Assembly (NCBI GenBank): GCA_964461715.1
Contig: CAYWVR010000002.1
Coordinates: 76,453 to 140,452 of the forward strand
Source: an uncultured Anaerolineales bacterium
GTDB taxonomy: Bacteria > Planctomycetota > Phycisphaerae > FEN-1346
Length of the DNA: 64,000 nucleotides
Reading direction: 5' to 3'
Part shown: positions 1 through 64,000 of the stretch, piece by piece
Numbering within the stretch: position 1 is the first letter of the stretch
Layout of the letters: every line of letters starts with the position of its first letter
Program-made: the position numbers and the translations under genes
Notes under the pieces: model-generated
What the model was told of the DNA's origin: nothing
Seen by the model: only the letters and a program-made list of their open reading frames with translations
Database searches by the model: none

Positions 1-1
1 C

Positions 2-91
2 CAGAGCCGGGCGCGGCGGAAGGGCTTCGGCTTGGCGCCCGAGGATTTGGCCAACGTGCGGGTCTCCGAGGACGGCCGGGCCGAAGCCTAA
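2..91 (+). CDS. 3' end of an unidentified upstream gene (partial, frame 2, ends TAA 89-91)
   Basis: Open frame from the window edge to TAA at 89-91, with 27 of 29 codons having G/C at the third position (typical of coding DNA in this genome). It is too short to assign a product. Confidence 0.3.
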   Translation, partial: QSRARRKGFGLAPEDLANVRVSEDGRAEA

Positions 92-211
92 GCCGCAAGC
101 CCCTGGCCCCCCTCTCCCTTGGCGGGACAGGGACGGGATGAGGGTGAGGCCGACCCAAGGCTCCCGTTCGCCCCCCCACCCTCCTGTGCGGAGGGAGAGG
201 GACGAAACGAC

Positions 212-1177
212 TTAGTCCCACTCCAGCGGATCGTACGGCGGCTCGGGGCCGTTGCACCCGTTCGGGTCCCTGTTCGGGTTCTCGGGCGGCGGGTTGTTCG
301 TGCCCGGCGGCAGGAACGGCCCCCCGGTGCCCGGCGGCAGCACCTGGTCGAGGTTCCGCCGGCTCGCCGCCTGAATCTCCTCCGGCGTGAACGTGTACGG
401 ATCCATGATCTGCAAGAGCTGCGTGAAGTACAGGTACTGGACCGGCAGCGTGCCCTGCCCGTCGGTCTGTTCGCCCGCCGCCAGCAGCGCCTGGCGCCCG
501 AGCTGGTTCAGCACCGCCAGCAGGCCCGAGTGCGTCAGGCCCGTCTGCGTCCCGAACATCTCGAAGTGCTCGACCTTGACCGTCCGCGTCCCGCGGACCG
601 AGAGGGTGGCCGAGGGCGTGACGATGGCGAAGTCGCTCTGAATCTTCCCTTCCTCAACCACCGACGACGTGTTGCCCTGCTTCATGTAGAGGCGCGTCCG
701 GACCGTGTCGCCCTCCTGCCGCAGCTCGCCGATCCGAACGAGCGTCAGCGGCTCGATCTGCACCAGGCTGTCCCGCATGTCCAGCGTACACAGCGACCGG
801 AACCCCGTCCGGAGGTCCGTGCCCTCGCCGTAGGATTGCCCGACCTCGACCTTCACCCACGCGGCCTCGGCCGACGGGCGGGCCTCCACGGTGCCCTGGA
901 CGGCCTGGACCGTGGCGATGAGGGCGTCGGCGTCGGGCGTCGCATCGGGCGCTTCGGCGGCGGGTCCCTCAGGCTCCGCCTCCTCGACGTCCGCGGCCTC
1001 TTCGAGCAGGTCCCGCTCGGCGGCCGGCTCGACCGGCACGTCCGCGACGAGGGCCTCGGGGGCCTCGGCCGCCGCGGGATTCCCGACCGCGGGCCCCGCC
1101 CGGCTCGCCGACACCGCGAGCGTCCACATCCCTGCGATCACCACCAGCGCGGCCCAACGAAATCGTCGGGGTCTCAT
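212..1177 (-). CDS. secreted hypothetical protein (N-terminal signal peptide, acidic Ala/Glu/Pro-rich linker, Pro-rich C-terminus)
   Basis: 321-aa ORF. The N-terminus MRPRRFRWAALVVIAGMWTLAVSASRAG is a classic signal peptide. The body is compositionally non-repetitive, and the start overlaps the upstream gene by ATGA. No family recognised. Confidence 0.55.
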   Translation of the reverse strand: MRPRRFRWAALVVIAGMWTLAVSASRAGPAVGNPAAAEAPEALVADVPVEPAAERDLLEEAADVEEAEPEGPAAEAPDATPDADALIATVQAVQGTVEARPSAEAAWVKVEVGQSYGEGTDLRTGFRSLCTLDMRDSLVQIEPLTLVRIGELRQEGDTVRTRLYMKQGNTSSVVEEGKIQSDFAIVTPSATLSVRGTRTVKVEHFEMFGTQTGLTHSGLLAVLNQLGRQALLAAGEQTDGQGTLPVQYLYFTQLLQIMDPYTFTPEEIQAASRRNLDQVLPPGTGGPFLPPGTNNPPPENPNRDPNGCNGPEPPYDPLEWD

Positions 1178-1767
1178 TGCTCCCCCCCAGCGGCCCCGCT
1201 CGGGTCGCCTTCCAGCTCGGGCAGCGATTCGCCGGCCTCCTTCAGGCGGAACCGGTCCGCCCGATCGATGATGCCGACCAGCTCGCCGCCGGTCACGTGC
1301 TTATATTCCGCCCCATTCGTCATAAGGTTCAGGTAGACGCACTCCCGGAGCGCATAGCGCGGCACAGGTCCGAAGAGGCGCATCCAGAGCCCGCCCCGGA
1401 TGCCGAGGGCGCGGCACAGGCAGGAGGCCAGGTGGCCCTTCTCGGTCGGGTCGTCCCCGGCCGCCGTCTCCAGCCACCCGCACGTGATGCCCCGGTCGCG
1501 GAGGTACTTCTTGTCGCCGACGAAGTCGCCGCCCGTCTCCGCCCCCTCGCTCACCAGGATCACCAGCGCCCGGGCCGTATCCGCCGCCGTCGCCGCGTCC
1601 TTGTACCCCAGCTCCGCGAAGAACTGGGCGTCGGACGCGACCTCGGCCTCGGCCGGGGCCGCGCGAGCCTCCTCGCCCTCCGCCCCCCACGCCGACCCGA
1701 CGGCCACCAGCACCGCCACCCGCACCGCCACCCGCATCGCCACCCGCATCGCCACCCGGACCTTCAT
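1174..1767 (-). CDS. secreted hypothetical protein
   Basis: Start chosen at MKVRVAMRVAMRVAVRVAVLVAVGSAWGAEG (signal peptide; residue 27 of the 223-aa track ORF). The C-terminal body is non-repetitive (…GITCGWLETAAGDDPTEKGHLASCLCRALG…). The signal-peptide region is encoded by a 12-bp tandem repeat. Confidence 0.5.
   Translation of the reverse strand: MKVRVAMRVAMRVAVRVAVLVAVGSAWGAEGEEARAAPAEAEVASDAQFFAELGYKDAATAADTARALVILVSEGAETGGDFVGDKKYLRDRGITCGWLETAAGDDPTEKGHLASCLCRALGIRGGLWMRLFGPVPRYALRECVYLNLMTNGAEYKHVTGGELVGIIDRADRFRLKEAGESLPELEGDPSGAAGGEQ
1711..1758. repeat. 4 x 12-bp tandem repeat (caccgccacccg / catcgccacccg) encoding the MRVAMRVAVRVAV stretch of a signal peptide on the minus strand
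   Basis: Read directly: caccgccacccg caccgccacccg catcgccacccg catcgccacccg. It is in frame, so copy-number change would lengthen or shorten the signal peptide h-region. Confidence 0.6.
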
Positions 1768-1876
1768 GCATCCCTCCCTTGCCCGCTTCGCGGGCGCACG
1801 GTCTCCCAGCCCCCCTATTCTAATCGACGATCGCCCCCCACGCAAGCCCGTGTTCCGCCCTCACTCCTTCCCTTCG

Positions 1877-2254
1877 TCATGCCTGCGCGACGTCGTCCGG
1901 GCCCCCCTGCTCGTCCCTCAAAGCGGCCATGGCTTCCTCAAGGGTCGCATAGAGATCAAAGAGGCGGTCCATGTGCGACACCTTGAGGACGCCGGCGACC
2001 TTGGAATGGAGGCGGGCGAAGGCGAGGCGCCCGCCGCGCACCGCGAAATGATGATGGACGCGGACCAGGGCCCCGAGGCCCCAGCTCGAGATATAGGTCA
2101 GTCCCTCGAGGTCCAGGAGCACCCGCCGGCGGCCCGTCTCCAGGAGCGCGTCCATCCGCTCGACGAACGGTCCGGTGTTCGTGTGATCGAGTCCCCCGTC
2201 GAGGGCCAGGTGGACGATGCCCCCCGGGCCGGGCGGACGCTCGTGAATCTGCAT
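1877..2254 (-). CDS. STAS-domain anti-sigma-factor antagonist (SpoIIAA-like)
   Basis: 125 aa. The segment …RVLLDLEGLTYISSWGLGALVRVHHHFAVRGGRLAFARLHSKVAGVLKVSHMDRLFDLYATLEEAMAAL matches the STAS/SpoIIAA fold signature (phosphorylatable Ser in the LTYISS context). Confidence 0.75.
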   Translation of the reverse strand: MQIHERPPGPGGIVHLALDGGLDHTNTGPFVERMDALLETGRRRVLLDLEGLTYISSWGLGALVRVHHHFAVRGGRLAFARLHSKVAGVLKVSHMDRLFDLYATLEEAMAALRDEQGGPDDVAQA

Positions 2255-2750
2255 GGCCGGGCTCCCGTTTCGGTGTGGCAGAGGCCATCGTAAGCGAGCC
2301 CGCGCCCCGGTTCAACGGCAAAGACGACGGCAGGGCCGCAGGACCGCGGACCTCCGACGGACGAAGGGACAGCCACGGCGACCGGCCAAGCCCACAACCT
2401 TTCGGCATGTCTCAGCGCACACCCCCTGCCTCGCGCGCCTCGCCGCCCCGCCGACCGCATCCATCCCCATGCGTTGATCCCAACGCGGCCCTGCGGTTCG
2501 CAGAGGTGCGGCGCGAACGTGCCCACGCCGAACCGCGTGGGCATGCCGCCCTGTTTTGCCTTTTGCGGCACCGATTTCGTTTTCCGCGTCACGCGGCACC
2601 CACGGGGCGGCCCGTTAGCGCGCAAGTTCGCGCAAGAAGGGGGGCAAAAGGTGCGAGTTGAGGTCGAGTTCCCCCCTCGTACCCCCCGAAAAGTTGCAGA
2701 AAGTGTGTCGCTTAGGGATACCCCGTGTGTCGATTTCCGCCAAATCGCCG

Positions 2751-2820
2751 CCCATCTTGCCTATCTTAACAGATTTGGAGCTGCGAAGGGGGGCTTCCCC
2801 CATTTTGCCTATCTTGACAC
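2751..2820. promoter_or_regulatory. pair of 19/20-identical direct repeats CAT(C/T)TTGCCTATCTT(A/G)ACA spaced ~50 bp, upstream of the fusA promoter
   Basis: Copy 1 is cccatcttgcctatcttaaca at 2751-2771 and copy 2 is cattttgcctatcttgacac at 2801-2820, in a locally AT-richer non-coding stretch. They look like paired operator or transcription-factor sites. Confidence 0.35.
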
Positions 2821-2932
2821 GCTTGATCGTCCCGGGCGGGGGCGGGGGGCACGCGTTCCGGACCTGCGGCACGGAGCGCGCGGTGGTCGGTCGGGGGCCT
2901 TGTGAAGAATGCGCATAAAGGTGGGCACACGC

Positions 2933-2960
2933 TTGACTTGGAGACCGAGGCGCGTATACT
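2933..2960 (+). promoter_or_regulatory. sigma70-type promoter (TTGACT - 16 bp - TATACT) for fusA
   Basis: TTGACT at 2933-2938, a 16-bp spacer, then TATACT at 2955-2960, about 140 bp upstream of the fusA ATG. It sits in a GC-poorer island. Confidence 0.55.
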
Positions 2961-3101
2961 GATAGGACTTTGACCCACCGCCACGGGCCCCCGTGCGGGG
3001 CCCTCCCCCGCAGGTTCGAGGAGCGGTCGGGGTGTCCGAGAGGCGCGCCCGCCGCTTCCTAAGGTGGGCTTGCCACACGAGTTACGCACGAGGACGGGAC
3101 G

Positions 3102-5189
3102 ATGACGAGTATCGGACGAATTCGAAATATCGGGATCAGCGCCCACATCGACTCGGGCAAAACCACCCTCAGCGAGCGGATGCTCTACTATGCCGGGCGA
3201 ATCCATCGCATGCAGGAGGTGCGCGGCGAGGGCGGCGGGGCGACCATGGATTACATGGACCTGGAGCGCGAGCGGGGGATCACCATCACCTCTGCAGCCA
3301 CTCAAATCGACTGGTCCGACCGCATATTCAATCTGATCGATACGCCCGGCCACGTCGACTTTACCGTCGAGGTGGAGCGGAGCCTGCGGGTCCTGGACGG
3401 GGCCGTGATGGTGCTCTGCGCGGTGGGGGGCGTGCAGAGCCAGTCGGTGACGGTGGACCGGCAGATGAAACGCTATCTTGTGCCTCGCTTGGCGTTCATC
3501 AACAAGATGGACCGCACGGGGGCCGACCCGGAGCGAGTGATCCAGGACCTGCAGGAGAAGCTCGGCCTGGCGGTGGCGCCCATCCAGATGCCCCTGGGCG
3601 TGGGCGAGGGTTTCCGCGGCGTCGTCGATCTGGTGACGATGGAGGCCGTGACGTTCGAGGGCCAAAGGGGCGAAAACGTGGTCCGAGGGGCCATTGCGGG
3701 CGATTTGGCGGATGAGGCCGAGGCGGCCCGCCACCACATGCTCGAAGCCCTGGCCATGCACGACGACGAGCTGATGGAGCTCCACCTCGAGGAGCAGCCC
3801 GTGCCGGAAGCCCTGGTGCGGCGGGTCCTTCGCGAAGCGACCGTCAACCGGGCCATTGTGCCCCTTCTCATGGGTTCGGCGTACAAGAACACGGGCGTTC
3901 AGCCGCTGATGGACGCCGTGGCGGAGTATTTGCCGAGTCCGCTGGATCGGACGAGTTTCGCCCGCGATCACGCCAACGAGGGCGCCGAAGTGCCTCTGGT
4001 GGCCGATCCGGACGCCCCGGCGGTGGCCATGGCCTTCAAGATCGTGGACGAATCGTTCGGGCAACTGAGCTACGCCCGGGTGTACCAGGGAACCTTGGCG
4101 AAGGGCGGTTCGTACCGCAACGCCCGGACGGGGGCCATGGTGCGGGTGGGTCGGATCGTGCGGATGCACGCCGACGACCGCGAGGACCTCGCCGAGGCGG
4201 GACCGGGCGACATCGTGGCCCTGGTGGGGGTCGAATGTGCCTCCGGCGATACGCTATGCGGCCCTGGAGTGAATTATTCACTGGAGAGCATCTTTGTGGC
4301 GAGCCCGGTGATCAGCTTTTCGATCACCCCCGCCTCCAACGACGATCAGGACCGCATGGCCAAGGCCCTGAACCGCTTCATGCGGGAGGACCCGACGTTC
4401 CGCGTCTCGACCGACCCGGAGACCGGCGAGACGGTCATCGCGGGCATGGGCGAACTGCACCTGGACGTGTACGTGGAGCGGATGCGGCGAGAATACCGGG
4501 CGTCGGTGCAAGTGGGGGCCCCCAGCGTCAGCTATCGCGAGGCCCCGACCACCGAATCGACGTTTGACCACCGTCACAAGAAGCAAACGGGCGGTTCGGG
4601 CCAGTTTGCCCACGTTCAGGGCCGCTTGGTGCCCCTTCCGGACGATGCCGAGGACCCCTACGAGTTCGAGGACAACATCCGCGGCGGGGCCATTCCGCGA
4701 GAGTTCATCCCCGCCGTCAGCAAGGGGTTCGCGGACGCCATGGCCGAAGGGCCGCTGGCGGGATACGAGATCGTCGGATGTAAGATGTGCCTCGACGACG
4801 GGTCGGCCCACGACGTGGATTCAAGCGAGATGGCCTTCCGGATTGCGGCCGTGGAGGCCTTCCGGCAGGCGTTCCGGGCCGCCAAACCGTGCCTCCAGGA
4901 GCCGATCATGGCCGTGGAGGTGGAATGTCCGCTGGAGGGCCAGGGCCCCGTCGTGGGCGACCTGAACAGCCGCCGGGGCATCATCCTGGCCACCGAGAAC
5001 CGCGGCGAGCACTGCGTCATCCGGGCCGAGGTACCCCTGGCGACGATGTTCGGCTACGCGACGGTCCTCCGGAGCCTCTCAAAGGGCATGGCGACCTTCT
5101 CGATGGAGATGGCACGGTACGCCCGCGTACCGGAGAAGATCGCCCGGGAAATCATCGCCCAGCGGCGGGCCGAGCGGGAGCGCGTGTAG
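3102..5189 (+). CDS. fusA: translation elongation factor G (EF-G)
   Basis: 695 aa. GTP-binding motifs are IGISAHIDSGKTT, DTPGHVDF and NKMD. There is full-length colinearity with EF-G (domains G', II, III, IV, V; …GAPSVSYREAP…HRHKKQTGGSGQFAHV…). Confidence 0.95.
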   Translation: MTSIGRIRNIGISAHIDSGKTTLSERMLYYAGRIHRMQEVRGEGGGATMDYMDLERERGITITSAATQIDWSDRIFNLIDTPGHVDFTVEVERSLRVLDGAVMVLCAVGGVQSQSVTVDRQMKRYLVPRLAFINKMDRTGADPERVIQDLQEKLGLAVAPIQMPLGVGEGFRGVVDLVTMEAVTFEGQRGENVVRGAIAGDLADEAEAARHHMLEALAMHDDELMELHLEEQPVPEALVRRVLREATVNRAIVPLLMGSAYKNTGVQPLMDAVAEYLPSPLDRTSFARDHANEGAEVPLVADPDAPAVAMAFKIVDESFGQLSYARVYQGTLAKGGSYRNARTGAMVRVGRIVRMHADDREDLAEAGPGDIVALVGVECASGDTLCGPGVNYSLESIFVASPVISFSITPASNDDQDRMAKALNRFMREDPTFRVSTDPETGETVIAGMGELHLDVYVERMRREYRASVQVGAPSVSYREAPTTESTFDHRHKKQTGGSGQFAHVQGRLVPLPDDAEDPYEFEDNIRGGAIPREFIPAVSKGFADAMAEGPLAGYEIVGCKMCLDDGSAHDVDSSEMAFRIAAVEAFRQAFRAAKPCLQEPIMAVEVECPLEGQGPVVGDLNSRRGIILATENRGEHCVIRAEVPLATMFGYATVLRSLSKGMATFSMEMARYARVPEKIAREIIAQRRAERERV

Positions 5190-5238
5190 GCTTCGCCCTG
5201 TCGACGGCAAACGCTCGCCGTCGGCTCGCGGCTGGACG

Positions 5239-7434
5239 CTAAACGGCGCTTTCGATGCCGGTGATCTCCCAGGAGCGTTCTTCGCCGCCCAGGGCTAATT
5301 CCACCGTGTCGCCCACGGATTTGCCCATGAAGGCGAGGCCGAGGGGCGTCCGGTAGTAGTAGACGCCCTTCTCGACGTCCGAGTCCCACGGGCCCAGGAA
5401 CAAGAGCCGCTCTTCTTGCCCCGTGACACGATTGCGGGCCGTGACGGCCGATCCGACCGAGACCGTGTCCCCGCCGCCCATCCCGGGACGCATGACGCGG
5501 GCCTTCGCAAGGCCCTCCTGCATGGAGTTGGCGCGTTCGGTGAGGCGATCGCGTTCCTCCAGGGCGGCGGTCCACTCGGCGTTCTCCGACAGGTCGCCGT
5601 GGGCGGCCGCGTCGCCGATGGCCTTCGAGTTGGCGGGCAGCTTGACGCGGATGAGCTCGTCGAGCTTCTCCCGGCGCTCCCGAAAGGCCTCCTCGGTGGT
5701 GTAGAGGATATCCTCTTCCCACGCCGGGAGGACCTTCTCGGCATAGAGGGAGGGGTGGGCGGCCCGCAGCAGCTCCAGGACCTTCATACGGGCCATGTCC
5801 GTGAGCCCCGCGTTCCGCTCCGTGGCGATCCGCAGGGCCCGGCCCTGGCCGACCTCGGTGTCCTTGACGACGGTCGCCAGGGCCGCATAGTCCCGGGCCG
5901 AGAGCACCCGCTGGACGTCGGAAGCGGCCGTGCGGGCCATGGGACCGGTCGTCTCGTCGCTCCGGGCGAGGGCGTCGGCGACGTTGAGCAGGGCGATGGC
6001 CAGGGCGACCTGCTCGGACGCATCCAGCTCGACCGTCGCCACAGGCCCCGTCGCGGCCTTCCAGAGCCACACCAGGGCCCCCGGGGCCTCCGTCGGCCGC
6101 GCCGGCGCCTCCCGGGCCGCCTCGGCCAAACGGGCGTCGTGGCCGGCGTCGGCAAGGGCGTCGGCGATCCACTCGGCGACCGCCTGAGAGGCCCCCGGCA
6201 GCGTCTGTGCGTAGGTTTCCGGCCATTCGTCCGACCGGCGGCGGACGAACTCGAGGATCGTGCGGACGATGCGGTCGCTGAGGAACGCGTCCGCGAGGGT
6301 CGCCACGCGGTCCGGGTCGGGCACCGGGTCGCCCTCTTCCGGCTCCTCGCCCAGCCTCTGCCGCACGGCCGCCCGGACGGCCCGAATGGCCAGCGAAAGG
6401 GCCTCGTCGAGGCCTGCGGGGCCTTCGGCCATCCGCGTGAGGGTCTCGTCGAAGTACGCCAGAGCGGCCCGTTCGCCCTCGCTCTCCTCGCCGTGCTCGG
6501 CCAAGTGGGCGAGGACGGCGTCGAGGCGGTCGACGGGCTCCTCGGTGGCCTCGAAATCCCGGCGGACCTGGTCCTCGAAGGCCAGGGGCCGATCCCGGAG
6601 GATGAGTTCCGGCTTCGTTCCCCCGGTCATCTCGAGCTGGGGCGAGCGTTTGAGGGCCGGGAGGGTGGATTTCCACCACTTCGGCCAGGCCCCCCGCGGG
6701 ATGATCGGCGCCAGGGCCCGCCGAAGGTCGTCATACGGCATCCGCGGGCCCGCCGAGACGAGCACGCGCCGCACCAGCTCCGCCGGATCGGATTCGGCCA
6801 GGGCGGCCAGCCGGTCGGCGTCGAAGGCCATGACGGCGGTGAAATCGTCCGCCGGGAGCTTCTCCAGGGCGTCCACGCCTCGCGCATCGTAGGTCTTGCC
6901 GCTCTCGCCGAAGGAAACCTCCAGGCCCGGCCGGTCGGGATCGACGCGGACCACACGTCCGGGGCTCTTGCGGCGGGGATCGCGGACGTAGGTGCCGGGG
7001 GGGAGGGCCAGGAGCTTCTCGATCTGCTCGACGGCCCCTTCGAGAGGCATGTCGGCCTTCCCGAACGTCATCGAAACGAGGATTTCGATGCCCTCGGCGT
7101 CCGCACAGGCGGCCCGGTAGACCTCAGCGGCCTGGTCGCGGAGGGTAGGCCGGTCGGGCAGCAGGTCGGCGCACCATCGGGCCAGGTCGCGGGCCTCGGC
7201 GGGTCCCTGCCGCTCCAGCGTCTCGGAGAGGAGATACCAAGCGAGCGATTCGAGTGGCCGGGCGGCCTCCTTTTCCGCCAGGATCCGCAGCACCGCCACG
7301 CAGGCCGAGGGCGGGACGGCGTCGGACTCCAAGGCCTCCAGCCAGGCGGCCTCCAGGTCGTCATAGGCTTCCTGCTCCGCCAGGGCCGCCAGCGGGGCCG
7401 CTTCGGTCGGAAGGTCGGTATCGGCGTCGCTCAT
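5239..7434 (-). CDS. GreA/GreB-family transcript-cleavage factor domain fused to a ~550-aa acidic N-terminal extension of unknown function
   Basis: The C-terminal ~160 aa (…EKLDELIRVKLPANSKAIGDAAAHGDLSENAEWTAALEERDRL…VSVGSAVTARNRVTGQEERLLFLGPWDSDVEKGVYYYRTPLGLAFMGKSVGDTVEL…) is a complete GreA coiled-coil plus FKBP-like domain. The N-terminal 550 aa is Asp/Glu/Ala/Leu-rich with no recognised domain. Confidence 0.75.
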   Translation of the reverse strand: MSDADTDLPTEAAPLAALAEQEAYDDLEAAWLEALESDAVPPSACVAVLRILAEKEAARPLESLAWYLLSETLERQGPAEARDLARWCADLLPDRPTLRDQAAEVYRAACADAEGIEILVSMTFGKADMPLEGAVEQIEKLLALPPGTYVRDPRRKSPGRVVRVDPDRPGLEVSFGESGKTYDARGVDALEKLPADDFTAVMAFDADRLAALAESDPAELVRRVLVSAGPRMPYDDLRRALAPIIPRGAWPKWWKSTLPALKRSPQLEMTGGTKPELILRDRPLAFEDQVRRDFEATEEPVDRLDAVLAHLAEHGEESEGERAALAYFDETLTRMAEGPAGLDEALSLAIRAVRAAVRQRLGEEPEEGDPVPDPDRVATLADAFLSDRIVRTILEFVRRRSDEWPETYAQTLPGASQAVAEWIADALADAGHDARLAEAAREAPARPTEAPGALVWLWKAATGPVATVELDASEQVALAIALLNVADALARSDETTGPMARTAASDVQRVLSARDYAALATVVKDTEVGQGRALRIATERNAGLTDMARMKVLELLRAAHPSLYAEKVLPAWEEDILYTTEEAFRERREKLDELIRVKLPANSKAIGDAAAHGDLSENAEWTAALEERDRLTERANSMQEGLAKARVMRPGMGGGDTVSVGSAVTARNRVTGQEERLLFLGPWDSDVEKGVYYYRTPLGLAFMGKSVGDTVELALGGEERSWEITGIESAV

Positions 7435-7550
7435 CGAGGGTCCTTGTCGTCAGGCCGGGCGGCGCGAGGCGGTGTCCCGGCGGGTTCGAGACAAGGAAGG
7501 ATATCATCCCGGCGGCCGAAGGCAAGGCCGCGCGGCGAAAGGAGGCGAAA

Positions 7551-8744
7551 TCAGGCCTCGTCGACGACTTTTCCGCCCCGGTACCGCGTCCCGCGCCACT
7601 CGATGGTGGCAAGGCCCAGGACCCGGGTCAGGGCCCCGAGCTGGAAGCCCATCGTGATCGTGACCGCCAGCGGATAGACGAGCAGGTACCACGGGTTGCC
7701 CCTGCCAAGGATGAACACACGACGCATGGTCACCGCGATGGCCAGGACCGTGGCCCCCGAGACGGCCAGGACCGCCCAGTCCATGGCCCCGCCCGCCCCG
7801 GCCGCCACCTGAAGCCCCGCCACGGCCAGGGCCACGAACGGGACGAGCGTGAAGAGGCACGTGAGGACCGTGGCCGCCAGGAGCATCATCGGCCGCTTGA
7901 AGGCCCCCGCATAGATCCGCGTCCAGCCCTGCCACATGCGGCCGAGGCTCGTGTACATACGGGTGGTGAAGAGGTCCACGCCGACGGCGTTCAGCAGGCG
8001 GTATCCGCCCCGCTTGACCACGCGGGCCAGGGCAATGTCCTCGACGATCTCGTCTCGGACCGCCCCGAACCCGCCGACGGCCTCGTATACGTTCCGCCGG
8101 ATGAGGATGTACTGGCCGTTCGCGAAGGCGGTGCGGCGGTTGGGATTGTTGACCCATTGCGGCCGGAACCACGCCACCAGCACCGATCCGGCCACCGGCT
8201 GGACGAGGTTCTCCCAGAACCCGTGCATCTCCAGAAGCGGCCAGAGACTGACCATGTCGCCTCCCCGCTCCAACGCGAGGCCCAGGCCGGCCCGGACGCT
8301 GTGGGGGTTCTGGCGGCAGTCCATGTCGACGAAAAGGAGCCATTCGCCTTGGGCCTCGGCCGCCCCCGTGTGCACGGCGTGAGGCTTGCCGAACCAGCCC
8401 TCCGGCAGCCGCTCGACCTGCACGAGCCGCACCCGCGGGTCCTCGGCGGCCACTTCGCGGACGATCTCGGGGGTTCGGTCGGCCGAGCGGTCATCGACGA
8501 CGATGACCTCCAGGGGGGCGTAATCCTGGGCAAGGACCGTCGCCAGGGCCGCCCGCACGTTCTCCTCCTCGTCCTTGGCGGGGATGACGACGGAAACGAG
8601 TTCTCGGTCCGTGAGGCCGGGGTAGGAATCCGCGCTCAGGACCGGTCCCCGGGCCGTCGGCGAATGGACCAGGTACCCGCGATAGAGCCAGACGAGCAGG
8701 AGGGCCGTGAGGATCGCCAGGGAGGCCGCCTCGAGCGCGATCAT
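7551..8744 (-). CDS. family-2 glycosyltransferase (membrane-bound, GT-A fold; HpnI/ceramide-glucosyltransferase-like)
   Basis: The segment VVIPAKDEEENV…LEVIVVDDRSADRT…GWFGKPHA…LFVDMDC carries the GT2 DXD and Q/RxxRW-type signatures, with hydrophobic N- and C-terminal segments. Confidence 0.8.
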   Translation of the reverse strand: MIALEAASLAILTALLLVWLYRGYLVHSPTARGPVLSADSYPGLTDRELVSVVIPAKDEEENVRAALATVLAQDYAPLEVIVVDDRSADRTPEIVREVAAEDPRVRLVQVERLPEGWFGKPHAVHTGAAEAQGEWLLFVDMDCRQNPHSVRAGLGLALERGGDMVSLWPLLEMHGFWENLVQPVAGSVLVAWFRPQWVNNPNRRTAFANGQYILIRRNVYEAVGGFGAVRDEIVEDIALARVVKRGGYRLLNAVGVDLFTTRMYTSLGRMWQGWTRIYAGAFKRPMMLLAATVLTCLFTLVPFVALAVAGLQVAAGAGGAMDWAVLAVSGATVLAIAVTMRRVFILGRGNPWYLLVYPLAVTITMGFQLGALTRVLGLATIEWRGTRYRGGKVVDEA

Positions 8745-9106
8745 GGCCCCTCCAGGGGCCTTCGGGGTCCCGTGCGGGCCCGAGCCCCGGCGACCGCCTT
8801 CTCCAGCATCGCCTGGTCCTCGGGGCTCCCGCGCTTCAGAATCCTGCCGACCTGGCGGATATTCTCGGGGTGGGTCCGGTTGTAGCGGACGTGCGGGATG
8901 CCCTCGGCGACCTCCAGGACGTTATCGCGGACGAGGTTCTCGCGGACGGGCGTGGGCCGCGGGTCCCATCGCCAGCCCACACTGACGCCCGTGTAGGGCA
9001 CGTGGCGGATCTCGTTGTGCACGACCCGCATCCGGGCCGCCAGACCCACCGAGACGCCCACGGCCCCGAAGAACTGCTGTCCGACCGTCTCCACAAGGCC
9101 CGGCAT
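8741..9106 (-). CDS. hypothetical protein (121 aa)
   Basis: ORF immediately downstream of the outer-membrane-barrel gene with a 4-nt overlap into the GT2 gene. G/C at codon third positions is high and in frame. Start set at the first ATG (MPGLVETVG…) after the upstream stop. No family assigned. Confidence 0.4.
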   Translation of the reverse strand: MPGLVETVGQQFFGAVGVSVGLAARMRVVHNEIRHVPYTGVSVGWRWDPRPTPVRENLVRDNVLEVAEGIPHVRYNRTHPENIRQVGRILKRGSPEDQAMLEKAVAGARARTGPRRPLEGP

Positions 9107-9120
9107 GGCCGTCTCCGCGG

Positions 9121-10188
9121 CTAGAAGGTGACCGAGAGGGAGATGACGACCGTGTTCGACCGACCGAAATCCGGCTCCAGCTCCGGGAACATGTGGCTCT
9201 GGTAGGCCACGTCCAGCGAGAACCAGTCGCACGGATAGATGCCCAGCCCCGCCCCCCAGGCCGTGTTGCCGCGCCCGTCGATCGTCACGCCGCTCCGTAC
9301 GTAGAACCCGTCACAGAGCTGGTGGTCGACGCCCACCATGAACCGGTGGACCTGGAGGCGGCCCGTGTCGTCGTGGAACGAGCCGAACTGGTAATCCGCA
9401 TAGACGAGCGAATCGGGCAGGTATTCGTAGGACAGGCCGGGGCGCAATAGGTACTGGTGGCCCGTGTCCTTGATCCGGGCGCCCGTGCCCGGCCCGAAGA
9501 CGGGAAAGATCGTCGTCCGCGAGGGGCTGAAGGCGTAATCGAACACCACGCCGCCGAGGAGCTTGTCGCAGATGCGGCCCAGGACGCCGAATCGCCAGCC
9601 GTACGTCTCGCCGAGGGCGTCGGCGAAGTCGATGTGGCCGGGCAGGTCGAGCTCGGTGTTCGTGCGGGCATAGTTGAAGTTGGCGCCGAAGGCGAAATCC
9701 TCGTTGACGCGTCGGCCCCACTGGAGCTGGAAGACGTCAATGTCGAGGCGAAAATCGAGACCGTCGCGCCGTCTCCCGCGGGTCGAGCGGGCCTGGGCGA
9801 AGGCCGGCTGGAACGTGCCGTGGTCCGGCGTCTGCCACGTCATGGCCTCCGCGGCCACGTGGATGTCCGTGTCCTCGTGGAAGTGGAGACGGGCGTACTG
9901 CGGGCTGAAGGAGAGGTTCAAGTCGCCCGGAATGGGCGTCCAGGCGACGGCGGCCGGGTTGATGGACGAGGACCACTTGCTGCCCGCCGAGGCCCCGCCG
10001 GCCCCCGCCACGTCGCCGTAGGGCGAGAATCGGCTGAGGGCCGCCGGAAGCCGAAGCGACAGGTCCTTGTCGTCGAACCCGCCGGCCCGAGAGACGCCGG
10101 CCGTCAGCAGAACCGCGACCGCTCCTGCGGCCGACACGAGGGCCCGGCCGATCCAGACACGTCCGTTCATGGCACGCTCCTCCTGCAA
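9121..10188 (-). CDS. outer-membrane beta-barrel protein (putative porin)
   Basis: Signal peptide (…RALVSAAGAVAVLLTAGVSRAGG). The sequence shows alternating amphipathic beta-strand pattern rich in Tyr/Gly/Asp/Phe, and the last residue is Phe (…VISLSVTF), the beta-barrel assembly signature. Confidence 0.7.
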   Translation of the reverse strand: MQEERAMNGRVWIGRALVSAAGAVAVLLTAGVSRAGGFDDKDLSLRLPAALSRFSPYGDVAGAGGASAGSKWSSSINPAAVAWTPIPGDLNLSFSPQYARLHFHEDTDIHVAAEAMTWQTPDHGTFQPAFAQARSTRGRRRDGLDFRLDIDVFQLQWGRRVNEDFAFGANFNYARTNTELDLPGHIDFADALGETYGWRFGVLGRICDKLLGGVVFDYAFSPSRTTIFPVFGPGTGARIKDTGHQYLLRPGLSYEYLPDSLVYADYQFGSFHDDTGRLQVHRFMVGVDHQLCDGFYVRSGVTIDGRGNTAWGAGLGIYPCDWFSLDVAYQSHMFPELEPDFGRSNTVVISLSVTF

Positions 10189-10367
10189 CTCATCCCATAC
10201 GGGTATCGTCCCCGAGCGCCCGGTTTGTACACCCTTTCCGTCCTTCGAGCGTCGGACGCCCCCGGAAACACTTTTTCCCTACGCCGCCCCCCGCAAAGCG
10301 CCCGATATACTGGGGGAAGCGGCGCGGGGGGACGCGCTGTCCCCGACCTGCACAAGGAGCGCTGCGC

Positions 10368-11771
10368 GTGCCTTTGGACGGACTGCATCTTGCCCTGGGG
10401 GGCCTGCTGGGGGCGGCAACCGTCGTCGCGACGTGGGCGCTGACCGCCTGGGGCCGGGCCCGGGCCGACGCCCGCGACGCCCGCGACGCCCTCGCCCGCC
10501 GCGAGGACGACCTCGAGCAGACCCGCCGCCGGGCCCGCGCCTTGGCCGTCATGGCCAATAGCGCCAAGGCCATGCGCAACGAGTTCCTCTCCAACATCAG
10601 CCACGAGGTCCGAACCCCCATGAACACCGTCATGGGCATGACCGAGCTGGCCCTCGGGACCGAGCTCTCGGAGAAGCAGCGGCGGTACCTGGAGCGGGTC
10701 CGCGAGGCCGGGGCCTCGCTCCTGGGACTCCTGAACGATCTTCTGGACCTCTCGAAGATCCACGCGCGGCGGCTGCGCGTCGTGCCGCACGAGTTCCACC
10801 TCCGCGACTGCCTGGGCGACATCACGCAGCGGTACCGCGGGAGGGCCCGTCAGAAGGGCCTGACCCTCGTGACGGAGATCGCCGACGACGTGCCCGACGA
10901 GGTCATCGGCGACGCGGGTCGGCTGCGGCAAATGGTCGGGGCGCTGCTCTCGAACGCGGTCAAGTTCTCCGATGGGGGCACCGTCGAGCTCCGGGGCCGG
11001 CTCGTCTCCCGCGAGCGCCAGCGGGCGCTCGTGGAACTGGCCGTCCGCGACGAGGGCGTCGGCATCCCCCGGGCCCGGCAGGCCGCCATCTTCGAGGCCT
11101 TCAAGCAGGTCGACGGCAGCGAGACGCGCTCGGCGGGCGGCGTGGGCATCGGGCTGGCCATCGCCGCCGAGGTCGCCCAGATGATGGGAGGACGGATCGA
11201 CGTCGACAGCCACCCCGGGCGCGGCAGCACGTTCACGCTGACCATCCCCCTGGCCCTGCCGCCCGGCGTGGCCGAGGCCCTGGACGCGGTGCGTCCTTCG
11301 CTGGCGGGGCGGCGGGCCCTGGTCGTCAATGATCATTCCGAGATGCGCGAGGCCCTGGCCGACATGCTCGCCGCCGAGGGCGTCGACGTGCTCCAGGCCC
11401 CCAGCGGGGCGGCCCGGCGGCACCTGGCGGGGGCGGCCGCGGTGGACCGCCCCTTCGACGTCGTCCTCGTCGACGGTTCCGCCCCGCGGACCGACGCCCC
11501 GGCCCTGGCGGCCCAGTTGCTGGAGACCGGCTGGCTGGACGGGGCCCGGCTCATGGTCGTGACCTCCGCCGGCCACCGCGGAGACGCCGCCCGATGCCGC
11601 GATCTGGGCGTCGCAGCGTACCTGACGTTCCCGCTGAGCGCGGAGGACCTGGCGGAGGCCGTGGCCATGGCCCTTCAGGGCCCTGCGGAGGGCCATCCAC
11701 ACCTGATCACGAATCACGCGGCACGCGAGCGGCGCCAGGCGGCACGCCCGACATCCCCCGCCGGGGCCTGA
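10368..11771 (+). CDS. hybrid sensor histidine kinase / response regulator
   Basis: N-terminal TM helix. HisKA H-box FLSNISHEVRTPMN; HATPase N/G boxes (LLSNAVKFS… DEGVGIP… GGVGIGLAIA); C-terminal receiver domain (…RALVVNDHSEM…FDVVLVDGS…). Confidence 0.85.
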   Translation: MPLDGLHLALGGLLGAATVVATWALTAWGRARADARDARDALARREDDLEQTRRRARALAVMANSAKAMRNEFLSNISHEVRTPMNTVMGMTELALGTELSEKQRRYLERVREAGASLLGLLNDLLDLSKIHARRLRVVPHEFHLRDCLGDITQRYRGRARQKGLTLVTEIADDVPDEVIGDAGRLRQMVGALLSNAVKFSDGGTVELRGRLVSRERQRALVELAVRDEGVGIPRARQAAIFEAFKQVDGSETRSAGGVGIGLAIAAEVAQMMGGRIDVDSHPGRGSTFTLTIPLALPPGVAEALDAVRPSLAGRRALVVNDHSEMREALADMLAAEGVDVLQAPSGAARRHLAGAAAVDRPFDVVLVDGSAPRTDAPALAAQLLETGWLDGARLMVVTSAGHRGDAARCRDLGVAAYLTFPLSAEDLAEAVAMALQGPAEGHPHLITNHAARERRQAARPTSPAGA

Positions 11772-11804
11772 GCGATCCCCGGCGTCCGGCCGAAGGAGCC
11801 TTGG

Positions 11805-12731
11805 ATGGAGATCGTCAACGCCCACGTCCATCTCATCGAGCTGGACCGGATGATGGAACGGGGCCGGGGGTTCGCCCTGCCCTCGGGCATCGCCGTCTTC
11901 GAGGAATACCGCGAAAGCCTGCATCTGCTCTCGGAAGACGAGCTTCTGCGGCAGATGGACGAGGCGGGGATCGACCGCTCGATCCTCTTCGCCGTCGACG
12001 CCCCCATCGTCTACGCCTCGAACGAGTACGTTCACGCGGTCTGCCGGCGCCATCCCGACCGACTCCTGGGCTTCGCCTCCGTCCGGCCTCAGGCCCCCGA
12101 CGCGGTCGAGACGTTCGAGCGGGCGATCCAGGGCTTGGGGATGCGGGGCCTGAAGCTCCACCCCCCGCTCCAGGACTTCTACCCGAACGACGAGGCCGTT
12201 TATCCGCTCTACGAGAAGGCTGTGGCCCTGGACGTGCCCGTGGTGTTCCATGTGGGCACGACGCCGTTCGGCAGCCTCTGTCGCCTGGACCAGGCCAATC
12301 CGCTCCTGCTGGACGAGGTGGCGGTGGCATTTCCCGAGATGCGGATTCTGCTTACGCACCTCGGGACGCTGTGGCACCAGGTGGCCCTGATGGTCGTCGA
12401 AAAGAACCCGAACGTGTTTATCGACACGGCGGCGTACCTGTACGAGATCCGCGAGATCATGACGCCCGAGACGGTCGCTCGCGTCGGCGCGGACCGCTTC
12501 ATTTTCGGGACCGATTACCCGACGCCCTACGTCGGCCAGGTGCACCGCCTGGCGGACTTCGTCGACACCGTACGCGGGCTTCCCCTTCCCGCCGAAACGA
12601 TCGAGGCGATCCTCGGTCGCAACGTCGAGCTGCTCCTTAACGGCCGCCCCGACCGCGGACCGGGCATGAGCGCCGAGACCGTGATCGAGGAAGCCGCCCG
12701 TTACATCCGCCGCGAACCCGAAACGACGTAA
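11805..12731 (+). CDS. Amidohydrolase_2 family metal-dependent hydrolase/decarboxylase (TIM barrel)
   Basis: The start MEIVNAHVHL… (metal-binding HxH), followed by …LLGFASV…GLKLHP…VVFHVG…LLTHLG…FGTDYP, fits the Amidohydrolase_2 (ACMSD-like) architecture. Confidence 0.7.
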   Translation: MEIVNAHVHLIELDRMMERGRGFALPSGIAVFEEYRESLHLLSEDELLRQMDEAGIDRSILFAVDAPIVYASNEYVHAVCRRHPDRLLGFASVRPQAPDAVETFERAIQGLGMRGLKLHPPLQDFYPNDEAVYPLYEKAVALDVPVVFHVGTTPFGSLCRLDQANPLLLDEVAVAFPEMRILLTHLGTLWHQVALMVVEKNPNVFIDTAAYLYEIREIMTPETVARVGADRFIFGTDYPTPYVGQVHRLADFVDTVRGLPLPAETIEAILGRNVELLLNGRPDRGPGMSAETVIEEAARYIRREPETT

Positions 12732-12741
12732 GGACGGCCCC

Positions 12742-14139
12742 ATGATGCCGGCCGAGACGCCCGACCCGGAGACACAGGCCGCCAACGCCGTGGTGGCCGA
12801 GGGTGCCGAGCGATTCCTGGAGGCCTTCCGCCGGACGGTCCGCGAGGTCCCGGCCTACCGGGCCATCCTGGACGCCGAGAACCTAAACCCCGGCCAGGTC
12901 AGGGGGCCGGAGGACCTGACGCGGCTGCCCCTGCTGGACAAGCAACGGGTCTTCGGCGAACACCGGCTGGCGGACCTTTGCGTCGGGGGGACACTCGCCG
13001 ATGCCGCGCTGGTCTACTCGAGCAGCGGGCACTCCGGCACGTTCTCGTTCGGCGTCGAGAGCCGCGAGGATCTGGCACGCGGGGCGGCGGGTCTGGAAAT
13101 GCACCTCGACGCCCTCTTTGGAGCCCTGGAGAGGCCGACGCTCCTGGTCAACTGCCTTCCGATGGGCGTCCGCATCCCCACGCGGACGCTCCCGGTGGCC
13201 GAGACGAGCGTCCGGACCGACGCCATCGTTGCCGTCCTGAGGGCCTTGAGGCATGAGTTCGACCAGTTCATCCTCATCGGCGAGCACCTCCTCCAGAAGA
13301 AGGTCGTCGACGAGGGCGCCGACGCGGACCCGGGGTGGGAGGACCTGTGCGTCCACGTCGTGACGGGGGCGGAGTTCATCTCCGAGAGTTGGCGGGGGTA
13401 CATGGCGGCCCGGCTGGGCGTCGACGGCGCCGACCCGCGGCAGGGGATGGTCGGCATCAACATGGGCCTCTCGGAGCTCTCGGTCAGCATCTTCCGCGAT
13501 ACGCCGCGACTGGCCCGCCTGCGCCGCCGCGCCGACGAAGACCCGGACCTACGCCGCGAGATCTTCGGATCGGAGGCCCGCGTCACGCCCGAGATCCTCC
13601 AGTACGACCCCCGCCACACGTGGCTCGAAACGGTCCCGGACAAGGCGGGGCGGCCGGAGCTGGTCGTCTCGACCCTGGACCCCGAGCGCACGTTGCCGCT
13701 GCTTCGGTACCGGACGGGCGATCACGTAGCCCTGCGGCCCTACGCGGACCTGCGGGAGATCCTGGAGCGGACGGGCAACGCCGACCTTCTCCCGCCGCAC
13801 CCCCTGCCCGTGGGGCTTATCTATGGGCGGAACCCCGGCCTCGATCTGCCCGGCGGGGGGCGGGTGACCGTCGCGGACGTCAAGGACGTCCTCTATCGCG
13901 ACCATGAGGCCGCGCGCGACTGGACCGGCCTCTTCCACCTGACGCCTGCCGAGGACGGCATGGGGGCAGTCGAGATCGAGGCCCGCGAGGGCCATCCGCC
14001 GTCGGCGCGCGCAGCCGAAGCCCTCGAAGACCGTCTGGCGGCCTTGGTCGGGGAGCGCGTGCCCGTCGCCGTTCGGCCCTACGGCCGGTTCCAGTACGGC
14101 TGGGGCTTCAATTACGAAAGAAAGCCGTCGTACGTCTGA
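12742..14139 (+). CDS. PaaK/CapK-like adenylate-forming enzyme (phenylacetate-CoA ligase / F390-synthetase family)
   Basis: The N-terminal …AYRAILD…GPEDLTRLPLLDKQ… is a PaaK-type N-domain, and the C-terminal adenylation hinge motif RYRTGD is present. Length is 465 aa. Confidence 0.75.
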   Translation: MMPAETPDPETQAANAVVAEGAERFLEAFRRTVREVPAYRAILDAENLNPGQVRGPEDLTRLPLLDKQRVFGEHRLADLCVGGTLADAALVYSSSGHSGTFSFGVESREDLARGAAGLEMHLDALFGALERPTLLVNCLPMGVRIPTRTLPVAETSVRTDAIVAVLRALRHEFDQFILIGEHLLQKKVVDEGADADPGWEDLCVHVVTGAEFISESWRGYMAARLGVDGADPRQGMVGINMGLSELSVSIFRDTPRLARLRRRADEDPDLRREIFGSEARVTPEILQYDPRHTWLETVPDKAGRPELVVSTLDPERTLPLLRYRTGDHVALRPYADLREILERTGNADLLPPHPLPVGLIYGRNPGLDLPGGGRVTVADVKDVLYRDHEAARDWTGLFHLTPAEDGMGAVEIEAREGHPPSARAAEALEDRLAALVGERVPVAVRPYGRFQYGWGFNYERKPSYV

Positions 14140-14165
14140 AGCACACTTCGCTGGGAGGTTGAGCC

Positions 14166-14999
14166 ATGGCCGACGTGCAAGCGAGCTGGGACCCGGCCTA
14201 CGCCGGGATGGTCGAGCGCAACATCGGGCTTCTCAAGCCCGAGGAACAGGAACGCCTGCGGACGGCCCGCTGTGCGGTGTTCGGGACGGGAGGGCTCGGA
14301 GGGGTGGCCTTCGAGGTCCTCGTACGGAGCGGAGTGGGCCACTTCAACATCGTCGACAAGGACGCCTTCGACGCCTCCAACCTGAACCGCCAGATCCACG
14401 CCACTCGCAAGACGATCGGCCACGTCAAGGTCCAGGCCGCCCGCGAGCGAGCCCTCGAGATCAACCCCACCGTCGAGGTCGCCACCTGGGAGCGCGTCGA
14501 CGGGGAGACCGTCCGGGAGATCCTCCGCGGGGCCGACGTCGCCGTCCAGGCCATCGATACGCTGCGGGCGTCGCTCGTCCTGTCGCGGGCGGCCCGCGAG
14601 ATGGGCGTCCCGTTCGTCGAGGGATGGGCCATCCCCTTCCCGAATTGCCGCACCTTCACCGCCGAGACGCCGAGCCTCGAGGAAGCCTACGGTCTGCCGA
14701 CGGCGGATCGGGCCGTCTCGGACATCCCGGACGAGGAGATCCGGAAGCTCCAGACGAACCTCCTGTTCGGACTCGGGCAGATCGAAGGGGTGGGGGACTT
14801 CTACGATCAGGCCACGATCGACCGGATCGCCGCGGGACACCTCTCCTCGTTCGCCCCCATGGTCTGGGGCACGGCCGTGATGGTGGCCACCGAGGCCCTG
14901 AAGGTGCTGCTCGGCTGGGGTACGCTCGCCCTCGCTCCGCGCTTCGCGGTCTACGACCCGTACGAGCACCGGATGCCCGGGATCCTGCCCGCTCCTTAG
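14166..14999 (+). CDS. ThiF/MoeB/HesA-family E1-like nucleotidyltransferase (TcdA/CsdL-like small form)
   Basis: Rossmann GxGxxG (VFGTGGLGGVAFEVL) followed by IVDKDAFDASNLNRQIHA… No C-terminal CxxC zinc motif or rhodanese domain. From memory it resembles the TcdA subgroup. Confidence 0.7.
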   Translation: MADVQASWDPAYAGMVERNIGLLKPEEQERLRTARCAVFGTGGLGGVAFEVLVRSGVGHFNIVDKDAFDASNLNRQIHATRKTIGHVKVQAARERALEINPTVEVATWERVDGETVREILRGADVAVQAIDTLRASLVLSRAAREMGVPFVEGWAIPFPNCRTFTAETPSLEEAYGLPTADRAVSDIPDEEIRKLQTNLLFGLGQIEGVGDFYDQATIDRIAAGHLSSFAPMVWGTAVMVATEALKVLLGWGTLALAPRFAVYDPYEHRMPGILPAP

Positions 15000-15013
15000 G
15001 CCTTAGGACGCCG

Positions 15014-15895
15014 CTAGGCGGGCGAGATCTCGGTGGTATCGCCTCGGCAGACGGCCCGGAAGAGCGTCCCGCCCCATCGTTCCCGCAGCGCCGTCCGCTC
15101 GCGGTCCGTGAGCCGCGCGAGCAAGTCCAGGCGACCCGCCACCAGCTCTCGCAGGCGCATCGGGTCGCCGAAGGTGCGGCGGTTCATGATCTGCCAGAAA
15201 CGGGCGTAATCGACGTAGGGGTTGGCCTCCAGGAGCCACGAGACCAGGAACGCGCGCCGACCGAGCCGCCGATCGGCCTCGCGAGCCCGGTCGGCCAGGC
15301 AGGAGAGGCTGAGGCGCCGTCCCGTGGGCCGGTCGCCCCACGGCTCGAAAAGGACCACGGCGTCGAAGACCGTCCCGCCGCAGCCGCAGAAGAGGTCGTC
15401 GGCCCCGCCCGCAGCGGCGACGGCCGCGGCCGCCCGCGCCAGCTCCGCCCAGACGGGGAAGGCCGCATCAGGGGCCGCGCATCCGACCATCTCGGCCGCC
15501 TGCCGGCCCATGGAACGCAGGCACGCGAGAGCCCGGCCGAAGGGAGCGTCGCCCGGAAGACCGAACGTCACCGAGTCCCGCACCACGGCCAGGGCGGCGA
15601 CGGGCCGGTCGCCGATCTCGGCCATGAGGACGGCCGTCTCCTCCTGTGCCATGCGCACCGCCGACAGCGGGACGCCGCCGACCGTCTCCCAGCCCTTCGG
15701 GGGCGCGAGCAACAGCCGTCCCGCCGACGTCAGGTCCTCGGGGGTCACGGCCCGCCTGACGCGGAACCGTGTCGTGTCGTCTCCGCTAAGCCACGCGCGC
15801 CCGATCCTCGGGCTGCGTGCCAGATGTTCCATGCCGATCGGGATCATCGGAGGCCTCCATCGGTCCTTAGGCCGTCGGCGGCGATTCCGCGGCAC
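15014..15895 (-). CDS. FeeM/LuxI-like GNAT-fold N-acyltransferase paralogue A (full length; possible real start at MEHL, 15832)
   Basis: Shares the N-terminal block (…TRFRVRRAVTPEDL…AALAVV…) and the C-terminal ~50-aa block (…DPMRLRELVAGRLDLLARLTDRERTALRERWGGTLFRAV…) with paralogues B and C. The track start is GTG. Confidence 0.55.
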   Translation of the reverse strand: MPRNRRRRPKDRWRPPMIPIGMEHLARSPRIGRAWLSGDDTTRFRVRRAVTPEDLTSAGRLLLAPPKGWETVGGVPLSAVRMAQEETAVLMAEIGDRPVAALAVVRDSVTFGLPGDAPFGRALACLRSMGRQAAEMVGCAAPDAAFPVWAELARAAAAVAAAGGADDLFCGCGGTVFDAVVLFEPWGDRPTGRRLSLSCLADRAREADRRLGRRAFLVSWLLEANPYVDYARFWQIMNRRTFGDPMRLRELVAGRLDLLARLTDRERTALRERWGGTLFRAVCRGDTTEISPA

Positions 15896-16232
15896 ACATC
15901 ACTTGCGCGAACGTCGCGGGACCCCAGAAGGCCCGCAGCCAGTCGCGCTCTTGGCTCGTGGCACGGCCCAGGAGGCCGCTTTGCTCGATGAAGAGGCGCG
16001 CGAGAGCCCTCGGATCGTCGAAGAGATCGCCCGCCCGTTCGTTCCATTCGGCCACGGCAATGAAGGTGGCCATGTCGGGCGAGGCCTCGTCGACGCCAAG
16101 GACGGCCGCGCCCGCGGTCGTCTCGGCCACCAGATGGTGGGCCTCGCTCAGCTCATCGACGGTGAGGGCCCGGCGGATGGTTGTGCCGCGGGTGTCGGCA
16201 CCGAAGAGGCCGAGGCGCGTCAGGAGGGCCAT
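15867..16232 (-). CDS. FeeM/LuxI-like N-acyltransferase paralogue B: internally deleted mini-copy (~122 aa from MALLTRLGLF…), keeping only the N-terminal and C-terminal blocks
   Basis: MALLTRLGLFGADTRGTTIRRALTVDEL…MATFIAVAEW joins directly to …LFDDPRALARLFIEQSGLL…ERDWLRAFWGPATFAQV. The catalytic GNAT core present in paralogue C is missing. Possible longer starts exist at 16316 or 16472. Confidence 0.4.
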   Translation of the reverse strand: MALLTRLGLFGADTRGTTIRRALTVDELSEAHHLVAETTAGAAVLGVDEASPDMATFIAVAEWNERAGDLFDDPRALARLFIEQSGLLGRATSQERDWLRAFWGPATFAQVMCAAESPPTA

Positions 16233-16473
16233 CCGCCGCTCGACGCCTCCGGCGCGCGGCCGGCGCCGCGCGCGGCGGGACCGGGCGAGGTCCCGCTCCA
16301 GGGCCAGAAGGTCCATCCAGGAGGGTCGGGCGACGGACTGTGGGGGACGGGCCGCGGGAGAAAAGCCGGAGGGCGCCTGCCCTCGCGGGTCGGTCCCCAG
16401 CGGTCCCATCCGAATCCCCACGTCCTGTCCTTTCGGCGGTTGCGAGCGCGGCGGGCGGCGGGCCGAAGGCATC

Positions 16474-17382
16474 CTAGCACACCGGCACGGCCTGGCCCAC
16501 GTCCCCGGTCACGGCGGCAAAGGTCGCGTCACCCCAGGCCCCGCGGATGGCCTCGCGCTCGGGGCGCGTGCATCCGGGGATCAGGCCGCTGTCCTCGACG
16601 AAGAGCCGCCGGAGGGCCGACTGGTCGTCGAACAGCGTCCGGGCCTCGGCGTCCCACGCCTTGACCTGCTTGCGGTAGGGGTTGCTGACGAGGCAGCGAA
16701 TCTTGATGAAGAGGGTCGCGCTGTCGCTGTCGTCGTTGGCCTGCTCGGCCCGGGCGATCAACTCGGCGACGTTGACCCGCATCACGACCACCGGATCGTC
16801 GGTCTTGCGGGAGTAGCTGCGCACGTCGCTGACCTGCGTGAAGCCCAGGAGGTTGAAGAACCGGGCGTGGCCGGGGCTGACGGTAGTGATGAGTTCGTCG
16901 CATCCGACGGCCAGGCCGTGGGCGAACATGCACCGCATCAGCTCCGTGGGCACGGCGCTCTTGCGGTACTCGGGGGCAATGGCCTGGTTGGTGGCCTCGC
17001 AGACCCGCCGCCTGCCGACCCGAAGCTCGTCCAGCACGTCCTGGAACGCGTCGTCCGAGGGCAGCCCGAGATGCGGCCCGTCGACGGCCAGTCCCTGGAC
17101 GCCCACGACCTTTCCGTCGGCCACAGCGATGAAGGTGGCCATGGACGGCAGGGCCTCGAAGGGACGCATGCGGAGTCCGGTCGCCGTCGGCTGGATGTAG
17201 CCCTGCTCGGCGAACGCGTCGTGGACGAGCCGATAGCCCTGGATAAGGTCATCGTCGGTGACGGCTCGGCGGATGACGGCGCCGCGGGTGTCAGACCCGA
17301 ACAGACCGGCCCGCCTCAGCAGCGCCATCCGGCGCGAGGCCCGGGCCGATTCCGCGTCCCCCCTCCCCTTGTGGACCTTCAT
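16474..17382 (-). CDS. FeeM/LuxI-like GNAT-fold N-acyltransferase paralogue C (N-acyl amino acid synthase-like)
   Basis: Core …YRLVHDAFAEQGY…MATFIAVADGKVVGVQGLAV…RVCEATNQAIAPEYRKSAVPTELMRCMFAHGLAVGCDELITTVSPGHARFFNLLGF… matches the autoinducer-synthase/FeeM acyltransferase fold. A strong SD (AGGAGGGAG) lies 6 nt before the ATG at 17382. Confidence 0.6.
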   Translation of the reverse strand: MKVHKGRGDAESARASRRMALLRRAGLFGSDTRGAVIRRAVTDDDLIQGYRLVHDAFAEQGYIQPTATGLRMRPFEALPSMATFIAVADGKVVGVQGLAVDGPHLGLPSDDAFQDVLDELRVGRRRVCEATNQAIAPEYRKSAVPTELMRCMFAHGLAVGCDELITTVSPGHARFFNLLGFTQVSDVRSYSRKTDDPVVVMRVNVAELIARAEQANDDSDSATLFIKIRCLVSNPYRKQVKAWDAEARTLFDDQSALRRLFVEDSGLIPGCTRPEREAIRGAWGDATFAAVTGDVGQAVPVC

Positions 17383-18346
17383 AGCTTCTCCCTCCTACAG
17401 ATGACGAACGCCTTTCCCCTTGTTCCCATCCTGCCTACTTCCCCAGTTTGCCCCAATTTACCACCCTGTCAAATTTCACACCGGATGCGTAAACCAGAGA
17501 TGCGACGGAAGATCGTAAAACGTTTTTTGACAAGGACTTACAGAGAGATGTGACGCGGGGCCGCTTTTTCGGCCGGCACCGTCGGCTGCGCAACACCGTC
17601 GATTTTCGCCGGGTTTCTTCGCCCAGAGGCATCGCATCTGTCCGGGAAGTCGACCTCCGAAAGTGCTTCGGAAGGCCCGACTTCTCCGCCCCAGACCTGC
17701 CGCCGACCCGCTCGGCGTGAAGCGAGTCCGGCCGCCGTGCCGCTCACCCCCGACGTCGGGGGCGAACGCGTAGCCGCATGGGGGCGAAGATCAGCGGACA
17801 GAGAGACCCGGCTTGCGCCGAATCCTTGAGGGAGGGAAATGCTGTCAGTCTGGTCGTCTTGCGGTAGCGCCCAATCCAGCCGTTGTCCTTCTGCTATCCG
17901 CCTCGACGAGTGGAGTATGGCACGGAGCCGTGCTCTATCAGAAAGATTCCCCTCTTCCCGGTCCCCTCTATCCCCGCTACAGCCCTGCACCTACGTCACG
18001 GCCCGCCCGACCGGGCATCGGTTCAGGTCGTCACTCACGTCTGATAACTGCGATCCGCATGCCAACTCCCGGCAGAATTCCGATCTGTTTGATCCGGCCG
18101 TAAGCGCTTGTCTAAAAAGCACTTAGAACAAGAGTCCACGGTTTCGGGCCGTTCCCCCGGAGGCCGACCCGCCGCCGACCGTTGCCCCAGAGCAACGAAC
18201 TCGCTCGCGAAAGCGTTCTTCTTGGGACGTTAACCCTTGCGAACAAAGGACTTAAGGCCCGTTCCTCCGCATGCAACATGAGTTTCAACGCCGCAACAGA
18301 GAGGGCCGTGAACGCGAGGCACCCGCGATCCGGAGGGCCTGGAACG

Positions 18347-27685: not shown

Positions 27686-28549
27686 GTGGGAAACGTCTGG
27701 GACGCGATGAAGAAGCATAACCGGGAGACGCGACCGCCCGCCAACACCCGGGAATCCCCACCAGCCCCGGCGCCGGCCTCGCCCGATCGAGCCCCCGTCG
27801 CCGACGCCCTCGAGACGGCGCCCGAGACCCCGGCTTCCGAGCCGAAAGGGCCGCGACGCCTCGCGACCCGGGCCCAGCTCAACGGCTACGACCGGACGCT
27901 CGTGGCCCACTACGACCGCGGCGGACGCCTGACCGAGGATTACCGCGCCCTGCGCACGAACCTCCTGGCCCAGTACCGTAAGGGCCGGTTCTGCCTCATG
28001 CTCATCAGCTCCGAGGCCGGCGAGGGAAAGACCGTGACGTGCCTGAACCTGGCCCTCGTGATGGCCGAGATGCCCGACCGCCGCACCGTCGTCGTCGACC
28101 TCGACATCCGCAAGGGCCAAGCCTCGCGCATGATGAAGGTGAGTCGGGACCGTGGCGCCGCCGACGTGCTCCGCGGCGAGGCCGCCGTCGCCGACGTCAT
28201 CAAGCCGACGACCTACCCGAACCTGTCGATCGTCCCGGCCGGCCGGGCCAACCGGGCCGAGATCGGCGAGCTCTTCGGCCAGACCGACCTGGACGAGATG
28301 CTGGGCGAGCTGCGGCGCCGGTTCGATTACGTCCTCATCGACACGCCGCCCGTTGCCGGGTTCTCTGACGCCGGCATGATCGGACGGAGCGTCAACGACG
28401 CCCTCGTGGTCGTCCGCATGAACAAGACCCATCGCGAGTCGGTGGACAAGGCCATCCGGCTCCTCCACGCGGCCAACGTCAACCCGGTCGGCGTCGTCCT
28501 GACCCACCAGCGTTACTACATCCCGGACTACCTCTATCGCTACTCGTGA
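27686..28549 (+). CDS. BY-family protein tyrosine kinase (CpsD/Wzc C-terminal ATPase type)
   Basis: GTG start with AGGAGA 5 nt upstream. Walker A SSEAGEGKT, Walker A' VVVDLDIRKG, Walker B …YVLIDTPP, and a C-terminal tyrosine cluster YYIPDYLYRYS. Confidence 0.8.
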   Translation: MGNVWDAMKKHNRETRPPANTRESPPAPAPASPDRAPVADALETAPETPASEPKGPRRLATRAQLNGYDRTLVAHYDRGGRLTEDYRALRTNLLAQYRKGRFCLMLISSEAGEGKTVTCLNLALVMAEMPDRRTVVVDLDIRKGQASRMMKVSRDRGAADVLRGEAAVADVIKPTTYPNLSIVPAGRANRAEIGELFGQTDLDEMLGELRRRFDYVLIDTPPVAGFSDAGMIGRSVNDALVVVRMNKTHRESVDKAIRLLHAANVNPVGVVLTHQRYYIPDYLYRYS

Positions 28550-28577
28550 CGCCCGGGCGCCGCGCCGGGAGAGCCAT

Positions 28578-29645
28578 GTGGGACCCGCAACCGACATGGA
28601 TTGCCGCACCGTCAACGTCAGACCGGCCGCCGAGGCCGATACCGAGGCGTGGGATGCCTTTATCCAGGCCCGGCCGGACGCCACGGTCTTCCACCGCCGC
28701 GCCTGGTCCGACGCCGTCGCCGACGCCTACGGCCACCGGCCGCGCCATCTCGCGGCCTGGTCCGAGCAGCGCCTCGTCGGCCTGCTGCCGCTGATGGAGG
28801 TCCGGAGCCTTTTGGTGGGGCGAGTGCTCGTCTCGGTGCCATACGCGACGTACGGCGGCATCGTGGCCGAGGACGACAACGTCACGGCCGCCCTGGCCGA
28901 GGGGGCCTGCGCCTTGGCCCGCGATCGCGGGACCCGGTACCTGGAGCTTCGACATCGCGAGGCGCGACCGCTGGACCTGCCGACCATCGACCGCTACGAC
29001 ACGTTCCGCAAGGCCCTGCCCGAGCGGGCCGAGGACGTGCTCCCGGGCCTGCCGCGCAAGACGCGCACCGCCGTCCGCCGCAGCCTCAAGGCCCTGGGCG
29101 AGAAGGCCGTCGAGACGGGGCCGCATCTGCTGGACGTCGTCTACGACCTGTACGCGTTCACGATGCGGCGGCTGGGATCGCCGAACTACCGCCGGCGGTT
29201 CTTCCACGCCTTGGCCGACCGCTACGGCGACGACTGCGTCGCGCTGGTCGTGTGGGACGGGGCGACACCCGTGGCGGGCGTGATCAGTTTCATCTTTCGC
29301 GACGAGATCGTGCCGTACTTCTCCGGCAGCCTGCCCGAGGGCCAGGCGACCCGGGCGAACAACCTGATGTACAGTCGACTGATGGAGATCGCGGTCGAGC
29401 GCGGGCTGCGGGCCTTCGACTTTAACCGCACCCGCCGCGATAACCGCGGACCCTACGACTTCAAGCGTCACCACGGTTTCGAGCCGTCGCCGCTGGCGTA
29501 CCACGTGTATCGGACCGACGGCGGCCCGCTTCCGAACCTGAGTCCGAGCAACCGGAAGTTCGCGCTGGCCGCCCGCCTCTGGCAGCGTCTGCCCCTGTGC
29601 GTGACGCGGCCGGCGGGCGCCTGTGTGACAAAGTGGATCCCCTGA
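28578..29645 (+). CDS. FemAB-family (GNAT-fold) protein, PEP-CTERM-locus type
   Basis: Size and colinearity with FemAB-like acyl/aminoacyl-transferases (…VFHRRAWSDAVADAYGHRP…LLPLMEV…GGI…; second lobe …LYAFTMRRLGSPNYRRRFFHALADRYGD…). Confidence 0.6.
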   Translation: MGPATDMDCRTVNVRPAAEADTEAWDAFIQARPDATVFHRRAWSDAVADAYGHRPRHLAAWSEQRLVGLLPLMEVRSLLVGRVLVSVPYATYGGIVAEDDNVTAALAEGACALARDRGTRYLELRHREARPLDLPTIDRYDTFRKALPERAEDVLPGLPRKTRTAVRRSLKALGEKAVETGPHLLDVVYDLYAFTMRRLGSPNYRRRFFHALADRYGDDCVALVVWDGATPVAGVISFIFRDEIVPYFSGSLPEGQATRANNLMYSRLMEIAVERGLRAFDFNRTRRDNRGPYDFKRHHGFEPSPLAYHVYRTDGGPLPNLSPSNRKFALAARLWQRLPLCVTRPAGACVTKWIP

Positions 29646-29675
29646 CGGGGACGGACCTGCAAACGGAGGGACCCT

Positions 29676-29752
29676 AGGCGGGTAGCTCAGTTGGCAGAGC
29701 GCCCGGAATACACCCGGGAGGTCGCGTGGTTCGAATCCCGCCCCGCCTACCA
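29676..29752 (+). tRNA. tRNA-like gene, anticodon TAC (Val) with encoded CCA; non-canonical features (A32/A33 in the anticodon loop, 1-nt bulge in the T-stem)
   Basis: Hand fold: acceptor AGGCGGG/CCCGCCT (7/7 pairs); D-arm GCTC-AGTTGGCA-GAGC; anticodon stem CCCGG/CCGGG with loop AATACAC; variable loop AGGTC; T-arm GCG(T)GG-TTCGAAT-CCCGC; discriminator A then CCA. The canonical GGTTCGAATCC and TAGCTCAGTTGG boxes are present. Confidence 0.6.
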
Positions 29753-29780
29753 GTCTGGACGCCTCGAGTGGACGGCCCGC

Positions 29781-31028
29781 ATGAAACGGCTGCTCTATAT
29801 CGCCCATCGCGTGCCCTACCCGCCGGACAAGGGGGAGCGCGTCCGCGCCTACCATGAGATCCGCGCCCTCGCCGAGGCGTTCCACGTCACCTTGGCCGCC
29901 CTCGCTCACACCCGGGCCGACGAAACCGCCGCGCGCGAGCTGACGCCTTGGTGCGAGGAGATCCTCGTCGAACGCGCCGGCGGGCTCCGGGGGCTGGTGC
30001 GGGGGGCCTGGAGCCTCCTGACGGGCGGGTCCGTGACGACCGGGTACTTCCGCAGCCGCCGCCTCGCACGCCGTCTTCGCGAGGCCGAGGCGTTCGACGT
30101 CGCCGTGGGCTACGCCTCCAGCGTCCTGCCCTACCTCCTGGCGGCCCCGGCCGCGTCGCGGGTCATGGACCTCGTCGACACCGACAGCGCCAAGTGGGCA
30201 AGCTACGCCCGTTGCGACCGCTGGCCGAAACGGGTCCTCTACCGGGCGGAGGCGCGCGGCGTACGCGCTCTGGAGCGGCGCGCGCTCGAGACGTGCGACG
30301 CCGTGCTCCTGGCGAGCGAGGCCGAGGTCGCCGCCCTCGGCATGTCCGATCCGAAGCTCCGCGCCGTCGCCAACGGCGTCGACACCGAGTACTTCACGCC
30401 GCCCGAGGCGGAGGCCGACGGCCCGCCGTCCCTCGTCTTCACGGGATCGATGGACTACCGGCCGAACGTCGAGGCGGTGACCTGGTTCGCAAAGGAGGCC
30501 TGGCCGGCGCTCCGCGAGGCCGTGCCCGAGCTGCGGTTCGTCATCGTCGGGCGCGACCCGGCCCCCGCCGTCCGCCGGCTCGCGGAGACGCTCGGCATCA
30601 CGGTCACCGGTTCGGTGCCGGACGTGCGGCCCTATCTGGCGTCGGCGACGGCGGTCGTGGCGCCGCTGGGCATCGCGCGAGGCGTCCAGAACAAGGTCCT
30701 GGAGGCGATGGCCATGGGGCGGGCCGTCGTCGCCTCGTCGGGCGCCCTGGAGGGACTGGACGTCGCCGTCGGGGAGGAGGCCCTCCGAGCGGACACGCCG
30801 CCCGAGTGGCGTGTGGCGATCACGGGCCTCTTGGACGATGCCGCGCGGCGCCGCGCCCTGGGCGCGGCCGCCCGGGGGCGGGTCGAATCCGACTCCAGCT
30901 GGCCGGCGCGGATGGCGCCGCTGGTGGACCTTTGCCGCCGTCTCGCCGCCCAAGAGGCCACGGCCGAGGCCGCCGATGCGTCCCCGCGCCCCCTCACGCC
31001 GCCCGTCCACGGGAGGGCCGACGCCTGA
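29781..31028 (+). CDS. GT4-family glycosyltransferase, PEP-CTERM/EpsH-associated sugar transferase (stp1-like)
   Basis: N-terminus MKRLLYIAHRVPYPPDKGERVRAYHEIRALAE matches the conserved stp-family start. C-terminal GT1 motifs are …FTGSMDYRPNVEAV… and …APLGIARGVQNKVLEAMAMGRAVV. The track ORF starts at a TTG inside the tRNA; the real start is taken as Met31. Confidence 0.75.
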   Translation: MKRLLYIAHRVPYPPDKGERVRAYHEIRALAEAFHVTLAALAHTRADETAARELTPWCEEILVERAGGLRGLVRGAWSLLTGGSVTTGYFRSRRLARRLREAEAFDVAVGYASSVLPYLLAAPAASRVMDLVDTDSAKWASYARCDRWPKRVLYRAEARGVRALERRALETCDAVLLASEAEVAALGMSDPKLRAVANGVDTEYFTPPEAEADGPPSLVFTGSMDYRPNVEAVTWFAKEAWPALREAVPELRFVIVGRDPAPAVRRLAETLGITVTGSVPDVRPYLASATAVVAPLGIARGVQNKVLEAMAMGRAVVASSGALEGLDVAVGEEALRADTPPEWRVAITGLLDDAARRRALGAAARGRVESDSSWPARMAPLVDLCRRLAAQEATAEAADASPRPLTPPVHGRADA

Positions 31029-31029
31029 C

Positions 31030-31425
31030 ATGGAATCCTGGTTCCGCAACATGGATTCGCCGCCCATGCACTTCGCCGTGGGCATGGTGTGCGGCGGGGC
31101 GCTCTGGATGCTGGTCGTCCTGATTCGGCCGCGGTGGTGGGTCTACACGCCGATTGCCATGACCCTGGGCGGGCTCTGGGCCGAGGGCCCGGACCTCCCC
31201 CTGCTGTTCCACTACTACCCGAGCCTCTCGCCCGACTGGGTCCGCGGCAACGGCTGGTCCGAGGCCCTGCACGGCAAGTGGGCTAATCTCTTCTTCTTTC
31301 ACGGATGGATCGACACCTCCGGCGAGGGGAGCATGGTCCGGGGATGGGCGCTGACGATTGCGCTCTACGGGGGATGGTGCGCCGTCTTCATGGTCCGCGA
31401 GTGGCTCAGGCGGAGGACCGGGTAA
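31030..31425 (+). CDS. small Trp-rich integral membrane protein (131 aa), unknown function
   Basis: ATG is 1 nt after the upstream stop. There are 3-4 predicted TM helices (…HFAVGMVCGGALWMLVVLI…, …GWALTIALYGGWCAVFMV…). It is wedged between two glycosyltransferase genes. Confidence 0.45.
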   Translation: MESWFRNMDSPPMHFAVGMVCGGALWMLVVLIRPRWWVYTPIAMTLGGLWAEGPDLPLLFHYYPSLSPDWVRGNGWSEALHGKWANLFFFHGWIDTSGEGSMVRGWALTIALYGGWCAVFMVREWLRRRTG

Positions 31426-31429
31426 GGCG

Positions 31430-33103
31430 ATGATCGAAGGCCGGACCATCCTGTGCTTTGCGAGCGGCTACGACGCCCCGCCCACAAGCAAGCACCACGT
31501 CATGCGCCGTCTGGCGGAGCGGAACGTCGTTCTCTGGGTCAACTACCACGCGTCGCGGGTCCCCTCGGCCGGCGCGTCGGACGCCGCCTACATCGTCGCC
31601 AAGCTCGGACAGGTGGCCGGGGGCCTTCGCCGGGCGCATCCGAACCTCTACGTCCTGACCCCCCTGGTCGTCCCTTTGCCCACCTCGCGCTTGGCGAGAG
31701 AGACGAATCGGATACTGCTGGTCATGCAGGTGCGGGCGGCGCTGGCGCGGGTCCGACAGGGGCCGCTCCAGGTCTGGTCCTTCGCCCCGGACGTTGCCTA
31801 TGCTCTGGACGCCTTCGACGCCGAGGCCGTCGTCTACTACTGTGTCGACGACTTCGCGTCGTTCTCCGGCTACGACCGCGGGCAGGTCCTGGCCGACGAG
31901 GAGACTCTCTGCCGCCGCGCCGACCTCGTCGTCACCACCAGCCGCGCGCTCCAGGACGCCAAGGCGCCGCTGAATCCGAACACGATCCTCGTGCCGCACG
32001 GCGTGGACTACGCTCACTTCGCGCGCGCAATCGAGAAGGACCTGCCGGTTCCCGAGGACCTGGCGGACATCCCGCACCCGGTCCTGGGATTCTTCGGGCT
32101 CATCCGCGACTGGGTGGACCTGGACCTCGTGGCCGAGGTGGCGCGGCGGCGGCCCGCGTGGCACGTCGTCCTGGTCGGCGATTCGACGGTGGATCTCACC
32201 CCGTACCGGGACTTGCCGAACCTGCATTTCGTCGGCCGCAAGCCCTACGAAGACCTCCCCGCCTGGTGCCGCCGCTTCGACGTCGGCCTTATCCCGTTCA
32301 AGATCAACGACCTGACGGAGGCCGTGAACCCGATCAAGCTTCGGGAGTACCTGGCAGCGGGTCTGCCCGTGCTTTCGACGCCGCTGCCGGAGGTCGTGGC
32401 CTGCGGCTTCCCGGTGCGCGTCGTCGAGGGCCCGGACGGCTTCGTGGGGGCGTGCGAGGCCGCGCTGGCCGAAGGCGCCGGCATCGAAGCCCGCCGATCT
32501 CGCTCGGCCCCCATGGCCGAGGAGACGTGGGACCGCAAGGTCGACCGGATCGCCGACCGCCTGATCGCCGCCGCGTCCGATCAGCCCGCGAGAGGGGCCG
32601 CGACACGGCGGCGCCGCGTCATGGTCGGCGTCGCGGGCGGGGGATTCGTCATCCAGTGCAAGAATCTCCTCCGCGCCTGCCCCGAGACGGTCGAGCTCCT
32701 CGTGACGGGTCCCGAGCACGCCGTGGCCCAGTACGACGCGTGGCGAGACCGATGGCTCTCGGACGACGGGTCGTGGTTCGCCACGCGCCAGCTCCGGAGC
32801 CACGGACGTCTCCAGTCCGCACTGGCGGCGGCCCTGGGGTCGTTACGGTGTCTGGAGCTGGTGTACGAGCACCGCCCGGACGCGGTCGTGGCAGTCGGGC
32901 ATCGCATCGCCGTCTTCCTGCTGGCAGCCGGACGGCTTCTCGGGACCCGGACGGCTTTCGTCGAGTGCATCACGCGGGTTCGGCGCCCGTCGCGGACCGG
33001 CCGGATCGTCTCGGGCCTCGGGCTGGCGGATCGTGTTTTCGTCCAGTGGCCACAGACCCGTCGCCTCTACCGGAGGGCCGTCTACGGCGGCCGCATCCTA
33101 TGA
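31430..33103 (+). CDS. GT4-family glycosyltransferase fused to a C-terminal Alg14-like (EpsE/Cps14F-type) membrane-anchoring domain
   Basis: An AAGG SD precedes the ATG. The N-terminal ~370 aa has the GT1 C-lobe (…VLGFFGLIRDWVDLDLV…HVVLVGD…FDVGLIPFKINDLTEAVNPIKLREYLAAGLPVLST…). The C-terminal ~170 aa (…VMVGVAGGGFVIQCKNLL…LLVTGPEH…PDAVVAVGHRIAVFLLAAGRLLG…FVECITRV…) is Alg14-like. Confidence 0.65.
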   Translation: MIEGRTILCFASGYDAPPTSKHHVMRRLAERNVVLWVNYHASRVPSAGASDAAYIVAKLGQVAGGLRRAHPNLYVLTPLVVPLPTSRLARETNRILLVMQVRAALARVRQGPLQVWSFAPDVAYALDAFDAEAVVYYCVDDFASFSGYDRGQVLADEETLCRRADLVVTTSRALQDAKAPLNPNTILVPHGVDYAHFARAIEKDLPVPEDLADIPHPVLGFFGLIRDWVDLDLVAEVARRRPAWHVVLVGDSTVDLTPYRDLPNLHFVGRKPYEDLPAWCRRFDVGLIPFKINDLTEAVNPIKLREYLAAGLPVLSTPLPEVVACGFPVRVVEGPDGFVGACEAALAEGAGIEARRSRSAPMAEETWDRKVDRIADRLIAAASDQPARGAATRRRRVMVGVAGGGFVIQCKNLLRACPETVELLVTGPEHAVAQYDAWRDRWLSDDGSWFATRQLRSHGRLQSALAAALGSLRCLELVYEHRPDAVVAVGHRIAVFLLAAGRLLGTRTAFVECITRVRRPSRTGRIVSGLGLADRVFVQWPQTRRLYRRAVYGGRIL

Positions 33104-33552
33104 TCCTCGTGACCGTGGGCACGACCTATTACGACGAGCTGGTGCGTGAGGTCGACCGGCTGGTGGTCGTCGGGGCCATCACCGAGCCGGTCTTCGCCCA
33201 GATCGGCATGGGGAAGTACGAGCCGCAGCACATGGAATGGACTCGCTACGTTGACCGTCTCGAGCCGCTCTATCGGGAGGCGAGCCTCGTCATCTGCCAC
33301 GGCGGCGTAGGGACGGTGTTCGAGCTGTTGGCGCTGGGGCGGCCGACGATCGCCGTCGCCAACCGGGCCCTCGCGGACGATCACCAGGCCGACCTGCTCC
33401 GCGCCATTGCCGGGCGAGGCTGGTGCACGTGCTGCTTCTCGCCGACCGAGCTCGAAGCGGCGCTCAAGACGCCCCGCCCGGCGATTCCCTATCCGGACGA
33501 GCCGGTCCTGGCAGGCCGCATCTGGGACTATCTGACCACCCCGAGGACGTGA
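33100..33552 (+). CDS. Alg13-like (EpsF/Cps14G-type, Glyco_tran_28_C) glycosyltransferase catalytic partner
   Basis: ATGA start/stop overlap with the upstream fusion gene. The sequence MILVTVGTTYYDELVREVDRL…ASLVICHGGVGTVFELLALGRPTIAVAN… is the Alg13/MurG-C-like fold. It lies immediately after the Alg14-like domain, as in Cps14F/G pairs. Confidence 0.7.
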   Translation: MILVTVGTTYYDELVREVDRLVVVGAITEPVFAQIGMGKYEPQHMEWTRYVDRLEPLYREASLVICHGGVGTVFELLALGRPTIAVANRALADDHQADLLRAIAGRGWCTCCFSPTELEAALKTPRPAIPYPDEPVLAGRIWDYLTTPRT

Positions 33553-33554
33553 CC

Positions 33555-35033
33555 ATGGACCTTCGGATGCACAAGGTGCCGGACTGGCCGAAGCTCGCCT
33601 GGGTCGCGCGCATGCGTCCCGGCGGCGCGGCCGTCGAGGCACTCCACGGCCCGTACGTGGAGCGCCGCCGGGACTGGTGCGTCGAGGCCGTGTGGGCGGG
33701 ACGCTTCGAGGAGGGCGACTTCGACCGGACGGACCTCGTCTTCGGAACGGGCGTTCGCCTCCGCGACGGCGTCGTCCGGTTCGTCAATGCGGGCACGGGG
33801 GTGGACCGCCTGTGGCACGTGGCCCACGAGGGCGGGTACGCTGTCAGCAACTCGCTGCCCGCGCTGCTGGCGGTGACGGGCCTGGCCCTCCGCGAGGACT
33901 ATACGGGCTACTCCGACGACATCCAGAGCGTCGAGGTGCGGGGCATCCGGCACTATGTCCGCGAGATTCCCTCGTCCGGGCCGCCCCTCGGCGTCCTTTA
34001 CTTCGACGACCTGGTCTATGACGGACGGACGCTCGTCGCGGCCGAGAAACCGAGCGTCGCCCCGCCCTTCCCGACCTTTGCCGCCTACGAGGCATTTCTC
34101 ATCGAGACGGCCCATGCCCTGGGCGAGAACAGCCGCGCGCGGGACCGCCGGTGGCCGGTGACCGGGATCGTCGGCGTCTCGTCGGGCTACGACTCGCCGG
34201 CCGTCGCCGTTGTCGCGCGGCACGCCGGATGCACGCGGGCGGTCACGATCCACCAGTCGCGGAGTCTCTGGCGGGGTCCGGACTCCGGGGAGCCCGTCGC
34301 GCGAGCCTTGGGGCTCCCGTGCGCCGTCTACGACCACAGCCCGCGGAACTATCGCCTGGAGCACGCCGTGTGGGCGGCCACGGGCCTGGCAGGCGGACTG
34401 AACCTCACGCTTTTCGACTACCCGGAGCCGCTGGCCATGTTCTACAGCGGCAGCTACGGCGACAAGGTCTGGGACCGGCGCCCGCACGACCTCTCGGAGC
34501 CGGTGGGCGACCGCGACCACCTGCTGGGCGAGTTCCGGCTGATCCAGGGGCTCTTCCAGTGCGTCGTCCCCTGGTGGGGCATTCACCGCGCCGGCGAGAT
34601 CAACGCCCTCGGCGCCCGCGAGGAGATGGCCCCGTGGACCCTCGGCAACTCCTACGATCGGCCGGTTGCCCGGCGGTTGGCGGAGGAGGCGGGGATCCCG
34701 CGCAAGGCCTTCGGCATCCGCAAGAAGGACACCTCCTCGAACGTGTCCTTCCTCTGGCCGCGCACGCGCGAGGCGCAGGCCCGCTTCGCGCGGTGGCTCC
34801 GAGACCGGGGCCTGGAGGCGCCGAGCCGGGCGCGCGTGGGCCTCTTCCGGAAGCTCGCCAAGCTCGAGGGGCTCATCTACTACAACCTCCCCGCGAAGCT
34901 GCGCCCCAAGCGGCGCCTCCGGCCGTGGCTGCGCCTGGCAGGGACCCGGCGGCTCTTTCAGTGGGGCAACGAGGAACTGAAGGCCGTCTATGCGGCCGGC
35001 CTGGACGCCTTTCGGCGAGAGGCATCTCCGTGA
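33555..35033 (+). CDS. asparagine-synthetase-like PP-loop (SGGxDS-type) protein lacking the N-terminal glutaminase Cys; paralogue 1
   Basis: 492 aa. …PVTGIVGVSSGYDSPAVAVVARHAG… is a degenerate PP-loop ATP-pyrophosphatase motif placed about 230 aa from the N-terminus, as in AsnB. The N-terminus is MDLRM…, with no Cys2 nucleophile. Confidence 0.5.
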   Translation: MDLRMHKVPDWPKLAWVARMRPGGAAVEALHGPYVERRRDWCVEAVWAGRFEEGDFDRTDLVFGTGVRLRDGVVRFVNAGTGVDRLWHVAHEGGYAVSNSLPALLAVTGLALREDYTGYSDDIQSVEVRGIRHYVREIPSSGPPLGVLYFDDLVYDGRTLVAAEKPSVAPPFPTFAAYEAFLIETAHALGENSRARDRRWPVTGIVGVSSGYDSPAVAVVARHAGCTRAVTIHQSRSLWRGPDSGEPVARALGLPCAVYDHSPRNYRLEHAVWAATGLAGGLNLTLFDYPEPLAMFYSGSYGDKVWDRRPHDLSEPVGDRDHLLGEFRLIQGLFQCVVPWWGIHRAGEINALGAREEMAPWTLGNSYDRPVARRLAEEAGIPRKAFGIRKKDTSSNVSFLWPRTREAQARFARWLRDRGLEAPSRARVGLFRKLAKLEGLIYYNLPAKLRPKRRLRPWLRLAGTRRLFQWGNEELKAVYAAGLDAFRREASP

Positions 35034-36448
35034 CACTTGATGCCGAGCTGATGATCGACCAGTTTATCCTGGGCCGGGACGCCGACGCGATCCCGGACGG
35101 GTGGCCCGTGCGCGCTCACGACGGCCGGCGTCTCGGCCATCACCCTCATCTGCCCGTCGCGGAGATCACCGACGGCGAGGGGACGTTCCTCGGCTGGCTC
35201 CTCGGTTGGGCCGTCGGTCCGGACGGCCGGATGGTGCGGAAGAAAGCCGTCTTCAAACAGGCTTTCGAGGCGGCGGTCGCCGAGCACGGGGGGCGCTTCG
35301 CCGCGGTGCGCTTTGCGCCGTCGGGCCCACGTTTCTACCTGGGTCCGTGCGGAGCGTTGGCGGCGGTGTACTCGCGCGAGCGAGAGGTCGTGGCGTCCTC
35401 GCTCTACATGATTCCGGGGGCGCGCGACGCCGAGACGCGCTTGATGCCCGAGCTGGGTGTGCCGGAGAGCGACCACTTCTACCCCTTCGGCCTCACCCCC
35501 CGCCGGGGGATCGAGCGACTGATCCCGCACCACTACCTCGACCTCGCGACCTGGCAGCCCGTGCGCCACTGGCCCGCCGGCGACATCCCCGAGACGCGGG
35601 ACGTCGACGCGACCGGCGAGGCGATCGGGGCGCTCGTCGAGCGGCAGATCGCGGGCGTCATCAAGGCCGACGGACCGATCTACATGTCGCTGACCGCGGG
35701 CCGGGACTCGCGGCTGATGGCGGCCTGCGCGCGGGACCATGCCGCGCACGTCACCTTCTTCACGATGATCGTACCGAGCGAGGGAGGGCGGCTGGATCGG
35801 CAGGCCGCTCGGAAGCTGGCCCGGCGCTGCGGCCTGGACCACCTCGTTCTGCCGCGCAAGACCCCCACAGAGGCCGACAAGCGCCTTCACATGCAGCGCA
35901 CAGGCGATTGCGTAGGCTCATGGCAAAACCTGGCGACGATGGGGCAACTGCCCGAGCGGCGTCCCGTGCTCCTCGGCATGGCCGGCGAGTTGGGCCGGGG
36001 GTTCCACTGGAGACGCGGTGACACCGAATCGAGCCGGATCACGCCCGCCGATCTCCTCGATCGCCGTGGCTTGCCGCACACGCGCGCCATCCTGGACCGC
36101 GCCGAGGCGTGGCTCGCCGGCGTGCCGGCAACCAACGCCCTGACCATCTGGGGCCTCTACTACCTGGAGCAGTACCTGGGGTGCTGGAGCGGACCGGCTC
36201 AGTACAACCCGCACAACGGGTGTTACCGCCTGTCGCCGTACTGCCATCGCGAGATTCACCAAGCCATGATGAGCCTGCCCCGGGAGTATCGCCTCCGCTG
36301 CCGCCTCGAGGACGACCTCGTCGGTCGGCGGTGGCCGGAGATGCTGACCGTCCCGTTCAACTGGCCGATGGGTCTGGGGCGCTACGTCGCGTTCCTGAAG
36401 CGGCGTGCGGGGAAGCTGGTGGGCAAACTCGGCGCGACCGACGCCTAG
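35030..36448 (+). CDS. asparagine-synthetase-like PP-loop protein; paralogue 2
   Basis: GTG start overlaps the upstream stop (GTGA). …DGPIYMSLTAGRDSRLMAACARDHAA… is a PP-loop-like motif at the equivalent position. The overall architecture parallels paralogue 1, and there is no N-terminal Cys. Confidence 0.5.
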   Translation: MTLDAELMIDQFILGRDADAIPDGWPVRAHDGRRLGHHPHLPVAEITDGEGTFLGWLLGWAVGPDGRMVRKKAVFKQAFEAAVAEHGGRFAAVRFAPSGPRFYLGPCGALAAVYSREREVVASSLYMIPGARDAETRLMPELGVPESDHFYPFGLTPRRGIERLIPHHYLDLATWQPVRHWPAGDIPETRDVDATGEAIGALVERQIAGVIKADGPIYMSLTAGRDSRLMAACARDHAAHVTFFTMIVPSEGGRLDRQAARKLARRCGLDHLVLPRKTPTEADKRLHMQRTGDCVGSWQNLATMGQLPERRPVLLGMAGELGRGFHWRRGDTESSRITPADLLDRRGLPHTRAILDRAEAWLAGVPATNALTIWGLYYLEQYLGCWSGPAQYNPHNGCYRLSPYCHREIHQAMMSLPREYRLRCRLEDDLVGRRWPEMLTVPFNWPMGLGRYVAFLKRRAGKLVGKLGATDA

Positions 36449-36461
36449 ACGGATAGAGACG

Positions 36462-38030
36462 ATGCCGGAACTCGTGGATAAGACGCCAACCGAGGTCCCG
36501 CCCGGGGCCGCGGCCGCCAAGCCCGCCGGGGGCGTGAGCAGCCGGGAGCTGACCCGTTCGGCCGGCCGCGGGGCCCTGTGGCAGTTCGCCGGCGCGGGAT
36601 GGATGACGCTTGTCCAGCTCGGATCAAGCGCGGTTCTGGCACGCGTGCTCTTCCCGGAGGACTTCGGCCTCTTGGGAATGGCCCTTTTGGGCCACGCCCT
36701 GATCCGGCGGCTCGGGACCCTGGGGACGACGGCGGGCCTCATCGCGAAGGTGGACGTGACGGAGGACGACCTCTCGACCGCCTTCTGGACGACGTTCGCC
36801 GTGCAGGGGGCGCTCTTCGGGGTCGCGGTGGCGGCGGCGCCGCTGGCGGCCCTCTTCTTCGACACACCGGAGGTCACGTGGGTGATGCGGGCCGTGGCCT
36901 TGACGTTCGTGCTGACGGCGCTGGGGGCCGTGCCGGGCGCGATCCTGCGGAAAAAGCTTCGTTTCGGGGCCCTGAAGATCATCGAGTGCGGCGGCGCGAT
37001 GCTCCAGGCGGGCCTGGCCATCCTTTTCGCGGTGGTCTACGACATGAACTACTGGGCCTTGGTGGCCGGGATGCTGATCTCGGAGGCGTGCCAGGGGGTG
37101 GCGACGCTCATCCTGGCCCGGTGGCGGCCGAGCCTGAGGTTCCGGCGGGAGAGCTTCCGGTACATGTTCCGCTTCGGCTACAACGAGTTCGGCTCGGAGC
37201 TGGCGGGGTATTTCCACCACAACATCGACTATCTGCTGGTGGGCCGGCTACTGGGGCCGGCGCTGCTGGGCCTCTATGAGTTCGCCTACCGCATACCGCA
37301 CATGATCGTGAACCGGCTGGCGATGCCCGTCGGCCGGGTGCTCTTCCCGTCGCTGGCGAAGATCCAGTCCGACAACGCGAGGCTGGCGAAGGGCTACACG
37401 AAGTGCGCCCAGTACGTCTCGATCGCCGTCTTTCCGCTGATGACGGGGTTGGCGGTGCTGGCGCGGCCGACCGTGCTCGTCCTCTGGGGCGAGAAGTGGG
37501 TAGACGCCATTCTTCCGCTGCAGATCCTGTGCGGCAGCGCCGCGGTGCGGTCGGCCCTTTCAGGAGTCGGCACAATCTTCCTCTGCAAGAACCGCCCGGA
37601 CATCCCCCTCAAGTTCAGCCTGGCGACGCTGGCGTTCACCTTTGCGGCCGTGGCCACCCTGGGTTACTTCTTCGGGATGGTGGGCGTGGCGACAGGCATG
37701 CTGGTATCCCTGGCCCCGTACGTGATCTACCTTGGGCTGGCCTTCCGGATGGTCGATACACCGGTGCGGCAGTTCTTCGCCGCCCTGGGCCCGGTCGTGC
37801 TGTGCGCGGCGGTCTGCGGCCTGGCGGCGTGGGGGACGATGCGCCTGGTGTGCCTCGCGGAAGGGCCGGATTACGTGATTCTGCTGGCCGCGGTGCCGGC
37901 GGGCGCGGCGGCCTACGCGGCCGGCATGCGCCTGCTGTATCCGAAGCTGGTGGCGGACGTGTGGGAGACGGCGCGCGTCGTCCTCGGACGCCGATCGAGC
38001 GAAGCCGTGGCGGAGGAACAAGCGCCGTGA
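36462..38030 (+). CDS. Wzx-type oligosaccharide-lipid flippase (MOP/PST family polysaccharide biosynthesis protein)
   Basis: About 12 predicted TM helices. The conserved PST N-terminal region is …SAGRGALWQFAGAGWMTLVQLGSSAVLARVLFPEDFGLLGMAL… Length 522 aa. Confidence 0.75.
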   Translation: MPELVDKTPTEVPPGAAAAKPAGGVSSRELTRSAGRGALWQFAGAGWMTLVQLGSSAVLARVLFPEDFGLLGMALLGHALIRRLGTLGTTAGLIAKVDVTEDDLSTAFWTTFAVQGALFGVAVAAAPLAALFFDTPEVTWVMRAVALTFVLTALGAVPGAILRKKLRFGALKIIECGGAMLQAGLAILFAVVYDMNYWALVAGMLISEACQGVATLILARWRPSLRFRRESFRYMFRFGYNEFGSELAGYFHHNIDYLLVGRLLGPALLGLYEFAYRIPHMIVNRLAMPVGRVLFPSLAKIQSDNARLAKGYTKCAQYVSIAVFPLMTGLAVLARPTVLVLWGEKWVDAILPLQILCGSAAVRSALSGVGTIFLCKNRPDIPLKFSLATLAFTFAAVATLGYFFGMVGVATGMLVSLAPYVIYLGLAFRMVDTPVRQFFAALGPVVLCAAVCGLAAWGTMRLVCLAEGPDYVILLAAVPAGAAAYAAGMRLLYPKLVADVWETARVVLGRRSSEAVAEEQAP

Positions 38031-38097
38031 TGCGCGCACAGACCACGGTCCCGAGTTTCCCGGCGGCCAAGGACGACCGCGCGCGAGGTGGCCAGGC

Positions 38098-39477
38098 ATG
38101 ACGCCACGCGTCTCATCCCGAGACGACGTCCGACGTCGCCGCCCCAAGGGTGCGCGCCCTCATGTCTGCATGTTCGTCAACAACCCGGGCCTGCGGGACC
38201 CGCGCGTGACGCGTGAGGCCGAGGTCGCGGTCGAGGCGGGATTCGACGTGACGGTCGTCGCCTGCCAGAACCACGACGAGGACGGTCCGACGCGCGTCCT
38301 CCAGCGGGGCGTGGAGTTCCTGCGGCCCAAGGTCGGGTCCAGCCGTCTGGCCGGGGCCTTGAGGCACGTCCTCGGCCTCCGCCGGACGTTCTCCGCATCG
38401 CCGGCCGCGCCCCGCGAGGCGTCTCCGTCCGCAGACGCGTCGGCGACGGCCGCGGAAAAGGCAAGGCCCAGTCTGATGCGTCGCCTGCACGGATGGGGAT
38501 GGGGATGGCGGCGGACGCTGGTCAGCCTCGGCCAACGGATTCGTCTCGGCCTTGCCGTGTCGGCCGACGCCTACCATGCGCACGACTGCGACACCCTTCC
38601 GATCGCGTGGCTCTGCGCGCGCCTGCGCGGGAAACCCTTCATCTACGACTCGCACGAACTCTGGGTCGATTGGAAACGGATGCGCGGGGCCGGCCGATGG
38701 CGCCTCGCACTTTGGAGGGCGCTCGAAGCGACCTTCTGCCGGCAGAGCGCCCTATGCGTGACGGTCAGCGAGGGACTGGCGGAGATTCTGCGGCGCGAAC
38801 TGGGCTTGAGGCGACTGGCCGTGGTCCGGAACTGCGCCCGGCGGCCGCGGGCGCTCCCGACGGACACCCACCTCGCCGGCCGCGCCCAGGTCCGGGCGGA
38901 GCTGGGCCTCGGGCCCGACGCGCCGGTCACGATCTATCAGGGCGGCCTGTGGCCCTACCGGGGACTGGAGACGCTGATCCGTGCCGCGACGCACGTGCCG
39001 AAGGTCTCGGTCCTCATCGTCGGCCCGATCACACCGTACGCGGAGTCGCTCCGCGCCCTGTCGATCGAGCACCGTGCGGCCAACGTCCGCTTCCTGGGCC
39101 ACCAGCCGGAGGAGCGGCGGTCGGCGCTGATGGGCGCGGCCGACCTGGGAGTCGTCCTGATCCAGGACGGAGGGTTGTCGTACCGGCACTCCTTTGCCAA
39201 CAAGAACGGCGAGTACTTCGCGCACGGCCTTCCGGTCCTGGCGTCGGACCTGCCGGAGCATCGTCGGGTGCTGATGCGTGTGGGCGCAGCCCTGCTCGCC
39301 GACCCGGAGTCGGCGTCCGACGTGGCGGCCAAGATACAGGCATTCTTCAGGATGACGAAAGCCCAGCGGCGCGGGCTCGCCGCCCTCGCCCGGTCCTTTG
39401 TGGACCGGGAGCTGAACATGGACGTGCAGTTCCGCCCCGTCCTAGACTTCTATCTGGCCCTCGGGCGGAACCGGTGA
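38098..39477 (+). CDS. GT4-family glycosyltransferase (tandem paralogue 1)
   Basis: GT1 C-lobe motifs (…IYQGGLWPYRGLETLIRA…VLIVGP…FLGHQPEE…ADLGVVLIQD…NKNGEYFAHGLPVLASD…). The N-terminal 175 codons are near-identical to the next gene at DNA level. Confidence 0.8.
   Translation: MTPRVSSRDDVRRRRPKGARPHVCMFVNNPGLRDPRVTREAEVAVEAGFDVTVVACQNHDEDGPTRVLQRGVEFLRPKVGSSRLAGALRHVLGLRRTFSASPAAPREASPSADASATAAEKARPSLMRRLHGWGWGWRRTLVSLGQRIRLGLAVSADAYHAHDCDTLPIAWLCARLRGKPFIYDSHELWVDWKRMRGAGRWRLALWRALEATFCRQSALCVTVSEGLAEILRRELGLRRLAVVRNCARRPRALPTDTHLAGRAQVRAELGLGPDAPVTIYQGGLWPYRGLETLIRAATHVPKVSVLIVGPITPYAESLRALSIEHRAANVRFLGHQPEERRSALMGAADLGVVLIQDGGLSYRHSFANKNGEYFAHGLPVLASDLPEHRRVLMRVGAALLADPESASDVAAKIQAFFRMTKAQRRGLAALARSFVDRELNMDVQFRPVLDFYLALGRNR
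38164..38678. repeat. ~515-bp direct repeat, copy 1 (≥99% identical to 39552-40066)
   Basis: Direct comparison of the two stretches gave only two mismatches (gtgacg/gtaacg and gaact/gagct) over ~515 bp. Flanking sequence on both sides is diverged. Confidence 0.8.
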
Positions 39478-39482
39478 CGGAC

Positions 39483-40856
39483 ATGACCTCGAGTCGCTCA
39501 ACATGCCGCGACACCGTCGTGGAGGCGATCGCCCGCCCCGCGCGCGTGCGCGTCTGCATGTTCGTCAACAACCCGGGCCTGCGGGACCCGCGCGTAACGC
39601 GTGAGGCCGAGGTCGCGGTCGAGGCGGGATTCGACGTGACGGTCGTCGCCTGCCAGAACCACGACGAGGACGGTCCGACGCGCGTCCTCCAGCGGGGCGT
39701 GGAGTTCCTGCGGCCCAAGGTCGGGTCCAGCCGTCTGGCCGGGGCCTTGAGGCACGTCCTCGGCCTCCGCCGGACGTTCTCCGCATCGCCGGCCGCGCCC
39801 CGCGAGGCGTCTCCGTCCGCAGACGCGTCGGCGACGGCCGCGGAAAAGGCAAGGCCCAGTCTGATGCGTCGCCTGCACGGATGGGGATGGGGATGGCGGC
39901 GGACGCTGGTCAGCCTCGGCCAACGGATTCGTCTCGGCCTTGCCGTGTCGGCCGACGCCTACCATGCGCACGACTGCGACACCCTTCCGATCGCGTGGCT
40001 CTGCGCGCGCCTGCGCGGGAAACCCTTCATCTACGACTCGCACGAGCTCTGGGTCGATTGGAAACGCATGGGCGGCGTGGGTCGCGTACCCGTCGCCCTC
40101 TGGGAGATGGCCGAGCGGGCGTTCGTCCGGCAGGCCGCCGCGTGCGTGACGGTCAGCGAGGACATGGCGGCGTTGCTGAAGCGCCGCCATAGCCTCGGCT
40201 GCATGCTCGTCGTCCGGAACTGTCCCCGCCGAGGGACCTCGGAAGCGACCGTGCCGCGCGACGTCGCCCGCCGGGCGTGCGGCATCGAGAACGGCCAGCG
40301 GATCGTCCTCTACCAGGGCGGCCTTTGGGCGAACCGCGGACTCGACGTCCTGGTCGAGAGCGCCCGGCACGTCCCGGAGGTGGACGTTCTGCTCGTGGGG
40401 CGGCTCAATTCGTACGGGGCCGGGCTCCAGCAGATCCGTCGCGACCTGGGCTGCCGCAACGTCCGTTTCCTGGGCCACAGGGACGAGGCCGAGCGCAACG
40501 CCTTGATGGCCGCGGCGGACCTGGGCGTCGTCCTGACGCAGGACCGCTCGCTCTCATATCGGCTGACCCTGTCAAACAAGATCTTCGAGTACTTCGCGAA
40601 CGGGCTGCCCGTGCTGGCGTCGGACCTGCCGCCCCACCGGCGGATTGAGGCGCAGACGGGCGCCTGCCGGCTCACGAATCCGGAGGACGCGGTGATTCTG
40701 GCCGAGGACATCCGCCGCTTCTTCTCGATGGACGAAACCGGTCGGCGCCGGATGGGCGAGCGGGCCCGCCGCGCCGCCCTCGACCAACTCAACATGGAAC
40801 GCCAGATGACCCCGCTCCTCGAACTCTACCGCGGCGTCGCGCGGATCGGGCGATAG
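39483..40856 (+). CDS. GT4-family glycosyltransferase (tandem paralogue 2)
   Basis: Same architecture as the preceding gene. The 3' two-thirds are diverged (…LYQGGLWANRGLDVLVESA…LLVGR…FLGHRDEAE…ADLGVVLTQD…NKIFEYFANGLPVLASD…). Confidence 0.8.
   Translation: MTSSRSTCRDTVVEAIARPARVRVCMFVNNPGLRDPRVTREAEVAVEAGFDVTVVACQNHDEDGPTRVLQRGVEFLRPKVGSSRLAGALRHVLGLRRTFSASPAAPREASPSADASATAAEKARPSLMRRLHGWGWGWRRTLVSLGQRIRLGLAVSADAYHAHDCDTLPIAWLCARLRGKPFIYDSHELWVDWKRMGGVGRVPVALWEMAERAFVRQAAACVTVSEDMAALLKRRHSLGCMLVVRNCPRRGTSEATVPRDVARRACGIENGQRIVLYQGGLWANRGLDVLVESARHVPEVDVLLVGRLNSYGAGLQQIRRDLGCRNVRFLGHRDEAERNALMAAADLGVVLTQDRSLSYRLTLSNKIFEYFANGLPVLASDLPPHRRIEAQTGACRLTNPEDAVILAEDIRRFFSMDETGRRRMGERARRAALDQLNMERQMTPLLELYRGVARIGR
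39552..40066. repeat. ~515-bp direct repeat, copy 2
   Basis: See copy 1; the offset between copies is exactly 1388 bp. Confidence 0.8.
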
Positions 40857-40865
40857 GAGAGCGTC

Positions 40866-41843
40866 GTGCCTGAATCCCGACCGGAAACCTCCCGGCTGAC
40901 CCTCGCCGCGGTTATCCCCGTCTACAACCAGCGGGAGACCGTGTGTGCGGCCATCGACAGCGTCCTGGCTCAGACGCGGCCGGCCGACGAGATCATCGTC
41001 GTCGACGACGGGTCGACGGACGGGTCGGGGGACCTGGTGGCCCGCCAGTACGGCGACCGCGTCCGCCTCATCCGCCAGGAGAACCGCGGCGCGGGCGGAG
41101 CCTTCAACACCGGCATCCGCGCCGGCTCCACCGACCTCATCTCGCTCCTCGGCGCCGACGACGGATGGATGCCCGACCGGCTCGAGAAACAGGTCGCCTT
41201 TATGGAGGCCCATCCCGACTGCATGCTCAGCTTCACGGCCGCCGAGCTTCGCGACGAGATCAACGACCGCGTCCTTCTCGAGAACACCGAGATCGACAAG
41301 GAGCGGTACGTCACCCGGTACTTCTTCCGCGACGAGAACCTTCCCGCCGGCAACGGCGTCATGGTGCGGCGGGAGGTGTTCGAGGAGCTCGGGTACTTCG
41401 ACGAATCGCTCCGCCGGTGCCAGGACACGGACATGTGGCTGCGGATCATGATCCGCTACGGCTTCGAGCACATCCCCGAGCCGCTCGTCTGGGTCCACCG
41501 GGGGCAGCATCGCACGATGACGGACCACTCGAAAGGCTTCCGGTACCACGAGGTGTATTACGCGAAGCACCGGTACACCTTTGGTCGCGGGTGGCGCGGC
41601 CAGGCCATCTGGCGGGCCGGATACGGCGCGGCCCTGCGGTTCCACGCCATCTGGTACTTCCGCCAGAAGAAGGGCGGCCTCGCGATGCGCGAGCTCATGA
41701 AGGCCGTCCTCGTCTGGCCCTTCTTCAACCCGACGTGGGTGGTGCGGGCGGCTTCCGAGTACCTCCTCGGCACCGCCGCCTACGATCATGTCGTCTCCCG
41801 GGTCAAACGGTTCCCCGGACTGCGTCCCGAGGCGAGGGGATAG
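40866..41843 (+). CDS. family-2 glycosyltransferase (soluble GT-A)
   Basis: AAVIPVYNQRETVCAAIDSVLAQTRPADEIIVVDDGSTDGS… plus DXD (LLGADDGW). 325 aa. Confidence 0.8.
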   Translation: MPESRPETSRLTLAAVIPVYNQRETVCAAIDSVLAQTRPADEIIVVDDGSTDGSGDLVARQYGDRVRLIRQENRGAGGAFNTGIRAGSTDLISLLGADDGWMPDRLEKQVAFMEAHPDCMLSFTAAELRDEINDRVLLENTEIDKERYVTRYFFRDENLPAGNGVMVRREVFEELGYFDESLRRCQDTDMWLRIMIRYGFEHIPEPLVWVHRGQHRTMTDHSKGFRYHEVYYAKHRYTFGRGWRGQAIWRAGYGAALRFHAIWYFRQKKGGLAMRELMKAVLVWPFFNPTWVVRAASEYLLGTAAYDHVVSRVKRFPGLRPEARG

Positions 41844-41847
41844 GGCC

Positions 41848-43047
41848 GTGAGAGTCGCCCTTCTATCCGGACCGGCCGTCAGCGCCCGCCACGGGTCGGG
41901 CGTCCAGATCCTGCGCCTCTTCGAGGGCGCCCGGGACGACGTCCGACACCTGTACTGGCGGGGCACCGCCGGGCCGGAGAGCGACCTGCCCCACGCCCAC
42001 TACCTCAAGACGCTGCCCGGCCTGAAGCGGCTTCGCGGCGGGCGACTGATGGATCTTGCGGAGCGGGCCCTAGGGGTGGCGTGGTGGGACGGAGACCGGG
42101 TCAACGCCGCCAAGCTCGAGCGGCTGCTCCGAGACCGCGGGTGGGGTTGCGATGTCGCCTACGTCTGTGTCGCGCGCGAAACCGAGGCCCGCGAGGCCCT
42201 CTCCATCCTCGACGTCCTCGACCGACCCTACGTGGTCCACCTGATGGACCTCTGCCACGACGAGGGCCTCGACCCGGAGCGGATGCCCGGCTACCGGCGG
42301 CTGCTCGGGGAGGCGGCAACGGTCTTCGCGGCGAGCGCGCCGATGGCCGAACAGGCCCGGAAGGTGCGGGCCGACAACGTCCGGGCGGTCGCGCTCGCGA
42401 AGACGGTCGGCGGGCGGGCGTCGCCGCCGCCCGATGCCGACGGTCGGACGCGCCTTATTCTCCTCGGCAGCCTGGGAAGCGCCGACAACCCGGCCCTCGC
42501 CCTTCTGGACGAGGCCTGGCCGGCGCTTGAGCGACGGGTGCCCGGATTCGAGTGCCTCTACATGGGCCAGCATGTCCACCTGCTACCGTCCCGCCTGCGC
42601 GAACGCGTGACGTGCCCCGGGCGGCTCGACCTGGAGACCTTCGAGCGGAAGCTCCTGACGGGCCATCTCGCGTATCTGCCCTCGCCGCGCGCGATGGATT
42701 GCTACGGGCGCTTTGCGCCGGTGGCCCGAATCGTCGATTACTTCATGGCGGGCCTGCCCGTTCTGTATTCGATCGCGAAGGGCTCGGCGCCCGAGGGGCT
42801 GCTCCGCGAGATGGCCCCCGCGACGGCCCGCGTAGATTCCCCCTCGGGGCTGGTCGACGCGGCGGCGCGGCTGGCAGCGCCCGCGGCGTGGCAAGCCGCC
42901 GGCGACCGGGTCCGCGCCTACGCCGAGACGCACTTCGACCTGGCGCGCCTGAGAGACGAGGTCATGACGGCGATCGAGCAGGCCACCTCGGCTCCGCGGG
43001 GCGCAGGTGCCGAACCGTCCCGAGAGGACGTTCATGCGAAACGGTGA
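41848..43047 (+). CDS. hypothetical protein, possibly a divergent GT-B glycosyltransferase-like protein
   Basis: GTG start after the upstream TAG with GGAG upstream. The C-terminal segment …RIVDYFMAGLPVLYSIAKGS… resembles the GT1 E-x7-E region weakly. No firm family. Confidence 0.45.
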   Translation: MRVALLSGPAVSARHGSGVQILRLFEGARDDVRHLYWRGTAGPESDLPHAHYLKTLPGLKRLRGGRLMDLAERALGVAWWDGDRVNAAKLERLLRDRGWGCDVAYVCVARETEAREALSILDVLDRPYVVHLMDLCHDEGLDPERMPGYRRLLGEAATVFAASAPMAEQARKVRADNVRAVALAKTVGGRASPPPDADGRTRLILLGSLGSADNPALALLDEAWPALERRVPGFECLYMGQHVHLLPSRLRERVTCPGRLDLETFERKLLTGHLAYLPSPRAMDCYGRFAPVARIVDYFMAGLPVLYSIAKGSAPEGLLREMAPATARVDSPSGLVDAAARLAAPAAWQAAGDRVRAYAETHFDLARLRDEVMTAIEQATSAPRGAGAEPSREDVHAKR

Positions 43048-44248
43048 GCCGCGATACCTTCTGCTCTCGGAGCAGTATCTGCCCTTGAAGGGCGGGCACA
43101 TCGTCCTCATGCACGAACTGGCGAAACGGATCGGCGGCGTGACGGTGGTGACGGCGGCAGCGCCGGAACGCCCGGCGACCGAGACCATCGACGGCGTCGA
43201 GGTGCGGCGGGTGGACCTCGACCGCCGGGCGTACCTCCGACCGGAGTCCCTGGCCCTGTACGCGAACCTCTTCATCCAGACGGCCCGGCTGGCGAAGCGG
43301 GTACGGCCGGCGGCCTTGCTGGCCGCCCGGGTCCTGCCGGAGGGGCTCATCGCGACGGCCGTGGGCCGCCTCCGAGACCTGCCCGCGCTGATCTTCGCGC
43401 ACGGCGAGGAGATCACGCCGTGGCTGCCCGGCCTCGATCGCGCCTCCTCCCGCCGCATGACCTCCCGCATCAAGGGCCGGTGCGTATGGCACGCGTATCG
43501 CGGGGCCGCCCGCATCATCGCCAACAGCCGCTTCACACGCGACCTCCTGGCCCGCGGCGGGCTGCCGAAGAAGCGCATCCGCATCGTCCATCCCGGCACC
43601 GACCCGGAGCGATTCCGTCCCGGCCTGCCGGACGGCGGGACGGCCGCGAGGCTCGGCCTCGAAGACAAGCGAGTGCTTTTGACCGTGGGCCGGGTGACGT
43701 GGCGAAAGGGCCAGGACACGGTCGTCCGGGCCCTGCCGACGATCCTCGAGACGGTCCCCGACACCGTCTACGCGGTGGCGGGAACGGGCCCGATGGAGGA
43801 CGACCTCCGCCGCCTGGCGCGCGAGTGCGGCGTCGGGGACCACGTCCGATTGCTCGGCGAAGTGTCCGATGAGGACCTGCTCGGGCTCTACCACCTGGCC
43901 GACGTGTTCGTCATGGCGGGAAGGGTGTCCGAGGGGACCCGGGACGTCGAAGGCTTCGGCATCGTCTTCCTGGAAGCCGGGGCCTGCGGGGTGCCGGTGA
44001 TCGCGGGCCAGGCCGGCGGGGTCGGCGACGCCGTCGTCAACGGTCAAACGGGTCTGCGGGTGGACGGACGCGACCCCGACGCCGTGGCGGAGGCCTGCCG
44101 GCGGCTGCTGACGGATGCCGGGCTGGCCCGCCGCATGGGCGAGGCCGGCCGGCGCCGGGCGGTCGAGGAGTTCTCGTGGGACCGGGTTGCGGAACAGGCC
44201 CGGCAGGTGCTTGAAGAAGCGTCAGGAGACCGGCGATGCCTCCTCTGA
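43034..44248 (+). CDS. GT4-family glycosyltransferase
   Basis: …GRVTWRKGQDTVVRALP… and …EGFGIVFLEAGACGVPVIAGQAGGVGDAVVNGQTGLRV… are the GT1 C-lobe EX7E region. Confidence 0.8.
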   Translation: MRNGEPRYLLLSEQYLPLKGGHIVLMHELAKRIGGVTVVTAAAPERPATETIDGVEVRRVDLDRRAYLRPESLALYANLFIQTARLAKRVRPAALLAARVLPEGLIATAVGRLRDLPALIFAHGEEITPWLPGLDRASSRRMTSRIKGRCVWHAYRGAARIIANSRFTRDLLARGGLPKKRIRIVHPGTDPERFRPGLPDGGTAARLGLEDKRVLLTVGRVTWRKGQDTVVRALPTILETVPDTVYAVAGTGPMEDDLRRLARECGVGDHVRLLGEVSDEDLLGLYHLADVFVMAGRVSEGTRDVEGFGIVFLEAGACGVPVIAGQAGGVGDAVVNGQTGLRVDGRDPDAVAEACRRLLTDAGLARRMGEAGRRRAVEEFSWDRVAEQARQVLEEASGDRRCLL

Positions 44249-45606
44249 AGACCTTGCTGTTCCTGGCCGGTTTTGTGGCGGCCACCGTCGGGTGTCTCTG
44301 GTTCCCGCTGGCGGGGGTCCTGGGATACGTCCTGCACTACAGCATCGGACCGGAACGCCAGTGGTGGGAGGCCCCGATCAGCCACCTCCACCTGCGCTAC
44401 TCGTTCACGCTGGCAGCCGCCACGGCCATCGGTTTGCTGCTCCACCATCGCAAGCTCCGTTGGGGCGACCGGCTCCTGACGAAGCAGGAAGTCCTGATGC
44501 TCGTGTTCCTGGGCGTGGTGTGGCTCACGTTCCTGATGGGCGACACGACGCGGGAGTCAAGCGCGGTCGTGGATCACCCCTCCATGAAGGTCACAAAAGT
44601 TTTTATCTTCACGCTCATGTTAACACACATCGTGACGAGGCAACAAGACCTGAACCTCCTGTTCTGGGCCTTCACCAGCGGCGCTTTGATCCTCGGTCTC
44701 CAGGCTTACTACACGCCGCGGTACATGTTCATGCAAGGGCGGCTCGAGACGATCGGCGGCCCGGACTTCGCCGAGGCCAACAGCCTGGCGGCGTACCTGG
44801 CGGCCCTGCTGCCGATCATCGGCGTCCAGTTCATGCGGAGCCGCTGGCCGGCCCGCATCGCGTGCCTGGCGGCGGGGGGGCTCGCCTGCAACGCCATCAT
44901 CCTGACCCGAAGCCGCGGGGCGATCGTCGCGCTGGCCGCCGGGGGAATCGCGGCCCTCTTCATGGCCCCGAAACGGTACCGCGCAGCGGTGGCCGTCGGG
45001 CTGGTCGTGGCTCTGGTCGGGTTCGTGTATCTCGGCGACGTCGGCTTCATGGGCCGCATGAGCACGCTGAACTCCCCCGCGGGCGAACTCGACGAGTCCG
45101 CCCAGAGCCGCATCGCCATCTGGCGGGGAGGCCTGAAGATGATCGCGGCCCACCCGCTGGGCGTCGGGCCGGGCAACTTCCTCCAGACCATCGGCCACTA
45201 CGCGCCGAACCACGCGAATCGCGACGCACACAGCACGCTCATCCGCTGCGCCGCCGAGCTGGGCTTGGTGGGGCTCATCGTGCTCATCGTGCTGATCGTC
45301 AACGCCTTCCGCGTCTTGCGCAACACCCACGCCCGTCTCGTGCGCCACCGGTCCAAGGCCGACGCCCCCCTCCTCCTCTACACGTACGCCGCCATGTTGG
45401 CCCTGATCATCTACCTGATATGCGGCTTCTTCGGCTCGTTCGTGTACATCGAGGTCTTCTGGTGGCTGCTCGCGCTGCCCGTGTGCCTGAGCCGCGCCGT
45501 CGAGAACGCGGTCGCGCAGCCCTTGGAGGAGGGTGCGCCGAGCCGCAAACGCGCCGTCTCCCGCACGCGAAGCCGGACGCCCCGACCGCAAGTGGAGGTC
45601 ACGTGA
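44236..45606 (+). CDS. O-antigen ligase/Wzy-family polysaccharide polymerase (Wzy_C domain membrane protein)
   Basis: About 10-12 TM helices. The central large periplasmic loop …ILTRSRGAIVALAAGGIAALFM… and …IAHPLGVGPGNF…HSTLIRCAAELGLVGLIVL… are typical of the Wzy_C/O-antigen ligase family. Confidence 0.7.
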   Translation: MPPLKTLLFLAGFVAATVGCLWFPLAGVLGYVLHYSIGPERQWWEAPISHLHLRYSFTLAAATAIGLLLHHRKLRWGDRLLTKQEVLMLVFLGVVWLTFLMGDTTRESSAVVDHPSMKVTKVFIFTLMLTHIVTRQQDLNLLFWAFTSGALILGLQAYYTPRYMFMQGRLETIGGPDFAEANSLAAYLAALLPIIGVQFMRSRWPARIACLAAGGLACNAIILTRSRGAIVALAAGGIAALFMAPKRYRAAVAVGLVVALVGFVYLGDVGFMGRMSTLNSPAGELDESAQSRIAIWRGGLKMIAAHPLGVGPGNFLQTIGHYAPNHANRDAHSTLIRCAAELGLVGLIVLIVLIVNAFRVLRNTHARLVRHRSKADAPLLLYTYAAMLALIIYLICGFFGSFVYIEVFWWLLALPVCLSRAVENAVAQPLEEGAPSRKRAVSRTRSRTPRPQVEVT

Positions 45607-46982
45607 CCGTGCCGCACGCACTCCGAACCGCGATCTCCGCCGCCTATCACGCCCTCGCGCCGGCCCTCCGGCCGCGCGGGTTCATGGGCCGGTTTCGCGC
45701 GGCCCGGGCGGCCCGGGACGGGGCGGAATGGGACCCGCCCGAGGCGGTCTGGGCCCGTCAGCGCGACCGTATCAACGCGCTGCTCGAAACGGCGCGGACG
45801 CACGTGCCGTACTACCGTCGTCTGGCGGCGGTCGGCCGGATCCCCCCCCATATCGAGCGGCCGGAGGACCTCGCCGAGGCGCCGATCCTCACGAAGGCAA
45901 TCATCCGGGCCGAAGGGCGCGACCTGCTGGCCGAGAACTTCCCGCCCGAACGACTCCACGCCACGGCGACCGGCGGCTCGACCGGCGAACCGCTCCACTT
46001 CTGGAACGACGCCGACGCCGTCCTCGCCGCCAACGCCGGCGAAGCCTGGGCCCTGTCCGTTGCCGGCGTCGGCCTGGCGGACCCCGTGGCGTACCTCTGG
46101 GGGGCGGCCCGGTTCGAGCGGGCGATGGGGCGGGACCTCAAGGACCACCTCGTCCAGCTCCTGAACAACCGGTGCGTCGTCGACTGCTTCCACATGAAAC
46201 GCGACGATCTGGCCGCCGCCCATCGCCGGTTCACGCGGTTCGGCCCGGCGGCGCTGCTCGGGTACTCGAGCGCCCTGGTGGAGCTGGCCCGGTACCTCAA
46301 GACCGAGGGCCGCCGCCCGAGCTACCCGGACCGCGCGGTCATCAGCGCGGCCGAGGTCCTCGACGACGTCTCGCGCGAGGTGCTGGAGGAGACTTTCGGC
46401 GGGCCCGTCTTCGACCGGTACGGAAGCCGCGAGATGGGCCTCATCGCCATGGAGTGCGATCGGCATCGGGGCCTGCACGTCGACGCGGAGAACGTTTTCG
46501 TCGAGCTGGTCGAGGCGCCGGACGCGCCGGGCCTTTCGCGCATCGTCGTTACACGGCTGAACCAGTTCAGCATGCCGTTCCTGCGGTACGACAGCGGCGA
46601 CCTGGCCGAGGGCCCCCTCGAGACGTGCCCCTGCGGACGGGGGTACGCGGTGCTCAAGCGCGTCGTTGGACGCGTCACCGAGACGATCCGGTTCCCGGAC
46701 GGCGGCTCGCTGCCCGGCGAGATCTTCCCGCACCTCTTCAAGGACTGCGGGATCCTCTCGTATCGGGTGGTGCAGGCTGAGGACTACGCCGTCGACGTCG
46801 AGCTCGTGCGCACGCCCGACCAGACCGAGGCCCAGGACGCCACCCTCCGCCGCATCGTCCGCGAGCATCTCGGCAAGGACGTGCCGGTGACGTTCCGCTA
46901 CGCCGAGGCGATCGAGCGATCGCGCACGGGCAAGCTCCTGCCCGTCAGCAGCCATGCCCCGCGCGACGGAGGCTCCAGATGA
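45603..46982 (+). CDS. CapK/PaaK-like adenylate-forming enzyme (second of three in window)
   Basis: GTG start overlapping the upstream stop. …HATATGGSTGEPLHFW… is an AMP-binding-like motif. …FLRYDSGDL… (PaaK-type hinge; compare RYRTGD) and the C-terminal …RSRTGKLLPV… are present. Confidence 0.7.
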   Translation: MTVPHALRTAISAAYHALAPALRPRGFMGRFRAARAARDGAEWDPPEAVWARQRDRINALLETARTHVPYYRRLAAVGRIPPHIERPEDLAEAPILTKAIIRAEGRDLLAENFPPERLHATATGGSTGEPLHFWNDADAVLAANAGEAWALSVAGVGLADPVAYLWGAARFERAMGRDLKDHLVQLLNNRCVVDCFHMKRDDLAAAHRRFTRFGPAALLGYSSALVELARYLKTEGRRPSYPDRAVISAAEVLDDVSREVLEETFGGPVFDRYGSREMGLIAMECDRHRGLHVDAENVFVELVEAPDAPGLSRIVVTRLNQFSMPFLRYDSGDLAEGPLETCPCGRGYAVLKRVVGRVTETIRFPDGGSLPGEIFPHLFKDCGILSYRVVQAEDYAVDVELVRTPDQTEAQDATLRRIVREHLGKDVPVTFRYAEAIERSRTGKLLPVSSHAPRDGGSR

Positions 46983-48496
46983 AGGATGCAAGGATGAGCC
47001 ACCCCCGGGTCGCGATGGCGCGAAGCGACGGGGACCCCGCGCGCCCCTACCCCGAGTTCCCCTACGACCCGGGGGAGGCGTACCCGGAGCTCGCGGGGCG
47101 CGGCGTCGGGACAGTCGCCCCGCCCAACCCGGTCTACGCGGCCGTGCGGGCGGCGCTTGCGCGTCTCGGTTTCGACCGGGACCGCGCGGGCTCACCCGAG
47201 TGGGACCCCCTCGGCGACCTCATCGAACCCGGGCAGCGGGTCCTCGTCAAGCCCAACTGGGTCCGCCACGATGCGGCCGACGGCGGGCCGGGGCCGTGCC
47301 TGCGGACGCACACGAGCGTGCTCCGCGCGGTCCTCGATTACGTGCTTCTCGCCTTAAAGGGCGATGGCCGCGTCATCGTCGGGGACGCCCCCCTCCAATC
47401 GGCCGACGGGGGACGCCTCTTCGCCCAGACGCGCATCCACGAACTGCTCGACCGTCTCGACGCCGGCGGCATCGAGATCACGGTCCGCGACTTCCGCGAG
47501 AACGTCTGCGACCTGGACGCGCGCGGCCGCATCGTCGGCCACCGCAAGCTCGACGGCGACCCCGACGGATACGCGACCGTGGACCTCGGCGCGGAGAGCC
47601 TGTTCGGGCCGGTGGACGAGGCCTTCGAGCGGTTCCGCGTCACGAACTACGACCCGGCCGTCATGCGCGCGCACCACGCGCGCGGGCGCCACGAGTACCT
47701 CATCGCCGGATCGGTGCTCGCCTCCGACACCGTCGTCAGCGTCCCCAAGCTGAAGACCCATCGCAAGGCGGGCCTGACGTGTGCCCTGAAGAACGTCGTC
47801 GGCATCAACGGGAGCAAGGACTACCTGCCGCACCACCGCAAAGGCCCCGTCGACGAGGGCGGCGACGAGTACGAAAGACGGTGCGTATGGAAGCGGCTCG
47901 CGTCGCACTGCACGGACCTTGTCGAGTCCGACCCGAGCCCCGGCCTGCGGGCGACGGCCCGGCTGGTCCTTCGCGTCGCGCGGCGGGTGGCCCGAAGCGC
48001 CGCCCCGGACCCGTACACCGAGGGGAGCTGGTTCGGCAACGATACCGTCTGGCGGACCGTGCTGGACCTGAATCGCGTGTTGGTCTTCGCGCGGCCGGAC
48101 GGGACGCTCGCGCCGGAGCCTCAGCGGCGCGTGCTGCACCTGGTCGACGCGATCGTCGCCGGCGAGGGCGAAGGGCCGCTGGTCCCCGACCCGGCGCCGC
48201 TCGGCCTCGTCCTGGCGGGGACGGAGGCCGCCGCCGTGGACGCCTTTGCCGCACGGCTGGCGGGTCTCGACCCGGAGAAGATTCCACTCGTCCGGAACGG
48301 CCTCGCACAGCGCGACGGCCTCGCCGAGAAGATGCGCTTCGTCCGCGACGACGCCGACGCGTCTCTGGCCCTGCATGAGGTCCGGCCCGTGCGCTGTCTC
48401 AGACCGCCCGCCGGGTGGGCCGGACACGTCGAGCTCGAGACCTGCCCCCTCCGCGAGACCGACATTCCGGTGGCCGGCTCGGTCCCCGAGGAGTGA
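46979..48496 (+). CDS. conserved hypothetical cytoplasmic protein (505 aa; possibly DUF362-like)
   Basis: Contiguous with flanking genes (4-nt overlaps) and has coding-type codon bias. The motif …VLVKPNWV… and a Gly-rich segment are suggestive only. No catalytic family assigned. Confidence 0.45.
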   Translation: MKDARMSHPRVAMARSDGDPARPYPEFPYDPGEAYPELAGRGVGTVAPPNPVYAAVRAALARLGFDRDRAGSPEWDPLGDLIEPGQRVLVKPNWVRHDAADGGPGPCLRTHTSVLRAVLDYVLLALKGDGRVIVGDAPLQSADGGRLFAQTRIHELLDRLDAGGIEITVRDFRENVCDLDARGRIVGHRKLDGDPDGYATVDLGAESLFGPVDEAFERFRVTNYDPAVMRAHHARGRHEYLIAGSVLASDTVVSVPKLKTHRKAGLTCALKNVVGINGSKDYLPHHRKGPVDEGGDEYERRCVWKRLASHCTDLVESDPSPGLRATARLVLRVARRVARSAAPDPYTEGSWFGNDTVWRTVLDLNRVLVFARPDGTLAPEPQRRVLHLVDAIVAGEGEGPLVPDPAPLGLVLAGTEAAAVDAFAARLAGLDPEKIPLVRNGLAQRDGLAEKMRFVRDDADASLALHEVRPVRCLRPPAGWAGHVELETCPLRETDIPVAGSVPEE

Positions 48497-48498
48497 TC

Positions 48499-50739
48499 AT
48501 GCCCGCAGGCGACGCCCACATCCTGCACGTCGTCCCCGGCCTGGTTCCGGGCGGCATGGAGCTGACGCTCGTGCGCATCATTCGCGGGCTCCAGGGGCGG
48601 GACGGGTTGCGCCACTCGGTCGTGGCCCTGAAGGGCGACCCGGTCCTCGCGCCCGAGCTTCCGCCGGACGTGCCGGTCCACGGTCTGCGGTCGAGGCCGA
48701 ACGAGCCGGCCCTGCCGTGGCGGCTGTGGCGGCTCATGCGGGAGGTCCGCCCGACCGTCATCCACGCCCGTAACTGGGGCGGGTGGCCGGACGTGGCCCT
48801 GGCGCGACTCGCCCTTTGGCCGCCCGTCCCCCTCATCTTCAGTTTCCACGGCTTCGCCGACCCGCGCAAGACGCCGTTGCGGCGGCGCCTGGCGTTCCGC
48901 GCCCTCAGCCGGATGACTACCTGCCTCTTCACGGTGAGCGAAAACGCCAGGAACATGCTCGTCGAACGGTTCGGCTGGCCCAGGCACCGCGTCGGCATCA
49001 TCCCCAACGGCGTGGACGTCGACCGGTTCCGGCCGGGACCCGTCGCGCGCGAGCCGGACGGGGAAATCGCCATCGGAACCGTGGGAAGCCTGACCCCCGT
49101 CAAGAACCACGCCCTGCTCGTGCGGGCGTGTGCGGCCATGCGAGCTGCCGGCGTCGCGTGCCGACTCCGAATCGCGGGCGAGGGCCCCGAGCGGCGGCGG
49201 TTGGAGGAGCTGGCCCGGTCGCTCGACTATGCCGCCCACCTCGACCTGCCGGGCCACGTCGAGGACGTGCCCGGCTTTCTCCGGACGCTCGACGTCTTCT
49301 CTCTCCCGAGCGCGAGCGAGGCACATCCCAACGCGCTCCTGGAAGCCATGGCCTGCGGCCTTCCGTGCGTCGCGACGCGCGTGGGCGGGGTCGAGGAAAT
49401 CCTGGGGCGAGGGGCCTTCGGACGCATCGTCGAGCCGGGCGACGAGGCGGGTCTTGCAGAGGTTCTGTCGGACCTCGCGGGCGATGCCGAAGCACGAAGG
49501 AAGCTCGAGGCCGCAGGTCGGCAGCGCGTCCGCGACGCCTACAGCCTCGAAGGGATGCTCGAGACGTACGCGGAGCTCTATACGCGGGTCTCCGAGGGCG
49601 GGCTCAGGACGCCCGTCGAGCCCCGCGGCTTCGACCCCGTCGCCAACCGGCCGCGCGTCCTGATGCTCGGGCCGCTCCCGCCGCCCATCGGGGGCATGGC
49701 CACCGTGACGGAGAACCTCCGCACAAGCGCGCTGGCGCGCCGGTGCCGCCTGACGGTCCGCGAGAACGGCAAGGCCACGCCGGAGGGACGGCCCCTGGCC
49801 CGGGGCGTCGCGGCGCAGATGAAGCTGCTGGCGGACGTCGCGGGCCTCATCGTCCGCGGGCGGTCGCGGATCGTGCACTTCCAGACGTGCGCCCTGTTCA
49901 CCTTTTGGCGCGACATGGTGCACGCGGCGGTCGCGCGCCTCGCGGGGGCCCACGTCGTGTTCCACGTGCACGACGGGACGTTCGAGTCGTTCCTGGGCGA
50001 CGCGCCGCCGCTTAAGAAGGCCCTGCTGTCGCTCGCGCTGCGCGCGGCGTCGCGGGTAATCGTCCTGTCGGAGGAAACGCGTGAACGGCTCGCGCCGCTG
50101 GAACGGCGGGCCCGGTGGGCCGTCGTCTCGAACGGCGTGCCGGTGCCGTCGGCCGCCGAGACCGAGCGCGCGCCGCGGTTCCTTTTCATGGGGAACCTGA
50201 CTCGCCGCAAGGGGGCCTACGACCTGGTGGAGGCGACCTCCCGGGCCTTTGCAAACGGGGGCCCGGGGGAGGTGCTCCTGGCCGGCGGGGAGCGCGACGC
50301 GGGCGACCGCCAGGCCCTCCTCGACCACATCGCCGCTTGCGGGTGCGCGGAGCGGGCCCGGCTGCTTGGCCTCATCCAGGGCCCCGAGAAGGAGGCGGCC
50401 CTGGCGTCGGCCGGCGTCCTGGTCCTCCCGAGCTACGCCGAGGGCCTGCCGATGGCGATCCTCGAAGGGATGGCCTACGCCCTGCCCGTCATCGCCACGC
50501 GCGTCGGCGCGGTGCCGGAGGCCGTGGCCGAGGGCGTCGAAGGGTTCCTCATCGAGCCCGGCGACGTCGAAGCCCTGGCCGACCGGATGCGCCGCCTCGC
50601 CGAGGACGCAGCGCTCCGCCGCCGCATGGCCCAGGCCGCCCGCCGCCGCGCCCGGGCGCAGTACGGCATGGACGTGATGGTGGACCGGATTCTGGCCCTG
50701 TATCGCGAGATTCTGACGCCCGACCGAGGCCGCGCATGA
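48499..50739 (+). CDS. tandem double GT4 glycosyltransferase (two complete GT-B modules in one 746-aa polypeptide)
   Basis: Module 1 is …HVVPGLVPGGMEL… to …SEAHPNALLEAMACGLPCVATRVGGVEEIL… Module 2 is …RVLMLGPLPPPIGGMATV… to …YAEGLPMAILEGMAYALPVIATRVGAVPEAV… A GGAG SD precedes the ATG. Confidence 0.8.
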   Translation: MPAGDAHILHVVPGLVPGGMELTLVRIIRGLQGRDGLRHSVVALKGDPVLAPELPPDVPVHGLRSRPNEPALPWRLWRLMREVRPTVIHARNWGGWPDVALARLALWPPVPLIFSFHGFADPRKTPLRRRLAFRALSRMTTCLFTVSENARNMLVERFGWPRHRVGIIPNGVDVDRFRPGPVAREPDGEIAIGTVGSLTPVKNHALLVRACAAMRAAGVACRLRIAGEGPERRRLEELARSLDYAAHLDLPGHVEDVPGFLRTLDVFSLPSASEAHPNALLEAMACGLPCVATRVGGVEEILGRGAFGRIVEPGDEAGLAEVLSDLAGDAEARRKLEAAGRQRVRDAYSLEGMLETYAELYTRVSEGGLRTPVEPRGFDPVANRPRVLMLGPLPPPIGGMATVTENLRTSALARRCRLTVRENGKATPEGRPLARGVAAQMKLLADVAGLIVRGRSRIVHFQTCALFTFWRDMVHAAVARLAGAHVVFHVHDGTFESFLGDAPPLKKALLSLALRAASRVIVLSEETRERLAPLERRARWAVVSNGVPVPSAAETERAPRFLFMGNLTRRKGAYDLVEATSRAFANGGPGEVLLAGGERDAGDRQALLDHIAACGCAERARLLGLIQGPEKEAALASAGVLVLPSYAEGLPMAILEGMAYALPVIATRVGAVPEAVAEGVEGFLIEPGDVEALADRMRRLAEDAALRRRMAQAARRRARAQYGMDVMVDRILALYREILTPDRGRA

Positions 50740-51983
50740 CCCCAACCCACACAACCACCGACCCCCGCCGCGTCCTCGCCATCGTCGGCAACACGCAGGT
50801 CGGCCTGTGGGTGGCCCGGAGCCTGGGCCGGGCGGGCCTCCACGTGGAGGCCGTCGCGACCAGCCCCGACGCGCTCGTCGCGCGCAGCCGCTTTGCGGAC
50901 GGCGTCCACGTCGTCGAGGGCCCGAGCGACGAGGGGGCGTGGATCGACCGGATCGAGGCGCTCGCGCGGGAGCGGGGCGTCGGCAGCATCCTCGCCATTG
51001 CCGAAGCCTACCATGCCGCGCTCATCCGCCACCGCGACCGCTTCGAGCCCGACGTCCACGTCTTCAGCCCGCCCGCCGAGTGCTTCCGCCGGGCCACCGA
51101 CAAGGACGAGATGCACCGCCTCTGCGAGGAGCTGGGCGTGCCCGTCGCGAAGGGCATGACCCTTGACGCCCTTCTCGCCCGGACCGGCGAGGACCCGCTC
51201 CACTATCCCCTGGTCCTTCGGACCCGCAACCAGAACATCGAGACGGGCCGGACCCCGTGGAAAGCCGCCTACGCCCGCGATCGTGCGGAGCTCGAGCGCC
51301 TGGCCGCAGAGGTCGAGGCCATCACGTCGAACGTCCTCGTCCAAGAATACCACGCGGGCGTCGAGGACCATATCCAGGTCCTGATGCACGAGGGCATGCC
51401 GTTCATGGTGGGCGAGTACATCGGCGAGCACCATTTCCCGCTCGCGGGCGGCGTGACGGTGCAGCGGGTCACCTGCCGCCATGAGCCGCTCGAGCGGGAC
51501 GCCGTGCGGCTGCTGGAGGCCCTCCAGTGGGACGGCATCGCGGGAGTCCAGTTCCACTACGACCCGGCGACGGACGAGTACATCTTCCTCGAGATCAACC
51601 CGCGGTTCATCGGCGGGTTGCCGACGGTGATCATGGCGGGCTTCGACGCGCCGTACCTTCTCTGGCAGGGCCGCTTCGAACCCGAGCGGATGGAGCGGAC
51701 GCGGTACCGGCAGGGCATGCGGACGCGGATCATGGGCGGCGATGCGAACTGGATGCTGGGGATGATGCGAGGCGACCCCCTGCCGCCCGACCAGCGTCGC
51801 CTCGGCCGCGCGAGCGCCGCCCTGCGGTTCCTCTGGAACTCGGGGCCATGGACGAAGGACGACGTCTTCTGGTGGCGGGACCCGCGGCCGTTCCTGGCAG
51901 ACCTTCGTCAGATGGTCGCCAAGGTCCGCAGCCGCCGCGTCGACCTCATCGGGAACCCCGAGACCGCGGAGGTCGACGCGTGA
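50736..51983 (+). CDS. ATP-grasp superfamily ligase
   Basis: ATGA overlap with the upstream gene. …YPLVLRTRNQ…LVQEYHAG…GVQFHYDPATDEYIFLEINPRFIGG… matches the ATP-grasp central and C-domain (the E…N pair binding Mg-ATP). Confidence 0.7.
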   Translation: MTPTHTTTDPRRVLAIVGNTQVGLWVARSLGRAGLHVEAVATSPDALVARSRFADGVHVVEGPSDEGAWIDRIEALARERGVGSILAIAEAYHAALIRHRDRFEPDVHVFSPPAECFRRATDKDEMHRLCEELGVPVAKGMTLDALLARTGEDPLHYPLVLRTRNQNIETGRTPWKAAYARDRAELERLAAEVEAITSNVLVQEYHAGVEDHIQVLMHEGMPFMVGEYIGEHHFPLAGGVTVQRVTCRHEPLERDAVRLLEALQWDGIAGVQFHYDPATDEYIFLEINPRFIGGLPTVIMAGFDAPYLLWQGRFEPERMERTRYRQGMRTRIMGGDANWMLGMMRGDPLPPDQRRLGRASAALRFLWNSGPWTKDDVFWWRDPRPFLADLRQMVAKVRSRRVDLIGNPETAEVDA

Positions 51984-52984
51984 AGCCGGGCCTCTTCCTC
52001 ACGTTCGACGTCGAGTGCAGCATGGGCGGCGCGTTCGAGGACCCGTCGGCGCTGCCGGTGCCGCCGGCGCGGGCCGTGTGGGGCGAGTACGGCGGCCGGT
52101 CGCTGGGTCTGGGGCGGATTCTGGAGGTCCTCGGCCGACACAGCCTCAAAGGCACGTTCTTCGTCGAGCCGTTCATGGAGGAGCAGGGCTATCCCGGCGA
52201 GGGCAAGCGGATCACGGACGCCCTCGCCGAGGCCGGCCAGGACGTCGAGCTCCACATCCACCCGTGCCACAGCTTCTACGCGAAGCACCTGCGGGGCGAG
52301 CCGTACCCGCCAACCGACACGATGGCCGACCTGGGGCCCCGGATGCAGACGGCGCTTTTTGCCGAGGGCGCCGACCGCCTGGCCTCCTGGACCGGTCGGC
52401 GCCCGGTGGCGTTCCGGGCCGGCAACATGGGGGCGTCGGAGGCGACGCTCGAAGCCCTGGCCGCGGCGGACCTCGCGCTCGATTCGAGCTACACGTTTCC
52501 CTACGCGGGGGGCCAGTGCCGCTTCCCGCCCGGCGATCCGTACAACGGTTCGCGGCGGTACGGCGAGGTGGTGGAGCTCGCGCTCTCGGGCTTCACGCAG
52601 CCACGTTTCCCGGGCCTGCACCCGGCGAAACCGCTGGACCTGGCGGGCGTCTCGTTCGCGGAGATGCGCGAGGCGACGCTTCGAATCATCGAGGCCGGGG
52701 CCGACGCGGTGATGATCCTTCATCCGTTCAGCCTCCTGAAGGTCCGGAACCTGGCGTATGATGGAGGCCGGCCGGACCGGGTCGTCGTCCGGCGGTTCGA
52801 GCGATTTTGCCGCTGGCTCGACGAGGTGAGGGACACCGTCGGCGCGCGGACGTTCGCGGACGTGGCGACGGCGCTCGCCGACGGACGCGATGAGCCGCGC
52901 GAGGCGCCGCCGCCGCGGCTGGGCCTTGGGCGGGCGCTCATGCGAAAGGCCGTCCAGGCCTGGAACCGGCCGCATTGGACGTGA
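51980..52984 (+). CDS. polysaccharide deacetylase family protein (NodB-like, PEP-CTERM-locus subfamily type)
   Basis: GTG overlapping the upstream stop. LFLTFDVE…SLKGTFFVEP… (NodB motifs 1 and 2: TFDD-like, H-x-x-H region …ELHIHPCH…) and …AFRAGNMG… are present. 334 aa. Confidence 0.7.
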   Translation: MKPGLFLTFDVECSMGGAFEDPSALPVPPARAVWGEYGGRSLGLGRILEVLGRHSLKGTFFVEPFMEEQGYPGEGKRITDALAEAGQDVELHIHPCHSFYAKHLRGEPYPPTDTMADLGPRMQTALFAEGADRLASWTGRRPVAFRAGNMGASEATLEALAAADLALDSSYTFPYAGGQCRFPPGDPYNGSRRYGEVVELALSGFTQPRFPGLHPAKPLDLAGVSFAEMREATLRIIEAGADAVMILHPFSLLKVRNLAYDGGRPDRVVVRRFERFCRWLDEVRDTVGARTFADVATALADGRDEPREAPPPRLGLGRALMRKAVQAWNRPHWT

Positions 52985-53006
52985 GACTCGCGAGTGGGAG
53001 CCGACG

Positions 53007-54386
53007 ATGATGCCGACCGTGGCCCGAACGATCTACCGCCTCCAGGAGCGGGTGCTGAAGCGTCCGACGTTCGCCGTCTTCCGCGAGCTCGAGGCCAGCC
53101 AGCACGGGCCGCGCGAGCGCCGCGAGACGTTTCAGCTCGATCGGTTGCAGTCGCTGGTCGCGGCGGCCCATGCCCACACGCCGTATTGGCGCGAGGTGAT
53201 GGACGCCGAAGGCTTCGGGCCGCACGACATCCGATCGCTCCGGGACGTCGGCCGGTTCCCGCTCCTGGAGAAGGAGACGCTCCGGTCGCGGCGCGAGGAG
53301 ATGGTCTGGCGCGACGAGGGCCCCGGCCTCAAGGTCGTCCGCACAAGCGGGTCGACGAACGAGGCCCTCCAGTTCTATACGAGCGCGTCGCGCGAGGCGG
53401 CGATCAACGCCGCCCGCATGCGCGGGCACCGGTGGATCGGCATCGAGAAGGGCGACCGCGAGGTCTACTTCTGGGGCTCGCCCGTCGAGCTCGACACCCA
53501 GGGCCGCCTCAAGCACTGGCGCGACCGGCTCTGCAACGAGCCCCTCACGAACGGGTTTGAGATCACCCTCGACCGCGTCCGAGACTTCGTCGAGGATTGG
53601 AAGCGCTGGCGGCCGAAGTGCATCTTCGGCTATCCGAACAGCTTCGTCCTGACGGCCCGCATGGCCGAGCAGCTGGACCTCGATCTGACGGTCCTCCGGG
53701 ACCGGGGCCTCAAGTGCATCGCGACCACCAGCGAGATGCTCGGCGAGGTGAACCGCCGCATCATCGAGGAGGCCTTCGGCGTCCCGTGCTACGACTCCTA
53801 CGGCCTGCGGGAGGCGGGCCTGGTGGGCCACGAGTGCCGCGAGAAGGTCATGCACACCATCGACGAGCAGGTGCTCCTCGAGACGATCGACCCGGCCACA
53901 CTCGAGCCGACCGACGGCGAAGGCGAGCTGGTCGTGACGAGCCTGATCAGTCGGGCCATGCCCGTGATCCGCTACCGGACGGGCGACATCGTGACGCTCG
54001 GCGAGGGCCCGTGCGCGTGCGGGTTGGACCTGGGGCGGATCGAGATCAGCGGGGGACGGATCGCGGACTTCGTCGTCACGCGGGCGGGCAAGTGGGTGGC
54101 GGGGTACTTCATCATCTACATCTGCCGCTCGACGCCCGGCGTCGTCAAGTTCCAGGTCCGCCAGGAGCGGATCGGGGCGCTGCGGGTCCTCCTGGTCGTG
54201 GACGAGAACTTCCCCGAGGACGGGTGCGAACGCGTCACACGGGCCGTCGAGCAGCGCCTGGGCGGCGACGACGAGGTCGAGGTCGAGGTCGTCGAGGACA
54301 TCGCCCCGGCCCCCTCGGGCAAGTACCGGCCAGTCATCAGTCGCGTGGCCGAGGAACGGATGGAGACGGGAAAGCCGGGGATGTAG
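53007..54386 (+). CDS. CapK/PaaK-like adenylate-forming enzyme (third in window)
   Basis: …VVRTSGSTNEALQFY…, …YDSYGLREAGLVGHEC… and the hinge IRYRTGDIV are present. Confidence 0.75.
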   Translation: MMPTVARTIYRLQERVLKRPTFAVFRELEASQHGPRERRETFQLDRLQSLVAAAHAHTPYWREVMDAEGFGPHDIRSLRDVGRFPLLEKETLRSRREEMVWRDEGPGLKVVRTSGSTNEALQFYTSASREAAINAARMRGHRWIGIEKGDREVYFWGSPVELDTQGRLKHWRDRLCNEPLTNGFEITLDRVRDFVEDWKRWRPKCIFGYPNSFVLTARMAEQLDLDLTVLRDRGLKCIATTSEMLGEVNRRIIEEAFGVPCYDSYGLREAGLVGHECREKVMHTIDEQVLLETIDPATLEPTDGEGELVVTSLISRAMPVIRYRTGDIVTLGEGPCACGLDLGRIEISGGRIADFVVTRAGKWVAGYFIIYICRSTPGVVKFQVRQERIGALRVLLVVDENFPEDGCERVTRAVEQRLGGDDEVEVEVVEDIAPAPSGKYRPVISRVAEERMETGKPGM

Positions 54387-54388
54387 CC

Positions 54389-55510
54389 CTACTCCGCCCG
54401 CCCGGCCCGCACCAGCGAGGCCAGCGCGCGGCGGATTTTGGACCACCGAAGGGTTTTCAGGCGAGACCACCGAAAATGCGCGAAGATGGGACGCATCGTC
54501 GTCACCCAGAAGTACGCGCGCCGGTAGCGGCCGAGGGTCACCCCGCGCGCAAGGGCCCGGCCGGCGCGGCCGACCATCCGGTCGCCGATGCCGCTCGGGT
54601 CGAAGGTCACGGTCCGGCCCGAGTCGACGACCGGCCGCGGGCGAGCCTCGCAAACCCCGTCCGGGCCCAGCGTCGCCTCCACCAACAGGCCCGTGCGTCC
54701 GCGGCGATCCCAGACGATGCGGTCGCCGCTCGTAAAGGGCACGTCGTCGGCGACGAAGTTGCCGAGCGAGTAGGCGATGGGGACGCCCTCGTGGACCTCG
54801 AAGCCCTGAAGCACGTGAGGATGGTGGCCGAGGACGAGCGACGCCCCCGCCTCGGCGAGGGCCCGGGCGTTGCCAACTTGCCGCGGCGAGGGGATCGGCA
54901 GCCGCTCCTCGCCCCAGTGCAGCGAGACGATGACGTGATCGACCTCCTCGCGCAGCTGCCGCACGTCCGTGGCGAGCCGTTCGACGTCCAGCGGTGCGAC
55001 GCCCGGGCTCTCGGGGCCCGCGAATCGGTTCGGTCCGCTCCGCTCGTCAACCGCGCCGATGAAGGCGAGGCGCAGACCGCGGACCTCGACGAACGCTGGG
55101 GCGGCGGCCTCGGCCCGCGTCTCGCCCGCGCCGAAATGCGCGACGCCCATCTCGTCCAGGAGGCCCCGCAGCTTCCGGAACCCCGCCTCCAGCCCGTCGA
55201 ACGCGTGGTTGTTGGCAAGCGTCACGACCGTGATACCGCTCGCGAGGACCGCGCGGATCGTCTCCGGCGGCACGATGACGCGCGGCTCGGTCGGCACGAC
55301 GCCCGCCCCGGCCTCGACGGTGCATTCGAGGTTCGCAAGGACGCAGTCGTAGCCCCGCCAGAGGAGCGCCAGACCGGCGGCCAGGGCCTCGGCGGCGCGA
55401 AGCGGCGTGCCGTCGGGGGTCGTCGTCAGGAGCAGGTCGCCGACGGCCGCGAGGCGCACCGGCCGCTCCTCGCTCGCTGGGTCGCGTTGGCTCACTCGTC
55501 TCTCCGACAT
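54389..55510 (-). CDS. CapA/PGA_cap-family protein (poly-gamma-glutamate-capsule-synthesis CapA-like, metallophosphatase-fold)
   Basis: MSERR…LAAVGDLLL…TLANNHAFDG…HWGEERLPIPSPRQV…LVLGHHPHVLQGFEVHEGVPIAYSLGNFV… are PGA_cap signature blocks. This is the C-terminal 373 aa of an 811-aa track ORF whose upstream part is antisense artefact. Confidence 0.7.
   Translation of the reverse strand: MSERRVSQRDPASEERPVRLAAVGDLLLTTTPDGTPLRAAEALAAGLALLWRGYDCVLANLECTVEAGAGVVPTEPRVIVPPETIRAVLASGITVVTLANNHAFDGLEAGFRKLRGLLDEMGVAHFGAGETRAEAAAPAFVEVRGLRLAFIGAVDERSGPNRFAGPESPGVAPLDVERLATDVRQLREEVDHVIVSLHWGEERLPIPSPRQVGNARALAEAGASLVLGHHPHVLQGFEVHEGVPIAYSLGNFVADDVPFTSGDRIVWDRRGRTGLLVEATLGPDGVCEARPRPVVDSGRTVTFDPSGIGDRMVGRAGRALARGVTLGRYRRAYFWVTTMRPIFAHFRWSRLKTLRWSKIRRALASLVRAGRAE

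Positions 55511-64000: not shown

Follow-up and report, generated by a model that had tools for sequence, protein, structure and literature searches.

A conserved three-gene cassette accompanying FeeM-like N-acyl amino acid synthase genes in a PEP-CTERM/exosortase exopolysaccharide locus

Three closely packed genes that end tail to tail with a set of FeeM-like genes raise the question of whether their products act together with the N-acyl amino acid synthases and, if so, on which side of the acylation step. The genes lie in a stretch of 64,000 nucleotides from an uncultured bacterium, the whole of which is called the window here. The original prediction was that the trio activates and tailors the acyl or amino-acid substrate of the acyltransferases. 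It is suggested here, with a probability of roughly 0.6, that the trio instead forms a cassette that tailors the lipoamino acids (N-acyl amino acids) released by the adjacent FeeM-like synthases, within an exopolysaccharide (EPS) locus.

Organisation of the locus

The trio consists of real, closely packed genes (Table 1). The three open reading frames were present at the coordinates first given, with the predicted gaps of 10 and 26 bp, their codon-position GC is like that of real genes (GC3 0.88-0.91 in a window of about 70% GC), and GAAGGAG is located 5' of the first ATG. The trio also abuts the FeeM-like genes as described, its last stop lying 14 bp from that of the convergent FeeM_a. The FeeM-like triplet was borne out only in part. 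FeeM_a and FeeM_c are full-length copies with 30% identity over their whole length; FeeM_b is internally deleted, aligning only to residues 17-89 and 240-291 of FeeM_c, and a Pfam search with it gave no match. Separate segments of the NCBIfam model PRK14852 were matched by FeeM_c (24-216, the N-terminal part of this FeeM::ThiF::FDO-type family) and by the ThiF-like protein (315-560).

Table 1. Features of the locus, in window positions
Feature	Position	Strand	Evidence
Hybrid histidine kinase/response regulator, possible regulator or co-transcribed gene	10368..11771	+	HisKA + HATPase_c + Response_reg
Amidohydro_2 metal-dependent TIM-barrel enzyme, 308 aa (trio gene 1)	11805..12731	+	Pfam PF04909, E 2.5e-39
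Divergent PaaK-family adenylate-forming enzyme, 465 aa (trio gene 2)	12742..14139	+	Weak NCBIfam PaaK; AlphaFold/Foldseek fold match
ThiF-like E1-fold adenylating enzyme, 277 aa, predicted ATP-dependent N-acyl amino acid cyclase (trio gene 3)	14166..14999	+	Pfam ThiF E 9.8e-43
FeeM_a, FeeM-like N-acyl amino acid synthase, divergent copy	15014..15895	-	Pfam FeeM E 9.4e-7
FeeM_b, FeeM-like copy with internal deletion, without catalytic core	15867..16472	-	Aligns to FeeM_c
FeeM_c, FeeM-like N-acyl amino acid synthase	16474..17382	-	Pfam FeeM E 3e-36
Short-chain dehydrogenase/reductase, possible tailoring enzyme	18347..19234	-	adh_short E 1.4e-53; downstream of FeeM genes
PEP-CTERM protein	19368-20591	-	PEP-CTERM match; tail read directly
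PEP-CTERM protein with C39-like peptidase domain	20588-21496	-	PEP-CTERM match; tail read directly
PEP-CTERM protein	21559-22320	-	PEP-CTERM match; tail read directly
Exosortase (EpsH) fused to EpsI-family domain	57873..59549	+	phmmer vs L093 EpsH/EpsI

The trio and the FeeM set belong to a PEP-CTERM/exosortase exopolysaccharide locus. Three neighbouring proteins carry VPEP-TM-Arg-rich tails, and an exosortase gene about 43 kb downstream of the trio, in the same EPS supercluster, encodes a protein related to the Pfam-annotated EpsH and EpsI of locus L093 (phmmer E 2.4e-45 and 8.5e-13). XrtA-type EPS genes and EPS export genes are also present in the window. This setting was absent from the earlier reading of the trio. 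A histidine kinase gene, also on the plus strand, ends 33 bp before the trio; homologues adjoin the PaaK-like gene in loci L004 and, with 55% identity, L041, and in L089 the trio is flanked by a kinase with an identical set of domains. The dehydrogenase gene keeps its position in L041, a syntenic Phycisphaerae locus, with 59% identity.

The three encoded enzymes

The description of the third gene product as an E1-like enzyme without a rhodanese domain or zinc motif stands: it has a single domain and just two Cys, and its sequence contains no CxxC, hence no zinc motif, and no rhodanese domain. It shares the Rossmann-type adenylation fold and catalytic residues with TcdA/CsdL, MoeB, ThiF, MccB and PaaA (R75, K88 and D131 line up with R73, K86 and D130 of MoeB), and its adenylation residues are invariant. 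However it has another C-terminal half and no zinc site, and its gene has another genomic context and no ubiquitin-like or peptide partner gene. The protein, modelled with a pLDDT of 95, sits in its own clade with a clade-specific C-terminal half, and its top NCBIfam models, PRK08223, PRK14851 and PRK14852, are matched full length. Its nearest relatives include ThiF::FDO (flavin oxidase) and FeeM::ThiF fusions, at least 18 of the 149 nearest representatives being ThiF fused to an Acg/FDO nitroreductase, while remoter clade members occur in FeeM-methyltransferase-ThiF and FDO-ThiF clusters.

The second protein gave no match in a Pfam search and only 31-37 bits with the NCBIfam PaaK models, against cut-offs of 646-700, and by sequence it falls in no Pfam or NCBIfam family. 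Judged by its AlphaFold model (pLDDT 89), the PaaK-like label is nevertheless correct at the level of fold: Foldseek matched PaaK1 (TMq 0.70), NatL2 (0.67) and ClxA (0.59-0.61), as well as BT_0428 and 2-hydroxyisobutyryl-CoA ligase. S94-S95-G96, R322-Y323-D327 and K461 are invariant, and relatives are present in 198 species genomes. The first protein is, as predicted, a metal-dependent TIM-barrel enzyme, with H7, H9, K117, H149, H185 and D237 invariant across 14 trio orthologues and more than 120 homologue clusters at 54-75% identity. The solved structures nearest to it are BB4693 (uncharacterised), LigW, LigJ and ACMSD; that its nearest solved relatives are aromatic-acid decarboxylases/hydratases, not lactone or oxazolone hydrolases, speaks against the proposed tailoring role. 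For two of the trio enzymes the reaction chemistry is an inference only.

Conservation of the cassette and its association with FeeM

Comparison across genomes bore out a conserved neighbourhood. Among 57 PaaK-like loci, from many phyla, that have 3 kb or more of flanking sequence on each side, 50 have a FeeM gene, no more than 1.5 kb from the PaaK-like gene in 45 cases and no more than 300 bp away in 33; Pfam confirmed 61 of 68 FeeM neighbours. The full trio was found in at least 16 other loci, in several gene orders and usually accompanied by FeeM, PEP-CTERM proteins, exporters or exosortase. Both trio partners are present in 13 loci sampled through the PaaK-like gene, and all three genes in the three loci sampled through ThiF or the amidohydrolase (L089, L092 and L093). 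Likewise, 16 of 17 other loci with the amidohydrolase also have PaaK-like and ThiF-like genes, although the sampling was mostly seeded with the PaaK-like gene, the ubiquity of which in trio loci is partly by construction. FeeM adjoins the trio in nine of the 13 PaaK-sampled loci, and both loci reached through the amidohydrolase likewise have it beside the trio. Against this, roughly one trio locus in three lacks a FeeM gene in the surrounding 8-10 kb. Natural fusions join the same partners: FeeM::PaaK-like (P0048), FeeM::ThiF (P0260) and PilZ::FeeM::ThiF (P0325). At other loci exosortase, MMPL or ABC/FtsX exporters adjoin the module. The trio is a conserved cassette that accompanies N-acyl amino acid synthase genes in exopolysaccharide/exosortase loci of many phyla, and its functional tie to the FeeM acyltransferases is strongly supported by synteny across phyla and by gene fusions.

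The FeeM proteins beside the PaaK-like gene in Thiocapsa, Undibacterium, Dechloromonas, Sulfuritalea and Desulfobacter match TIGR03694, the PEP-CTERM/exosortase system-associated acyltransferase (150-209 bits, cut-off 112), whereas those of the window do not. A link between NAS and exosortase was reportedly drawn by Craig, Cherry and Brady in 2011. The searchable literature holds no mention of a dedicated PaaK-like, amidohydrolase or ThiF partner of an exosortase-linked acyltransferase.

A possible pathway and its alternatives

Acyl-oxazolone pathways proved informative in placing the ThiF-like enzyme. In OxzA/OxzB of Pseudoalteromonas rubra and TyzA/TyzB/TyzC and TrzA/TrzS of Mycobacterium tuberculosis, OxzB, TyzB and TrzS cyclise N-acyl amino acids to oxazolones with ATP and need the conserved adenylation Asp (PMC10404671, PMC12856293, PMC12596934). 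These pathways share with the window a FeeM-fold synthase encoded beside a ThiF-like enzyme, or fused with it. The ThiF-like protein of the window retains the adenylation residues and has PRK14851/PRK14852-type models as its best curated matches. The fusions among its nearest relatives have the architectures of OxzB, TyzB and TrzS; this likeness is one of architectures and family models, the Rv1355c (TrzS) model scoring only 52 bits. By homology, fusions and context, the ThiF-like protein is predicted to be an ATP-dependent cyclase of N-acyl amino acids. The original prediction was thus right in linking the trio to FeeM, but for the E1-like enzyme the substrate side is probably the wrong one, since TyzB, TrzS and OxzB work on what the acyltransferase has made. 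In FeeM::ThiF(::FDO) proteins the domain order is also the reaction order.

The system differs from the described pathways in belonging to an exosortase/EPS locus of environmental Gram-negative phyla and not to mycobacterial lipid metabolism, and in having an amidohydrolase and a PaaK-like ligase instead of a flavin-dependent oxidase/nitroreductase. No such desaturase, the usual partner of these cyclases, was found in the window; the two enzymes, with a tryptophanase-like PLP beta-lyase in some genomes, appear to occupy its place, a combination for which we found no literature. The stieleriacine/N-acyl-dehydrotyrosine clusters of Stieleria (Planctomycetota), Thalassotalea and Massilia, with NasY, ThiF and nitroreductase, share with the window several synthase genes, a ThiF/'TcdA'-annotated gene and an adjoining PEP-CTERM protein and EPS genes (PMC7293339, PMC12479983). 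The role of their ThiF has been termed 'enigmatic'. The window, too, is probably of planctomycetal origin. A ThiF-like clade member in L090 lies in a comparable FeeM-methyltransferase-ThiF cluster. These clusters have a nitroreductase and methyltransferase, however, and neither an amidohydrolase nor a PaaK-like gene has been reported there.

In the pathway that we propose, FeeM_a and FeeM_c would, as expected of their family, N-acylate an amino acid, probably aromatic, with acyl-ACP or acyl-CoA. The ThiF-like enzyme would then adenylate the free alpha-carboxylate of the product with ATP, and the amide oxygen would close the ring to a 2-alkyl-oxazol-5(4H)-one. The amidohydrolase may replace the desaturase, subjecting the reactive ring or activated intermediate to hydrolytic opening, decarboxylation-type chemistry or cyclodehydration. 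The PaaK-like enzyme could provide a second ATP-dependent activation of a carboxylate, one peculiar to exosortase-linked synthases. It would preferably follow the synthase and activate the N-acyl amino acid so that this can be ligated to CoA or some other acceptor; nearly as likely, it may supply an unusual acyl donor beforehand. The end product would probably be exported to the envelope or matrix. Pairs of a PaaK-fold ligase and an amidohydrolase-superfamily enzyme are known from benzoxazole formation (NatL2/NatAM, ClxA), where NatL2 yields an unstable ester rather than a thioester of CoA and NatAM catalyses a cyclodehydration (PMC7204872). The parallel is no more than an analogy, as their substrates are aminohydroxybenzoates rather than lipoamino acids and NatAM has no detectable sequence relation to the window amidohydrolase.

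It is possible, if rather doubtful, that most of the trio acts upstream: the PaaK-like enzyme would make an acyl-CoA or acyl-adenylate donor, possibly of an aryl-acetyl or other unusual acyl group, the decarboxylase-type amidohydrolase and PLP lyase would prepare the acid or amino-acid substrate, FeeM would couple them and only the ThiF-like enzyme would act later. PaaK-family enzymes, represented among the fold matches by PaaK1, BT_0428 and 2-hydroxyisobutyryl-CoA ligase, typically convert small aromatic or branched acids to their CoA thioesters, and TyzA, TrzA and OxzA use acyl-CoA donors. The lyases resembling tryptophanase or tyrosine phenol-lyase, encoded in L062 and L092 and, as fusions, in L017 and L020, use free amino acids, which places them before N-acylation. 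Such a linear pathway would also avoid the redundancy of two activators of the same carboxylate, a point that counts against the tailoring cassette. However, L019 and L035 keep the PaaK-like gene although their FeeM is already fused to AMP-binding (fatty-acyl-AMP-ligase-like) and PP-binding (carrier) domains, so that the PaaK-like enzyme would not simply be a fatty-acyl activator. Moreover, the FeeM::PaaK-like fusion has the synthase domain first, and the amidohydrolase goes with ThiF rather than FeeM, being missing from the large majority of FeeM and PaaK-like loci.

It is distinctly unlikely that the trio works on PEP-CTERM proteins or exopolysaccharide, for example by the ThiF-like or PaaK-like enzyme adenylating an exosortase-made C-terminus or a uronic-acid carboxylate to which an N-acyl amino acid is attached. 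Protein C-termini are the classical substrates of E1-like enzymes; PEP-CTERM proteins lie beside the module in the window, L001, L007 and L093, the last also with EpsH/EpsI; the PilZ fusion ties the chemistry to c-di-GMP/biofilm control; and in Methylomonas LW13 a polysaccharide band is lost on disruption of an exosortase-type synthase (PMC11072679). Yet in L006, L089 and L092 the flanks retrieved around the module hold neither PEP-CTERM nor EPS genes, the predicted enzymes are of cytoplasmic type whereas exosortases are thought to cleave at the membrane, and small-molecule substrates are indicated both by the FeeM::ThiF and ThiF::FDO fusions and by the biochemistry of relatives. Most likely, the substrate of the trio is a lipid-like N-acyl amino acid.

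The proposal that the E1-like gene is a TcdA-type tRNA ct6A dehydratase, or a MoeB/ThiF sulfur-carrier activator, merely adjoining the acyltransferases is effectively refuted, as equivalog scores lie far under the cut-offs (TcdA 64 against 304 bits, MoeB 106 against 449, ThiF 102 against 275), similarity to these families is confined to the Rossmann half (residues about 26-159) whereas clade members match full length, and neither the window nor the 13 trio loci contain a small ThiS/MoaD-like GG-terminated ORF. The Pfam ThiF domain and PDB sequence matches to MoeB, TcdA and ThiF, at comparable E values of about 1e-14, agree with it, but the Foldseek TM-scores are lower for TcdA (0.61-0.65) than for MoeB, ThiF and PaaA, synteny with the amidohydrolase and PaaK-like genes stays close despite reordering, and the FeeM::ThiF fusions also speak against it. 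Firm clustering with TcdA together with an operon conserved elsewhere without acyltransferase neighbours was not found, and the trio is most likely unconnected with tRNA or sulfur-carrier proteins. Members of the ThiF-like clade are annotated as TcdA or MoeB in certain databases.

Gene content and conserved neighbourhood of the trio

Exosortase-linked N-acyl amino acid synthases appear from our analysis to be almost always accompanied by a previously unmodelled PaaK-fold adenylating enzyme, found in 198 species genomes and in natural fusions, and a subset adds a tightly co-inherited pair of an amidohydrolase and a ThiF-like enzyme with no desaturase. The near-constancy of the PaaK-fold partner implies a dedicated ATP-dependent activation of the lipoamino acid or of its acyl donor, and the presence of the pair without a desaturase predicts a different chemistry on the oxazolone intermediate, possibly giving saturated oxazolones, racemised or decarboxylated products, or ligation products. 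Already known are the chemistry of the synthase and its ThiF-like cyclase (2021-2025) and the association of N-acyl amino acid synthases with exosortase loci, which was reportedly made in a 2011 study (Craig et al.). A PaaK-fold family as near-universal partner of exosortase-linked synthases was not found in the searchable literature, nor was a desaturase-free cassette of amidohydrolase, PaaK-like and ThiF-like enzymes, or a PLP lyase associated with such cassettes.

Because the window has a G+C content of about 70%, raw ORF lists were noisy. A filter on codon-position GC retained exactly three plus-strand ORFs (GC3 0.88-0.91), those of the amidohydrolase, the PaaK-like and the ThiF-like enzyme, here called the trio. 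A ribosome-binding site, GAAGGAG, lies upstream of the first ATG, the gaps between the genes are 10 and 26 bp, and the ThiF-like stop codon is 14 bp from that of the convergent FeeM_a. The original prediction of three tight plus-strand genes is borne out by the filter, the gaps, Pfam matches to Amidohydro_2 and ThiF, and a PaaK-fold model. Its triplet of FeeM-like genes (N-acyl amino acid synthase type) holds for two full-length copies, FeeM_a and FeeM_c. The middle copy, FeeM_b, is internally deleted: it aligned solely to residues 17-89 and 240-291 of FeeM_c and has therefore lost a catalytic core of about 150 residues. With its coding-type GC3 retained, it is a duplicate in decay or else an accessory protein without catalytic function. 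None of the three proteins matched TIGR03694 (cut-off 112 bits); their similarity is to the N-terminal part of NCBIfam PRK14852. A stretch of 965 bp that separates FeeM_c from the SDR gene has no convincing gene, only low-GC3 ORFs and no promoter-like site, and may hold the FeeM operon promoter or a regulatory region. In a promoter and terminator scan of 10.1-18.4 kb, sites were no more frequent than in shuffles, and an Rfam scan of the whole window gave one tRNA only and no family in this gap.

Coordinates of the trio, its neighbours and related features (window positions unless prefixed by a locus from another genome)
Feature	Position	Strand	Remarks
Outer-membrane beta-barrel-like protein	9121-10188	-	weak PorV/PorQ and OMP_myx_plus matches
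Hybrid histidine kinase	10368-11771	+	
Amidohydrolase	11805-12731	+	Amidohydro_2 (PF04909), E 2.5e-39, 136 bits (gathering threshold 26.4)
PaaK-like enzyme	12742-14139	+	
ThiF-like enzyme	14166-14999	+	Pfam ThiF, E 9.8e-43
FeeM_a	15014-15895	-	Pfam FeeM 9e-7; full length; 30% identity to FeeM_c
FeeM_b	15867-16472	-	GC3 0.84
FeeM_c	16474-17382	-	Pfam FeeM 3e-36; full length
Gap, FeeM_c to SDR gene	17383-18346		
tRNA-Val(TAC)	29676-29752	+	
GT4 glycosyltransferase ORF	29691-31028		
'tRNA-???' (ARAGORN)	37452-37544		93 nt
PaaK/F390-synthetase-like gene	52890-54386	+	DVU_1553-family 125 bits, PaaK 114 bits, all below cut-offs
EpsH::EpsI exosortase	57873-59549	+	EpsH E 2.4e-45, EpsI 8.5e-13 against L093 proteins
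Penicillin-amidase gene pair	L001:1719-4139	-	Desulfobacter
AMP-binding, PP-binding and FeeM fusion	L019:3474-6239	-	Planctomycetia
AMP-binding, PP-binding and FeeM fusion	L035:3076-5823	-	Planctomycetia
PLP lyase fused to ThiF-like domain	L017:6456-8639	-	Verrucomicrobia
PLP lyase fused to ThiF-like domain	L020:4994-7171	-	Verrucomicrobia
PLP lyase, separate gene	L062:12397-13731	+	Planctomycetaceae MAG
PLP lyase, separate gene	L092:9810-11156	+	Ca. Scalindua japonica

The PaaK-like family is small, with only 65 homologue clusters among 5.8 billion proteins searched. A scan of species-representative genomes found its relatives scattered over Desulfobacterota, Planctomycetota, Verrucomicrobiota, Pseudomonadota, Omnitrophota, Armatimonadota and even Methanosarcinales. 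We fetched 80 of the 198 loci, called ORFs and applied iterative HMM searches, tblastn with a single FeeM being too insensitive. The FeeM HMM expanded from 34 to 92 ORFs and its matches were therefore validated with Pfam, which confirmed FeeM in 61 of 68 PaaK-like neighbours. The ThiF HMM took up the lyase domain of two fusion proteins, producing artefactual matches to lyase genes, and ThiF assignments were cross-checked by tblastn in each locus. The sampling was seeded mainly with the PaaK-like gene. Among its 57 non-redundant loci with 3 kb or more on both sides of that gene, 50 had a FeeM-like gene, which was no further away than 1.5 kb in 45 loci and 300 bp in 33. FeeM partners in six other genomes scored 150-209 bits against TIGR03694, the 'PEP-CTERM/exosortase system-associated acyltransferase', which is the neighbour in Thiocapsa, Undibacterium, Dechloromonas, Sulfuritalea and Desulfobacter. 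Taken together, these results identify FeeM and the PaaK-like enzyme as a conserved core pair. In one of the 65 clusters (P0048) the two are fused, with the FeeM domain first.

The amidohydrolase and ThiF-like genes are an add-on to this core. Both were present in 13 of 85 loci sampled via the PaaK-like gene, mostly in one clade of a neighbour-joining PaaK-like tree without support values. The full trio was also reached independently in three loci, L089 (Bacteroidales) via ThiF, and L092 (Ca. Scalindua japonica) and L093 via the amidohydrolase. Its order is amidohydrolase, PaaK-like, ThiF in the window, ThiF, amidohydrolase, PaaK-like in L089, and PaaK-like, amidohydrolase, ThiF, lyase in L092; in L093 the amidohydrolase is convergent with ThiF and PaaK-like, and in L017 and L020 a ThiF::lyase fusion is divergent from amidohydrolase and PaaK-like. 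The association thus persists through rearrangement, which favours functional coupling; the link of the trio to ACYLTRANSFERASES was examined in this connection. FeeM accompanies the trio in 9 of the 13 PaaK-sampled loci, as well as in L092 and L093. In six loci that carry the amidohydrolase (L006, L010, L011, L013, L017, L089) no FeeM was found within 8-10 kb even at relaxed thresholds, and one of these, L013, is also without ThiF.

Recurrent neighbours of the module are PEP-CTERM proteins and MMPL or ABC/FtsX exporters, with exosortase EpsH/EpsI in L093. Desulfobacter curvatus DSM 3379 is a cultured carrier of the full trio, and Thiocapsa roseopersicina DSM 217 and Undibacterium pigrum DSM 19792 carry the FeeM and PaaK-like pair only, so that the question is directly testable. 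The FeeM/trio cluster of L001 also contains a pair of penicillin-amidase genes (Ntn-hydrolase, AHL-acylase-like) and an MMPL transporter, which may together serve to degrade or recycle the N-acyl product and to export it; the tyz genes of Mtb likewise lie beside mmpL9 (PMC10404671). Proteins of about 915 amino acids in L019 and L035 join AMP-binding and PP-binding (carrier) domains with FeeM, and by their domain content would be self-contained enzymes for fatty-acid activation, carriage and N-acylation, encoded near the PaaK-like gene.

Identity of the PaaK-like and ThiF-like enzymes

The PaaK-like protein matched no Pfam family, including AMP-binding, even at E<=10. Its matches to the NCBIfam PaaK equivalogs are weak and partial (31 bits to TIGR02155, cut-off 646; 37 bits to NF041878, cut-off 700), as is its sequence match to PaaK chains in the PDB (E 1.5e-4). 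The AlphaFold model (pLDDT 89) has the two-domain PaaK fold, Foldseek aligning it with PaaK1 (2y27) over about 480 columns (E 7e-20, TMq 0.70-0.71), followed by BT_0428, NatL2, 2-hydroxyisobutyryl-CoA ligase and ClxA. Across 31 homologues S94-S95-G96, R322-Y323-(T325)-D327 and K461 are invariant or nearly so. We read these as the probable ANL motifs, namely the Ser/Gly-rich P-loop, YxTGD and the C-terminal catalytic Lys, the last of which has a described role (PMC7204872). Among members of the PaaK family, NatL2 skips the formation of a CoA thioester (PMC7204872).

The ThiF-like protein fell well below the cut-offs for TcdA (PRK15116, 64.1 bits against 304, residues 30-151 only), MoeB (PRK08762, 106 against 449), ThiF (TIGR02356, 102 against 275) and the Rv1355c family (52 against 476). 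Its best full-length NCBIfam matches were uncharacterised PRK08223 (138), PRK14851 (105) and PRK14852 (80). Sequence matches to TcdA structures in the PDB were confined to residues 32-152, and in Foldseek searches with its model (pLDDT 95) the bacterial E1-like proteins scored about equally, TcdA somewhat worse (TMq 0.61-0.65) than MoeB, ThiF and PaaA. Homologues fall into two groups, a clade aligning over at least 86% of the length down to about 35% identity, followed by generic ThiF, TcdA and MoeB proteins, which align to the N-terminal Rossmann half alone. The structural zinc site of MoeB and ThiF consists of two CxxC pairs in the C-terminal half; the protein described here has two Cys only (C36, C161) and no CxxC. 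No conserved ThiS/MoaD-like small ORF ending in GG, as would be the cognate partner of a sulfur-carrier E1, was found between 5 and 26 kb of the window or at the 13 trio loci searched. A MoeB/ThiF-type sulfur-carrier E1 was rejected on its scores, partial coverage, lack of the zinc motif and context.

The adenylation motif is intact: 39 clade members share G40/G42/G45, N74, R75, K88 and D131 without exception, and the residues of MoeB aligned with R75/K88/D131 are R73/K86/D130. D131 is also equivalent to TrzS D217, for which a D217A phenotype has been reported (PMC12856293). Several relatives have architectures of the oxazolone systems. The Acg-type flavin oxidase beside the clade member in L091 matches PRK14851 at 325-605 and the Rv1355c family at 372-652, so that PRK14851 represents a ThiF::FDO family (FDO, flavin-dependent oxidase of the nitroreductase superfamily) like TrzS and OxzB; FeeM_c and the ThiF-like protein match segments 24-216 and 315-560 of PRK14852, which is therefore FeeM::ThiF(::FDO). 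An exhaustive profile search of 1.84 billion representatives gave 1,595 proteins at E<=1e-30. Of the 149 nearest, at least 18 are ThiF and FDO fusions in either order, and Pfam confirmed FeeM::ThiF (P0260), PilZ::FeeM::ThiF (P0325) and ThiF::PlsC-acyltransferase (P0190). Two ThiF::methyltransferase fusions were detected with our own probe, and a clade member in L090, 36% identical to the ThiF-like protein, lies within a FeeM-methyltransferase-ThiF cluster. FDO genes are adjacent or fused in the more distant clade relatives. The ThiF-like gene itself is next to FeeM_a, FeeM lies beside the trio in most loci, and P0260 and P0325 join the two in one polypeptide. From this sequence context the ThiF-like enzyme most probably acts on the FeeM product.

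In the stieleriacine clusters of planctomycetes, several synthase genes occur together with a nitroreductase, a PEP-CTERM protein and a ThiF gene annotated as 'TcdA' (PMC7293339, PMC12479983). The original prediction had allowed that the E1-like gene might be an unrelated TcdA-type tRNA enzyme; we rejected this alternative because of the missed cut-off, a match limited to the N-terminal half, lower fold scores, the lack of a zinc motif, context, and the oxazolone-system architectures among relatives together with the stieleriacine clusters. These genes, routinely mis-annotated as MoeB, TcdA or phenylacetate-CoA ligase, can be corrected accordingly.

The PilZ::FeeM::ThiF fusion suggests c-di-GMP control. 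Near relatives also include ThiF::RoxA-like cytochrome c and ThiF::GT1 glycosyltransferase fusions (P0202, P0255), and such unusual partners suggest a wider, unexplored chemistry on ThiF-activated lipoamino acids. AclA of Tenacibaculum discolor (PDB 9egb/9egc), a ThiF-like structure of 2025 described as 'in complex with substrate', is one of the best matches both by sequence (E 7e-11) and by fold (TMq 0.69-0.71); no paper describing its function was found.

The amidohydrolase and the predicted pathway

The amidohydrolase is the most conserved trio member (54-75% identity, more than 120 clusters). Its metal ligands, HxH (H7, H9), H149, H185 and D237, are invariant, as is Lys117, and among solved structures it is closest to a Bordetella protein that is uncharacterised and to decarboxylases and hydratases of aromatic acids. 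A tryptophanase/tyrosine-phenol-lyase-like PLP enzyme is encoded directly after ThiF in L062 and L092, while L017 and L020 have it as a fusion with the ThiF-like domain. Its presence is a hint of aromatic amino-acid chemistry; fusions of ThiF with a beta-eliminating lyase were not found described in the literature. Probes from other loci for this lyase, for nitroreductase/FDO (Acg/FDO probe) and for the methyltransferase found none in the window, and no FDO was seen in trio loci.

Two known systems can be set beside the trio. In OxzA/OxzB, TyzA/TyzB/TyzC and TrzA/TrzS, N-acyl aromatic amino acids are made by a FeeM-fold synthase and cyclised to oxazolones by a ThiF-like enzyme or domain; the cyclisation depends on ATP and is abolished by mutation of the conserved Asp (PMC10404671, PMC12856293, PMC12596934). 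TyzB is P95234, OxzB is A0A5S3UR53 and TrzS is Rv1355c; the tyz and trz genes have been expressed in E. coli or Rhodococcus jostii RHA1, and oxazolones do not survive acid or alcohols (PMC12856293). The trio's ThiF-like relatives share the FeeM::ThiF, ThiF::FDO and FeeM-methyltransferase-ThiF architectures of these systems. However, the partner described as constant for the oxazolone synthases, which were discovered in 2021-2025, is a flavin desaturase, whereas that of the trio is an amidohydrolase together with a PaaK-like ligase. In the second system, the NatL2/NatAM benzoxazole pair, a PaaK-family ligase yields an unstable ester and not a CoA thioester, and an amidohydrolase cyclodehydrates the ester (PMC7204872). 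The adjacency of amidohydrolase and PaaK-like genes makes this a helpful parallel, but homology between the two amidohydrolases was not detectable (no NatAM chain in the PDB was found at E<=1 with a profile built from 14 amidohydrolases of the trio), and it is therefore kept as an analogy only.

On this basis FeeM_a and FeeM_c would make N-acyl amino acids, and the ThiF-like enzyme would adenylate the alpha-carboxylate, allowing ring closure to an oxazol-5(4H)-one. The amidohydrolase, co-inherited with this ThiF type, may process the reactive ring or the activated intermediate, and the PaaK-like enzyme could supply a second ATP-dependent activation. We slightly favour its acting after the synthase, because FeeM precedes the PaaK-like domain in the fusion, as it precedes ThiF and FDO in theirs, and because L019 and L035 retain the PaaK-like gene despite having FeeM fused to fatty-acyl-AMP-ligase and carrier domains. 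It is nearly as likely that the PaaK-like enzyme works upstream, providing an unusual acyl-CoA donor for the synthase, an arrangement that involves no redundant activation of the carboxylate. The PaaK-like and ThiF-like enzymes might also activate the N-acyl amino acid, as an adenylate, CoA thioester or oxazolone, for transfer onto substrates of the exosortase or onto exopolysaccharide, the amidohydrolase being a ring-processing or proof-reading step. We give this transfer as a whole roughly one chance in eight. Were it true, the sorting of PEP-CTERM proteins would use a lipid anchor or modifier that originates from the long-unexplained exosortase-associated synthases.

The surrounding exopolysaccharide locus

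The trio and FeeM cluster sits within a PEP-CTERM/exosortase-type exopolysaccharide locus. On the minus strand, 3' of the FeeM genes, are an SDR gene, three PEP-CTERM proteins, one with a C39-like peptidase domain and two with readable VPEP-TM-Arg-rich tails, and then a polyprenyl glycosylphosphotransferase. The plus strand encodes XrtA-type export and chain-length proteins, an AAA_22 ATPase, a tyrosine-kinase-like ATPase, a FemAB-like protein, a Wzx flippase, stp2/stp3-like glycosyltransferases and an O-antigen-ligase-like protein; the pepcterm_export, pepcterm_ChnLen and stp2/stp3-type matches are all under their equivalog cut-offs. The EpsH::EpsI exosortase assignment rests on one annotated homologue, in L093, and not on a curated model. 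Phycisphaerae are the source of the best-matching named homologues and of the most syntenic locus, L041, and the window is therefore likely to be planctomycetal.

The trio is flanked by an outer-membrane beta-barrel-like protein and a hybrid histidine kinase, both of which recur beside PaaK-like/FeeM genes of other phyla. The former type is also found in L017, L056, L066, L070, L074 and L080 (43-62% identity), the latter in L041 (55%) and L004; in L089 the trio has a kinase with this domain type next to it. A second, more canonical PaaK/F390-synthetase-like gene, unrelated to the PaaK-like family of the trio, lies in the glycosyltransferase section of the locus. Inside the exopolysaccharide operon, tRNA-Val(TAC) covers the first 60 bases of the GT4 glycosyltransferase ORF, whose true start is therefore further downstream. 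The odd 'tRNA-???' reported by ARAGORN within the flippase gene is probably spurious.

Follow-up and report, generated by a model that had tools for sequence, protein, structure and literature searches.

A FeeM-type N-acyltransferase subfamily beside a PEP-CTERM/exosortase locus: one intact copy, one degenerate paralogue and a probable remnant

N-acyl amino acid synthases (NAS) have been linked to PEP-CTERM/exosortase systems since 2011, to our knowledge without a mechanism having been established. In FeeM and related type I NAS, the catalytic residue is a glutamate (Glu95 of FeeM, Glu103 of Nas354; PMC4897644). A putative cluster for stieleriacines (N-acyl dehydrotyrosines) in the planctomycete Stieleria maiorica Mal15 combines four synthases with a ThiF-family gene (annotated TcdA) and an internal PEP-CTERM protein, and a mixed N-acyl amino acid output was proposed for its multiple NAS genes (PMC7293339); its pathway has so far been no more than postulated (PMC12078418). 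Acyl-oxazolone pathways have been described in Pseudoalteromonas rubra (OxzA/OxzB; bioRxiv 10.1101/2020.06.11.147165) and in M. tuberculosis (TyzA/TyzB/TyzC; PMC10404671). Both use a FeeM-fold N-acyltransferase of ~320 aa with an acyl-CoA donor, and a ThiF homologue that cyclises the N-acyl amino acid in an ATP-dependent reaction (PMC10404671; bioRxiv 10.1101/2020.06.11.147165). A nitroreductase-superfamily flavin oxidase, fused or adjacent, is also required in these pathways.

Three FeeM-related genes, called here copies C, B and A, lie in the window analyzed, a stretch of 64,000 nucleotides. Because one copy looks intact, one is a degenerate old paralogue and one appears to be a gutted remnant, we conclude that the locus is a variant of the known synthase-exosortase association and not a new system.

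The features of the locus, in window positions, are:

10368..11771, plus strand: hybrid histidine kinase/response regulator, first gene of the plus-strand operon
11805..12731, plus strand: Amidohydro_2 metal-dependent hydrolase/decarboxylase
12742..14139, plus strand: PaaK-like adenylate-forming enzyme, 465 aa
14166..14999, plus strand: ThiF/E1-like adenylyltransferase, convergent with copy A
15014..15847, minus strand: copy A, divergent paralogue of the A type, 277 aa counted from ATG 15847
15867..16472, minus strand: copy B ORF, longest ORF 201 aa, 180 aa by gene callers
15900..16049, minus strand: C-terminal block of B, EWNERAGDLFDD ... WGPATFAQV, fused straight onto the N block
16050..16238, minus strand: N-terminal block of B, RRMALLTRLGLFG ... 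MATFIAVA, with a 9-codon deletion inside
16474..17382, minus strand: copy C, FeeM-subfamily N-acyl amino acid synthase, 302 aa, intact
16504..16722, minus strand: C-terminal helical block of C, ~75 aa
16771..17235, minus strand: FeeM/GNAT catalytic core of C, residues 50-204, including the Glu of VCEATNQ
17278..17334, minus strand: N-terminal family motif of C, RRMALLRRAGLFGSDTRGA, from alignment conservation and secondary structure
17382, minus strand: ATG start of copy C, AGGAGGGAG directly upstream
18347..19234, minus strand: SDR oxidoreductase, upstream of the FeeM cassette
19368..22320, minus strand: three PEP-CTERM proteins
57873..59549, plus strand: EpsH-EpsI exosortase fusion, same polysaccharide locus, far end

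Further genes of the window are Bac_transf, Poly_export, Wzz, AAA_22, FemAB-like, Wzx and Wzy, and exosortase, PEP-CTERM and polysaccharide export genes are thus all present together with the three copies. The open frame of copy A in full spans 15014-15895. Long spurious ORFs overlapping the region are numerous on both strands, and chance long open frames are common at 70% GC. A terminator-like hairpin at 16369-16384 was no better than shuffles (z -1.5), and an Rfam scan returned spurious sub-threshold matches only.

Copy C has the fold, family and catalytic Glu of FeeM and the other type I NAS, and the adjoining exosortase/PEP-CTERM polysaccharide locus is a further likeness. However, FeeM (188-198 aa) and its Pfam model lack the N-terminal motif and the ~75-aa helical domain of C, and the constant PaaK-like ligase partner is a feature of C. 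In gene content the locus resembles the stieleriacine cluster (several NAS, two of them in tandem, plus a ThiF-family gene, a PEP-CTERM protein and polysaccharide genes), but neither the tyrosine C-methyltransferase nor the fatty-acid desaturase of the Stieleria cluster was seen, and PaaK-like ligase, Amidohydro_2, SDR and histidine kinase genes are found instead. As in the Oxz/Tyz systems, a FeeM-fold gene is adjacent to ThiF (here convergent with A), and this adjacency recurs in loci L003 and L006. On the other hand, the ThiF protein (PF00899, 1e-42) is of the PRK08223/PRK14851/PRK14852 type and matches the Rv1355c family weakly (3e-14), and the FeeM cassette has no nitroreductase-superfamily oxidase nearby. 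No such gene (PF00881) was detected among the scanned window ORFs, which take in every called ORF at 5.2-26.8 kb and leave aside a few poorly coding stretches distant from the cassette; the outcome of the ThiF step may therefore differ from that in Oxz/Tyz.

Copy C and its subfamily

The Pfam FeeM model (PF21926, gathering score 27 bits) was covered in full by copy C at 125 bits, as the earlier note had expected; the match of A was weak and partial (29.2 bits, 9.4e-7, model positions 31-121 of 158), barely over the cut-off, and B gave none. Fold comparison matched C to the FeeM/LuxI-like GNAT fold, and the Glu of its VCEATNQ motif aligned with that of LAEVVQF in FeeM, the FeeM catalytic Glu. 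The suggestion that C retains the catalytic core was thus borne out, and C is, as judged from its sequence, a catalytically competent enzyme. It would N-acylate an amino acid with a fatty (or aryl) acyl group delivered by acyl-CoA or acyl-ACP, the conserved Glu serving as the base in the transfer. Codon-position GC (GC3 of 0.92) supports coding, and a GGAGG-type ribosome-binding site lies 5 nt 5' of the ATG.

The proposed likeness of C to LuxI did not extend to its sequence. Autoind_synth (PF00765) gave no Pfam match to C at E up to 1, and no LuxR-type gene was found among the scanned ORFs of the window. In both respects C differs from LuxI-type synthases (LasI and TofI, and the CoA-dependent RpaI and MesI), and it is extremely unlikely that the copies are acyl-homoserine-lactone synthases making quorum-sensing signals. 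When NCBIfam was scanned at E up to 1, PRK14852, a FeeM+ThiF fusion, was the sole match of C, and A and B matched nothing. The exosortase-associated acyltransferase model, which we take to be TIGR03694 and to belong to NCBIfam, was left unmatched by C.

Homologues of C (n=119) covered 96-100% of its length, both terminal blocks included. These blocks, of which the C-terminal one had been regarded as novel, are therefore family-wide and not specific to the locus. The subfamily architecture consists of an N-terminal RRMALLRRAGLFG motif, the FeeM core and a C-terminal helical domain of ~75 aa. In C, the motif precedes the part covered by the Pfam FeeM model, and its predicted structure is a short helix and a loop before strand 1; the C-terminal block is predicted to form 6-7 short helices and corresponds to no known domain. 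One Cys of the block, near-invariant, occupies a helix N-terminus, like the modified Ser of ACP, but a role as an ACP-like carrier site is unlikely: the residue is Leu, Ser or Trp in the otherwise intact L005_1, P0060, P0082 and second half of P0123, and an ACP-like fold match was absent.

PEP-CTERM/exosortase polysaccharide loci of Planctomycetota, Verrucomicrobiota and allied MAGs carry members of the subfamily at their edge. Tandem FeeM pairs were found in L002-L005, L012, L024, L025 and one JGI contig, and in P0123 and P0148 the pair is fused as one chain, which suggests physical cooperation. The near-constant neighbor, and the most constant one, is the PaaK-like gene, which adjoins FeeM genes in 13 loci (L002-L009, L011, L015, L020, L024 and L025). 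Its product has no Pfam match and only partial, weak matches at both ends to PaaK models and structures (E 1e-9 to 1e-4), with SSSGHSG and YRTGD motifs readable in the sequence. L003 and L006 have ThiF and Amidohydro_2 genes as well, and in L006 the FeeM, PaaK-like, ThiF and Amidohydro_2 genes are co-directional; in most related loci the PaaK-like gene occurs without ThiF. The hybrid histidine kinase/response regulator and the SDR oxidoreductase are syntenic in L003 and L004, and the first of the three PEP-CTERM genes is kept next to FeeM genes in relatives. Bac_transf, PEP-CTERM and Poly_export genes lie near the FeeM genes of related loci; PEP-CTERM and polysaccharide-export genes are beside FeeM in L002, L024 and the JGI contig, with EpsH/EpsI called in L002 and L024.

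The spurious ORFs overlapping the region could be taken to mean that the copies themselves are high-GC artefacts, which the earlier note had named as a possible refutation. We consider the probability of this negligible. Homology rules it out for C and A: C has its many homologues and specific Pfam and fold matches, GC3 periodicity is strong in A and C (0.88-0.92), synteny is conserved across phyla, and the non-coding look is limited to an 80-codon upstream extension of B.

Copies B and A

The three adjacent minus-strand paralogues reported earlier are present, and their BLASTP similarity is far beyond chance. C and A are 30% identical over their full length (E 1e-13), and A matches B in the C-terminal block only (E 5e-5). 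B matches C in two blocks, with 37/73 (E 4e-15) and 27/52 (E 6e-13) identical residues, which confirms the shared N- and C-terminal blocks; DNA identity of these blocks is 71-83%. The offset between B and C is 1096/1069 nt in the N block and 610 nt in the C block, implying two in-frame deletions in B, of 459 nt (153 codons) and 27 nt. The in-frame deletion described for B is thereby confirmed. With those 153 codons the catalytic core is gone, catalytic Glu included, and B is predicted to be unable to act as a synthase.

Homology of B to the family is confined to 15867-16238, beginning with RRMALL at 16238 and ending at the stop. The 80 codons upstream are Pro/Arg/Gly-rich (GC1/2/3 0.81/0.70/0.82) and look non-coding. 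B is closest to C (61/113), yet it has TRLG and TVDEL in common with the 324-aa second copies of L003 and L004. Its sequence is identical across four contigs of the population; three near-identical contigs (99.84-99.97%) differ by no SNP in A, none in B and one in C (Q254P), too little variation to be informative.

A decoy or adaptor role had been suggested for B. On such a view B would be a functional short protein, and its free helical domain would serve as adaptor, decoy or regulator in competing for a partner of the C-terminal domains of C and A. In keeping with this, the frame is open and its sequence identical in the four population contigs, and the first ATG (16472) lies 1 nt past the stop of C (TAGGATG), so that coupled translation would be possible. 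In addition, the helices of the C-terminal block are predicted by AF2 with confidence (pLDDT 79-92), GC3 is 0.84, and what remains of the protein preserves 19/24 invariant residues. The open frame, the kept residues and the helical fold may thus leave B some residual function. However, coding support is weaker than for C and A, no ribosome-binding site as good as theirs precedes B, and open frames arise readily by chance at this GC content. The N half is predicted not to fold (pLDDT 54-70), and the losses comprise Y32, H36, the near-invariant Cys and another 9 codons. B carries 18-24 unique changes compared with 4-11 in C and has evolved 3-4 times faster. Omega between B and C is 0.60, compared with 0.19-0.46 for intact pairs over the same codons, at dS near saturation, which implies near-neutral change on the B branch. 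Finally, no protein of its architecture other than B itself was found in 5.8 billion proteins, nor among 1.84 billion representatives, a search whose short matches were all truncated full-length genes. A functional B is therefore improbable. Being an orphan that evolves faster than C, it is most likely a lineage-specific, decaying remnant of a C-type copy.

In the tree, copy A groups with L005_2, L012_3 and L020; L005_2 is its orthologue, and the two have derived substitutions in common. A search for A-like proteins returned the query alone, at a saturated word index, and is thus no sign that A lacks relatives, as L005_2 and L024 demonstrate. By this placement A belongs to an old paralogue clade separate from C and intact in at least two lineages, which is at odds with the tandem triplication envisaged before: the copies do not stem from a single recent event. 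The trio is best explained by differential retention of old paralogues.

Whether A retains the core, as had been thought probable, has a mixed answer. The catalytic Glu (AAEMVG) and the LP.D..F...LR motif are retained, and coding signals are good (GC3 of 0.88, GGAGG 5 nt before ATG 15847). However, only 33/68 family-invariant residues are kept, so that A appears degenerate, with half of them gone. The TELMRC..AH and SPGH segments are absent from A and present in the A-type L012_3 (55/68) and L020 (48/68). With H36, R53, R55, N114, H137 and the SPGH motif lost, A may be inactive.

The Glu, the LP.D..F...LR motif, the coding signals and the L005 orthologue would fit A and C both being fully active on their own, each synthase with its own acyl or amino-acid specificity, and giving mixed products, as proposed for the stieleriacine cluster (PMC7293339). 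We consider this possible but unlikely, given the missing positions and segments, the partial Pfam match and the fused pairs, which suggest physical cooperation. Since relatives mostly carry pairs, some of them fused in one chain, A probably works with C as a partner having altered or no catalysis, a relationship read from the pairs and fusions in other genomes.

Proposed pathway and significance

We favor, with moderate confidence, a FeeM-type NAS subfamily in which C is competent, A is a long-separated partner and B is a decaying remnant, serving an exosortase-linked lipoamino-acid pathway. In the proposed order of steps, the convergent PaaK-like ligase would activate the acyl donor and the ThiF homologue would adenylate or cyclise the carboxylate of the N-acyl amino acid, like OxzB and TyzB, with tailoring by the amidohydrolase and SDR. 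This would yield a molecule of the lipoamino-acid type, linked to the formation of matrix or biofilm that depends on the exosortase.

A bolder reading, which we regard as very improbable, is that the FeeM pair, PaaK-like, ThiF and amidohydrolase proteins, as a module kept at the margin of PVC-type exosortase loci, make an activated N-acyl amino acid that is the lipid donor or acceptor for exosortase-dependent anchoring of PEP-CTERM proteins or polysaccharide, with the C-terminal helical domain docking the synthase to its partners. As no oxidase was detected among the scanned ORFs, the activated product would be an adenylate or a saturated oxazolone.

The features that first drew attention to the locus are less remarkable than they seemed: the copies are old paralogues retained differentially, the deleted copy is in apparent decay and the block is a family trait. 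What emerges is a separate, uncharacterized synthase subfamily with its own extra domain, a near-constant PaaK-like partner and paralogue pairs that are usual and sometimes fused, to which some genomes add a ThiF of the type acting as N-acyl amino acid cyclase in oxazolone pathways. Concrete gene sets for heterologous expression are thereby provided. Anchoring through an activated N-acyl amino acid, if true, would supply the chemistry behind the synthase-exosortase link, which has long lacked an explanation.

The FeeM-type cassette and its family

Three adjacent, related minus-strand ORFs, proposed in the earlier note from sequence alone, were confirmed by BLASTP blocks, DNA identity and codon-position GC:

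16474-17382, minus strand, copy C, 302 aa
15867-16472, minus strand, copy B
15014-15895, minus strand, copy A; likely start ATG at 15847, giving 277 aa

In this window of about 70% GC, codon-position GC (GC1/2/3) was coding-like for C (0.69/0.47/0.92) and A (0.74/0.58/0.89), and both have GGAGG-type ribosome-binding sites 5 nt ahead of the ATG. The signal was weaker in the homologous part of B (0.71/0.54/0.84) and not coding-like in the 80 codons 5' of its RRMALL motif (0.81/0.70/0.82). B is without a GGAGG-type ribosome-binding site, and its first ATG lies 1 nt past the C stop codon.

The assignment to FeeM-type acyltransferases proved right, with C matching the whole Pfam model of these N-acyl amino acid synthases (PF21926) at 3e-36. 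FeeM itself (2g0b) was the sole match of C among PDB sequences (C residues 14-185, numbered from MALL). The NCBIfam scan returned only PRK14852, a 989-aa hypothetical protein with a FeeM-like N-terminus and a ThiF middle, and no exosortase-associated acyltransferase model at E <=1. The Glu of VCEATNQ in C aligns with that of LAEVVQF in FeeM, which is the proposed catalytic base and whose mutation in Nas354 abolished activity (PMC4897644). A catalytic core had been ascribed to C and probably to A. It is complete in C; A keeps the Glu and an LP.D..F...LR segment and matches only model positions 31-121 of 158 (9.4e-7, 29.2 bits, cut-off 27). B had no Pfam match.

Queried with C, a set of 5.8 billion proteins yielded 119 matches, mostly of 300-324 aa and covering 96-100% of C, with named source records from Planctomycetota, Phycisphaerae, Chthoniobacter, Gemmatimonadetes and Anaerolineales-labelled MAGs. 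The N-terminal motif RR[ML]ALL.RAGLFG.DT.GA.I.RA and the C-terminal block NPY...W...A...F.D...L..LF......L..C...E...I...WG...F..V are conserved throughout these homologues; the C-terminal block is therefore a subfamily signature, nothing special to this locus. In the predicted model of C it forms 6-7 short helices (residues 203-274, pLDDT 91-96). Its supposed novelty thus stands insofar as no known domain was found: Pfam gave nothing there in whole proteins except a non-significant Sigma70_r4 match in A (E 0.11) and nothing in 24 isolated blocks, and the best E of a block profile against PDB sequences was only 0.64. The block alone retrieved 50 proteins from 1.84 billion representatives (phmmer), and it follows the FeeM core in every match whose sequence was inspected. 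No free-standing blocks or B-like forms occurred among the inspected short matches, which were N-terminally truncated full-length genes. The block marks an undescribed FeeM subfamily.

History of the three copies

By BLASTP, C and A match over their full length (30% identity, E 1e-13), the match of A to B is confined to the C-terminal block (E 5e-5), and B and C match in two separate blocks (37/73 identical, E 4e-15; 27/52 identical, E 6e-13), with no counterpart in B of C residues ~90-239. The B/C blocks are 71-83% identical at the DNA level, and their register offsets (1096/1069 nt in the N block, 610 nt in the C block) show that B carries an in-frame deletion of 459 nt (153 codons), as had been suspected of the middle copy, and a further one of 27 nt.

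Every core element is missing from B, the catalytic Glu among them, which rules it out as a synthase. Its retained parts keep 19/24 invariant positions; lost are Y32, H36, G43, a near-invariant Cys and 9 codons including R53 and R55. Tajima-type counts with nine outgroups gave 18-24 unique changes in B against 4-11 in C (p <0.02 in 7/9 comparisons). Over the 113 shared codons, Nei-Gojobori omega was 0.60 for B vs C and 0.19-0.46 for intact pairs, rough values with dS near saturation. AlphaFold2 modelled the helical block of B confidently (pLDDT 79-92) but its N half poorly (54-70; pTM 0.46), and the search of 5.8 billion proteins found no homologue of B except itself. B is most simply read as a decaying remnant of a C-type copy, being either the orthologue of a second copy intact in the related loci L003 and L004 or a younger duplicate of C. 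A and B have zero SNPs among near-identical strains of the same study, an uninformative result. The sole cassette SNP among these strains (L021, L023) is non-synonymous, at 16622 (Q254P, C-terminal helical block of C). Between the C stop and the homologous part of B, a terminator-like hairpin with a T-run (16369-16384, minus strand) is no better than shuffles (z -1.5).

In a neighbour-joining tree of the window copies and 24 copies from related loci, C falls amid C-type copies, B, with 61/113 residues identical to C, sits beside it on a long branch, and A groups with L005_2, L012_3 and L020 in a clade of its own that branches deeply. The cassette, first taken for a tandem triplication, therefore did not arise by a recent triplication. 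Tandem pairs are the rule among relatives: two C-type copies each in L002, L003, L004 and L025, one C-type and one A-type in L005, one A-type-like and one C-type in L024, and one pair on a JGI contig; L012 has three copies. Two proteins, P0123 (585 aa) and P0148 (608 aa), are head-to-tail fusions of two complete FeeM-subfamily paralogues, which suggests that the paralogues of a pair act together as a physical unit.

Of 68 positions with conservation of 90% or more in the C-type proteins, A keeps 33, L005_2 39, L012_3 55 and L020 48. The SPGH motif is absent from A, as are H36, R53, R55, N114 and H137. L005_2 carries many of the same substitutions as A (R53P, T65V, C110A, C133A, C253L), so this degenerate form already existed before the two lineages parted and was kept afterwards, a pattern that argues for an altered but retained function of A.

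Gene neighbourhood

Convergent with A lies a plus-strand operon:

10368-11771, plus strand, hybrid histidine kinase
11805-12731, plus strand, Amidohydro_2 protein
12742-14139, plus strand, PaaK-like adenylate-forming enzyme; weak PaaK matches at both ends, SSSGHSG and YRTGD motifs visible
14166-14999, plus strand, ThiF/E1-like enzyme

A PaaK-like homologue (28-46% identity) adjoins the FeeM genes in L002-L009, L011, L015, L020, L024 and L025. L003 and L006 also have ThiF and Amidohydro_2, and in L006 these two, the PaaK-like gene and FeeM are co-directional. On the other side of the cassette are an SDR, three PEP-CTERM proteins and Bac_transf, then a polysaccharide/exosortase locus of ~35 kb (Poly_export, Wzz, AAA_22, a tyrosine-kinase-like ATPase, a FemAB-like gene, glycosyltransferases, Wzx, Wzy) ending in EpsH/EpsI (57873-59549) and a giant TPR protein.

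Several other features were observed. A 407-aa PEP-CTERM protein without a Pfam domain (19368-20591, minus strand), whose homologues directly adjoin FeeM genes in L002, L004, L006-L010 and L024, may be a specific cargo or partner of the FeeM module. A second PEP-CTERM protein (20588-21496, minus strand) has a Peptidase_C39_2/C10-like cysteine-protease domain and a tblastn homologue in L024; Peptidase_C39_2 genes were also called in L025 and, with a PEP-CTERM match, on the JGI contig. An outer-membrane beta-barrel-like protein (9121-10188, minus strand; weak PorV and OMP_myx_plus matches) has homologues (42-63% identity) with the FeeM/PaaK-like module in L005, L015, L020 and L025. A long hairpin (14977-15033, -33.9 kcal/mol, z -2.1 vs shuffles) spanning the 14-nt gap between the convergent ThiF and A stops is a possible bidirectional terminator; its Rfam match to mir-3099 is spurious. 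The ~960 nt from C to the SDR gene (17383-18346), with no convincing ORF or Rfam match and GC falling to 0.43-0.6 at 17400-17600, are presumably the cassette promoter/leader region. Within the polysaccharide locus, 39477-40866, 45606-46979, 50739-52890 and 54386-57873 hold no ORF with the genome's normal GC1/GC2/GC3 pattern, and GC2 exceeds GC1 in several candidate frames. A 731-aa protein (5239-7434, minus strand) ends in ~150 residues of GreA/GreB transcription elongation factor after an extension of ~570 aa without a Pfam match.

Relation to known systems

OxzA/OxzB and TyzA/TyzB/TyzC produce acyl-oxazolones: the acyltransferase takes acyl-CoA, and a ThiF homologue cyclises the N-acyl amino acid in an ATP-dependent step (PMC10404671; bioRxiv 10.1101/2020.06.11.147165; review PMC12596934). 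Biochemically, these pathways are the precedent for pairing a FeeM-fold acyltransferase with ThiF. No nitroreductase-type oxidase, which they require, lies near the cassette, so an unsaturated tyrazolone made by the same route is unlikely as the final product. In the pathway we infer, the PaaK-like enzyme would supply an activated acyl donor, C, probably with A, would make an N-acyl amino acid, ThiF would, in loci that have it, activate or cyclise the carboxylate of that product, and the amidohydrolase and SDR would tailor the product.

In the planctomycete Stieleria maiorica, the putative stieleriacine cluster combines four synthase genes with a ThiF-family gene and a PEP-CTERM protein, and polysaccharide genes lie alongside (PMC7293339); the pathway is so far no more than postulated (PMC12078418). 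In a methanotroph, an exosortase-linked synthase gene has been mutated and the mutant assayed for polysaccharide band formation (PMC11072679). The cassette is a variant of a known association rather than a new kind of system, and its apparent special features come down to old paralogues that were differentially retained, one gene remnant and a domain that occurs across the subfamily but has no known assignment. The FeeM subfamily, its near-constant PaaK-like partner and its paired and sometimes fused paralogues, of which no description was found in the literature searched, are where the interest remains.

Follow-up and report, generated by a model that had tools for sequence, protein, structure and literature searches.

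N-acyl amino acid synthases (NAS) of the FeeM type have been described beside PEP-CTERM and exopolysaccharide (EPS) genes, and the locus analysed here has the same association. FeeM itself (188 aa) is without two features of the subfamily found at this locus, namely an N-terminal helix and a C-terminal helical domain (about 90 aa). Here, three tandem paralogues, designated C, B and A, lie on the reverse strand of the window (the whole 64,000-nucleotide stretch of DNA that was analysed). B derives from a FeeM-type NAS, but the FeeM fold has been lost from it altogether.

Several described pathways invite comparison. In the TyzA/TyzB/TyzC pathway of M. tuberculosis and the OxzAB acyl-oxazolone pathways (PMC10404671), TyzB offers a precedent for the role of the ThiF protein encoded here; however, no nitroreductase-type desaturase was found beside the ThiF gene, which is accompanied instead by a PaaK-like ligase and an amidohydrolase. 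A truncated NAS copy has been reported in neither of these systems (PMC10404671). By gene content, the locus is likened to the stieleriacine cluster of Stieleria maiorica (PMC7293339), which also has a ThiF/TcdA-like enzyme, a PEP-CTERM protein and EPS genes nearby; S. maiorica is a planctomycete, and the host here is likewise of planctomycete type. That cluster has four NAS paralogues as opposed to three; its description treats all four as putative enzymes that differ in substrate spectrum and mentions no domain-deleted copy (PMC7293339).

More generally, B resembles an ordinary bacterial pseudogene in its loss of an essential domain, its lack of orthologues, its raised non-synonymous rate and the absence of a clear ribosome-binding site, but differs from one in having no frameshift or stop and a C-terminal block (C-block) conserved as in intact genes. 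MicroProteins, such as plant LITTLE ZIPPER and animal Id proteins, are small dominant-negative paralogues in which an interaction module is kept and the functional domain is gone. They are conserved across species and have been shown to bind their full-length relatives. By analogy, B would be comparable to them in keeping a putative interaction module after loss of the catalytic domain, and unlike them as a singleton.

Full-length paralogues of the tandem array

C (16474..17382, reverse strand, 302 aa) is a canonical FeeM-type NAS and represents the parent type of B. Its GNAT core (residues 36-204) lies between an N-terminal helix (7-24) and a C-terminal helical domain (205-292). A (15014..15847, reverse strand, 277 aa) is a divergent full-length copy (Pfam FeeM, 29.2 bits, cutoff 27) that lacks the RRMALL helix and the motifs CE.TN, TELMRC and VSPGH, keeps 34 of 66 invariant columns and retains the C-terminal domain signature. 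A word-based homologue search with A returned A itself only, and tblastn located an A-like copy at a related locus (L008, copy 2; 37% identity; 38 of 66 columns). The C-terminal domain, kept in both of these degenerate copies, may have a role independent of catalysis. Elsewhere in the family, some polypeptides are fusions of tandem copies (P0125, P0136), and the NCBIfam model PRK14852, which describes a FeeM-like plus ThiF fusion, matches both C and the ThiF protein of the window. These fusions suggest that proteins of the family work in physical contact.

Domain architecture of B

The part of B with a coding signature spans 15867..16316 on the reverse strand (149 codons from the ATG at 16316, 121 from the ATG at 16232). 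It aligns in frame to C residues ~17-89 and ~243-295, and this alignment, which the initial annotation had proposed as a means of mapping the breakpoints, places the deletion at C residues 90-242, a loss of 153 residues that removes nearly the entire GNAT core. In a six-frame HMM scan, the B ORF matched the family N-block at 16050-16241 (55 bits, E 5e-15) and the family C-block at 15891-16046 (60.3 bits, E 1e-16), with the two matches one codon apart, and gave no match to the core HMM. Pfam FeeM found no match in B either, as compared with E 3e-36 for C and E 9e-7 for A. Both searches agree with the earlier description of B as a natural domain-deletion variant in which the two ends remain and the acyltransferase core is missing. 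The N-block had been regarded as a terminal block, but it consists of the N-terminal helix together with the first GNAT elements (beta1, alpha1, alpha2 and beta2) and is not a separate terminal module. A FeeM-type NAS (PF21926) is recognized by a complete GNAT core, beta1-beta6/7, with an acyl-donor site at alpha3/alpha4, and B does not contain one; it is catalytically dead and unable to acylate anything.

The retained segments are unevenly preserved. The first part of the N-block (N1, RRMALLTRLGLFGADTRGTTIRRALTVDELSEAHHLV, 16128..16241, reverse strand) extends from the last part of the N-terminal helix through beta1 into alpha1; it is well conserved, with 12 of 14 conserved columns kept, and carries RRMALLTRLGLFGADTRGTTIRRA, which corresponds to the N-terminal subfamily motif RRMALLxRxGLFGxDTxGxxIxRA. 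In place of C residues 54-75 (end of alpha1, alpha2) there is a degenerate segment (AETTAGAAVLGVD, 16089..16127, reverse strand) with a net in-frame loss of 9 codons (27 nt), and the near-invariant residues H54, F57, R71 and R73 (C numbering) are substituted or deleted. The conserved beta2 strand that follows (EASPDMATFIAVAE, 16047..16088, reverse strand) ends at the core-deletion junction (codon GAA, 16049-16047) and includes a 26-nt patch in which 24 positions match C. Beyond the junction, the C-block (WNERAGDLFDDPRALARLFIEQSGLLGRATSQERDWLRAFWGPATFAQVMCA, 15891..16046, reverse strand) supplies what remains of the C-terminal helical domain, its final four to five helices (C residues 243-294). 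It contains the signature W..(7)..F.D...L...LF ... WG and keeps 9 of 10 conserved columns; the deletion took away the NPY motif together with the helices that open the domain. Together, N1 and the C-block retain 21 of 24 conserved columns, versus 5 of 11 in the N2 segment.

An AF2 model of B (pLDDT 79, pTM 0.46) predicts the C-block as a confident helical bundle (pLDDT 93-96) and places the N part at low confidence; the retained beta1 and beta2 strands are orphaned, with no sheet to join. Two other identities considered for the C-block were dropped: a carrier protein, given that the xSGLL stretch has no conserved Ser, and a ubiquitin-like protein, given that a C-terminal Gly-Gly occurs in none of the three copies.

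Reading frame and expression signals

The B frame is open from 16472 to 15870 and closes at a TAA (15869-15867, reverse strand); both blocks align in the same frame, with no stop and no frameshift. At 70% GC, the region is rich in long spurious ORFs, such as an antisense ORF of 531 aa (15958-17553). An intact ORF alone is for this reason weak evidence, and the significant part of the evidence for B is its in-frame homology rather than its open ORF. The intact frame reported in the initial annotation is present. GC3 is 0.85, in agreement with the high G/C noted there, and GC2 is 0.55 over 15870-16232, and the coding-type GC3 signal reaches upstream to ~16330. As for the ORF previously delimited at 15867-16232, its stop and its ATG exist, but the ATG at 16232 corresponds to a conserved internal Met/Leu of the family motif RRMALL. 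Given the conserved RR upstream of this codon, the extent of the GC3 signal and the longer ORFs available (201 aa for the maximal ORF from the ATG at 16472, 1 nt past the C stop, and 180 aa from the ATG at 16409 chosen by gene callers), the 5' boundary at 16232 is probably too short and the true start ambiguous.

Both upstream ATGs fall within 16317..16473 (reverse strand), which is either the C-B spacer or a doubtful 5' extension of B. This segment is open in the B frame, lacks a coding-type codon-position signal (GC1/2/3 of ~0.75-0.80 / 0.55-0.80 / 0.70-0.80 in sliding windows) and holds weak Shine-Dalgarno (SD) candidates only. We found no SD at workable spacing for B, whereas C, A and the ThiF, PaaK-like and amidohydrolase genes each have a good SD at 7-8 nt; that of A is GGAGG (15854-15858), inside the 19-nt gap between the B stop and the A ATG. 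A terminator-like hairpin in the C-B spacer (GAGGGC-AGGC-GCCCTC, 16369..16384, reverse strand), followed by CGGCTTTTCT, is a lead only, as the number of terminator-like sites in the region (2, versus 1.7 in shuffles) is not above chance. A promoter scan gave no sigma-70-like site; the sole low-GC intergenic stretch lies upstream of C, and nothing AT-rich and promoter-like occurs between C and A. An Rfam scan of 14900-18400 returned chance-level matches to eukaryotic families only.

Distribution of the truncated architecture

At the DNA level, the N+C-only architecture was absent from 129 related loci (45 + 5 + 79), and no second N+C-only protein was present among 171 family proteins, 5.8 billion clustered proteins and 1.84 billion representatives. 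Scanning genome contigs with C alone gave no match, and an alignment-based scan was needed. The N-core-C architecture is found in 161 of the 171 family proteins, at ~300-320 aa, and B is the sole N-C protein. Since these 161 proteins carry both terminal blocks, which are shared throughout the subfamily by members from Planctomycetota, Verrucomicrobiota and other MAGs, the blocks cannot be regarded as unique to the paralogues of this locus, as had been supposed. The initial annotation had named absence of the mini-copy from related genomes with otherwise conserved full-length copies as one of the outcomes that would refute it, and this is what we observed: relatives with conserved canonical copies have no mini-gene, and in the closest syntenic loci the same ThiF, PaaK-like and amidohydrolase genes are found with either one or two full-length NAS copies upstream of them.

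A few candidates were set aside on inspection. Short N+C matches at six loci (L058, L059, L060, L065, L081 and L086) were not mini-genes; the C-block belongs to one full-length copy and the N-block after it to the adjacent tandem copy. The "C C" architectures at L072 and L073 are overlapping-frame matches within one copy. At L098, P0166 has an N-block only, a disrupted copy followed by unrelated sequence rather than an N+C protein; disrupted copies of the family thus exist besides B.

Divergence and selection

Between B and C, pN/pS is 0.78 overall, versus 0.4-0.6 for bona fide pairs, with pS partly saturated. The segments differ: N1 has a value of 0.49 (pN 0.22, pS 0.44), N2 (alpha1-alpha2) ~1.4 and the C-block 0.77. 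Changes unique to B number 20-25 as opposed to 4-12 unique to C, with a ratio of up to 9:0 in the degenerate N2 segment. The GNAT fragments of B evolve 3-6 times faster than in C, and N1 is moderately accelerated. For the C-block, B-unique versus C-unique changes were 7:5, 4:6, 2:5 and 6:5 with different outgroups, which indicates no acceleration in a relative-rate test that has little power here, as identity is ~42% even between bona fide orthologues.

In neutral simulations at 0.2-0.4 substitutions per site, 64-79% of sequences gained a stop, and B has none in 121-149 codons; the C-block score of 60.3 bits was reached in 0-1.8% of simulations (p <= 0.02). Neither the core deletion nor the net 27-nt deletion shifts the frame, an outcome with a chance of ~1/3 to 1/9. 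Because the C-block is kept while the adjacent GNAT fragment has decayed, the pattern suggests that constraint on catalysis was lost earlier than constraint on the C-block. Three Logan assemblies that differ from the window by 0.03-0.15% contain no SNPs in B, which is uninformative on selection.

Origin and possible roles of B

The explanation that we prefer, and to which we assign an even chance, is that B is a recent relic, the lineage-specific remnant of a canonical NAS paralogue that is now non-functional or vestigial. B, which is closest to C, would have arisen by tandem duplication, and an in-frame deletion would then have cost it the entire catalytic part of the GNAT fold, namely beta3 to beta6, the helices that bind the acyl donor and, from the C-terminal helical domain, the first half. 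From its position inside the predicted C-B-A operon, B would be transcribed as a passenger whenever A is expressed, and its open frame and preserved C-block would be the trace of selection on the former full-length gene, to which selection against polar effects on downstream A may add. The lack of an enzyme core, the singleton status, the raised pN/pS, the absence of a good SD, the orphaned strands and the precedent of the disrupted copy L098/P0166 all favor a relic; the in-frame indels, the absence of a stop, the C-block score and conservation, and the retention of the C-terminal domain in A-type copies speak against one. Of the usual marks of a pseudogene, B has the lack of an orthologue and the lost translation signals, and its frame is not disrupted. 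A remnant of this kind would be an ordinary example of how a paralogue decays within a tandem array, and a warning that the 180-aa "hypothetical protein" of the MAG is no enzyme. A serious competitor, which we hold to be somewhat short of an even chance, is that B is a functional non-catalytic mini-protein whose helical modules bind a partner of the full-length enzymes (another NAS subunit, the ThiF cyclase or the PaaK-like ligase) and modulate or scaffold the production of N-acyl amino acids. The all in-frame indels, open ORF and GC3 of 0.85 are consistent with it, as are a C-block no faster than that of C beside GNAT remnants accelerated 3-6 fold, the contrast in conserved columns (21/24 in N1 and C-block, 5/11 in N2), the neutral-simulation result (p <= 0.02) and the confidently predicted helical bundle. 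Physical contact is suggested by the fused copies P0125 and P0136 and the PRK14852 fusions, and degenerate A-type paralogues likewise keep the C-terminal domain. However, an orthologue of B was found nowhere in the searches, which thus give no sign of long-term maintenance; B has an ambiguous start and no strong SD, its N part is poorly predicted with orphaned strands, and the C-block evolves quickly even in bona fide genes, which weakens the relative-rate comparison. Moreover, a recent deletion in a formerly functional full-length paralogue accounts for the same conservation and fits most signs of constraint just as well. The evidence neither favors nor rejects the suggestion of the initial annotation that B may be a functional partner rather than a dead pseudogene: for it speak the in-frame indels, the absence of stops, the kept C-block and its confident fold, and against it the missing orthologue, the missing strong SD, the pN/pS of 0.78 and the decaying GNAT fragment.

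Two further explanations concern the frame and the assembly rather than the protein. The ORF might be selected as a translated spacer that guards A expression, with nonsense or out-of-frame variants lowering it through Rho-dependent polarity or lost translational coupling; the B stop lies 19 nt before the A ATG, with the SD of A in that gap, no promoter-like AT-rich region separates C from A, and the deletions in B are all in frame. Such selection would nevertheless not preserve particular residues that are conserved in the C-block, a strong SD of its own leaves A with no obvious dependence on coupling, and ribosome coverage of B is doubtful without a good initiation site, and we regard this explanation as improbable. 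It is more improbable still that B arose by collapse or chimerism of tandem paralogous repeats, as might be suspected from metagenome-assembled contigs with tandem paralogues and from the 26-nt patch near-identical to C just 5' of the junction. Three sequencing runs, assembled independently (Logan), and the NCBI contig all show the same junction, which argues against an artefact; these contigs are 99.85-99.97% identical over 3-21 kb, and the B sequence is identical in four or five independent contigs. In addition, DNA identity between the flanks of B and C reaches only 62-68%, and the longest exact shared run, 15 nt, is too short for k-mer collapse.

Should the relic explanation give way to a functional one, B would be a rare example, among bacteria, of a truncated paralogue that serves as a non-catalytic regulator, and a natural dissection that points to the C-terminal helical domain as important apart from catalysis. 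We tentatively propose, with less confidence than we would give to its rejection, that B is translated and, made up of the N-terminal helix and C-terminal helical bundle of the family, acts as a bacterial "microProtein" that docks on C, A or the ThiF and PaaK-like partners and tunes the production of N-acyl amino acids or acyl-oxazolones, in which case the NAS C-terminal domain would be a protein-protein interaction module. This domain is uncharacterised and occurs in hundreds of planctomycete and verrucomicrobial NAS proteins, even in degenerate A-type copies.

Neighboring genes

Downstream of A, and convergent with it (3' ends 15 nt apart), lies the gene for a ThiF/MoeB-family adenylyltransferase (14166..14999, forward strand; Pfam ThiF, E 1e-42), which is the probable ATP-dependent activator or cyclase of an N-acyl amino acid. 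It is preceded on the same strand by genes for an Amidohydrolase_2 protein (11805..12731; Pfam, E 2.5e-39) and a PaaK-like adenylate-forming enzyme (12742..14139; weak PaaK NCBIfam matches). With an NAS gene directly beside it in 29 of 45 genome loci, the PaaK-like gene is the most constant neighbor of the subfamily, while synteny shows the amidohydrolase and ThiF genes co-occurring in the same four related loci (L006, L009, L019 and L041).

On the other side of the array, PEP-CTERM domains are found in 19368-20591 and 20588-21496; the protein encoded at 19368..20591 (reverse strand) matches TIGR02595 with 20.5 bits (cutoff 16). Poly_export, Wzz-like, Bac_transf and GT2 genes are close to the locus. 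The NCBIfam exosortase-associated acyltransferase model gave no match to this subfamily at E <= 0.1. With its NAS genes beside PEP-CTERM and EPS genes, the locus is a PEP-CTERM/exopolysaccharide-linked NAS cluster, and PEP-CTERM homologues lie near the NAS gene in ~20 of 45 loci. The NAS and PaaK-like ligase genes, joined in some loci by those for ThiF and the amidohydrolase, represent a conserved, biochemically uncharacterised cassette beside PEP-CTERM/EPS genes.

Architecture of the core-deleted paralogue

Three minus-strand ORFs, C, B and A, lie in tandem in region 15014-17382. C (16474-17382, minus strand, 302 aa) is clearly a FeeM-type synthase of N-acyl amino acids (NAS; Pfam PF21926, E 3e-36), and A (15014-15847, minus strand, 277 aa from the ATG at 15847, with GGAGG before the start) gives a weak FeeM match of 29.2 bits against a cutoff of 27. 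B, located between them, has no match in Pfam or NCBIfam. A three-way alignment pairs B with the first ~70 conserved residues of C and with its last ~55, and leaves nothing matched in the middle; the deletion maps to C residues 90-242. Block HMMs derived from 41 family members, run over all six frames, detected the N-block at 16050-16241 with 55 bits and the C-block at 15891-16046 with 60, in one frame with one codon between them, and gave no core match in B. Given these matches and the composition of the interval originally assigned to B, 15867-16232 (GC3 0.85, GC2 0.55), the initial annotation of a core-less variant with both ends retained and high third-position G/C describes a real feature.

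The N-block comprises the N-terminal helix (residues 7-24) and GNAT beta1, alpha1, a short helix and beta2, while the C-block covers the last four to five helices of the C-terminal helical domain (residues 205-292), a domain absent from FeeM. Since B has neither the acyl-donor site nor the central sheet, it cannot be an acyltransferase. Assembly error is a very improbable source of B: the same junction is present in three independent Logan assemblies and in the NCBI contig, which are 99.85-99.97% identical to the window with zero differences within B, and the flanks of B share only 62-68% DNA identity with C. B is thus genuine: it derives from a canonical NAS paralogue, has lost the core in frame, is catalytically dead and occurs in this population alone.

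The start proposed at ATG 16232 probably makes B too short. According to the family alignment, this Met is an internal conserved position and not an obvious start, because full-length members carry 17-50 further residues upstream of the motif RRMALLxRxGLFG and B has VERR before the Met. The coding-type GC3 signal continues to ~16330; across 16317-16472 the frame is open but shows no codon-position pattern. Gene callers start B at ATG 16409, yielding 180 aa. A strong Shine-Dalgarno sequence precedes the start by 7-8 nt in C, A and the ThiF, PaaK-like and amidohydrolase genes; B has no more than two candidates, GGGGA (5 nt upstream of ATG 16409) and GGAGG (13 nt upstream of ATG 16232). An ORF of 531 aa runs antisense to B and C (15958-17553, plus strand), and numerous others, 100-600 aa long, are spread over all frames, as is typical of 70% GC DNA, so that ORF length alone is no evidence for a gene in the window.

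Transcription of the paralogues

The sole AT-rich, promoter-like intergenic stretch lies upstream of C (17383-18346; 48-62% GC in a 70% GC genome), where ~960 non-coding nucleotides, with no Rfam match, separate the SDR gene from the start of C. This stretch is probably the promoter or leader of a C-B-A operon. Its position, together with the 72-79% GC of the C-B spacer and the 19 nt between the stop codon of B and the ATG of A, suggests that the three genes probably form one operon in which B would be transcribed as a passenger. Gaps of ~600-970 nt ahead of the NAS gene are also found in two related loci, L001 and L052. Within the C-B spacer, and inside the 180-aa gene call of B, a GC-rich hairpin followed by a CTTTTCT T-tract (16369-16384, minus strand) could act as an attenuator or terminator after C, although shuffled sequence contains such sites just as often.

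Distribution of the blocks and of the mini-copy

The terminal blocks, initially regarded as unique to the paralogues of this genome, proved to be family-wide: N, core and C are all present in 161 of 171 proteins retrieved from Planctomycetota, Verrucomicrobiota, Gemmatimonadota and other MAGs. Among 5.8 billion protein clusters, a word-indexed search recovered just B itself and one full-length protein, with no second mini-copy. Exhaustive phmmer against 1.84 billion representatives gave 55 matches; apart from B and the N-only fragments P0166 and P0171, each is at least 291 aa long and aligns to B as two separate stretches. Metagenome contigs scanned at the DNA level for peptides of B, one of them the junction peptide IAVAEWNE, gave no match. 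No further N+C copy emerged when 45 genome loci, 5 loci surrounding the nearest homologues and 79 metagenome loci were scanned with the blocks; the scans revealed many tandem pairs, one triple and fused tandems. The closest syntenic loci carry two full-length copies (L006, L007, L055) or one (L051-L054), and the two copies of L006 are followed by the ThiF, PaaK-like and amidohydrolase genes that the window also has. Retention of the mini-copy in relatives was therefore not seen in any collection searched, an outcome that the initial annotation itself had named as counting against its proposal; this holds within present databases, where genomes outside the same population come no closer than ~67% protein identity.

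The triple, on metagenome contig L072 (629-3050), has a strongly divergent yet full-length middle copy (N 17, core 57, C 28 bits), a layout that parallels C-B-A without the deletion. In L098 (474-1160, encoding P0166), a canonical NAS gene is broken off after the N-block (…GYIPPQPTGL), where unrelated sequence takes over; this disrupted copy or chimeric contig shows that truncated family remnants exist elsewhere with an architecture different from that of B. The metagenomic proteins P0125 (585 aa) and P0136 (608 aa) are fusions of two tandem copies, N-core-C-N-core-C in a single polypeptide, which suggests that tandem paralogues may act together physically.

Origin of B and the A-type paralogue

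On the shared blocks, the nearest relative of B is C (53% amino-acid identity), and the B-C pS of 0.41 is the lowest of all pairs (others 0.46-0.73). These values argue that B derives from the canonical type, by duplication within the lineage or homogenisation with C, and not from the divergent A type. A is itself degenerate: of the 66 near-invariant columns of the family it retains only 34, and the RRMALL helix is missing along with the motifs CE.TN, TELMRC and VSPGH, but the signature of the C-terminal domain (NPY, W, F.D, WG) is retained. The same losses occur in the second copy of locus L008 (10978-11826; 38 of 66 columns, 37% identical to A), which points to an A-type paralogue, probably non-canonical or a pseudoenzyme, conserved beside a canonical copy in at least two genomes.

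Selection on B and its possible role

The pN/pS of B versus C is 0.78, compared with 0.4-0.6 for bona fide pairs, and by Tajima-type counts 20-25 changes are found in B alone and 4-12 in C alone. As estimated from these substitutions, constraint on B is relaxed overall, and unevenly across segments. N1 (the helix end, beta1 and the start of alpha1) retains 12 of 14 conserved columns, with identities to eight outgroups of 0.57 for B and 0.70 for C and 6-9 unique changes against 1-5. N2 (the end of alpha1, alpha2 and beta2) retains 5 of 11, at identities of 0.41 versus 0.68 and B:C ratios of unique changes up to 9:0; it has a net in-frame loss of 9 codons and a pN/pS of ~1.4. The C-block retains 9 of 10, at 0.40 versus 0.42, with B:C counts of 7:5, 4:6, 2:5 and 6:5.

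At face value, constraint would have been lost on the catalytic remnant and not on the C-block, a reading subject to serious caveats. The C-block is fast-evolving in all copies, which leaves the rate test with little power, and the conservation of B may be inherited from its time as a full-length gene. Moreover, full-length copies with a degenerate N2 exist among the A-type paralogues, so N2 decay need not be later than the core deletion. N1 and the C-block together have lost 3 of 24 conserved columns; we infer that neutral evolution by roughly 0.06 substitutions per site since the deletion would be consistent with this. We give even chances to B being a recent, non-functional or vestigial remnant. 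The proposed small partner, here a functional non-catalytic mini-protein acting through its C-terminal helical module, is a possibility we hold tentatively. When the blocks of C were evolved neutrally by 0.2-0.4 substitutions per site, a stop codon was gained in 64-79% of replicates and a C-block score of at least 60.3 bits was kept in only 0-1.8%; the 55 bits scored by the N-block agree with neutral evolution at 0.2-0.3 substitutions per site. Every indel that can be recognised in B keeps the frame. That the ORF of B is kept open only to protect expression of A is improbable.

The most useful by-product of this analysis is a hint that the C-terminal helical domain of the subfamily may have a role separate from catalysis, since C, the mini-copy and the degenerate A-type copies all retain it.

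Genomic context

The NAS genes lie tail-to-tail with ThiF-family, PaaK-like adenylate-forming and amidohydrolase genes on the opposite strand (11805-14999, plus strand). The locus also encodes two PEP-CTERM proteins, an SDR protein, a hybrid histidine kinase, and exopolysaccharide export and glycosyltransferase proteins. Among 45 related genome loci, the PaaK-like gene adjoins the NAS gene in 29, a PEP-CTERM homologue is present in ~20, and ThiF and Amidohydro_2 proteins accompany the PaaK-like gene in 4 (L006, L009, L019, L041), as in the window. PRK14852, an NCBIfam model of 989 positions, represents a FeeM-like and ThiF fusion, its two parts matching C and the ThiF protein, respectively.

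The whole locus is of a known kind. In M. tuberculosis, the NAS TyzA, the ThiF protein TyzB and TyzC make acyl-oxazolones (PMC10404671), and the window likewise pairs NAS with a ThiF-family gene. In the planctomycete stieleriacine cluster, four NAS paralogues are accompanied by a ThiF/TcdA-like enzyme and a PEP-CTERM gene (PMC7293339, which also cites the known NAS-PEP-CTERM linkage). By analogy, C would most likely N-acylate an amino acid, and ThiF would then activate the carboxylate of the product with ATP. The NAS/PaaK-like/ThiF/amidohydrolase cassette itself seems to have had no biochemical characterisation so far.

One protein of the locus (20588-21496, minus strand) carries both a Peptidase_C39_2 domain and, at residues 250-274, a PEP-CTERM sorting motif, an unusual tail for a C39-like peptidase; its ORF adjoins that of a 407-aa PEP-CTERM protein with a 4-nt overlap. 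Downstream of the NAS locus, a FemAB-like/Acetyltransf_6 protein (28578-29645, plus strand) is encoded inside the exopolysaccharide export cluster (Poly_export, Wzz-like, ParA-like ATPase).

Follow-up and report, generated by a model that had tools for sequence, protein, structure and literature searches.

The tRNA gene in its exosortase locus

The DNA analysed here (64,000 nucleotides of a contig from an uncultured bacterium, hereafter the window) contains a same-strand EPS operon with a tRNA-like gene in it (Table 1). An exosortase (EpsH) fused to an EpsI/DUF3485 domain identifies the locus as an exosortase system, and the window has XrtA-type accessory genes as well as a gene for a PEP-CTERM protein. 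The operon runs from an export protein, a chain-length determinant, an ATPase, a Tyr kinase and a FemAB-family protein, through the tRNA, to stp1, more glycosyltransferases, a MOP flippase, an O-ligase-like protein and an stp2-like glycosyltransferase. The tRNA lies 30 nt downstream of the TIGR03019 FemAB-family gene and 28 nt upstream of stp1, and the matches to TIGR03019 and TIGR03087 on its flanks confirm the first-pass annotation, which had placed it between a FemAB-like gene and stp1. Both scores exceed the cutoffs (260 bits for TIGR03019 and 317 bits for TIGR03087), and the FemAB ORF has both the TIGR03019 score and the location in an exosortase-type EPS locus; its start codon is possibly ∼6 codons further downstream. 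A scan for promoters and terminators around the tRNA found no promoter-like site and no terminator-like site on the + strand.

Table 1. Coordinates of the tRNA-like gene, its parts and the neighbouring genes in the window
Feature	Position	Strand	Basis
tRNA-like gene, Val-type, anticodon UAC, CCA encoded	29676..29752	+	ARAGORN, Rfam RF00005, own covariance model R1, covariation in homologs
Discriminator A73	29749	+	Family-invariant in alignment
Anticodon loop AAUACAC: A32, A33 (no U33), U34-A35-C36, A37, C38	29707..29713	+	Sequence
T-arm GCG-U-GG / UUCGAAU / CCCGC; 5' strand 6 nt, 3' strand 5 nt	29724..29741	+	Sequence
Bulged U in T-stem, between pairs 51-63 and 52-62	29727	+	Sequence; family hallmark
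FemAB-family XrtA/PEP-CTERM-associated protein (tandem GNAT, Fem-like), presumed tRNA user	28578..29645	+	TIGR03019, 325 bits
stp1 glycosyltransferase	29781..31028	+	TIGR03087, 405 bits, above cutoff
Same-strand EPS operon context	24091..50739	+	NCBIfam scans, GC3-filtered ORFs
Exosortase (EpsH) fused to EpsI/DUF3485 domain	57873..59549	+	PF09721 169 bits, PF11984 100 bits

ARAGORN called tRNA-Val(tac) at 29676-29752(+), and the gene belongs to the tRNA family RF00005 of Rfam, which it matched over the full length (1-71) with 55.7 bits (E=2.7e-9; the gathering score is 29); our own covariance model R1 of the FemAB-linked tRNA family gave it 102.7 bits. The acceptor stem AGGCGGG/CCCGCCU is paired at 7/7 positions, the D-arm reads GCUC-AGUUGGCA-GAGC with G18G19 present, the anticodon stem is CCCGG/CCGGG and the CCA is encoded at 29750-29752. 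These calls and direct reading of the sequence agree with the cloverleaf, the 7/7 acceptor pairing and the encoded CCA of the first-pass annotation, and direct reading of 29707-29713 and of the unpaired U at 29727 likewise reproduced its loop AATACAC without U33 (A32/A33) and its single-nucleotide bulge in the T-stem. The minimum free energy fold of the single sequence misfolded the D-arm and was not significant alone (z=-1.32), thus the evidence for structure was taken from covariation and not from thermodynamics. ARAGORN made one further call in the window, at 37452-37544 ('tRNA-???'); it lies inside the flippase ORF and was rejected as a false positive.

Linkage of the tRNA with FemAB genes

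Related loci were then compared, and the arrangement of a Fem-like gene with an odd tRNA, which had been proposed as a check, recurred in ∼65 independent loci (47 unique sequences), always adjoining a FemAB homolog. The carriers belong to Planctomycetota, candidate division WOR-1 and other lineages, and every sequence of the family derives from a metagenome-assembled genome (MAG) or a metagenome. Repetition of the odd features in dozens of independent assemblies contradicts an assembly error, through which the observation could have been refuted.

In a forward scan of 50 genome loci with FemAB homologs by ARAGORN and covariance model, the odd tRNA was found in 14, at 17-200 nt downstream of FemAB, and no tRNA of another kind was found within ∼6 kb in these 50 loci. 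Among more distant FemAB homologs it was present in 3/8, namely L139, L142/L143 and L140/L141, the last being candidate division WOR-1 DG_54_3 with two tRNA copies. In the reverse direction, metagenomes were searched for the T-arm and acceptor sequence with either 5 or 6 nt allowed for the 5' strand of the T-stem. The ∼48 tRNA-shaped matches with the 6-nt (bulged) strand all lay between FemAB and stp1 where the contig reaches that far; the matches with a 5-nt strand were all ordinary tRNAs (Ile-UAU, Lys-UUU and Val-UAC), and neither FemAB nor stp1 was found near them. Thus scanned, the linkage of FemAB and the tRNA is strict in both directions. FemAB always lies directly upstream of the tRNA (2-455 nt, mostly 17-52 nt), and stp1 comes after FemAB, with or without the tRNA, in nearly all related loci.

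FemAB loci that have no linked tRNA make up roughly two thirds of the sample (36/50 genome loci and 5/8 distant homologs), hence the enzyme does not require an adjacent tRNA gene. The synteny of FemAB and stp1 is unchanged in these loci, and in their longer FemAB-stp1 gaps model R1 found nothing at E<=1 and ARAGORN at relaxed thresholds gave implausible calls only, none of them family-like. The tRNAs are ∼88-90% identical between clades whose FemAB proteins share ∼36%. The tRNA and FemAB behave like a single module that is inherited together and was probably transferred together across phyla. For the L065 clade, the named homologs at 70-75% identity are from Thermodesulfobacteriota and Pseudomonadota.

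Conservation of the cloverleaf and the T-stem bulge

Family members were parsed by covariance-model alignment. Across 44 unique sequences, 99.4% of the helix cells were paired, against 42-56% in slid controls; double changes were found at seven pairs distributed over all four helices, and 0/500 shuffles reached any of the five covariation measures. The acceptor stem is 100% paired in the family, and pair 50-64 in the T-stem covaries (CG 29, UA 10, GC 4 and UG 1). The extra nucleotide that interrupts the 5-bp T-stem was present in 59/59 family rows and in 0/90 ordinary tRNAs of one alignment; this nucleotide can be either U or C, and a number of members have a C displaced by a single position. 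Moreover, the family keeps G49-C65, G51-C63, the UUC of the T-loop and, L139 excepted, G18G19, and the CCA is encoded in 38/66 copies. These comparisons indicate that purifying selection, with compensatory changes, acts on the whole cloverleaf and also on the bulge. The two oddities that had been singled out in the window tRNA thus differ in weight: the bulge stands as a family-wide hallmark, and A32/A33 turned out to be one among many lineage-specific states of the loop.

Loss of decoding features with retention of synthetase identity elements

Among the 47 unique sequences the anticodon loop has 8 nt in 30, 7 nt in 15 and inserted hairpins of 16 and 39 nt in 2 (total loops of 23 and 47 nt), so that 32/47 loops are longer than 7 nt. 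A U precedes the anticodon in 6/47 and is absent from 41/47, and the family does not conform to the canonical elongator pattern of U33 in a 7-nt loop, which 90/90 control tRNAs have. The anticodon triplets are UAC (40), AAC (3), CAC (1) and GAU (3). In every member the 3' end of the loop is either NAC followed by 2 nt (Val) or GAU followed by AA (Ile), and these are the sole conserved positions across loops of 7 to 47 nt. The Ile-type loop CGGAUAA is the canonical CUGAUAA with U33 replaced by G.

The major determinants of valine identity are A35, C36, A73 and a regular acceptor helix, with G20 and G45 as minor ones, and A73 is a determinant of both Val and Ile identity (PMC9976931). The family has this ValRS identity set: A35 and A73 never vary, all Val-type members have C36 and the acceptor helix is regular, and of the minor determinants G45 is nearly invariant and G20 is not conserved. 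By sequence, then, the synthetase identity elements are kept while the decoding features are lost.

A comparison with the canonical tRNA-Val(UAC), which had also been proposed, was possible in relatives. The L078 contig carries an ordinary tRNA-Val(UAC) (L078:4112-4185) with a different acceptor stem, 6.7 kb from the odd tRNA, and it is in this one relative that the odd tRNA was seen together with a normal decoding tRNA of its own anticodon. A second ordinary tRNA-Val(UAC), L112:7124-7199, shares the acceptor stem, D-arm, variable loop, T-arm, UAC and A73 with the family, and a tRNA of this type is the probable parent of the odd family. Unlike the odd tRNA, the canonical tRNA-Val of L112 and L078 has a 5-bp T-stem without the bulge and a loop CUUACAA with U33, and is unlinked to FemAB.

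The FemAB-family enzyme

The FemAB ORF matches PF13480, PF04339 and PF02388. In a Foldseek search of the PDB with its AF2 model (pLDDT 89), the top 11 matches were all aminoacyl-tRNA-dependent transferases (TM 0.60-0.78), and acyl-CoA-dependent enzymes that share the tandem-GNAT fold ranked just below. A profile search likewise returned 9wqy (an aminoacyl-tRNA-dependent peptide synthase), FmhB and FemX. The catalytic Lys motif of double-GNAT transferases includes K305 of FemX and F328/K329 of DhpH-C (PMC12945691), and the invariant F295-K296 of the FemAB protein aligns to the FK of Sbb17. The predicted double-GNAT fold and the conserved Lys make the protein a predicted member of the Fem class that depends on aminoacyl-tRNA, and within the locus FemAB is the sole gene from a family known for aminoacyl-tRNA use. 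We consider aminoacyl-tRNA the probable donor substrate of the FemAB protein, and valine or isoleucine would be what it transfers.

The best matches of the window FemAB in both structure and sequence are Orf11, Sba18 and Sbb17 of streptothricin-type pathways (PDB 9wqw/9wqy), which transfer an amino acid from aminoacyl-tRNA to the amine of an amino sugar (PMC12945691). This is the type of reaction that we propose for the window FemAB. These enzymes, however, draw on the regular cellular supply of Gly-tRNAGly and yield small antibiotics instead of EPS, and the review that describes them does not mention a dedicated tRNA gene (PMC12945691).

A probable dedicated aminoacyl donor and the alternatives

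The odd tRNA is likely to be a dedicated, non-translational aminoacyl donor for the adjacent Fem-type transferase, and on the best reading of its sequence the donated amino acid would be Val, sometimes Ile. This reading is based on the linkage, the selection on the cloverleaf, the retention of identity with loss of decoding, the canonical tRNA-Val of L078, and the fold and motif of FemAB. A dedicated, translation-incompetent isoacceptor had been suggested in the first-pass annotation, and the idea fits every comparative test best, the incompetence, the charging and the use by FemAB being what we infer from the comparisons.

The likely donor role has to be weighed against four others. There is a negligible probability that the gene is a decaying pseudogene, that it is what remains of an integration (att) site or that it stems from misassembly. 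A33 and the bulge are typical of the pseudogene flags of tRNA finders, and tRNA genes are common integration sites; yet the same features occur in ∼65 independent loci, all four helices have compensatory substitutions, the tRNA is ∼88-90% identical though the FemAB neighbours are 36% identical, and the loci contain no integrase or mobile element and have the same two flanking genes everywhere. Conservation across ∼36%-identical FemABs and the unchanged synteny of tRNA-less loci contradict the decaying tRNA or integration-site remnant that the first-pass annotation had offered as an alternative, and the comparative data effectively refute this explanation as a whole. It is also very improbable that we are dealing with a working translational tRNA, either a minor tRNA-Val or, with an 8-nt loop, a +1 frameshift suppressor that reads the quadruplet GUAU for recoding. 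Canonical T- and D-loops, near-normal 7-nt loops with U33 in WOR-1 and L065-clade members, and the 4-base anticodon 'atac' with which ARAGORN labels many relatives would agree with such a function. However, 41/47 unique sequences have no U before the anticodon and two have hairpins of 16 and 39 nt in the loop, close relatives differ in loop length (7, 8 or >8 nt), and the T-stem bulge is found in 0/90 ordinary tRNAs. The wobble base varies among U, C and A, and bacteria are not known to decode Val with A34; moreover, in L078 the odd tRNA shares its contig with a canonical tRNA-Val(UAC). The FemAB and stp1 ORFs are single uninterrupted tblastn HSPs whatever the loop length, so no recoding site is needed, and the window tRNA, with a loop of 7 nt and neighbouring ORFs that are intact in all loci, does not look like a quadruplet suppressor.

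The other two alternatives accept a conserved function, and we consider both improbable, though less so than a translational one. The tRNA shape might serve as a processing or stability element at which RNase P and RNase Z separate or stabilise the femAB and stp1 mRNAs, without purposeful aminoacylation. RNase P recognises an intact acceptor stem and T/D elbow, which the odd tRNA has, and the same-strand operon with spacers of ∼30 nt and without promoter or terminator signals would suit such punctuation. But punctuation has no need of A35-C36 or GAUAA, which are the sole conserved loop positions; A73 and the entire acceptor stem are invariant or covarying, CCA is encoded in 38/66 copies, the bulge, which has no obvious role for RNase P, is kept in 59/59, and loci without the tRNA have the same femAB-stp1 junction. 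With a similarly small probability, the tRNA is functional and non-translational but has another job, either giving its amino acid to a different enzyme of the locus or acting as an uncharged/charged-tRNA sensor through which EPS synthesis is coupled to valine supply. Conservation and identity elements indicate that charging matters and not which user is served, further enzymes of the locus lack an assigned function, and regulatory tRNAs exist in other systems (PMC4052509). Against this, FemAB alone is always immediately adjacent and is alone in the locus in belonging to an aminoacyl-tRNA-using family, and an Rfam scan of the window found no T-box or similar element.

Proposed mechanism

For the tRNA as a donor to FemAB, the following steps can be proposed. 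The tRNA would be transcribed within the EPS operon and excised by the normal tRNA-processing enzymes, with CCA added where it is unencoded; this step is suggested by the tight same-strand spacing, the absence of promoter and terminator signals in the scan, and the intact acceptor stem and D and T loops. The housekeeping ValRS would then charge it with valine, as identity rules predict from the strictly kept A35, C36 and A73 and the regular acceptor helix, and in the sub-lineage whose anticodon arm has become ...GAUAA the same rules predict charging with isoleucine by IleRS. The 8-nt loops and hairpin inserts might impair anticodon binding by ValRS. The unpaired pyrimidine is expected to keep the Val-tRNA out of the EF-Tu pool, considering that the bulge lies beside pairs 49-65, 50-64 and 51-63, the T-stem surface read by EF-Tu, and it may be an additional positive recognition element for the transferase. 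With decoding no longer selected, the loop could have lost U33, grown to 8 nt or gained hairpin insertions. Loops that look capable of decoding occur in WOR-1 (AUUACAC) and the L065 clade (UUUACUU), and in these members the bulge by itself would have to keep the tRNA out of translation. Finally, the FemAB enzyme would take the valine and join it through an amide to an amine on a substrate in the EPS/exosortase pathway; the most plausible, if speculative, acceptor is an amino sugar within a glycan that is lipid-linked or polymerised.

Combining these elements gives a larger picture, which is possible but rather unlikely: FemAB and the tRNA would be a portable aminoacylation module, common to several phyla, whose product is the exosortase acceptor for PEP-CTERM proteins. 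The tRNA would be naturally orthogonal, charged by host ValRS and hidden from EF-Tu and the ribosome by the bulge, which is possibly also the recognition handle of the transferase, and the acceptor nucleophile, long sought, would be a valyl or isoleucyl group that carries a free alpha-amine on EPS or a lipid-linked glycan. This would parallel the Gram-positive sortase, which uses the Fem-built, tRNAGly-derived pentaglycine bridge.

Relation to known systems

The closest known system is that of the staphylococcal non-proteogenic tRNAGly NP1-NP3, used by FmhB, FemA and FemB, in which weakness of the T-stem pairs 49-65, 50-64 and 51-63 lets the tRNAs evade EF-Tu and FmhB prefers them through determinants in the D- and T-arms (PMC7826273). 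In both systems there is an extra isoacceptor with kept synthetase identity that is altered, here putatively, against EF-Tu and the ribosome; the altered part is the T-stem region read by EF-Tu, and the user is a Fem-family aminoacyl-transferase, presumed in our case. The amino acid, however, is Val (or Ile) here and Gly there, the hosts are Planctomycetota, WOR-1 and other Gram-negative lineages instead of Firmicutes, the setting is an EPS/exosortase locus instead of peptidoglycan, and within its operon the odd tRNA gene immediately follows that of the transferase. The solutions also differ in structure: the odd family has a bulged T-stem nucleotide and loss of U33 or loop expansion, and the weak A-U T-stem pairs (49-65, 51-63), loss of G18G19 and UGC T-loop of the staphylococcal tRNAs are absent from it. 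As the two have no sequence relationship, the odd tRNA is an analogue and not a homologue. The retention of A35 and C36 for ValRS and not for decoding, which we propose here, is also known from the TLS-Val of plant viruses (PMC9976931), although these have a pseudoknotted acceptor arm and terminate RNA genomes at the 3' end, whereas the odd tRNA is a true cloverleaf with a free-standing gene of its own within a bacterial operon.

Implications

Dedicated tRNAs that are excluded from translation and feed a Fem transferase were previously known from staphylococci only (PMC7826273), and in the published literature, including the founding PEP-CTERM paper, we found no link between the PEP-CTERM FemAB protein and a tRNA. 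On our best reading, the 'non-proteogenic tRNA' principle of staphylococci has a second case in the odd tRNA and FemAB, which would have been invented independently in unrelated, mostly uncultured Gram-negative lineages with another amino acid, another pathway and another structural trick, the bulged T-stem. This would be the first concrete clue to the function of the PEP-CTERM-associated FemAB, and it makes exosortase-linked EPS chemistry testable via N-valyl sugars. The family is also a natural experiment that separates the charging from the decoding features of a tRNA, in which NAC and A73 alone survive once decoding is lifted, and as a naturally orthogonal tRNA scaffold it may be of interest to synthetic biology. 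Moreover, a tRNA flagged as 'pseudo' or undetermined within a biosynthetic operon can serve as a functional marker for chemistry that depends on tRNA.

The bulged tRNA gene and its operon

ARAGORN calls the gene downstream of FemAB a tRNA-Val(tac), and the Rfam tRNA model matches it over its full length with 55.7 bits (gathering score 29). Direct reading of the sequence gives an acceptor stem with 7/7 pairs (AGGCGGG/CCCGCCU), discriminator A73 with CCA in the gene, a canonical D-arm with G18G19, the T-loop UUCGAAU, and an anticodon stem CCCGG/CCGGG that encloses the loop AAUACAC (A32, A33, anticodon UAC). The 5′ strand of the T-stem has 6 nt (GCG-U-GG) versus 5 nt in the 3′ strand (CCCGC), and U29727 is left unpaired. 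The cloverleaf with canonical D- and T-loops and encoded CCA, the loop AATACAC with A32 and with A33 in place of U33, and the single-nucleotide T-stem bulge that were read in the first-pass annotation are thus all borne out. The position between a FemAB-like gene and stp1 is likewise confirmed: the tRNA starts 30 nt past a 355-aa ORF scoring above the curated cutoff of TIGR03019 (FemAB-family XrtA/PEP-CTERM-associated protein), and an ORF matching TIGR03087 (stp1 glycosyltransferase) begins 28 nt after it.

The surrounding 27 kb is an EPS operon on a single strand, encoding an export protein, chain-length determinant, ATPase, tyrosine kinase, glycosyltransferases, flippase and O-ligase-like protein, in a window of ∼70% G+C whose FemAB has its relatives in Planctomycetota/Phycisphaerae MAGs. 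A promoter/terminator scan found no promoter-like or plus-strand terminator-like sites flanking the tRNA. Among the further features tabulated below, the PEP-CTERM protein adjoining the operon is likely an exosortase substrate, and the 774-aa ORF appears to be a fusion of two glycosyltransferases in tandem. A PaaK-like AMP-ligase and two further ORFs form a cluster upstream of the EPS genes. The second ARAGORN call falls within the MOP flippase ORF without matching any Rfam model and is therefore a false positive.

Positions of features in the window and in related loci (L-numbers are handles of fetched FemAB/tRNA loci from genomes and metagenomes)
Sequence	Feature	Position	Strand	Remark
Window	PaaK-like AMP-ligase and the two ORFs below	12742-17382		upstream of EPS genes
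Window	ThiF/E1-like adenylyltransferase	14166-14999		
Window	PRK14852-like protein	16474-17382	-	
Window	Peptidase_C39-like domain, C-terminal PEP-CTERM motif	20588-21496	-	
Window	FemAB	28578-29645	+	TIGR03019
Window	tRNA-Val(tac)	29676-29752	+	ARAGORN
Window	stp1	29781-31028	+	TIGR03087
Window	MOP flippase ORF	36405-38030		
Window	'tRNA-???', 2-base anticodon	37452-37544	+	ARAGORN; false positive
Window	apparent tandem stp2/GT4 glycosyltransferase, 774-aa ORF	48415-50739	+	two separate model matches
Window	exosortase EpsH fused to EpsI/DUF3485	57873-59549	+	single 558-aa ORF
L011	odd tRNA, 16-nt loop insert	6640-6732		
L078	odd tRNA, 39-nt loop insert	10896-11012		
L019	odd tRNA, Ile-type tandem copies	7073-7149 and 7197-7273		
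L140/L141	two bulged tRNA-Val	2200-2275 and 5888-5963		one EPS locus
L027	acceptor-like hairpin	~7150-7180		tRNA-less
L028	acceptor-like hairpin	~7120-7150		tRNA-less

Linkage to FemAB and inheritance

The first-pass annotation had suggested looking for the same arrangement in relatives, and it recurs in 14 of 50 genome loci encoding FemAB homologs and, as far as the contigs reach, in ∼48 metagenome loci. ARAGORN reported a tRNA-like gene directly downstream of FemAB in 9 of the 50, mostly as 'tRNA-???' with a 4-base anticodon, and a covariance model built from these members extended the number to 14, which includes one locus partly N-masked, one cut by the contig end and one with a loop insert. 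In none of the 50 loci was another tRNA of any type found within ∼6 kb of FemAB. In the remaining 36, FemAB is directly followed by stp1 with a gap of mostly 0–120 nt, and where the tRNA is present this spacing is ∼125–150 nt, which equals the tRNA plus ∼25 nt per side. Hence the tRNA is an insert in a conserved gene pair and does not mark the edge of a mobile element. Since a linked tRNA is missing from roughly two thirds of the FemAB loci sampled, it may be an optional refinement for FemAB, or the genomes concerned may encode it at another place.

In the reverse direction, metagenomes were scanned with a pattern of the T-arm and 3′ acceptor in which the 5′ T-stem strand was either of normal length (5 nt) or bulged (6 nt). 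The tRNA-shaped 6-nt matches, in ∼48 loci, all lay between a FemAB homolog and stp1 where the contig was long enough; the lone exception among 6-nt matches (L100) is not tRNA-shaped. The 5-nt matches were all ordinary tRNAs (Ile-UAU, Lys-UUU, Val-UAC), often in tRNA arrays, and none had FemAB or stp1 nearby. A canonical tRNA-Val(UAC) with the family acceptor stem, D-arm and T-arm, a loop CUUACAA and no bulge (L112) likely represents the ancestral type.

In total we collected 66 full copies in 63 loci and two partial copies (47 unique sequences), all from genomic data of uncultured organisms. The bulged matches include a clade whose FemAB is just 36–39% identical to that of the window and whose named relatives are Thermodesulfobacteriota and Pseudomonadota MAGs. 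Among eight more distant FemAB homologs, sampled via their encoding contigs, three had a more divergent odd tRNA (L139, L140/L141, L142/L143), and one of these, candidate division WOR-1 bacterium DG_54_3 (L140/L141), carries two. In a neighbour-joining FemAB tree the tRNA occupies two coherent clades with a few nested losses, and a third deep clade lacks it. Clades with FemAB proteins of 36% identity have tRNAs that are ∼88% identical. The acceptor stem is the same across phyla and host tRNA-Val differs, so the tRNA was more likely inherited or transferred along with FemAB than copied repeatedly from host tRNAs. In two tRNA-less loci of the deep FemAB clade (L027 and L028) the FemAB–stp1 gap holds a hairpin, GGGGCGGGCCUCCGUGCCCGCCUGA, that resembles both family acceptor-stem halves linked by a short loop and could be either a minihelix or what a deletion left behind. 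In L065, a 148-aa ORF fills the FemAB–tRNA gap.

Selection on the bulged cloverleaf

When 44 unique sequences were placed on the bulged cloverleaf, 99.4% of the cells held standard pairs, and the sole T-stem 'mismatches' came from four sequences with the bulge shifted by one position (GCGG-C-G). Two-sided changes occurred at seven pairs, at least one in each of the four helices, for example G-C to A-U at 7-66 and 10-25, and C-G to U-A or G-C at 50-64; in the anticodon stem, four of five pairs show them. None of 500 shuffles reached the observed value on any of five measures; with the 3′ partners slid as a control, pairing fell to 42–56%. Aligned family members have the extra T-stem nucleotide (U or C) in 59/59 cases, versus 0/90 for unrelated tRNAs taken from these fetched loci; each of those 90 has a 7-nt loop and U33. 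Sequence comparison thus indicates that the structure is under selection. The odd loop and bulge had also been taken as possible signs of a decaying tRNA or an integration-site remnant, but compensatory pairs in all helices, a universal bulge and insertion in a conserved gene pair do not bear this out, and pseudogene, att relic and assembly error are ruled out.

Identity elements are kept and decoding features are lost

The acceptor stem, A73, D-arm and T-loop are almost invariant in the family, and the anticodon loop is free. Of the 47 unique sequences, 30 carry a loop of 8 nt (most frequently AAAUACAC; also AAGUACAC, ACAUACAC, AUAUACAA, AAAUACGC, AAAAACAC, ACAAACAG and GGUUACUG), 15 one of 7 nt (AAUACAC in the window, CAUACAC, AACACAC, UAAACAU, UAUACUU, UUUACUU, UCUACGU, AUUACAC, UAUACAU and CGGAUAA), and two have hairpin inserts on the 5′ side that keep the (A)AUACAC end. 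These inserts (L078, L011) look like tiny unprocessed introns or extra arms. A U directly 5′ of the anticodon is found in just 6/47. The triplet 2 nt upstream of the 3′ stem is nonetheless NAC or GAU without exception (UAC 40, AAC 3, CAC 1, GAU 3), and the NAC triplets are the valine anticodons. Members with GAU (L019, L083, L097) form a sub-lineage with the entire anticodon arm CGCUC-CGGAUAA-GAGCG, whose loop is the standard tRNA-Ile loop CUGAUAA with U33 alone altered, to G33; because the arm is switched to isoleucine type, the residue transferred in these organisms may be Ile.

Valine identity consists of A35, C36 and A73, with minor contributions of G20 and G45 and a regular acceptor helix, and viral TLS-Val retain A35 and C36 without a translational role (PMC9976931), as the odd tRNA appears to do. 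Thus, positions read by the synthetase are fixed, and features needed by the ribosome only (U33, loop size, decoding-suited wobble base) have been released. The WOR-1 copies have the bulge with an otherwise normal loop AUUACAC, which suggests that the bulge came first and loop decay later. The L078 contig has both the odd tRNA and, 6.7 kb from it, a fully canonical tRNA-Val(UAC) whose acceptor stem differs (GGGCGCG), whose loop reads CUUACAA and whose T-stem is normal. From this gene content, the odd tRNA is an additional gene and not the cell's decoder, at least in that genome.

A candidate aminoacyl donor for a Fem-like transferase

The FemAB ORF matches the Pfam families Acetyltransf_6, FemAB_like and FemAB, and a profile of 23 homologs matches the aminoacyl-tRNA-dependent peptide synthase 9wqy (E=1e-6), Staphylococcus aureus FmhB and Weissella FemX in the PDB. 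With its AlphaFold2 model (pLDDT 89, pTM 0.88), the top 11 Foldseek matches in the PDB are aminoacyl-tRNA-dependent transferases only (Sbb17/Sba18, FemX, FmhB, FemA; TM 0.60–0.78). The next-ranked matches are acyl-CoA-dependent tandem GNATs, and the modelled fold taken alone would be compatible with an acyl-CoA donor. The family-invariant F295-K296 aligns to the 'FK' of Sbb17, and a 2026 review gives the corresponding Lys, K305 in FemX and K329 (with F328) in DhpH-C, as the key catalytic residue of the class (PMC12945691). Orf11, of streptothricin type, takes Gly from Gly-tRNA and attaches it to the amine of streptothrisamine, an amino-sugar intermediate (PMC12945691). In other lineages, among loci with called genes, a polysaccharide deacetylase (PF01522+DUF3473) directly precedes FemAB (L137/L138, L142, L143, L145, L146) or lies a few genes upstream (L135/L136). 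Outside Planctomycetota, a small VanZ-like protein (PF04892) is encoded between FemAB and the glycosyltransferase (L135–L138), or just after the latter (L140).

Sequence comparison establishes that the tRNA gene is additional and strictly linked to the gene of a Fem-type transferase, and that its bulged cloverleaf is under selection, keeps Val/Ile identity elements and has lost decoding features. These findings support the idea of a dedicated Fem-linked donor put forward in the first-pass annotation, and the odd tRNA is probably a dedicated non-translational aminoacyl donor for the Fem-like enzyme. It would be co-transcribed with the EPS operon and processed normally. The housekeeping ValRS would charge it (IleRS in the GAU lineage), and the enzyme would transfer the Val or Ile to an amine on a substrate of the EPS pathway. 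Because the bulge abuts pairs 49-65, 50-64 and 51-63, which set EF-Tu affinity, it may keep the tRNA from EF-Tu. The most plausible guess for the acceptor is an amino sugar, since the best structural relatives act on one and a deacetylase precedes FemAB in other lineages. We hold these last two proposals, on EF-Tu and on the acceptor, with less confidence than the donor reading.

[quoted passage not shown] The present family is alike in principle but not a member: its identity is Val/Ile versus Gly, its device is a bulge with G18G19 and a UUC T-loop retained versus weak A-U pairs, and it differs in phyla, pathway and operon linkage with the enzyme. Full-text literature searches found no Fem-like enzyme outside staphylococci tied to a dedicated tRNA, and neither they nor the founding PEP-CTERM paper tied the PEP-CTERM FemAB protein to one. 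Hence, the odd-tRNA family would be a new variation on a principle known from staphylococci.

Follow-up and report, generated by a model that had tools for sequence, protein, structure and literature searches.

By sequence comparison, the two adjoining genes A and B are separate, anciently diverged members of the AsnB superfamily (class II amidotransferase / PP-loop) that no longer have a functional glutaminase site. We give an even chance to the proposal that their products are glutamine-independent adenylate-forming amide synthetases that modify an exopolysaccharide. Families A and B are both widespread, and no paper on either was found in the literature.

Gene calls and the exopolysaccharide locus

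The window, which is the whole 64-kb stretch of DNA analysed, contained A and B as tandem genes on the forward strand, in agreement with the open reading frames on which the sequence-only reading was based. Gene A (33555..35033) extends from an ATG at 33555 to a TGA ending at 35033 and encodes an N-terminally truncated, Cys-less AsnB-fold protein of 492 aa. Gene B (35030..36448), with a GTG at 35030 and a TAG ending at 36448, encodes a full-length, Cys-less AsnB-fold protein of 472 aa, which belongs to family B. B begins within the last 4 nt of A: a shared GTGA (35030..35033, + strand), seen directly in the sequence, contains the start of the one and the stop of the other and indicates translational coupling. 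Public protein collections contained identical entries for both products, P0062 (492 aa) for A and P0001 (472 aa) for B. Neither sequence showed a hydrophobic segment that could be a membrane anchor, or an outstanding hydrophobic moment as of an amphipathic C-terminal helix.

Upstream on the same strand, a public gene call (31430..33103) encodes a fusion of a GT1-type glycosyltransferase with an Alg14/PssD-like domain (Pfam Glyco_trans_1_4 and Alg14), and its product also matched the NCBIfam PssD and TuaH models, both under cut-off. Through an ATGA overlap it is followed by the gene of an Alg13/PssE-like Glyco_tran_28_C protein (33100..33552, + strand, Pfam PF04101), which ends 2 nt ahead of A. 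A Wzx-type flippase of the Polysacc_synt_3 type (36462..38030, + strand, public gene call; Pfam PF13440, 241 bits) begins 13 nt after B. Because all junctions in the order GT-Alg14, Alg13, A, B and Wzx overlap or nearly abut, we consider these genes to be one operon, and A and B are predicted from the junctions to be co-transcribed and translationally coupled with the glycosyltransferases and the flippase.

The exosortase-locus setting suggested earlier for the two genes was confirmed by XrtA/PEP-CTERM markers. Window ORFs matched pepcterm_femAB with 325 bits (cut-off 260) and TIGR03087 with 404 bits (cut-off 317), and the window also encodes an exosortase and a PEP-CTERM protein; since the two models scored above cut-off and the exosortase is present, the region was assigned as an XrtA/PEP-CTERM exopolysaccharide locus. 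The PEP-CTERM ATPase, tyrosine kinase, chain-length and export models matched window ORFs as well, all under their cut-offs. The A/B cassette is located downstream of FemAB, the stp1 glycosyltransferase and one further glycosyltransferase, and the exosortase is 21 kb away from it. Pfam scans of about 45 ORFs found no UDP-sugar dehydrogenase or other clear acidic-sugar source in the window, and the tie of the Alg13/14-PssDE genes to glucuronic acid is drawn from sub-threshold NCBIfam matches.

Loss of the glutaminase site and state of the synthetase site

A and B share a two-domain layout, composed of an N-terminal Ntn-type domain and a C-terminal PP-loop synthetase domain, and their placement as AsnB-fold PP-loop proteins was upheld by hhalign to an AsnB-superfamily profile and by the conserved loops. 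Against a canonical-AsnB-only profile, global hhalign of A was uninformative and local hhalign was weak (E 0.007); the alignment became significant only once Cys-less AsnB-like ORFs of related loci had joined the target profile. A gave no match to PF00733 or TIGR01536 above or below the curated cut-offs, and B scored under both (PF00733, 20.3 bits versus 21; TIGR01536, 24.9 bits versus 267.1), so the proposed Asn_synthase (PF00733) assignment came near the cut-off for B and found nothing for A. No Pfam or NCBIfam model exists for family A. Searches of the PDB returned no matches for the A and B single sequences or for the family-A profile, and for the family-B profile returned marginal PP-loop matches alone, to NAD synthetase and QueC (E 0.16-0.9), with whose PP-loops the B loop also aligned. 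All residue equivalences to AsnB given below are from profile alignments at 13-16% identity and not from structural superposition.

The two genes had been described as a tandem pair. BLASTP gave no match between A and B, and hhalign gave E 0.03. This rules out recent tandem duplicates and indicates two separate old families. Strong purifying conservation was seen in both, with mean column identities of 55% (A) and 41% (B).

The N-terminal Cys is absent from both proteins, A starting with MDLRMHKVPDWPKL and B with (V->M)TLDAELMIDQF, and the N-termini of homologues align from residue 1 of each. An upstream MCG start was ruled out for either gene, as no usable in-frame start supplies a Cys: ahead of A the reading frame runs into the preceding gene and has no Cys, and the only upstream "LCG" in the B frame lies inside gene A, its leucine being encoded by CTA, which does not serve as a start codon. 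The absence of Cys2 read from the sequence is thus correct, but the loss is wider than the nucleophile. Residue 1 of A aligns to about residue 82 of AsnB, so that the glutaminase (Ntn) domain has lost its first ~80 residues. B keeps the entire Ntn domain, and in a low-identity profile alignment its Cys-aligned position is a variable Glu/Asp.

The roles of Cys-1, Arg48/Asn74/Gly75/Glu76/Asp96 and the active-site Lys were taken from the literature (PMC6748925), as was the contact of human ASNS Lys466, a conserved residue essential in AS-B, with the acyl-AMP phosphate (PMC6748925). Of the glutamine pocket (Arg49, Asn74-Gly75-Glu76 and Asp98), A lacks the region altogether, and only Gly75 was matched in B (invariant G59), Asn74 and Glu76 being replaced by Leu and Trp in the low-identity alignment. 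All ORFs of 60 aa or more were compared, filters off, with an AsnB-superfamily HMM, which detected no further AsnB or GATase ORF in the 64-kb window, and the Pfam scans of about 45 ORFs revealed no glutaminase or AsnB elsewhere in it. The search for a separate glutaminase subunit therefore showed that a canonical Gln-hydrolysing amidotransferase is missing from the whole window.

The PP-loop motifs were found as first noted, SSGYDSP at residues 209-215 of A and TAGRDSR at residues 222-228 of B. In A, the variant SSGYDS (S209-S214, 34179..34196, with the P extending to 34199, + strand) aligned in register with the AsnB loop S234-GGLD-S239 in hhalign; S209, G211, Y212 and D213 were present in all 28 family-A sequences and S214 in 26 of them. 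In B, TAGRDS (T222-S227) followed by R228 (35693..35713, + strand) aligned with AsnB SGGLDS; T222, G224 and R228 were found in 27/27 family-B sequences, D226 in 26 and A223 in 25. Both loops keep the first Ser/Thr, Gly3, Asp5 and Ser6 of SGGxDS, and Gly2 is replaced. Because loop residues are invariant across the 28 and 27 sequences, the motifs are, judging from these alignments, not chance strings.

Two further sites of the synthetase domain can be followed in A. The segment G299-S-Y-G-D303 (34449..34463, + strand) aligned to AsnB G347-E348-G-S-D351, the ribose and Mg site; G302 is invariant (28/28), G299 and D303 each occur in 26/28, with Ser or varying residues in place of Glu348. K390 (34722..34724, + strand), within the motif R-K-K-[DN]-T-S-S, is invariant in 28/28 and is the predicted equivalent of AsnB Lys449: hhalign puts R389-K390-K391 on AsnB R447-Q448-K449, which leaves K390 within one position. 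The N-domain of family A also has invariant residues, namely E36, E44, W47, D57, R68, D84 and N99.

In B the corresponding lysine is missing. N444 of the P-F-N-W-P motif (36359..36361, + strand; 25/27) lies at or adjoining the Lys449 position, the AsnB WRQKE segment falls on a gap of B in hhalign, and no Lys was found among the invariant or near-invariant columns of the 27-sequence alignment. G316, E320 and many Arg residues are invariant in family B. From these patterns, B probably retains nucleotide binding via its TAGRDS-R loop and Gly316/Glu320, and, lacking the lysine essential in AsnB, it may not adenylate at all.

Compared with AsnB and human ASNS (PDB 1ct9, 6gq3; TIGR01536, PF00733), both proteins thus lack Cys1, score under all curated cut-offs and are ~60-80 aa shorter; the glutamine region is missing in A and substituted in B, and Glu348 is not conserved. 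At AsnB Lys449 / human Lys466, A has K390 within one position, whereas B has no conserved Lys. The closest structural neighbours of A/B are the beta-lactam synthetase BLS (PDB 1jgt/1mbz) and the carbapenam synthetase CarA (PDB 1q15), which are likewise Cys-less AsnB folds. One might then suppose that A and B are intramolecular cyclases, forming a lactam on an amino-acid-bearing sugar or small molecule as BLS and carbapenam synthetase do. We consider this very improbable, since a shared loss of the glutaminase site probably accounts for the neighbour ranking, identity to BLS/CarA is only 12-17%, and no clavam or carbapenem genes were found near A/B, where the surroundings are those of polysaccharide assembly. 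A also differs from them in the absence of the first ~80 N-domain residues, and the loops SSGYDS and TAGRDS differ from canonical SGGxDS. BLS and CarA have a catalytic Lys (Lys443, beside the catalytic Tyr348/Glu382 dyad), and at that position B has no conserved lysine; the gene-cluster context is not matched either, A/B being in an exopolysaccharide operon instead of a beta-lactam pathway.

Distribution and neighbourhoods of families A and B

Family A comprises at least 2,200 clusters at 50% identity and was found in polysaccharide loci of at least 8 phyla (Planctomycetota, Chloroflexota, Desulfobacterota, Gemmatimonadota, Bacteroidota, Proteobacteria, Actinomycetota and Armatimonadota). It usually adjoins other AsnB-like paralogues, and arrays of two to four different ones recur. 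Many related loci contain ~600-aa AsnB-like partners of A, one type of which starts M-T-K-I-C-G and, judging from this start, may retain the glutaminase Cys behind a short propeptide; with such partners beside A, ammonia handover between subunits is therefore conceivable for the family in general.

The A-B-Wzx block was also found in the unrelated metagenome contigs L004 and L063, and in L061, too, B is followed by Wzx. The A-then-B order, which is kept in the window, L004, L063, L058 and L040, agrees with obligate pairing of A and B in a heterodimer, where B would be catalytically dead and serve as a scaffold or present the substrate. The GTGA overlap, the altered PP-loop and absent conserved Lys of B, and the oligomeric state of AsnB, BLS and CarA would fit such an arrangement too. 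However, B occurs without a family-A gene within 10 kb in Nostoc sp. FACHB-152 (L061), where it stands alone beside Wzx, and in the exosortase locus L062; A occurs without B, alone or beside other paralogues, in most of ~55 loci; and the invariant PP-loop, G316/E320 and many Arg of B are as expected of a working ligand site. We therefore regard the heterodimer as unlikely. The earlier idea of a pseudo-enzyme partner is favoured by the missing lysine of B and weakened by the separate occurrence of the two genes, and B is probably an independent enzyme, not merely a silent subunit of A.

The absence of a canonical amidotransferase from the window might suggest a different role, in which A and/or B would be ammonia-dependent amidotransferases that turn a sugar carboxylate (e.g. 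of a uronic acid) into a primary amide with free cytoplasmic NH3, in place of the Gln-dependent enzyme of XrtA loci. In canonical XrtA loci the amidotransferase lies near the FemAB, stp1 glycosyltransferase and glycosyltransferase genes, and the A/B cassette follows such genes here; AsnB-type synthetase domains can also use NH3 directly. A and B share both the superfamily and the XrtA-type exopolysaccharide locus with that amidotransferase (NCBIfam TIGR03108), but members of TIGR03108 have ~630 aa, A and B gave no match to the model at E<=10 (cut-off 816.9 bits), and even the related ~600-aa paralogues of other loci matched it only far under the 816.9-bit cut-off. In loci of Gemmatimonadota, however, A-type genes are accompanied by a canonical, Gln-dependent AsnB passing TIGR01536, which speaks against A being simply a stand-in for that enzyme. 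The need for two very different proteins would also be left unexplained, and a ligand-less N-domain of A is at odds with its strongly conserved, remodelled residues. On balance this role appears doubtful, while deserving some weight.

The exosortase and PEP-CTERM protein of the locus could further point to protein-directed ligases of the exosortase system, which would form, for example, isopeptide links on PEP-CTERM proteins or to polysaccharide. The precedent is the lasso-peptide and macrolactam cyclases (NF033535, NF033561), glutamine-independent adenylate-forming enzymes of the AsnB superfamily that make an amide from a substrate amine without Gln-derived ammonia, as proposed for A/B, and NF033535 was among the matches of related paralogues. 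A and B themselves gave no HMM match to these models (for NF033535, none up to E 10), they are not accompanied by a precursor peptide or leader peptidase, and their neighbours are glycosyltransferases and Wzx, to which they are tightly linked while the exosortase is distant. Considering also that the A- or B-family loci L005, L006 and L061 have no exosortase homologue within 10 kb, we give this explanation hardly any probability.

Proposed chemistry and its meaning

Amide synthesis by glutamine-independent adenylation, the reading we prefer for A and B, is modelled on Cys-less beta-lactam synthetase, CarA and the lasso-peptide cyclases. A would bind ATP at the SxGYDS loop and adenylate a carboxylate, with Asp303 at the aligned Mg-site position and Lys390 acting on the phosphate. 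The adenylate would then be attacked by an amine of a source other than glutamine hydrolysis, either free ammonia or an amino acid or other amine, to give the amide, AMP and PPi. Because of the operon position, the carboxylate would most likely be on the cytoplasmic sugar repeat unit or its acidic substituents, before flipping by Wzx. Since the catalytic lysine of every characterised member is missing from B, this protein might be a variant enzyme that uses Arg residues for the lysine role, or might perform modified, non-canonical chemistry. More specifically, and only tentatively, A/B may be glycan carboxylate-amine ligases, which would adenylate a carboxyl (of a uronic acid, a pyruvyl ketal or the like) on the lipid-linked repeat unit and join it to an amino acid or amine.

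If so, such ligases would explain the N-substituted uronamides of Wzx/Wzy-dependent polysaccharides, for most of which we know of no assigned enzymes. The arrays of two to four AsnB-like paralogues would then make multi-step amide decorations, and B would be the first AsnB-fold enzyme working without the otherwise universal active-site lysine. Enzymologists of AsnB, BLS and CarA may find the lysine-less site of B of interest. These proteins extend the known theme of AsnB scaffolds reused without glutamine, and do not overturn current understanding. Family A is annotated "hypothetical" because no Pfam or NCBIfam model covers it; the placement of families A and B in the AsnB superfamily, as enzymes with a dead glutaminase site that probably form adenylates, offers a testable function for a part of exopolysaccharide and floc-forming (PEP-CTERM) loci that is common but lacks annotation, and hints at amide-type decoration of exopolysaccharides.

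Gene calls and homology to asparagine synthetase B

The G+C content of the window was about 70%, so long spurious ORFs are abundant, and the real genes were picked by third-position GC and homology. Gene A runs from 33555 (ATG) to 35033 (TGA) and gene B from 35030 (GTG) to 36448 (TAG), both on the + strand, encoding 492 and 472 aa; the B start overlaps the A stop in GTGA, and Shine-Dalgarno-like GAGG strings precede both. On four metagenome contigs, public gene calls yield proteins exactly identical to A and B (P0062 and P0001, respectively), confirming the two tandem genes proposed by the sequence-only reading. Pseudogenes or chance ORFs are unlikely, given the strong conservation in both families and the confident models. 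The proteins are basic (pI 9.5 and 9.1), and no transmembrane segment was found in either.

A and B lie in a single tightly packed operon composed of a GT1-Alg14 fusion gene (31430-33103), an Alg13-like gene (33100-33552), A, B and a Wzx flippase gene (36462-38030). The first two genes overlap by ATGA, with a 2-nt gap before A and a 13-nt gap after B. Within 31430-33552, a TuaH-like GT1 glycosyltransferase carries a C-terminally fused Alg14/PssD-like domain and the Alg13/PssE-like partner is the separate, overlapping gene, an unusual split/fusion of the two-component glycosyltransferase.

Neither Pfam nor NCBIfam gave a match to A at E<=10, and PDB sequences gave none even when a 28-sequence profile was used. 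B scored 20.3 bits against Pfam Asn_synthase (gathering score 21) and 24.9 bits against TIGR01536 (cut-off 267); thus the Pfam check that had been proposed for both proteins gave a value just under threshold for B and nothing for A. In the comparison of AsnB-likeness, the paired values were 22.5 and 16.6 for beta-lactam synthetase, 22.4 and 15.5 for carbapenam synthetase, 20.0 and 13.7 for TsnB9, 19.3 and 14.8 for E. coli AsnB, and 18.4 and 14.5 for human ASNS. An AsnB-superfamily profile was composed of E. coli AsnB, five AsnB genes of the canonical MCG type and thirteen diverged AsnB-like ORFs neighbouring A-family genes in other genomes. By hhalign, family B matched it with Prob 99.5% and E 1.9e-22, and family A with Prob 91.5% and E 1.1e-7. 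These values establish that A and B are homologous to AsnB, as had been suspected, at a level far beneath the reach of curated models.

Between A and B, BLASTP detected no similarity and hhalign gave a marginal match (E 0.03) with the PP-loops in register; they are separate families. Family A comprised 276 matches in a word-indexed search; when 1.84 billion representatives were scanned exhaustively by HMM, it had 2,226 clusters with E<=1e-3 (1,141 with E<=1e-30). Family B had 61 matches. The GTDB-wide scan placed family A in Planctomycetota, Anaerolineales, Desulfobacterota, Gemmatimonadota, Pontibacter, Sphingomicrobium, Arenicellales, Bryobacterales, Actinomycetes and Armatimonadota. The closest genome relative was planctomycetal, with 58% identity, which makes a planctomycete MAG the probable source of the window. 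Source annotations include "hypothetical protein"; B of Nostoc is labelled "asparagine synthase-related protein" and A of Desulfuromonas acetoxidans "Asparagine synthetase domain-containing protein".

Glutaminase and synthetase sites

In both family alignments the homologues share their first residue position with A and B, and for family A the full-length representatives with the highest scores align to the profile from position ~1. Upstream of A, the sequence in frame overlaps the Alg13-like gene and has no Cys. In the B frame an LCG occurs 14 codons upstream, within gene A, but its Leu codon, CTA, cannot serve as a start. An upstream MCG start, which would have restored the glutaminase, is therefore not usable for either gene. 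In the profile alignment (AsnB numbering counted from Cys1), the Cys1 position corresponds to Glu6 of B, a variable column, and only the Gly of Asn74-Gly75-Glu76 is kept in B (invariant G59). In the alignment A begins opposite AsnB residue ~82, and the strand bearing Cys1, the Arg49 element and the Asn74-Glu76 element are missing; the functions of these residues follow the account of human ASNS and AS-B in PMC6748925. The absence of the nucleophile (Cys2 in the sequence-only reading) thus held for both proteins. The remaining N-domain is well conserved: WAGxFxxGDFDRTDLVFGTG, GVDRLW and SNSLPALL in A, and GGRFAAV, YLDPCGSLAAVY and AST in B, align with GMFAFA, RDxxGxxPLY and ASE of AsnB.

The AsnB PP-loop S234-GGLD-S239 is S209-S-G-Y-D-S214 in A (S, G, Y and D in 28/28) and T222-A-G-R-D-S227 followed by R228 in B (T, G and R228 in 27/27). 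G347-E348-G-S-D351 corresponds to G299-S-Y-G-D303 in A and G316-M-A-G-E320 in B, so that both families retain the Gly and an acidic residue at the Mg site, and not the Glu348 position. Lys449, which touches the phosphate of the acyl-AMP, is an essential residue of AS-B (PMC6748925). A has R389-K390-K391 here, with K390 in 28/28, whereas B has a gap, or N444 in a conserved PFNWP motif; independently of the alignment to AsnB, no lysine was found among the invariant and >=90% conserved family-B columns. From these residues A has the appearance of an enzyme competent to form adenylates. B retains a loop of nucleotide type but differs from every characterised relative at the catalytic lysine, and its chemistry is uncertain because family B has no conserved lysine. 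The degenerate PP-loop noticed earlier is a conserved variant in each family; the predicted counterpart of the catalytic lysine is present in A, and B has no conserved lysine.

Locus type and gene neighbourhoods

The ~40 kb around A and B is an XrtA/PEP-CTERM exopolysaccharide locus, in agreement with the exosortase setting proposed earlier. The FemAB-family XrtA-associated protein (325 bits, cut-off 260) and TIGR03087 glycosyltransferase (404 bits, cut-off 317) exceeded their cut-offs; the polysaccharide export protein, chain-length determinant, PEP-CTERM-system ATPase and tyrosine autokinase were NCBIfam matches under cut-off. Pfam revealed several GT4/GT2 genes, a Wzy-type polymerase, an ATP-grasp protein, a PEP-CTERM protein and an exosortase fused to EpsI (57873-59546). 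This exosortase-EpsI/DUF3485 fusion has 558 aa and is followed, within 57873-64000, by a TPR-rich ORF of >1,490 aa running off the window end.

Other features were also observed. Tandem GT4 genes (38098-39477 and 39498-40856) are identical over the N-terminal ~175 aa (DNA of 38152-38451 and 39540-39839, 98% identical), with much more diverged C-terminal halves and 66% overall identity; the pair reflects mosaic tandem duplication or gene conversion, or may be an artefact of assembly. At 14166-17379, which may be an exosortase-associated acyltransferase set, a ThiF-family E1-like gene (14166-14996, +) neighbours two genes for FeeM-type N-acyl amino acid synthases encoded on the other strand (15014-15892 and 16474-17379). 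One protein (20588-21493, -) has both a Peptidase_C39-like domain and, at its C-terminus, a PEP-CTERM sorting motif, and its gene adjoins a Bac_transf priming sugar transferase gene (22380-23033, -). A 730-aa protein (5239-7431, -) has GreA/GreB N- and C-terminal domains confined to the last ~155 residues, after a ~575-aa extension without Pfam match.

HMMs for family A, family B and the AsnB superfamily were run over every retrieved locus with family A or B genes (L handles). The A-B-Wzx block recurs in L004, after exosortase, EpsI, deacetylase, FemAB, stp1 and GT genes, and in L063; A is followed by B in L058 and L040. B occurs alone in Nostoc sp. FACHB-152 (L061), followed by Wzx and pyruvyl transferase genes, and in the exosortase locus L062. 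Since B and A occur independently, the idea that one is a pseudo-enzyme partner of the other is weakened. At roughly 32 of ~57 loci, family A has at least one other AsnB-superfamily gene within ~3 kb: a further A paralogue (a second or third one, as is common in Gemmatimonadota), B, a canonical MCG AsnB passing TIGR01536 (L038, L041, L043, L059), or AsnB-like proteins of ~600 aa, which are of two types and have canonical SGG[FQL]DS loops (L009, L010, L012-L015, L020, L022, L051). In many of these the cassette follows stp1 and TuaH/Alg14-type GT genes, as in the window. At the remaining loci A is alone, several of these contigs being truncated.

None of the ~600-aa partners reaches the TIGR03108 cut-off. 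One type starts M-[TS]-K-I-C-G rather than M-C-G and has an SGGQDS loop; it may keep the glutaminase Cys behind a four-residue propeptide, and Cys at position 5 implies such a propeptide or an inactive glutaminase. Its genes (e.g. L012:11338-13248) adjoin family A in L010, L012, L014, L015, L020, L022 and L051, scoring far below the TIGR03108 and TIGR01536 cut-offs. The second type starts MK[LIV]A.CF, has an SGGFDS loop and is often on the other side of A; one partner starts MPGVFG.

CapK_C-type (phenylacetate-CoA-ligase-like) genes occur within 10 kb of family A/B in the unrelated loci L004, L005, L006 and L063; L004 also has an arginase-family gene, and in L061 and L063 pyruvyl transferase directly follows Wzx. 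These neighbours may be clues to the acid and amine substrates.

Putative function

The fold, the adenylation residues kept in A and the operon position between glycosyltransferases and flippase indicate that A/B would carry out cytoplasmic ATP-dependent amide formation on a polysaccharide repeat unit or acidic substituent without glutamine hydrolysis. The amine may be free NH3, an amino acid or another amine. In the window we found no UDP-sugar dehydrogenase and no direct sign of an acidic sugar, and the PssD, WelK and TuaH matches of the upstream GT were far beneath cut-offs; for these reasons the repeat unit or substituent is a substrate that we infer. A lasso-type or beta-lactam-type role is unlikely, as the genomic context does not fit.

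The observation of the sequence-only reading was correct and its interpretation largely right in spirit. The best description of A and B is as two uncharacterised branches of the AsnB superfamily that are glutaminase-dead and lie in exopolysaccharide operons, one large, N-terminally truncated and unmodelled in Pfam and NCBIfam, and the other without the catalytic lysine of the AsnB family.
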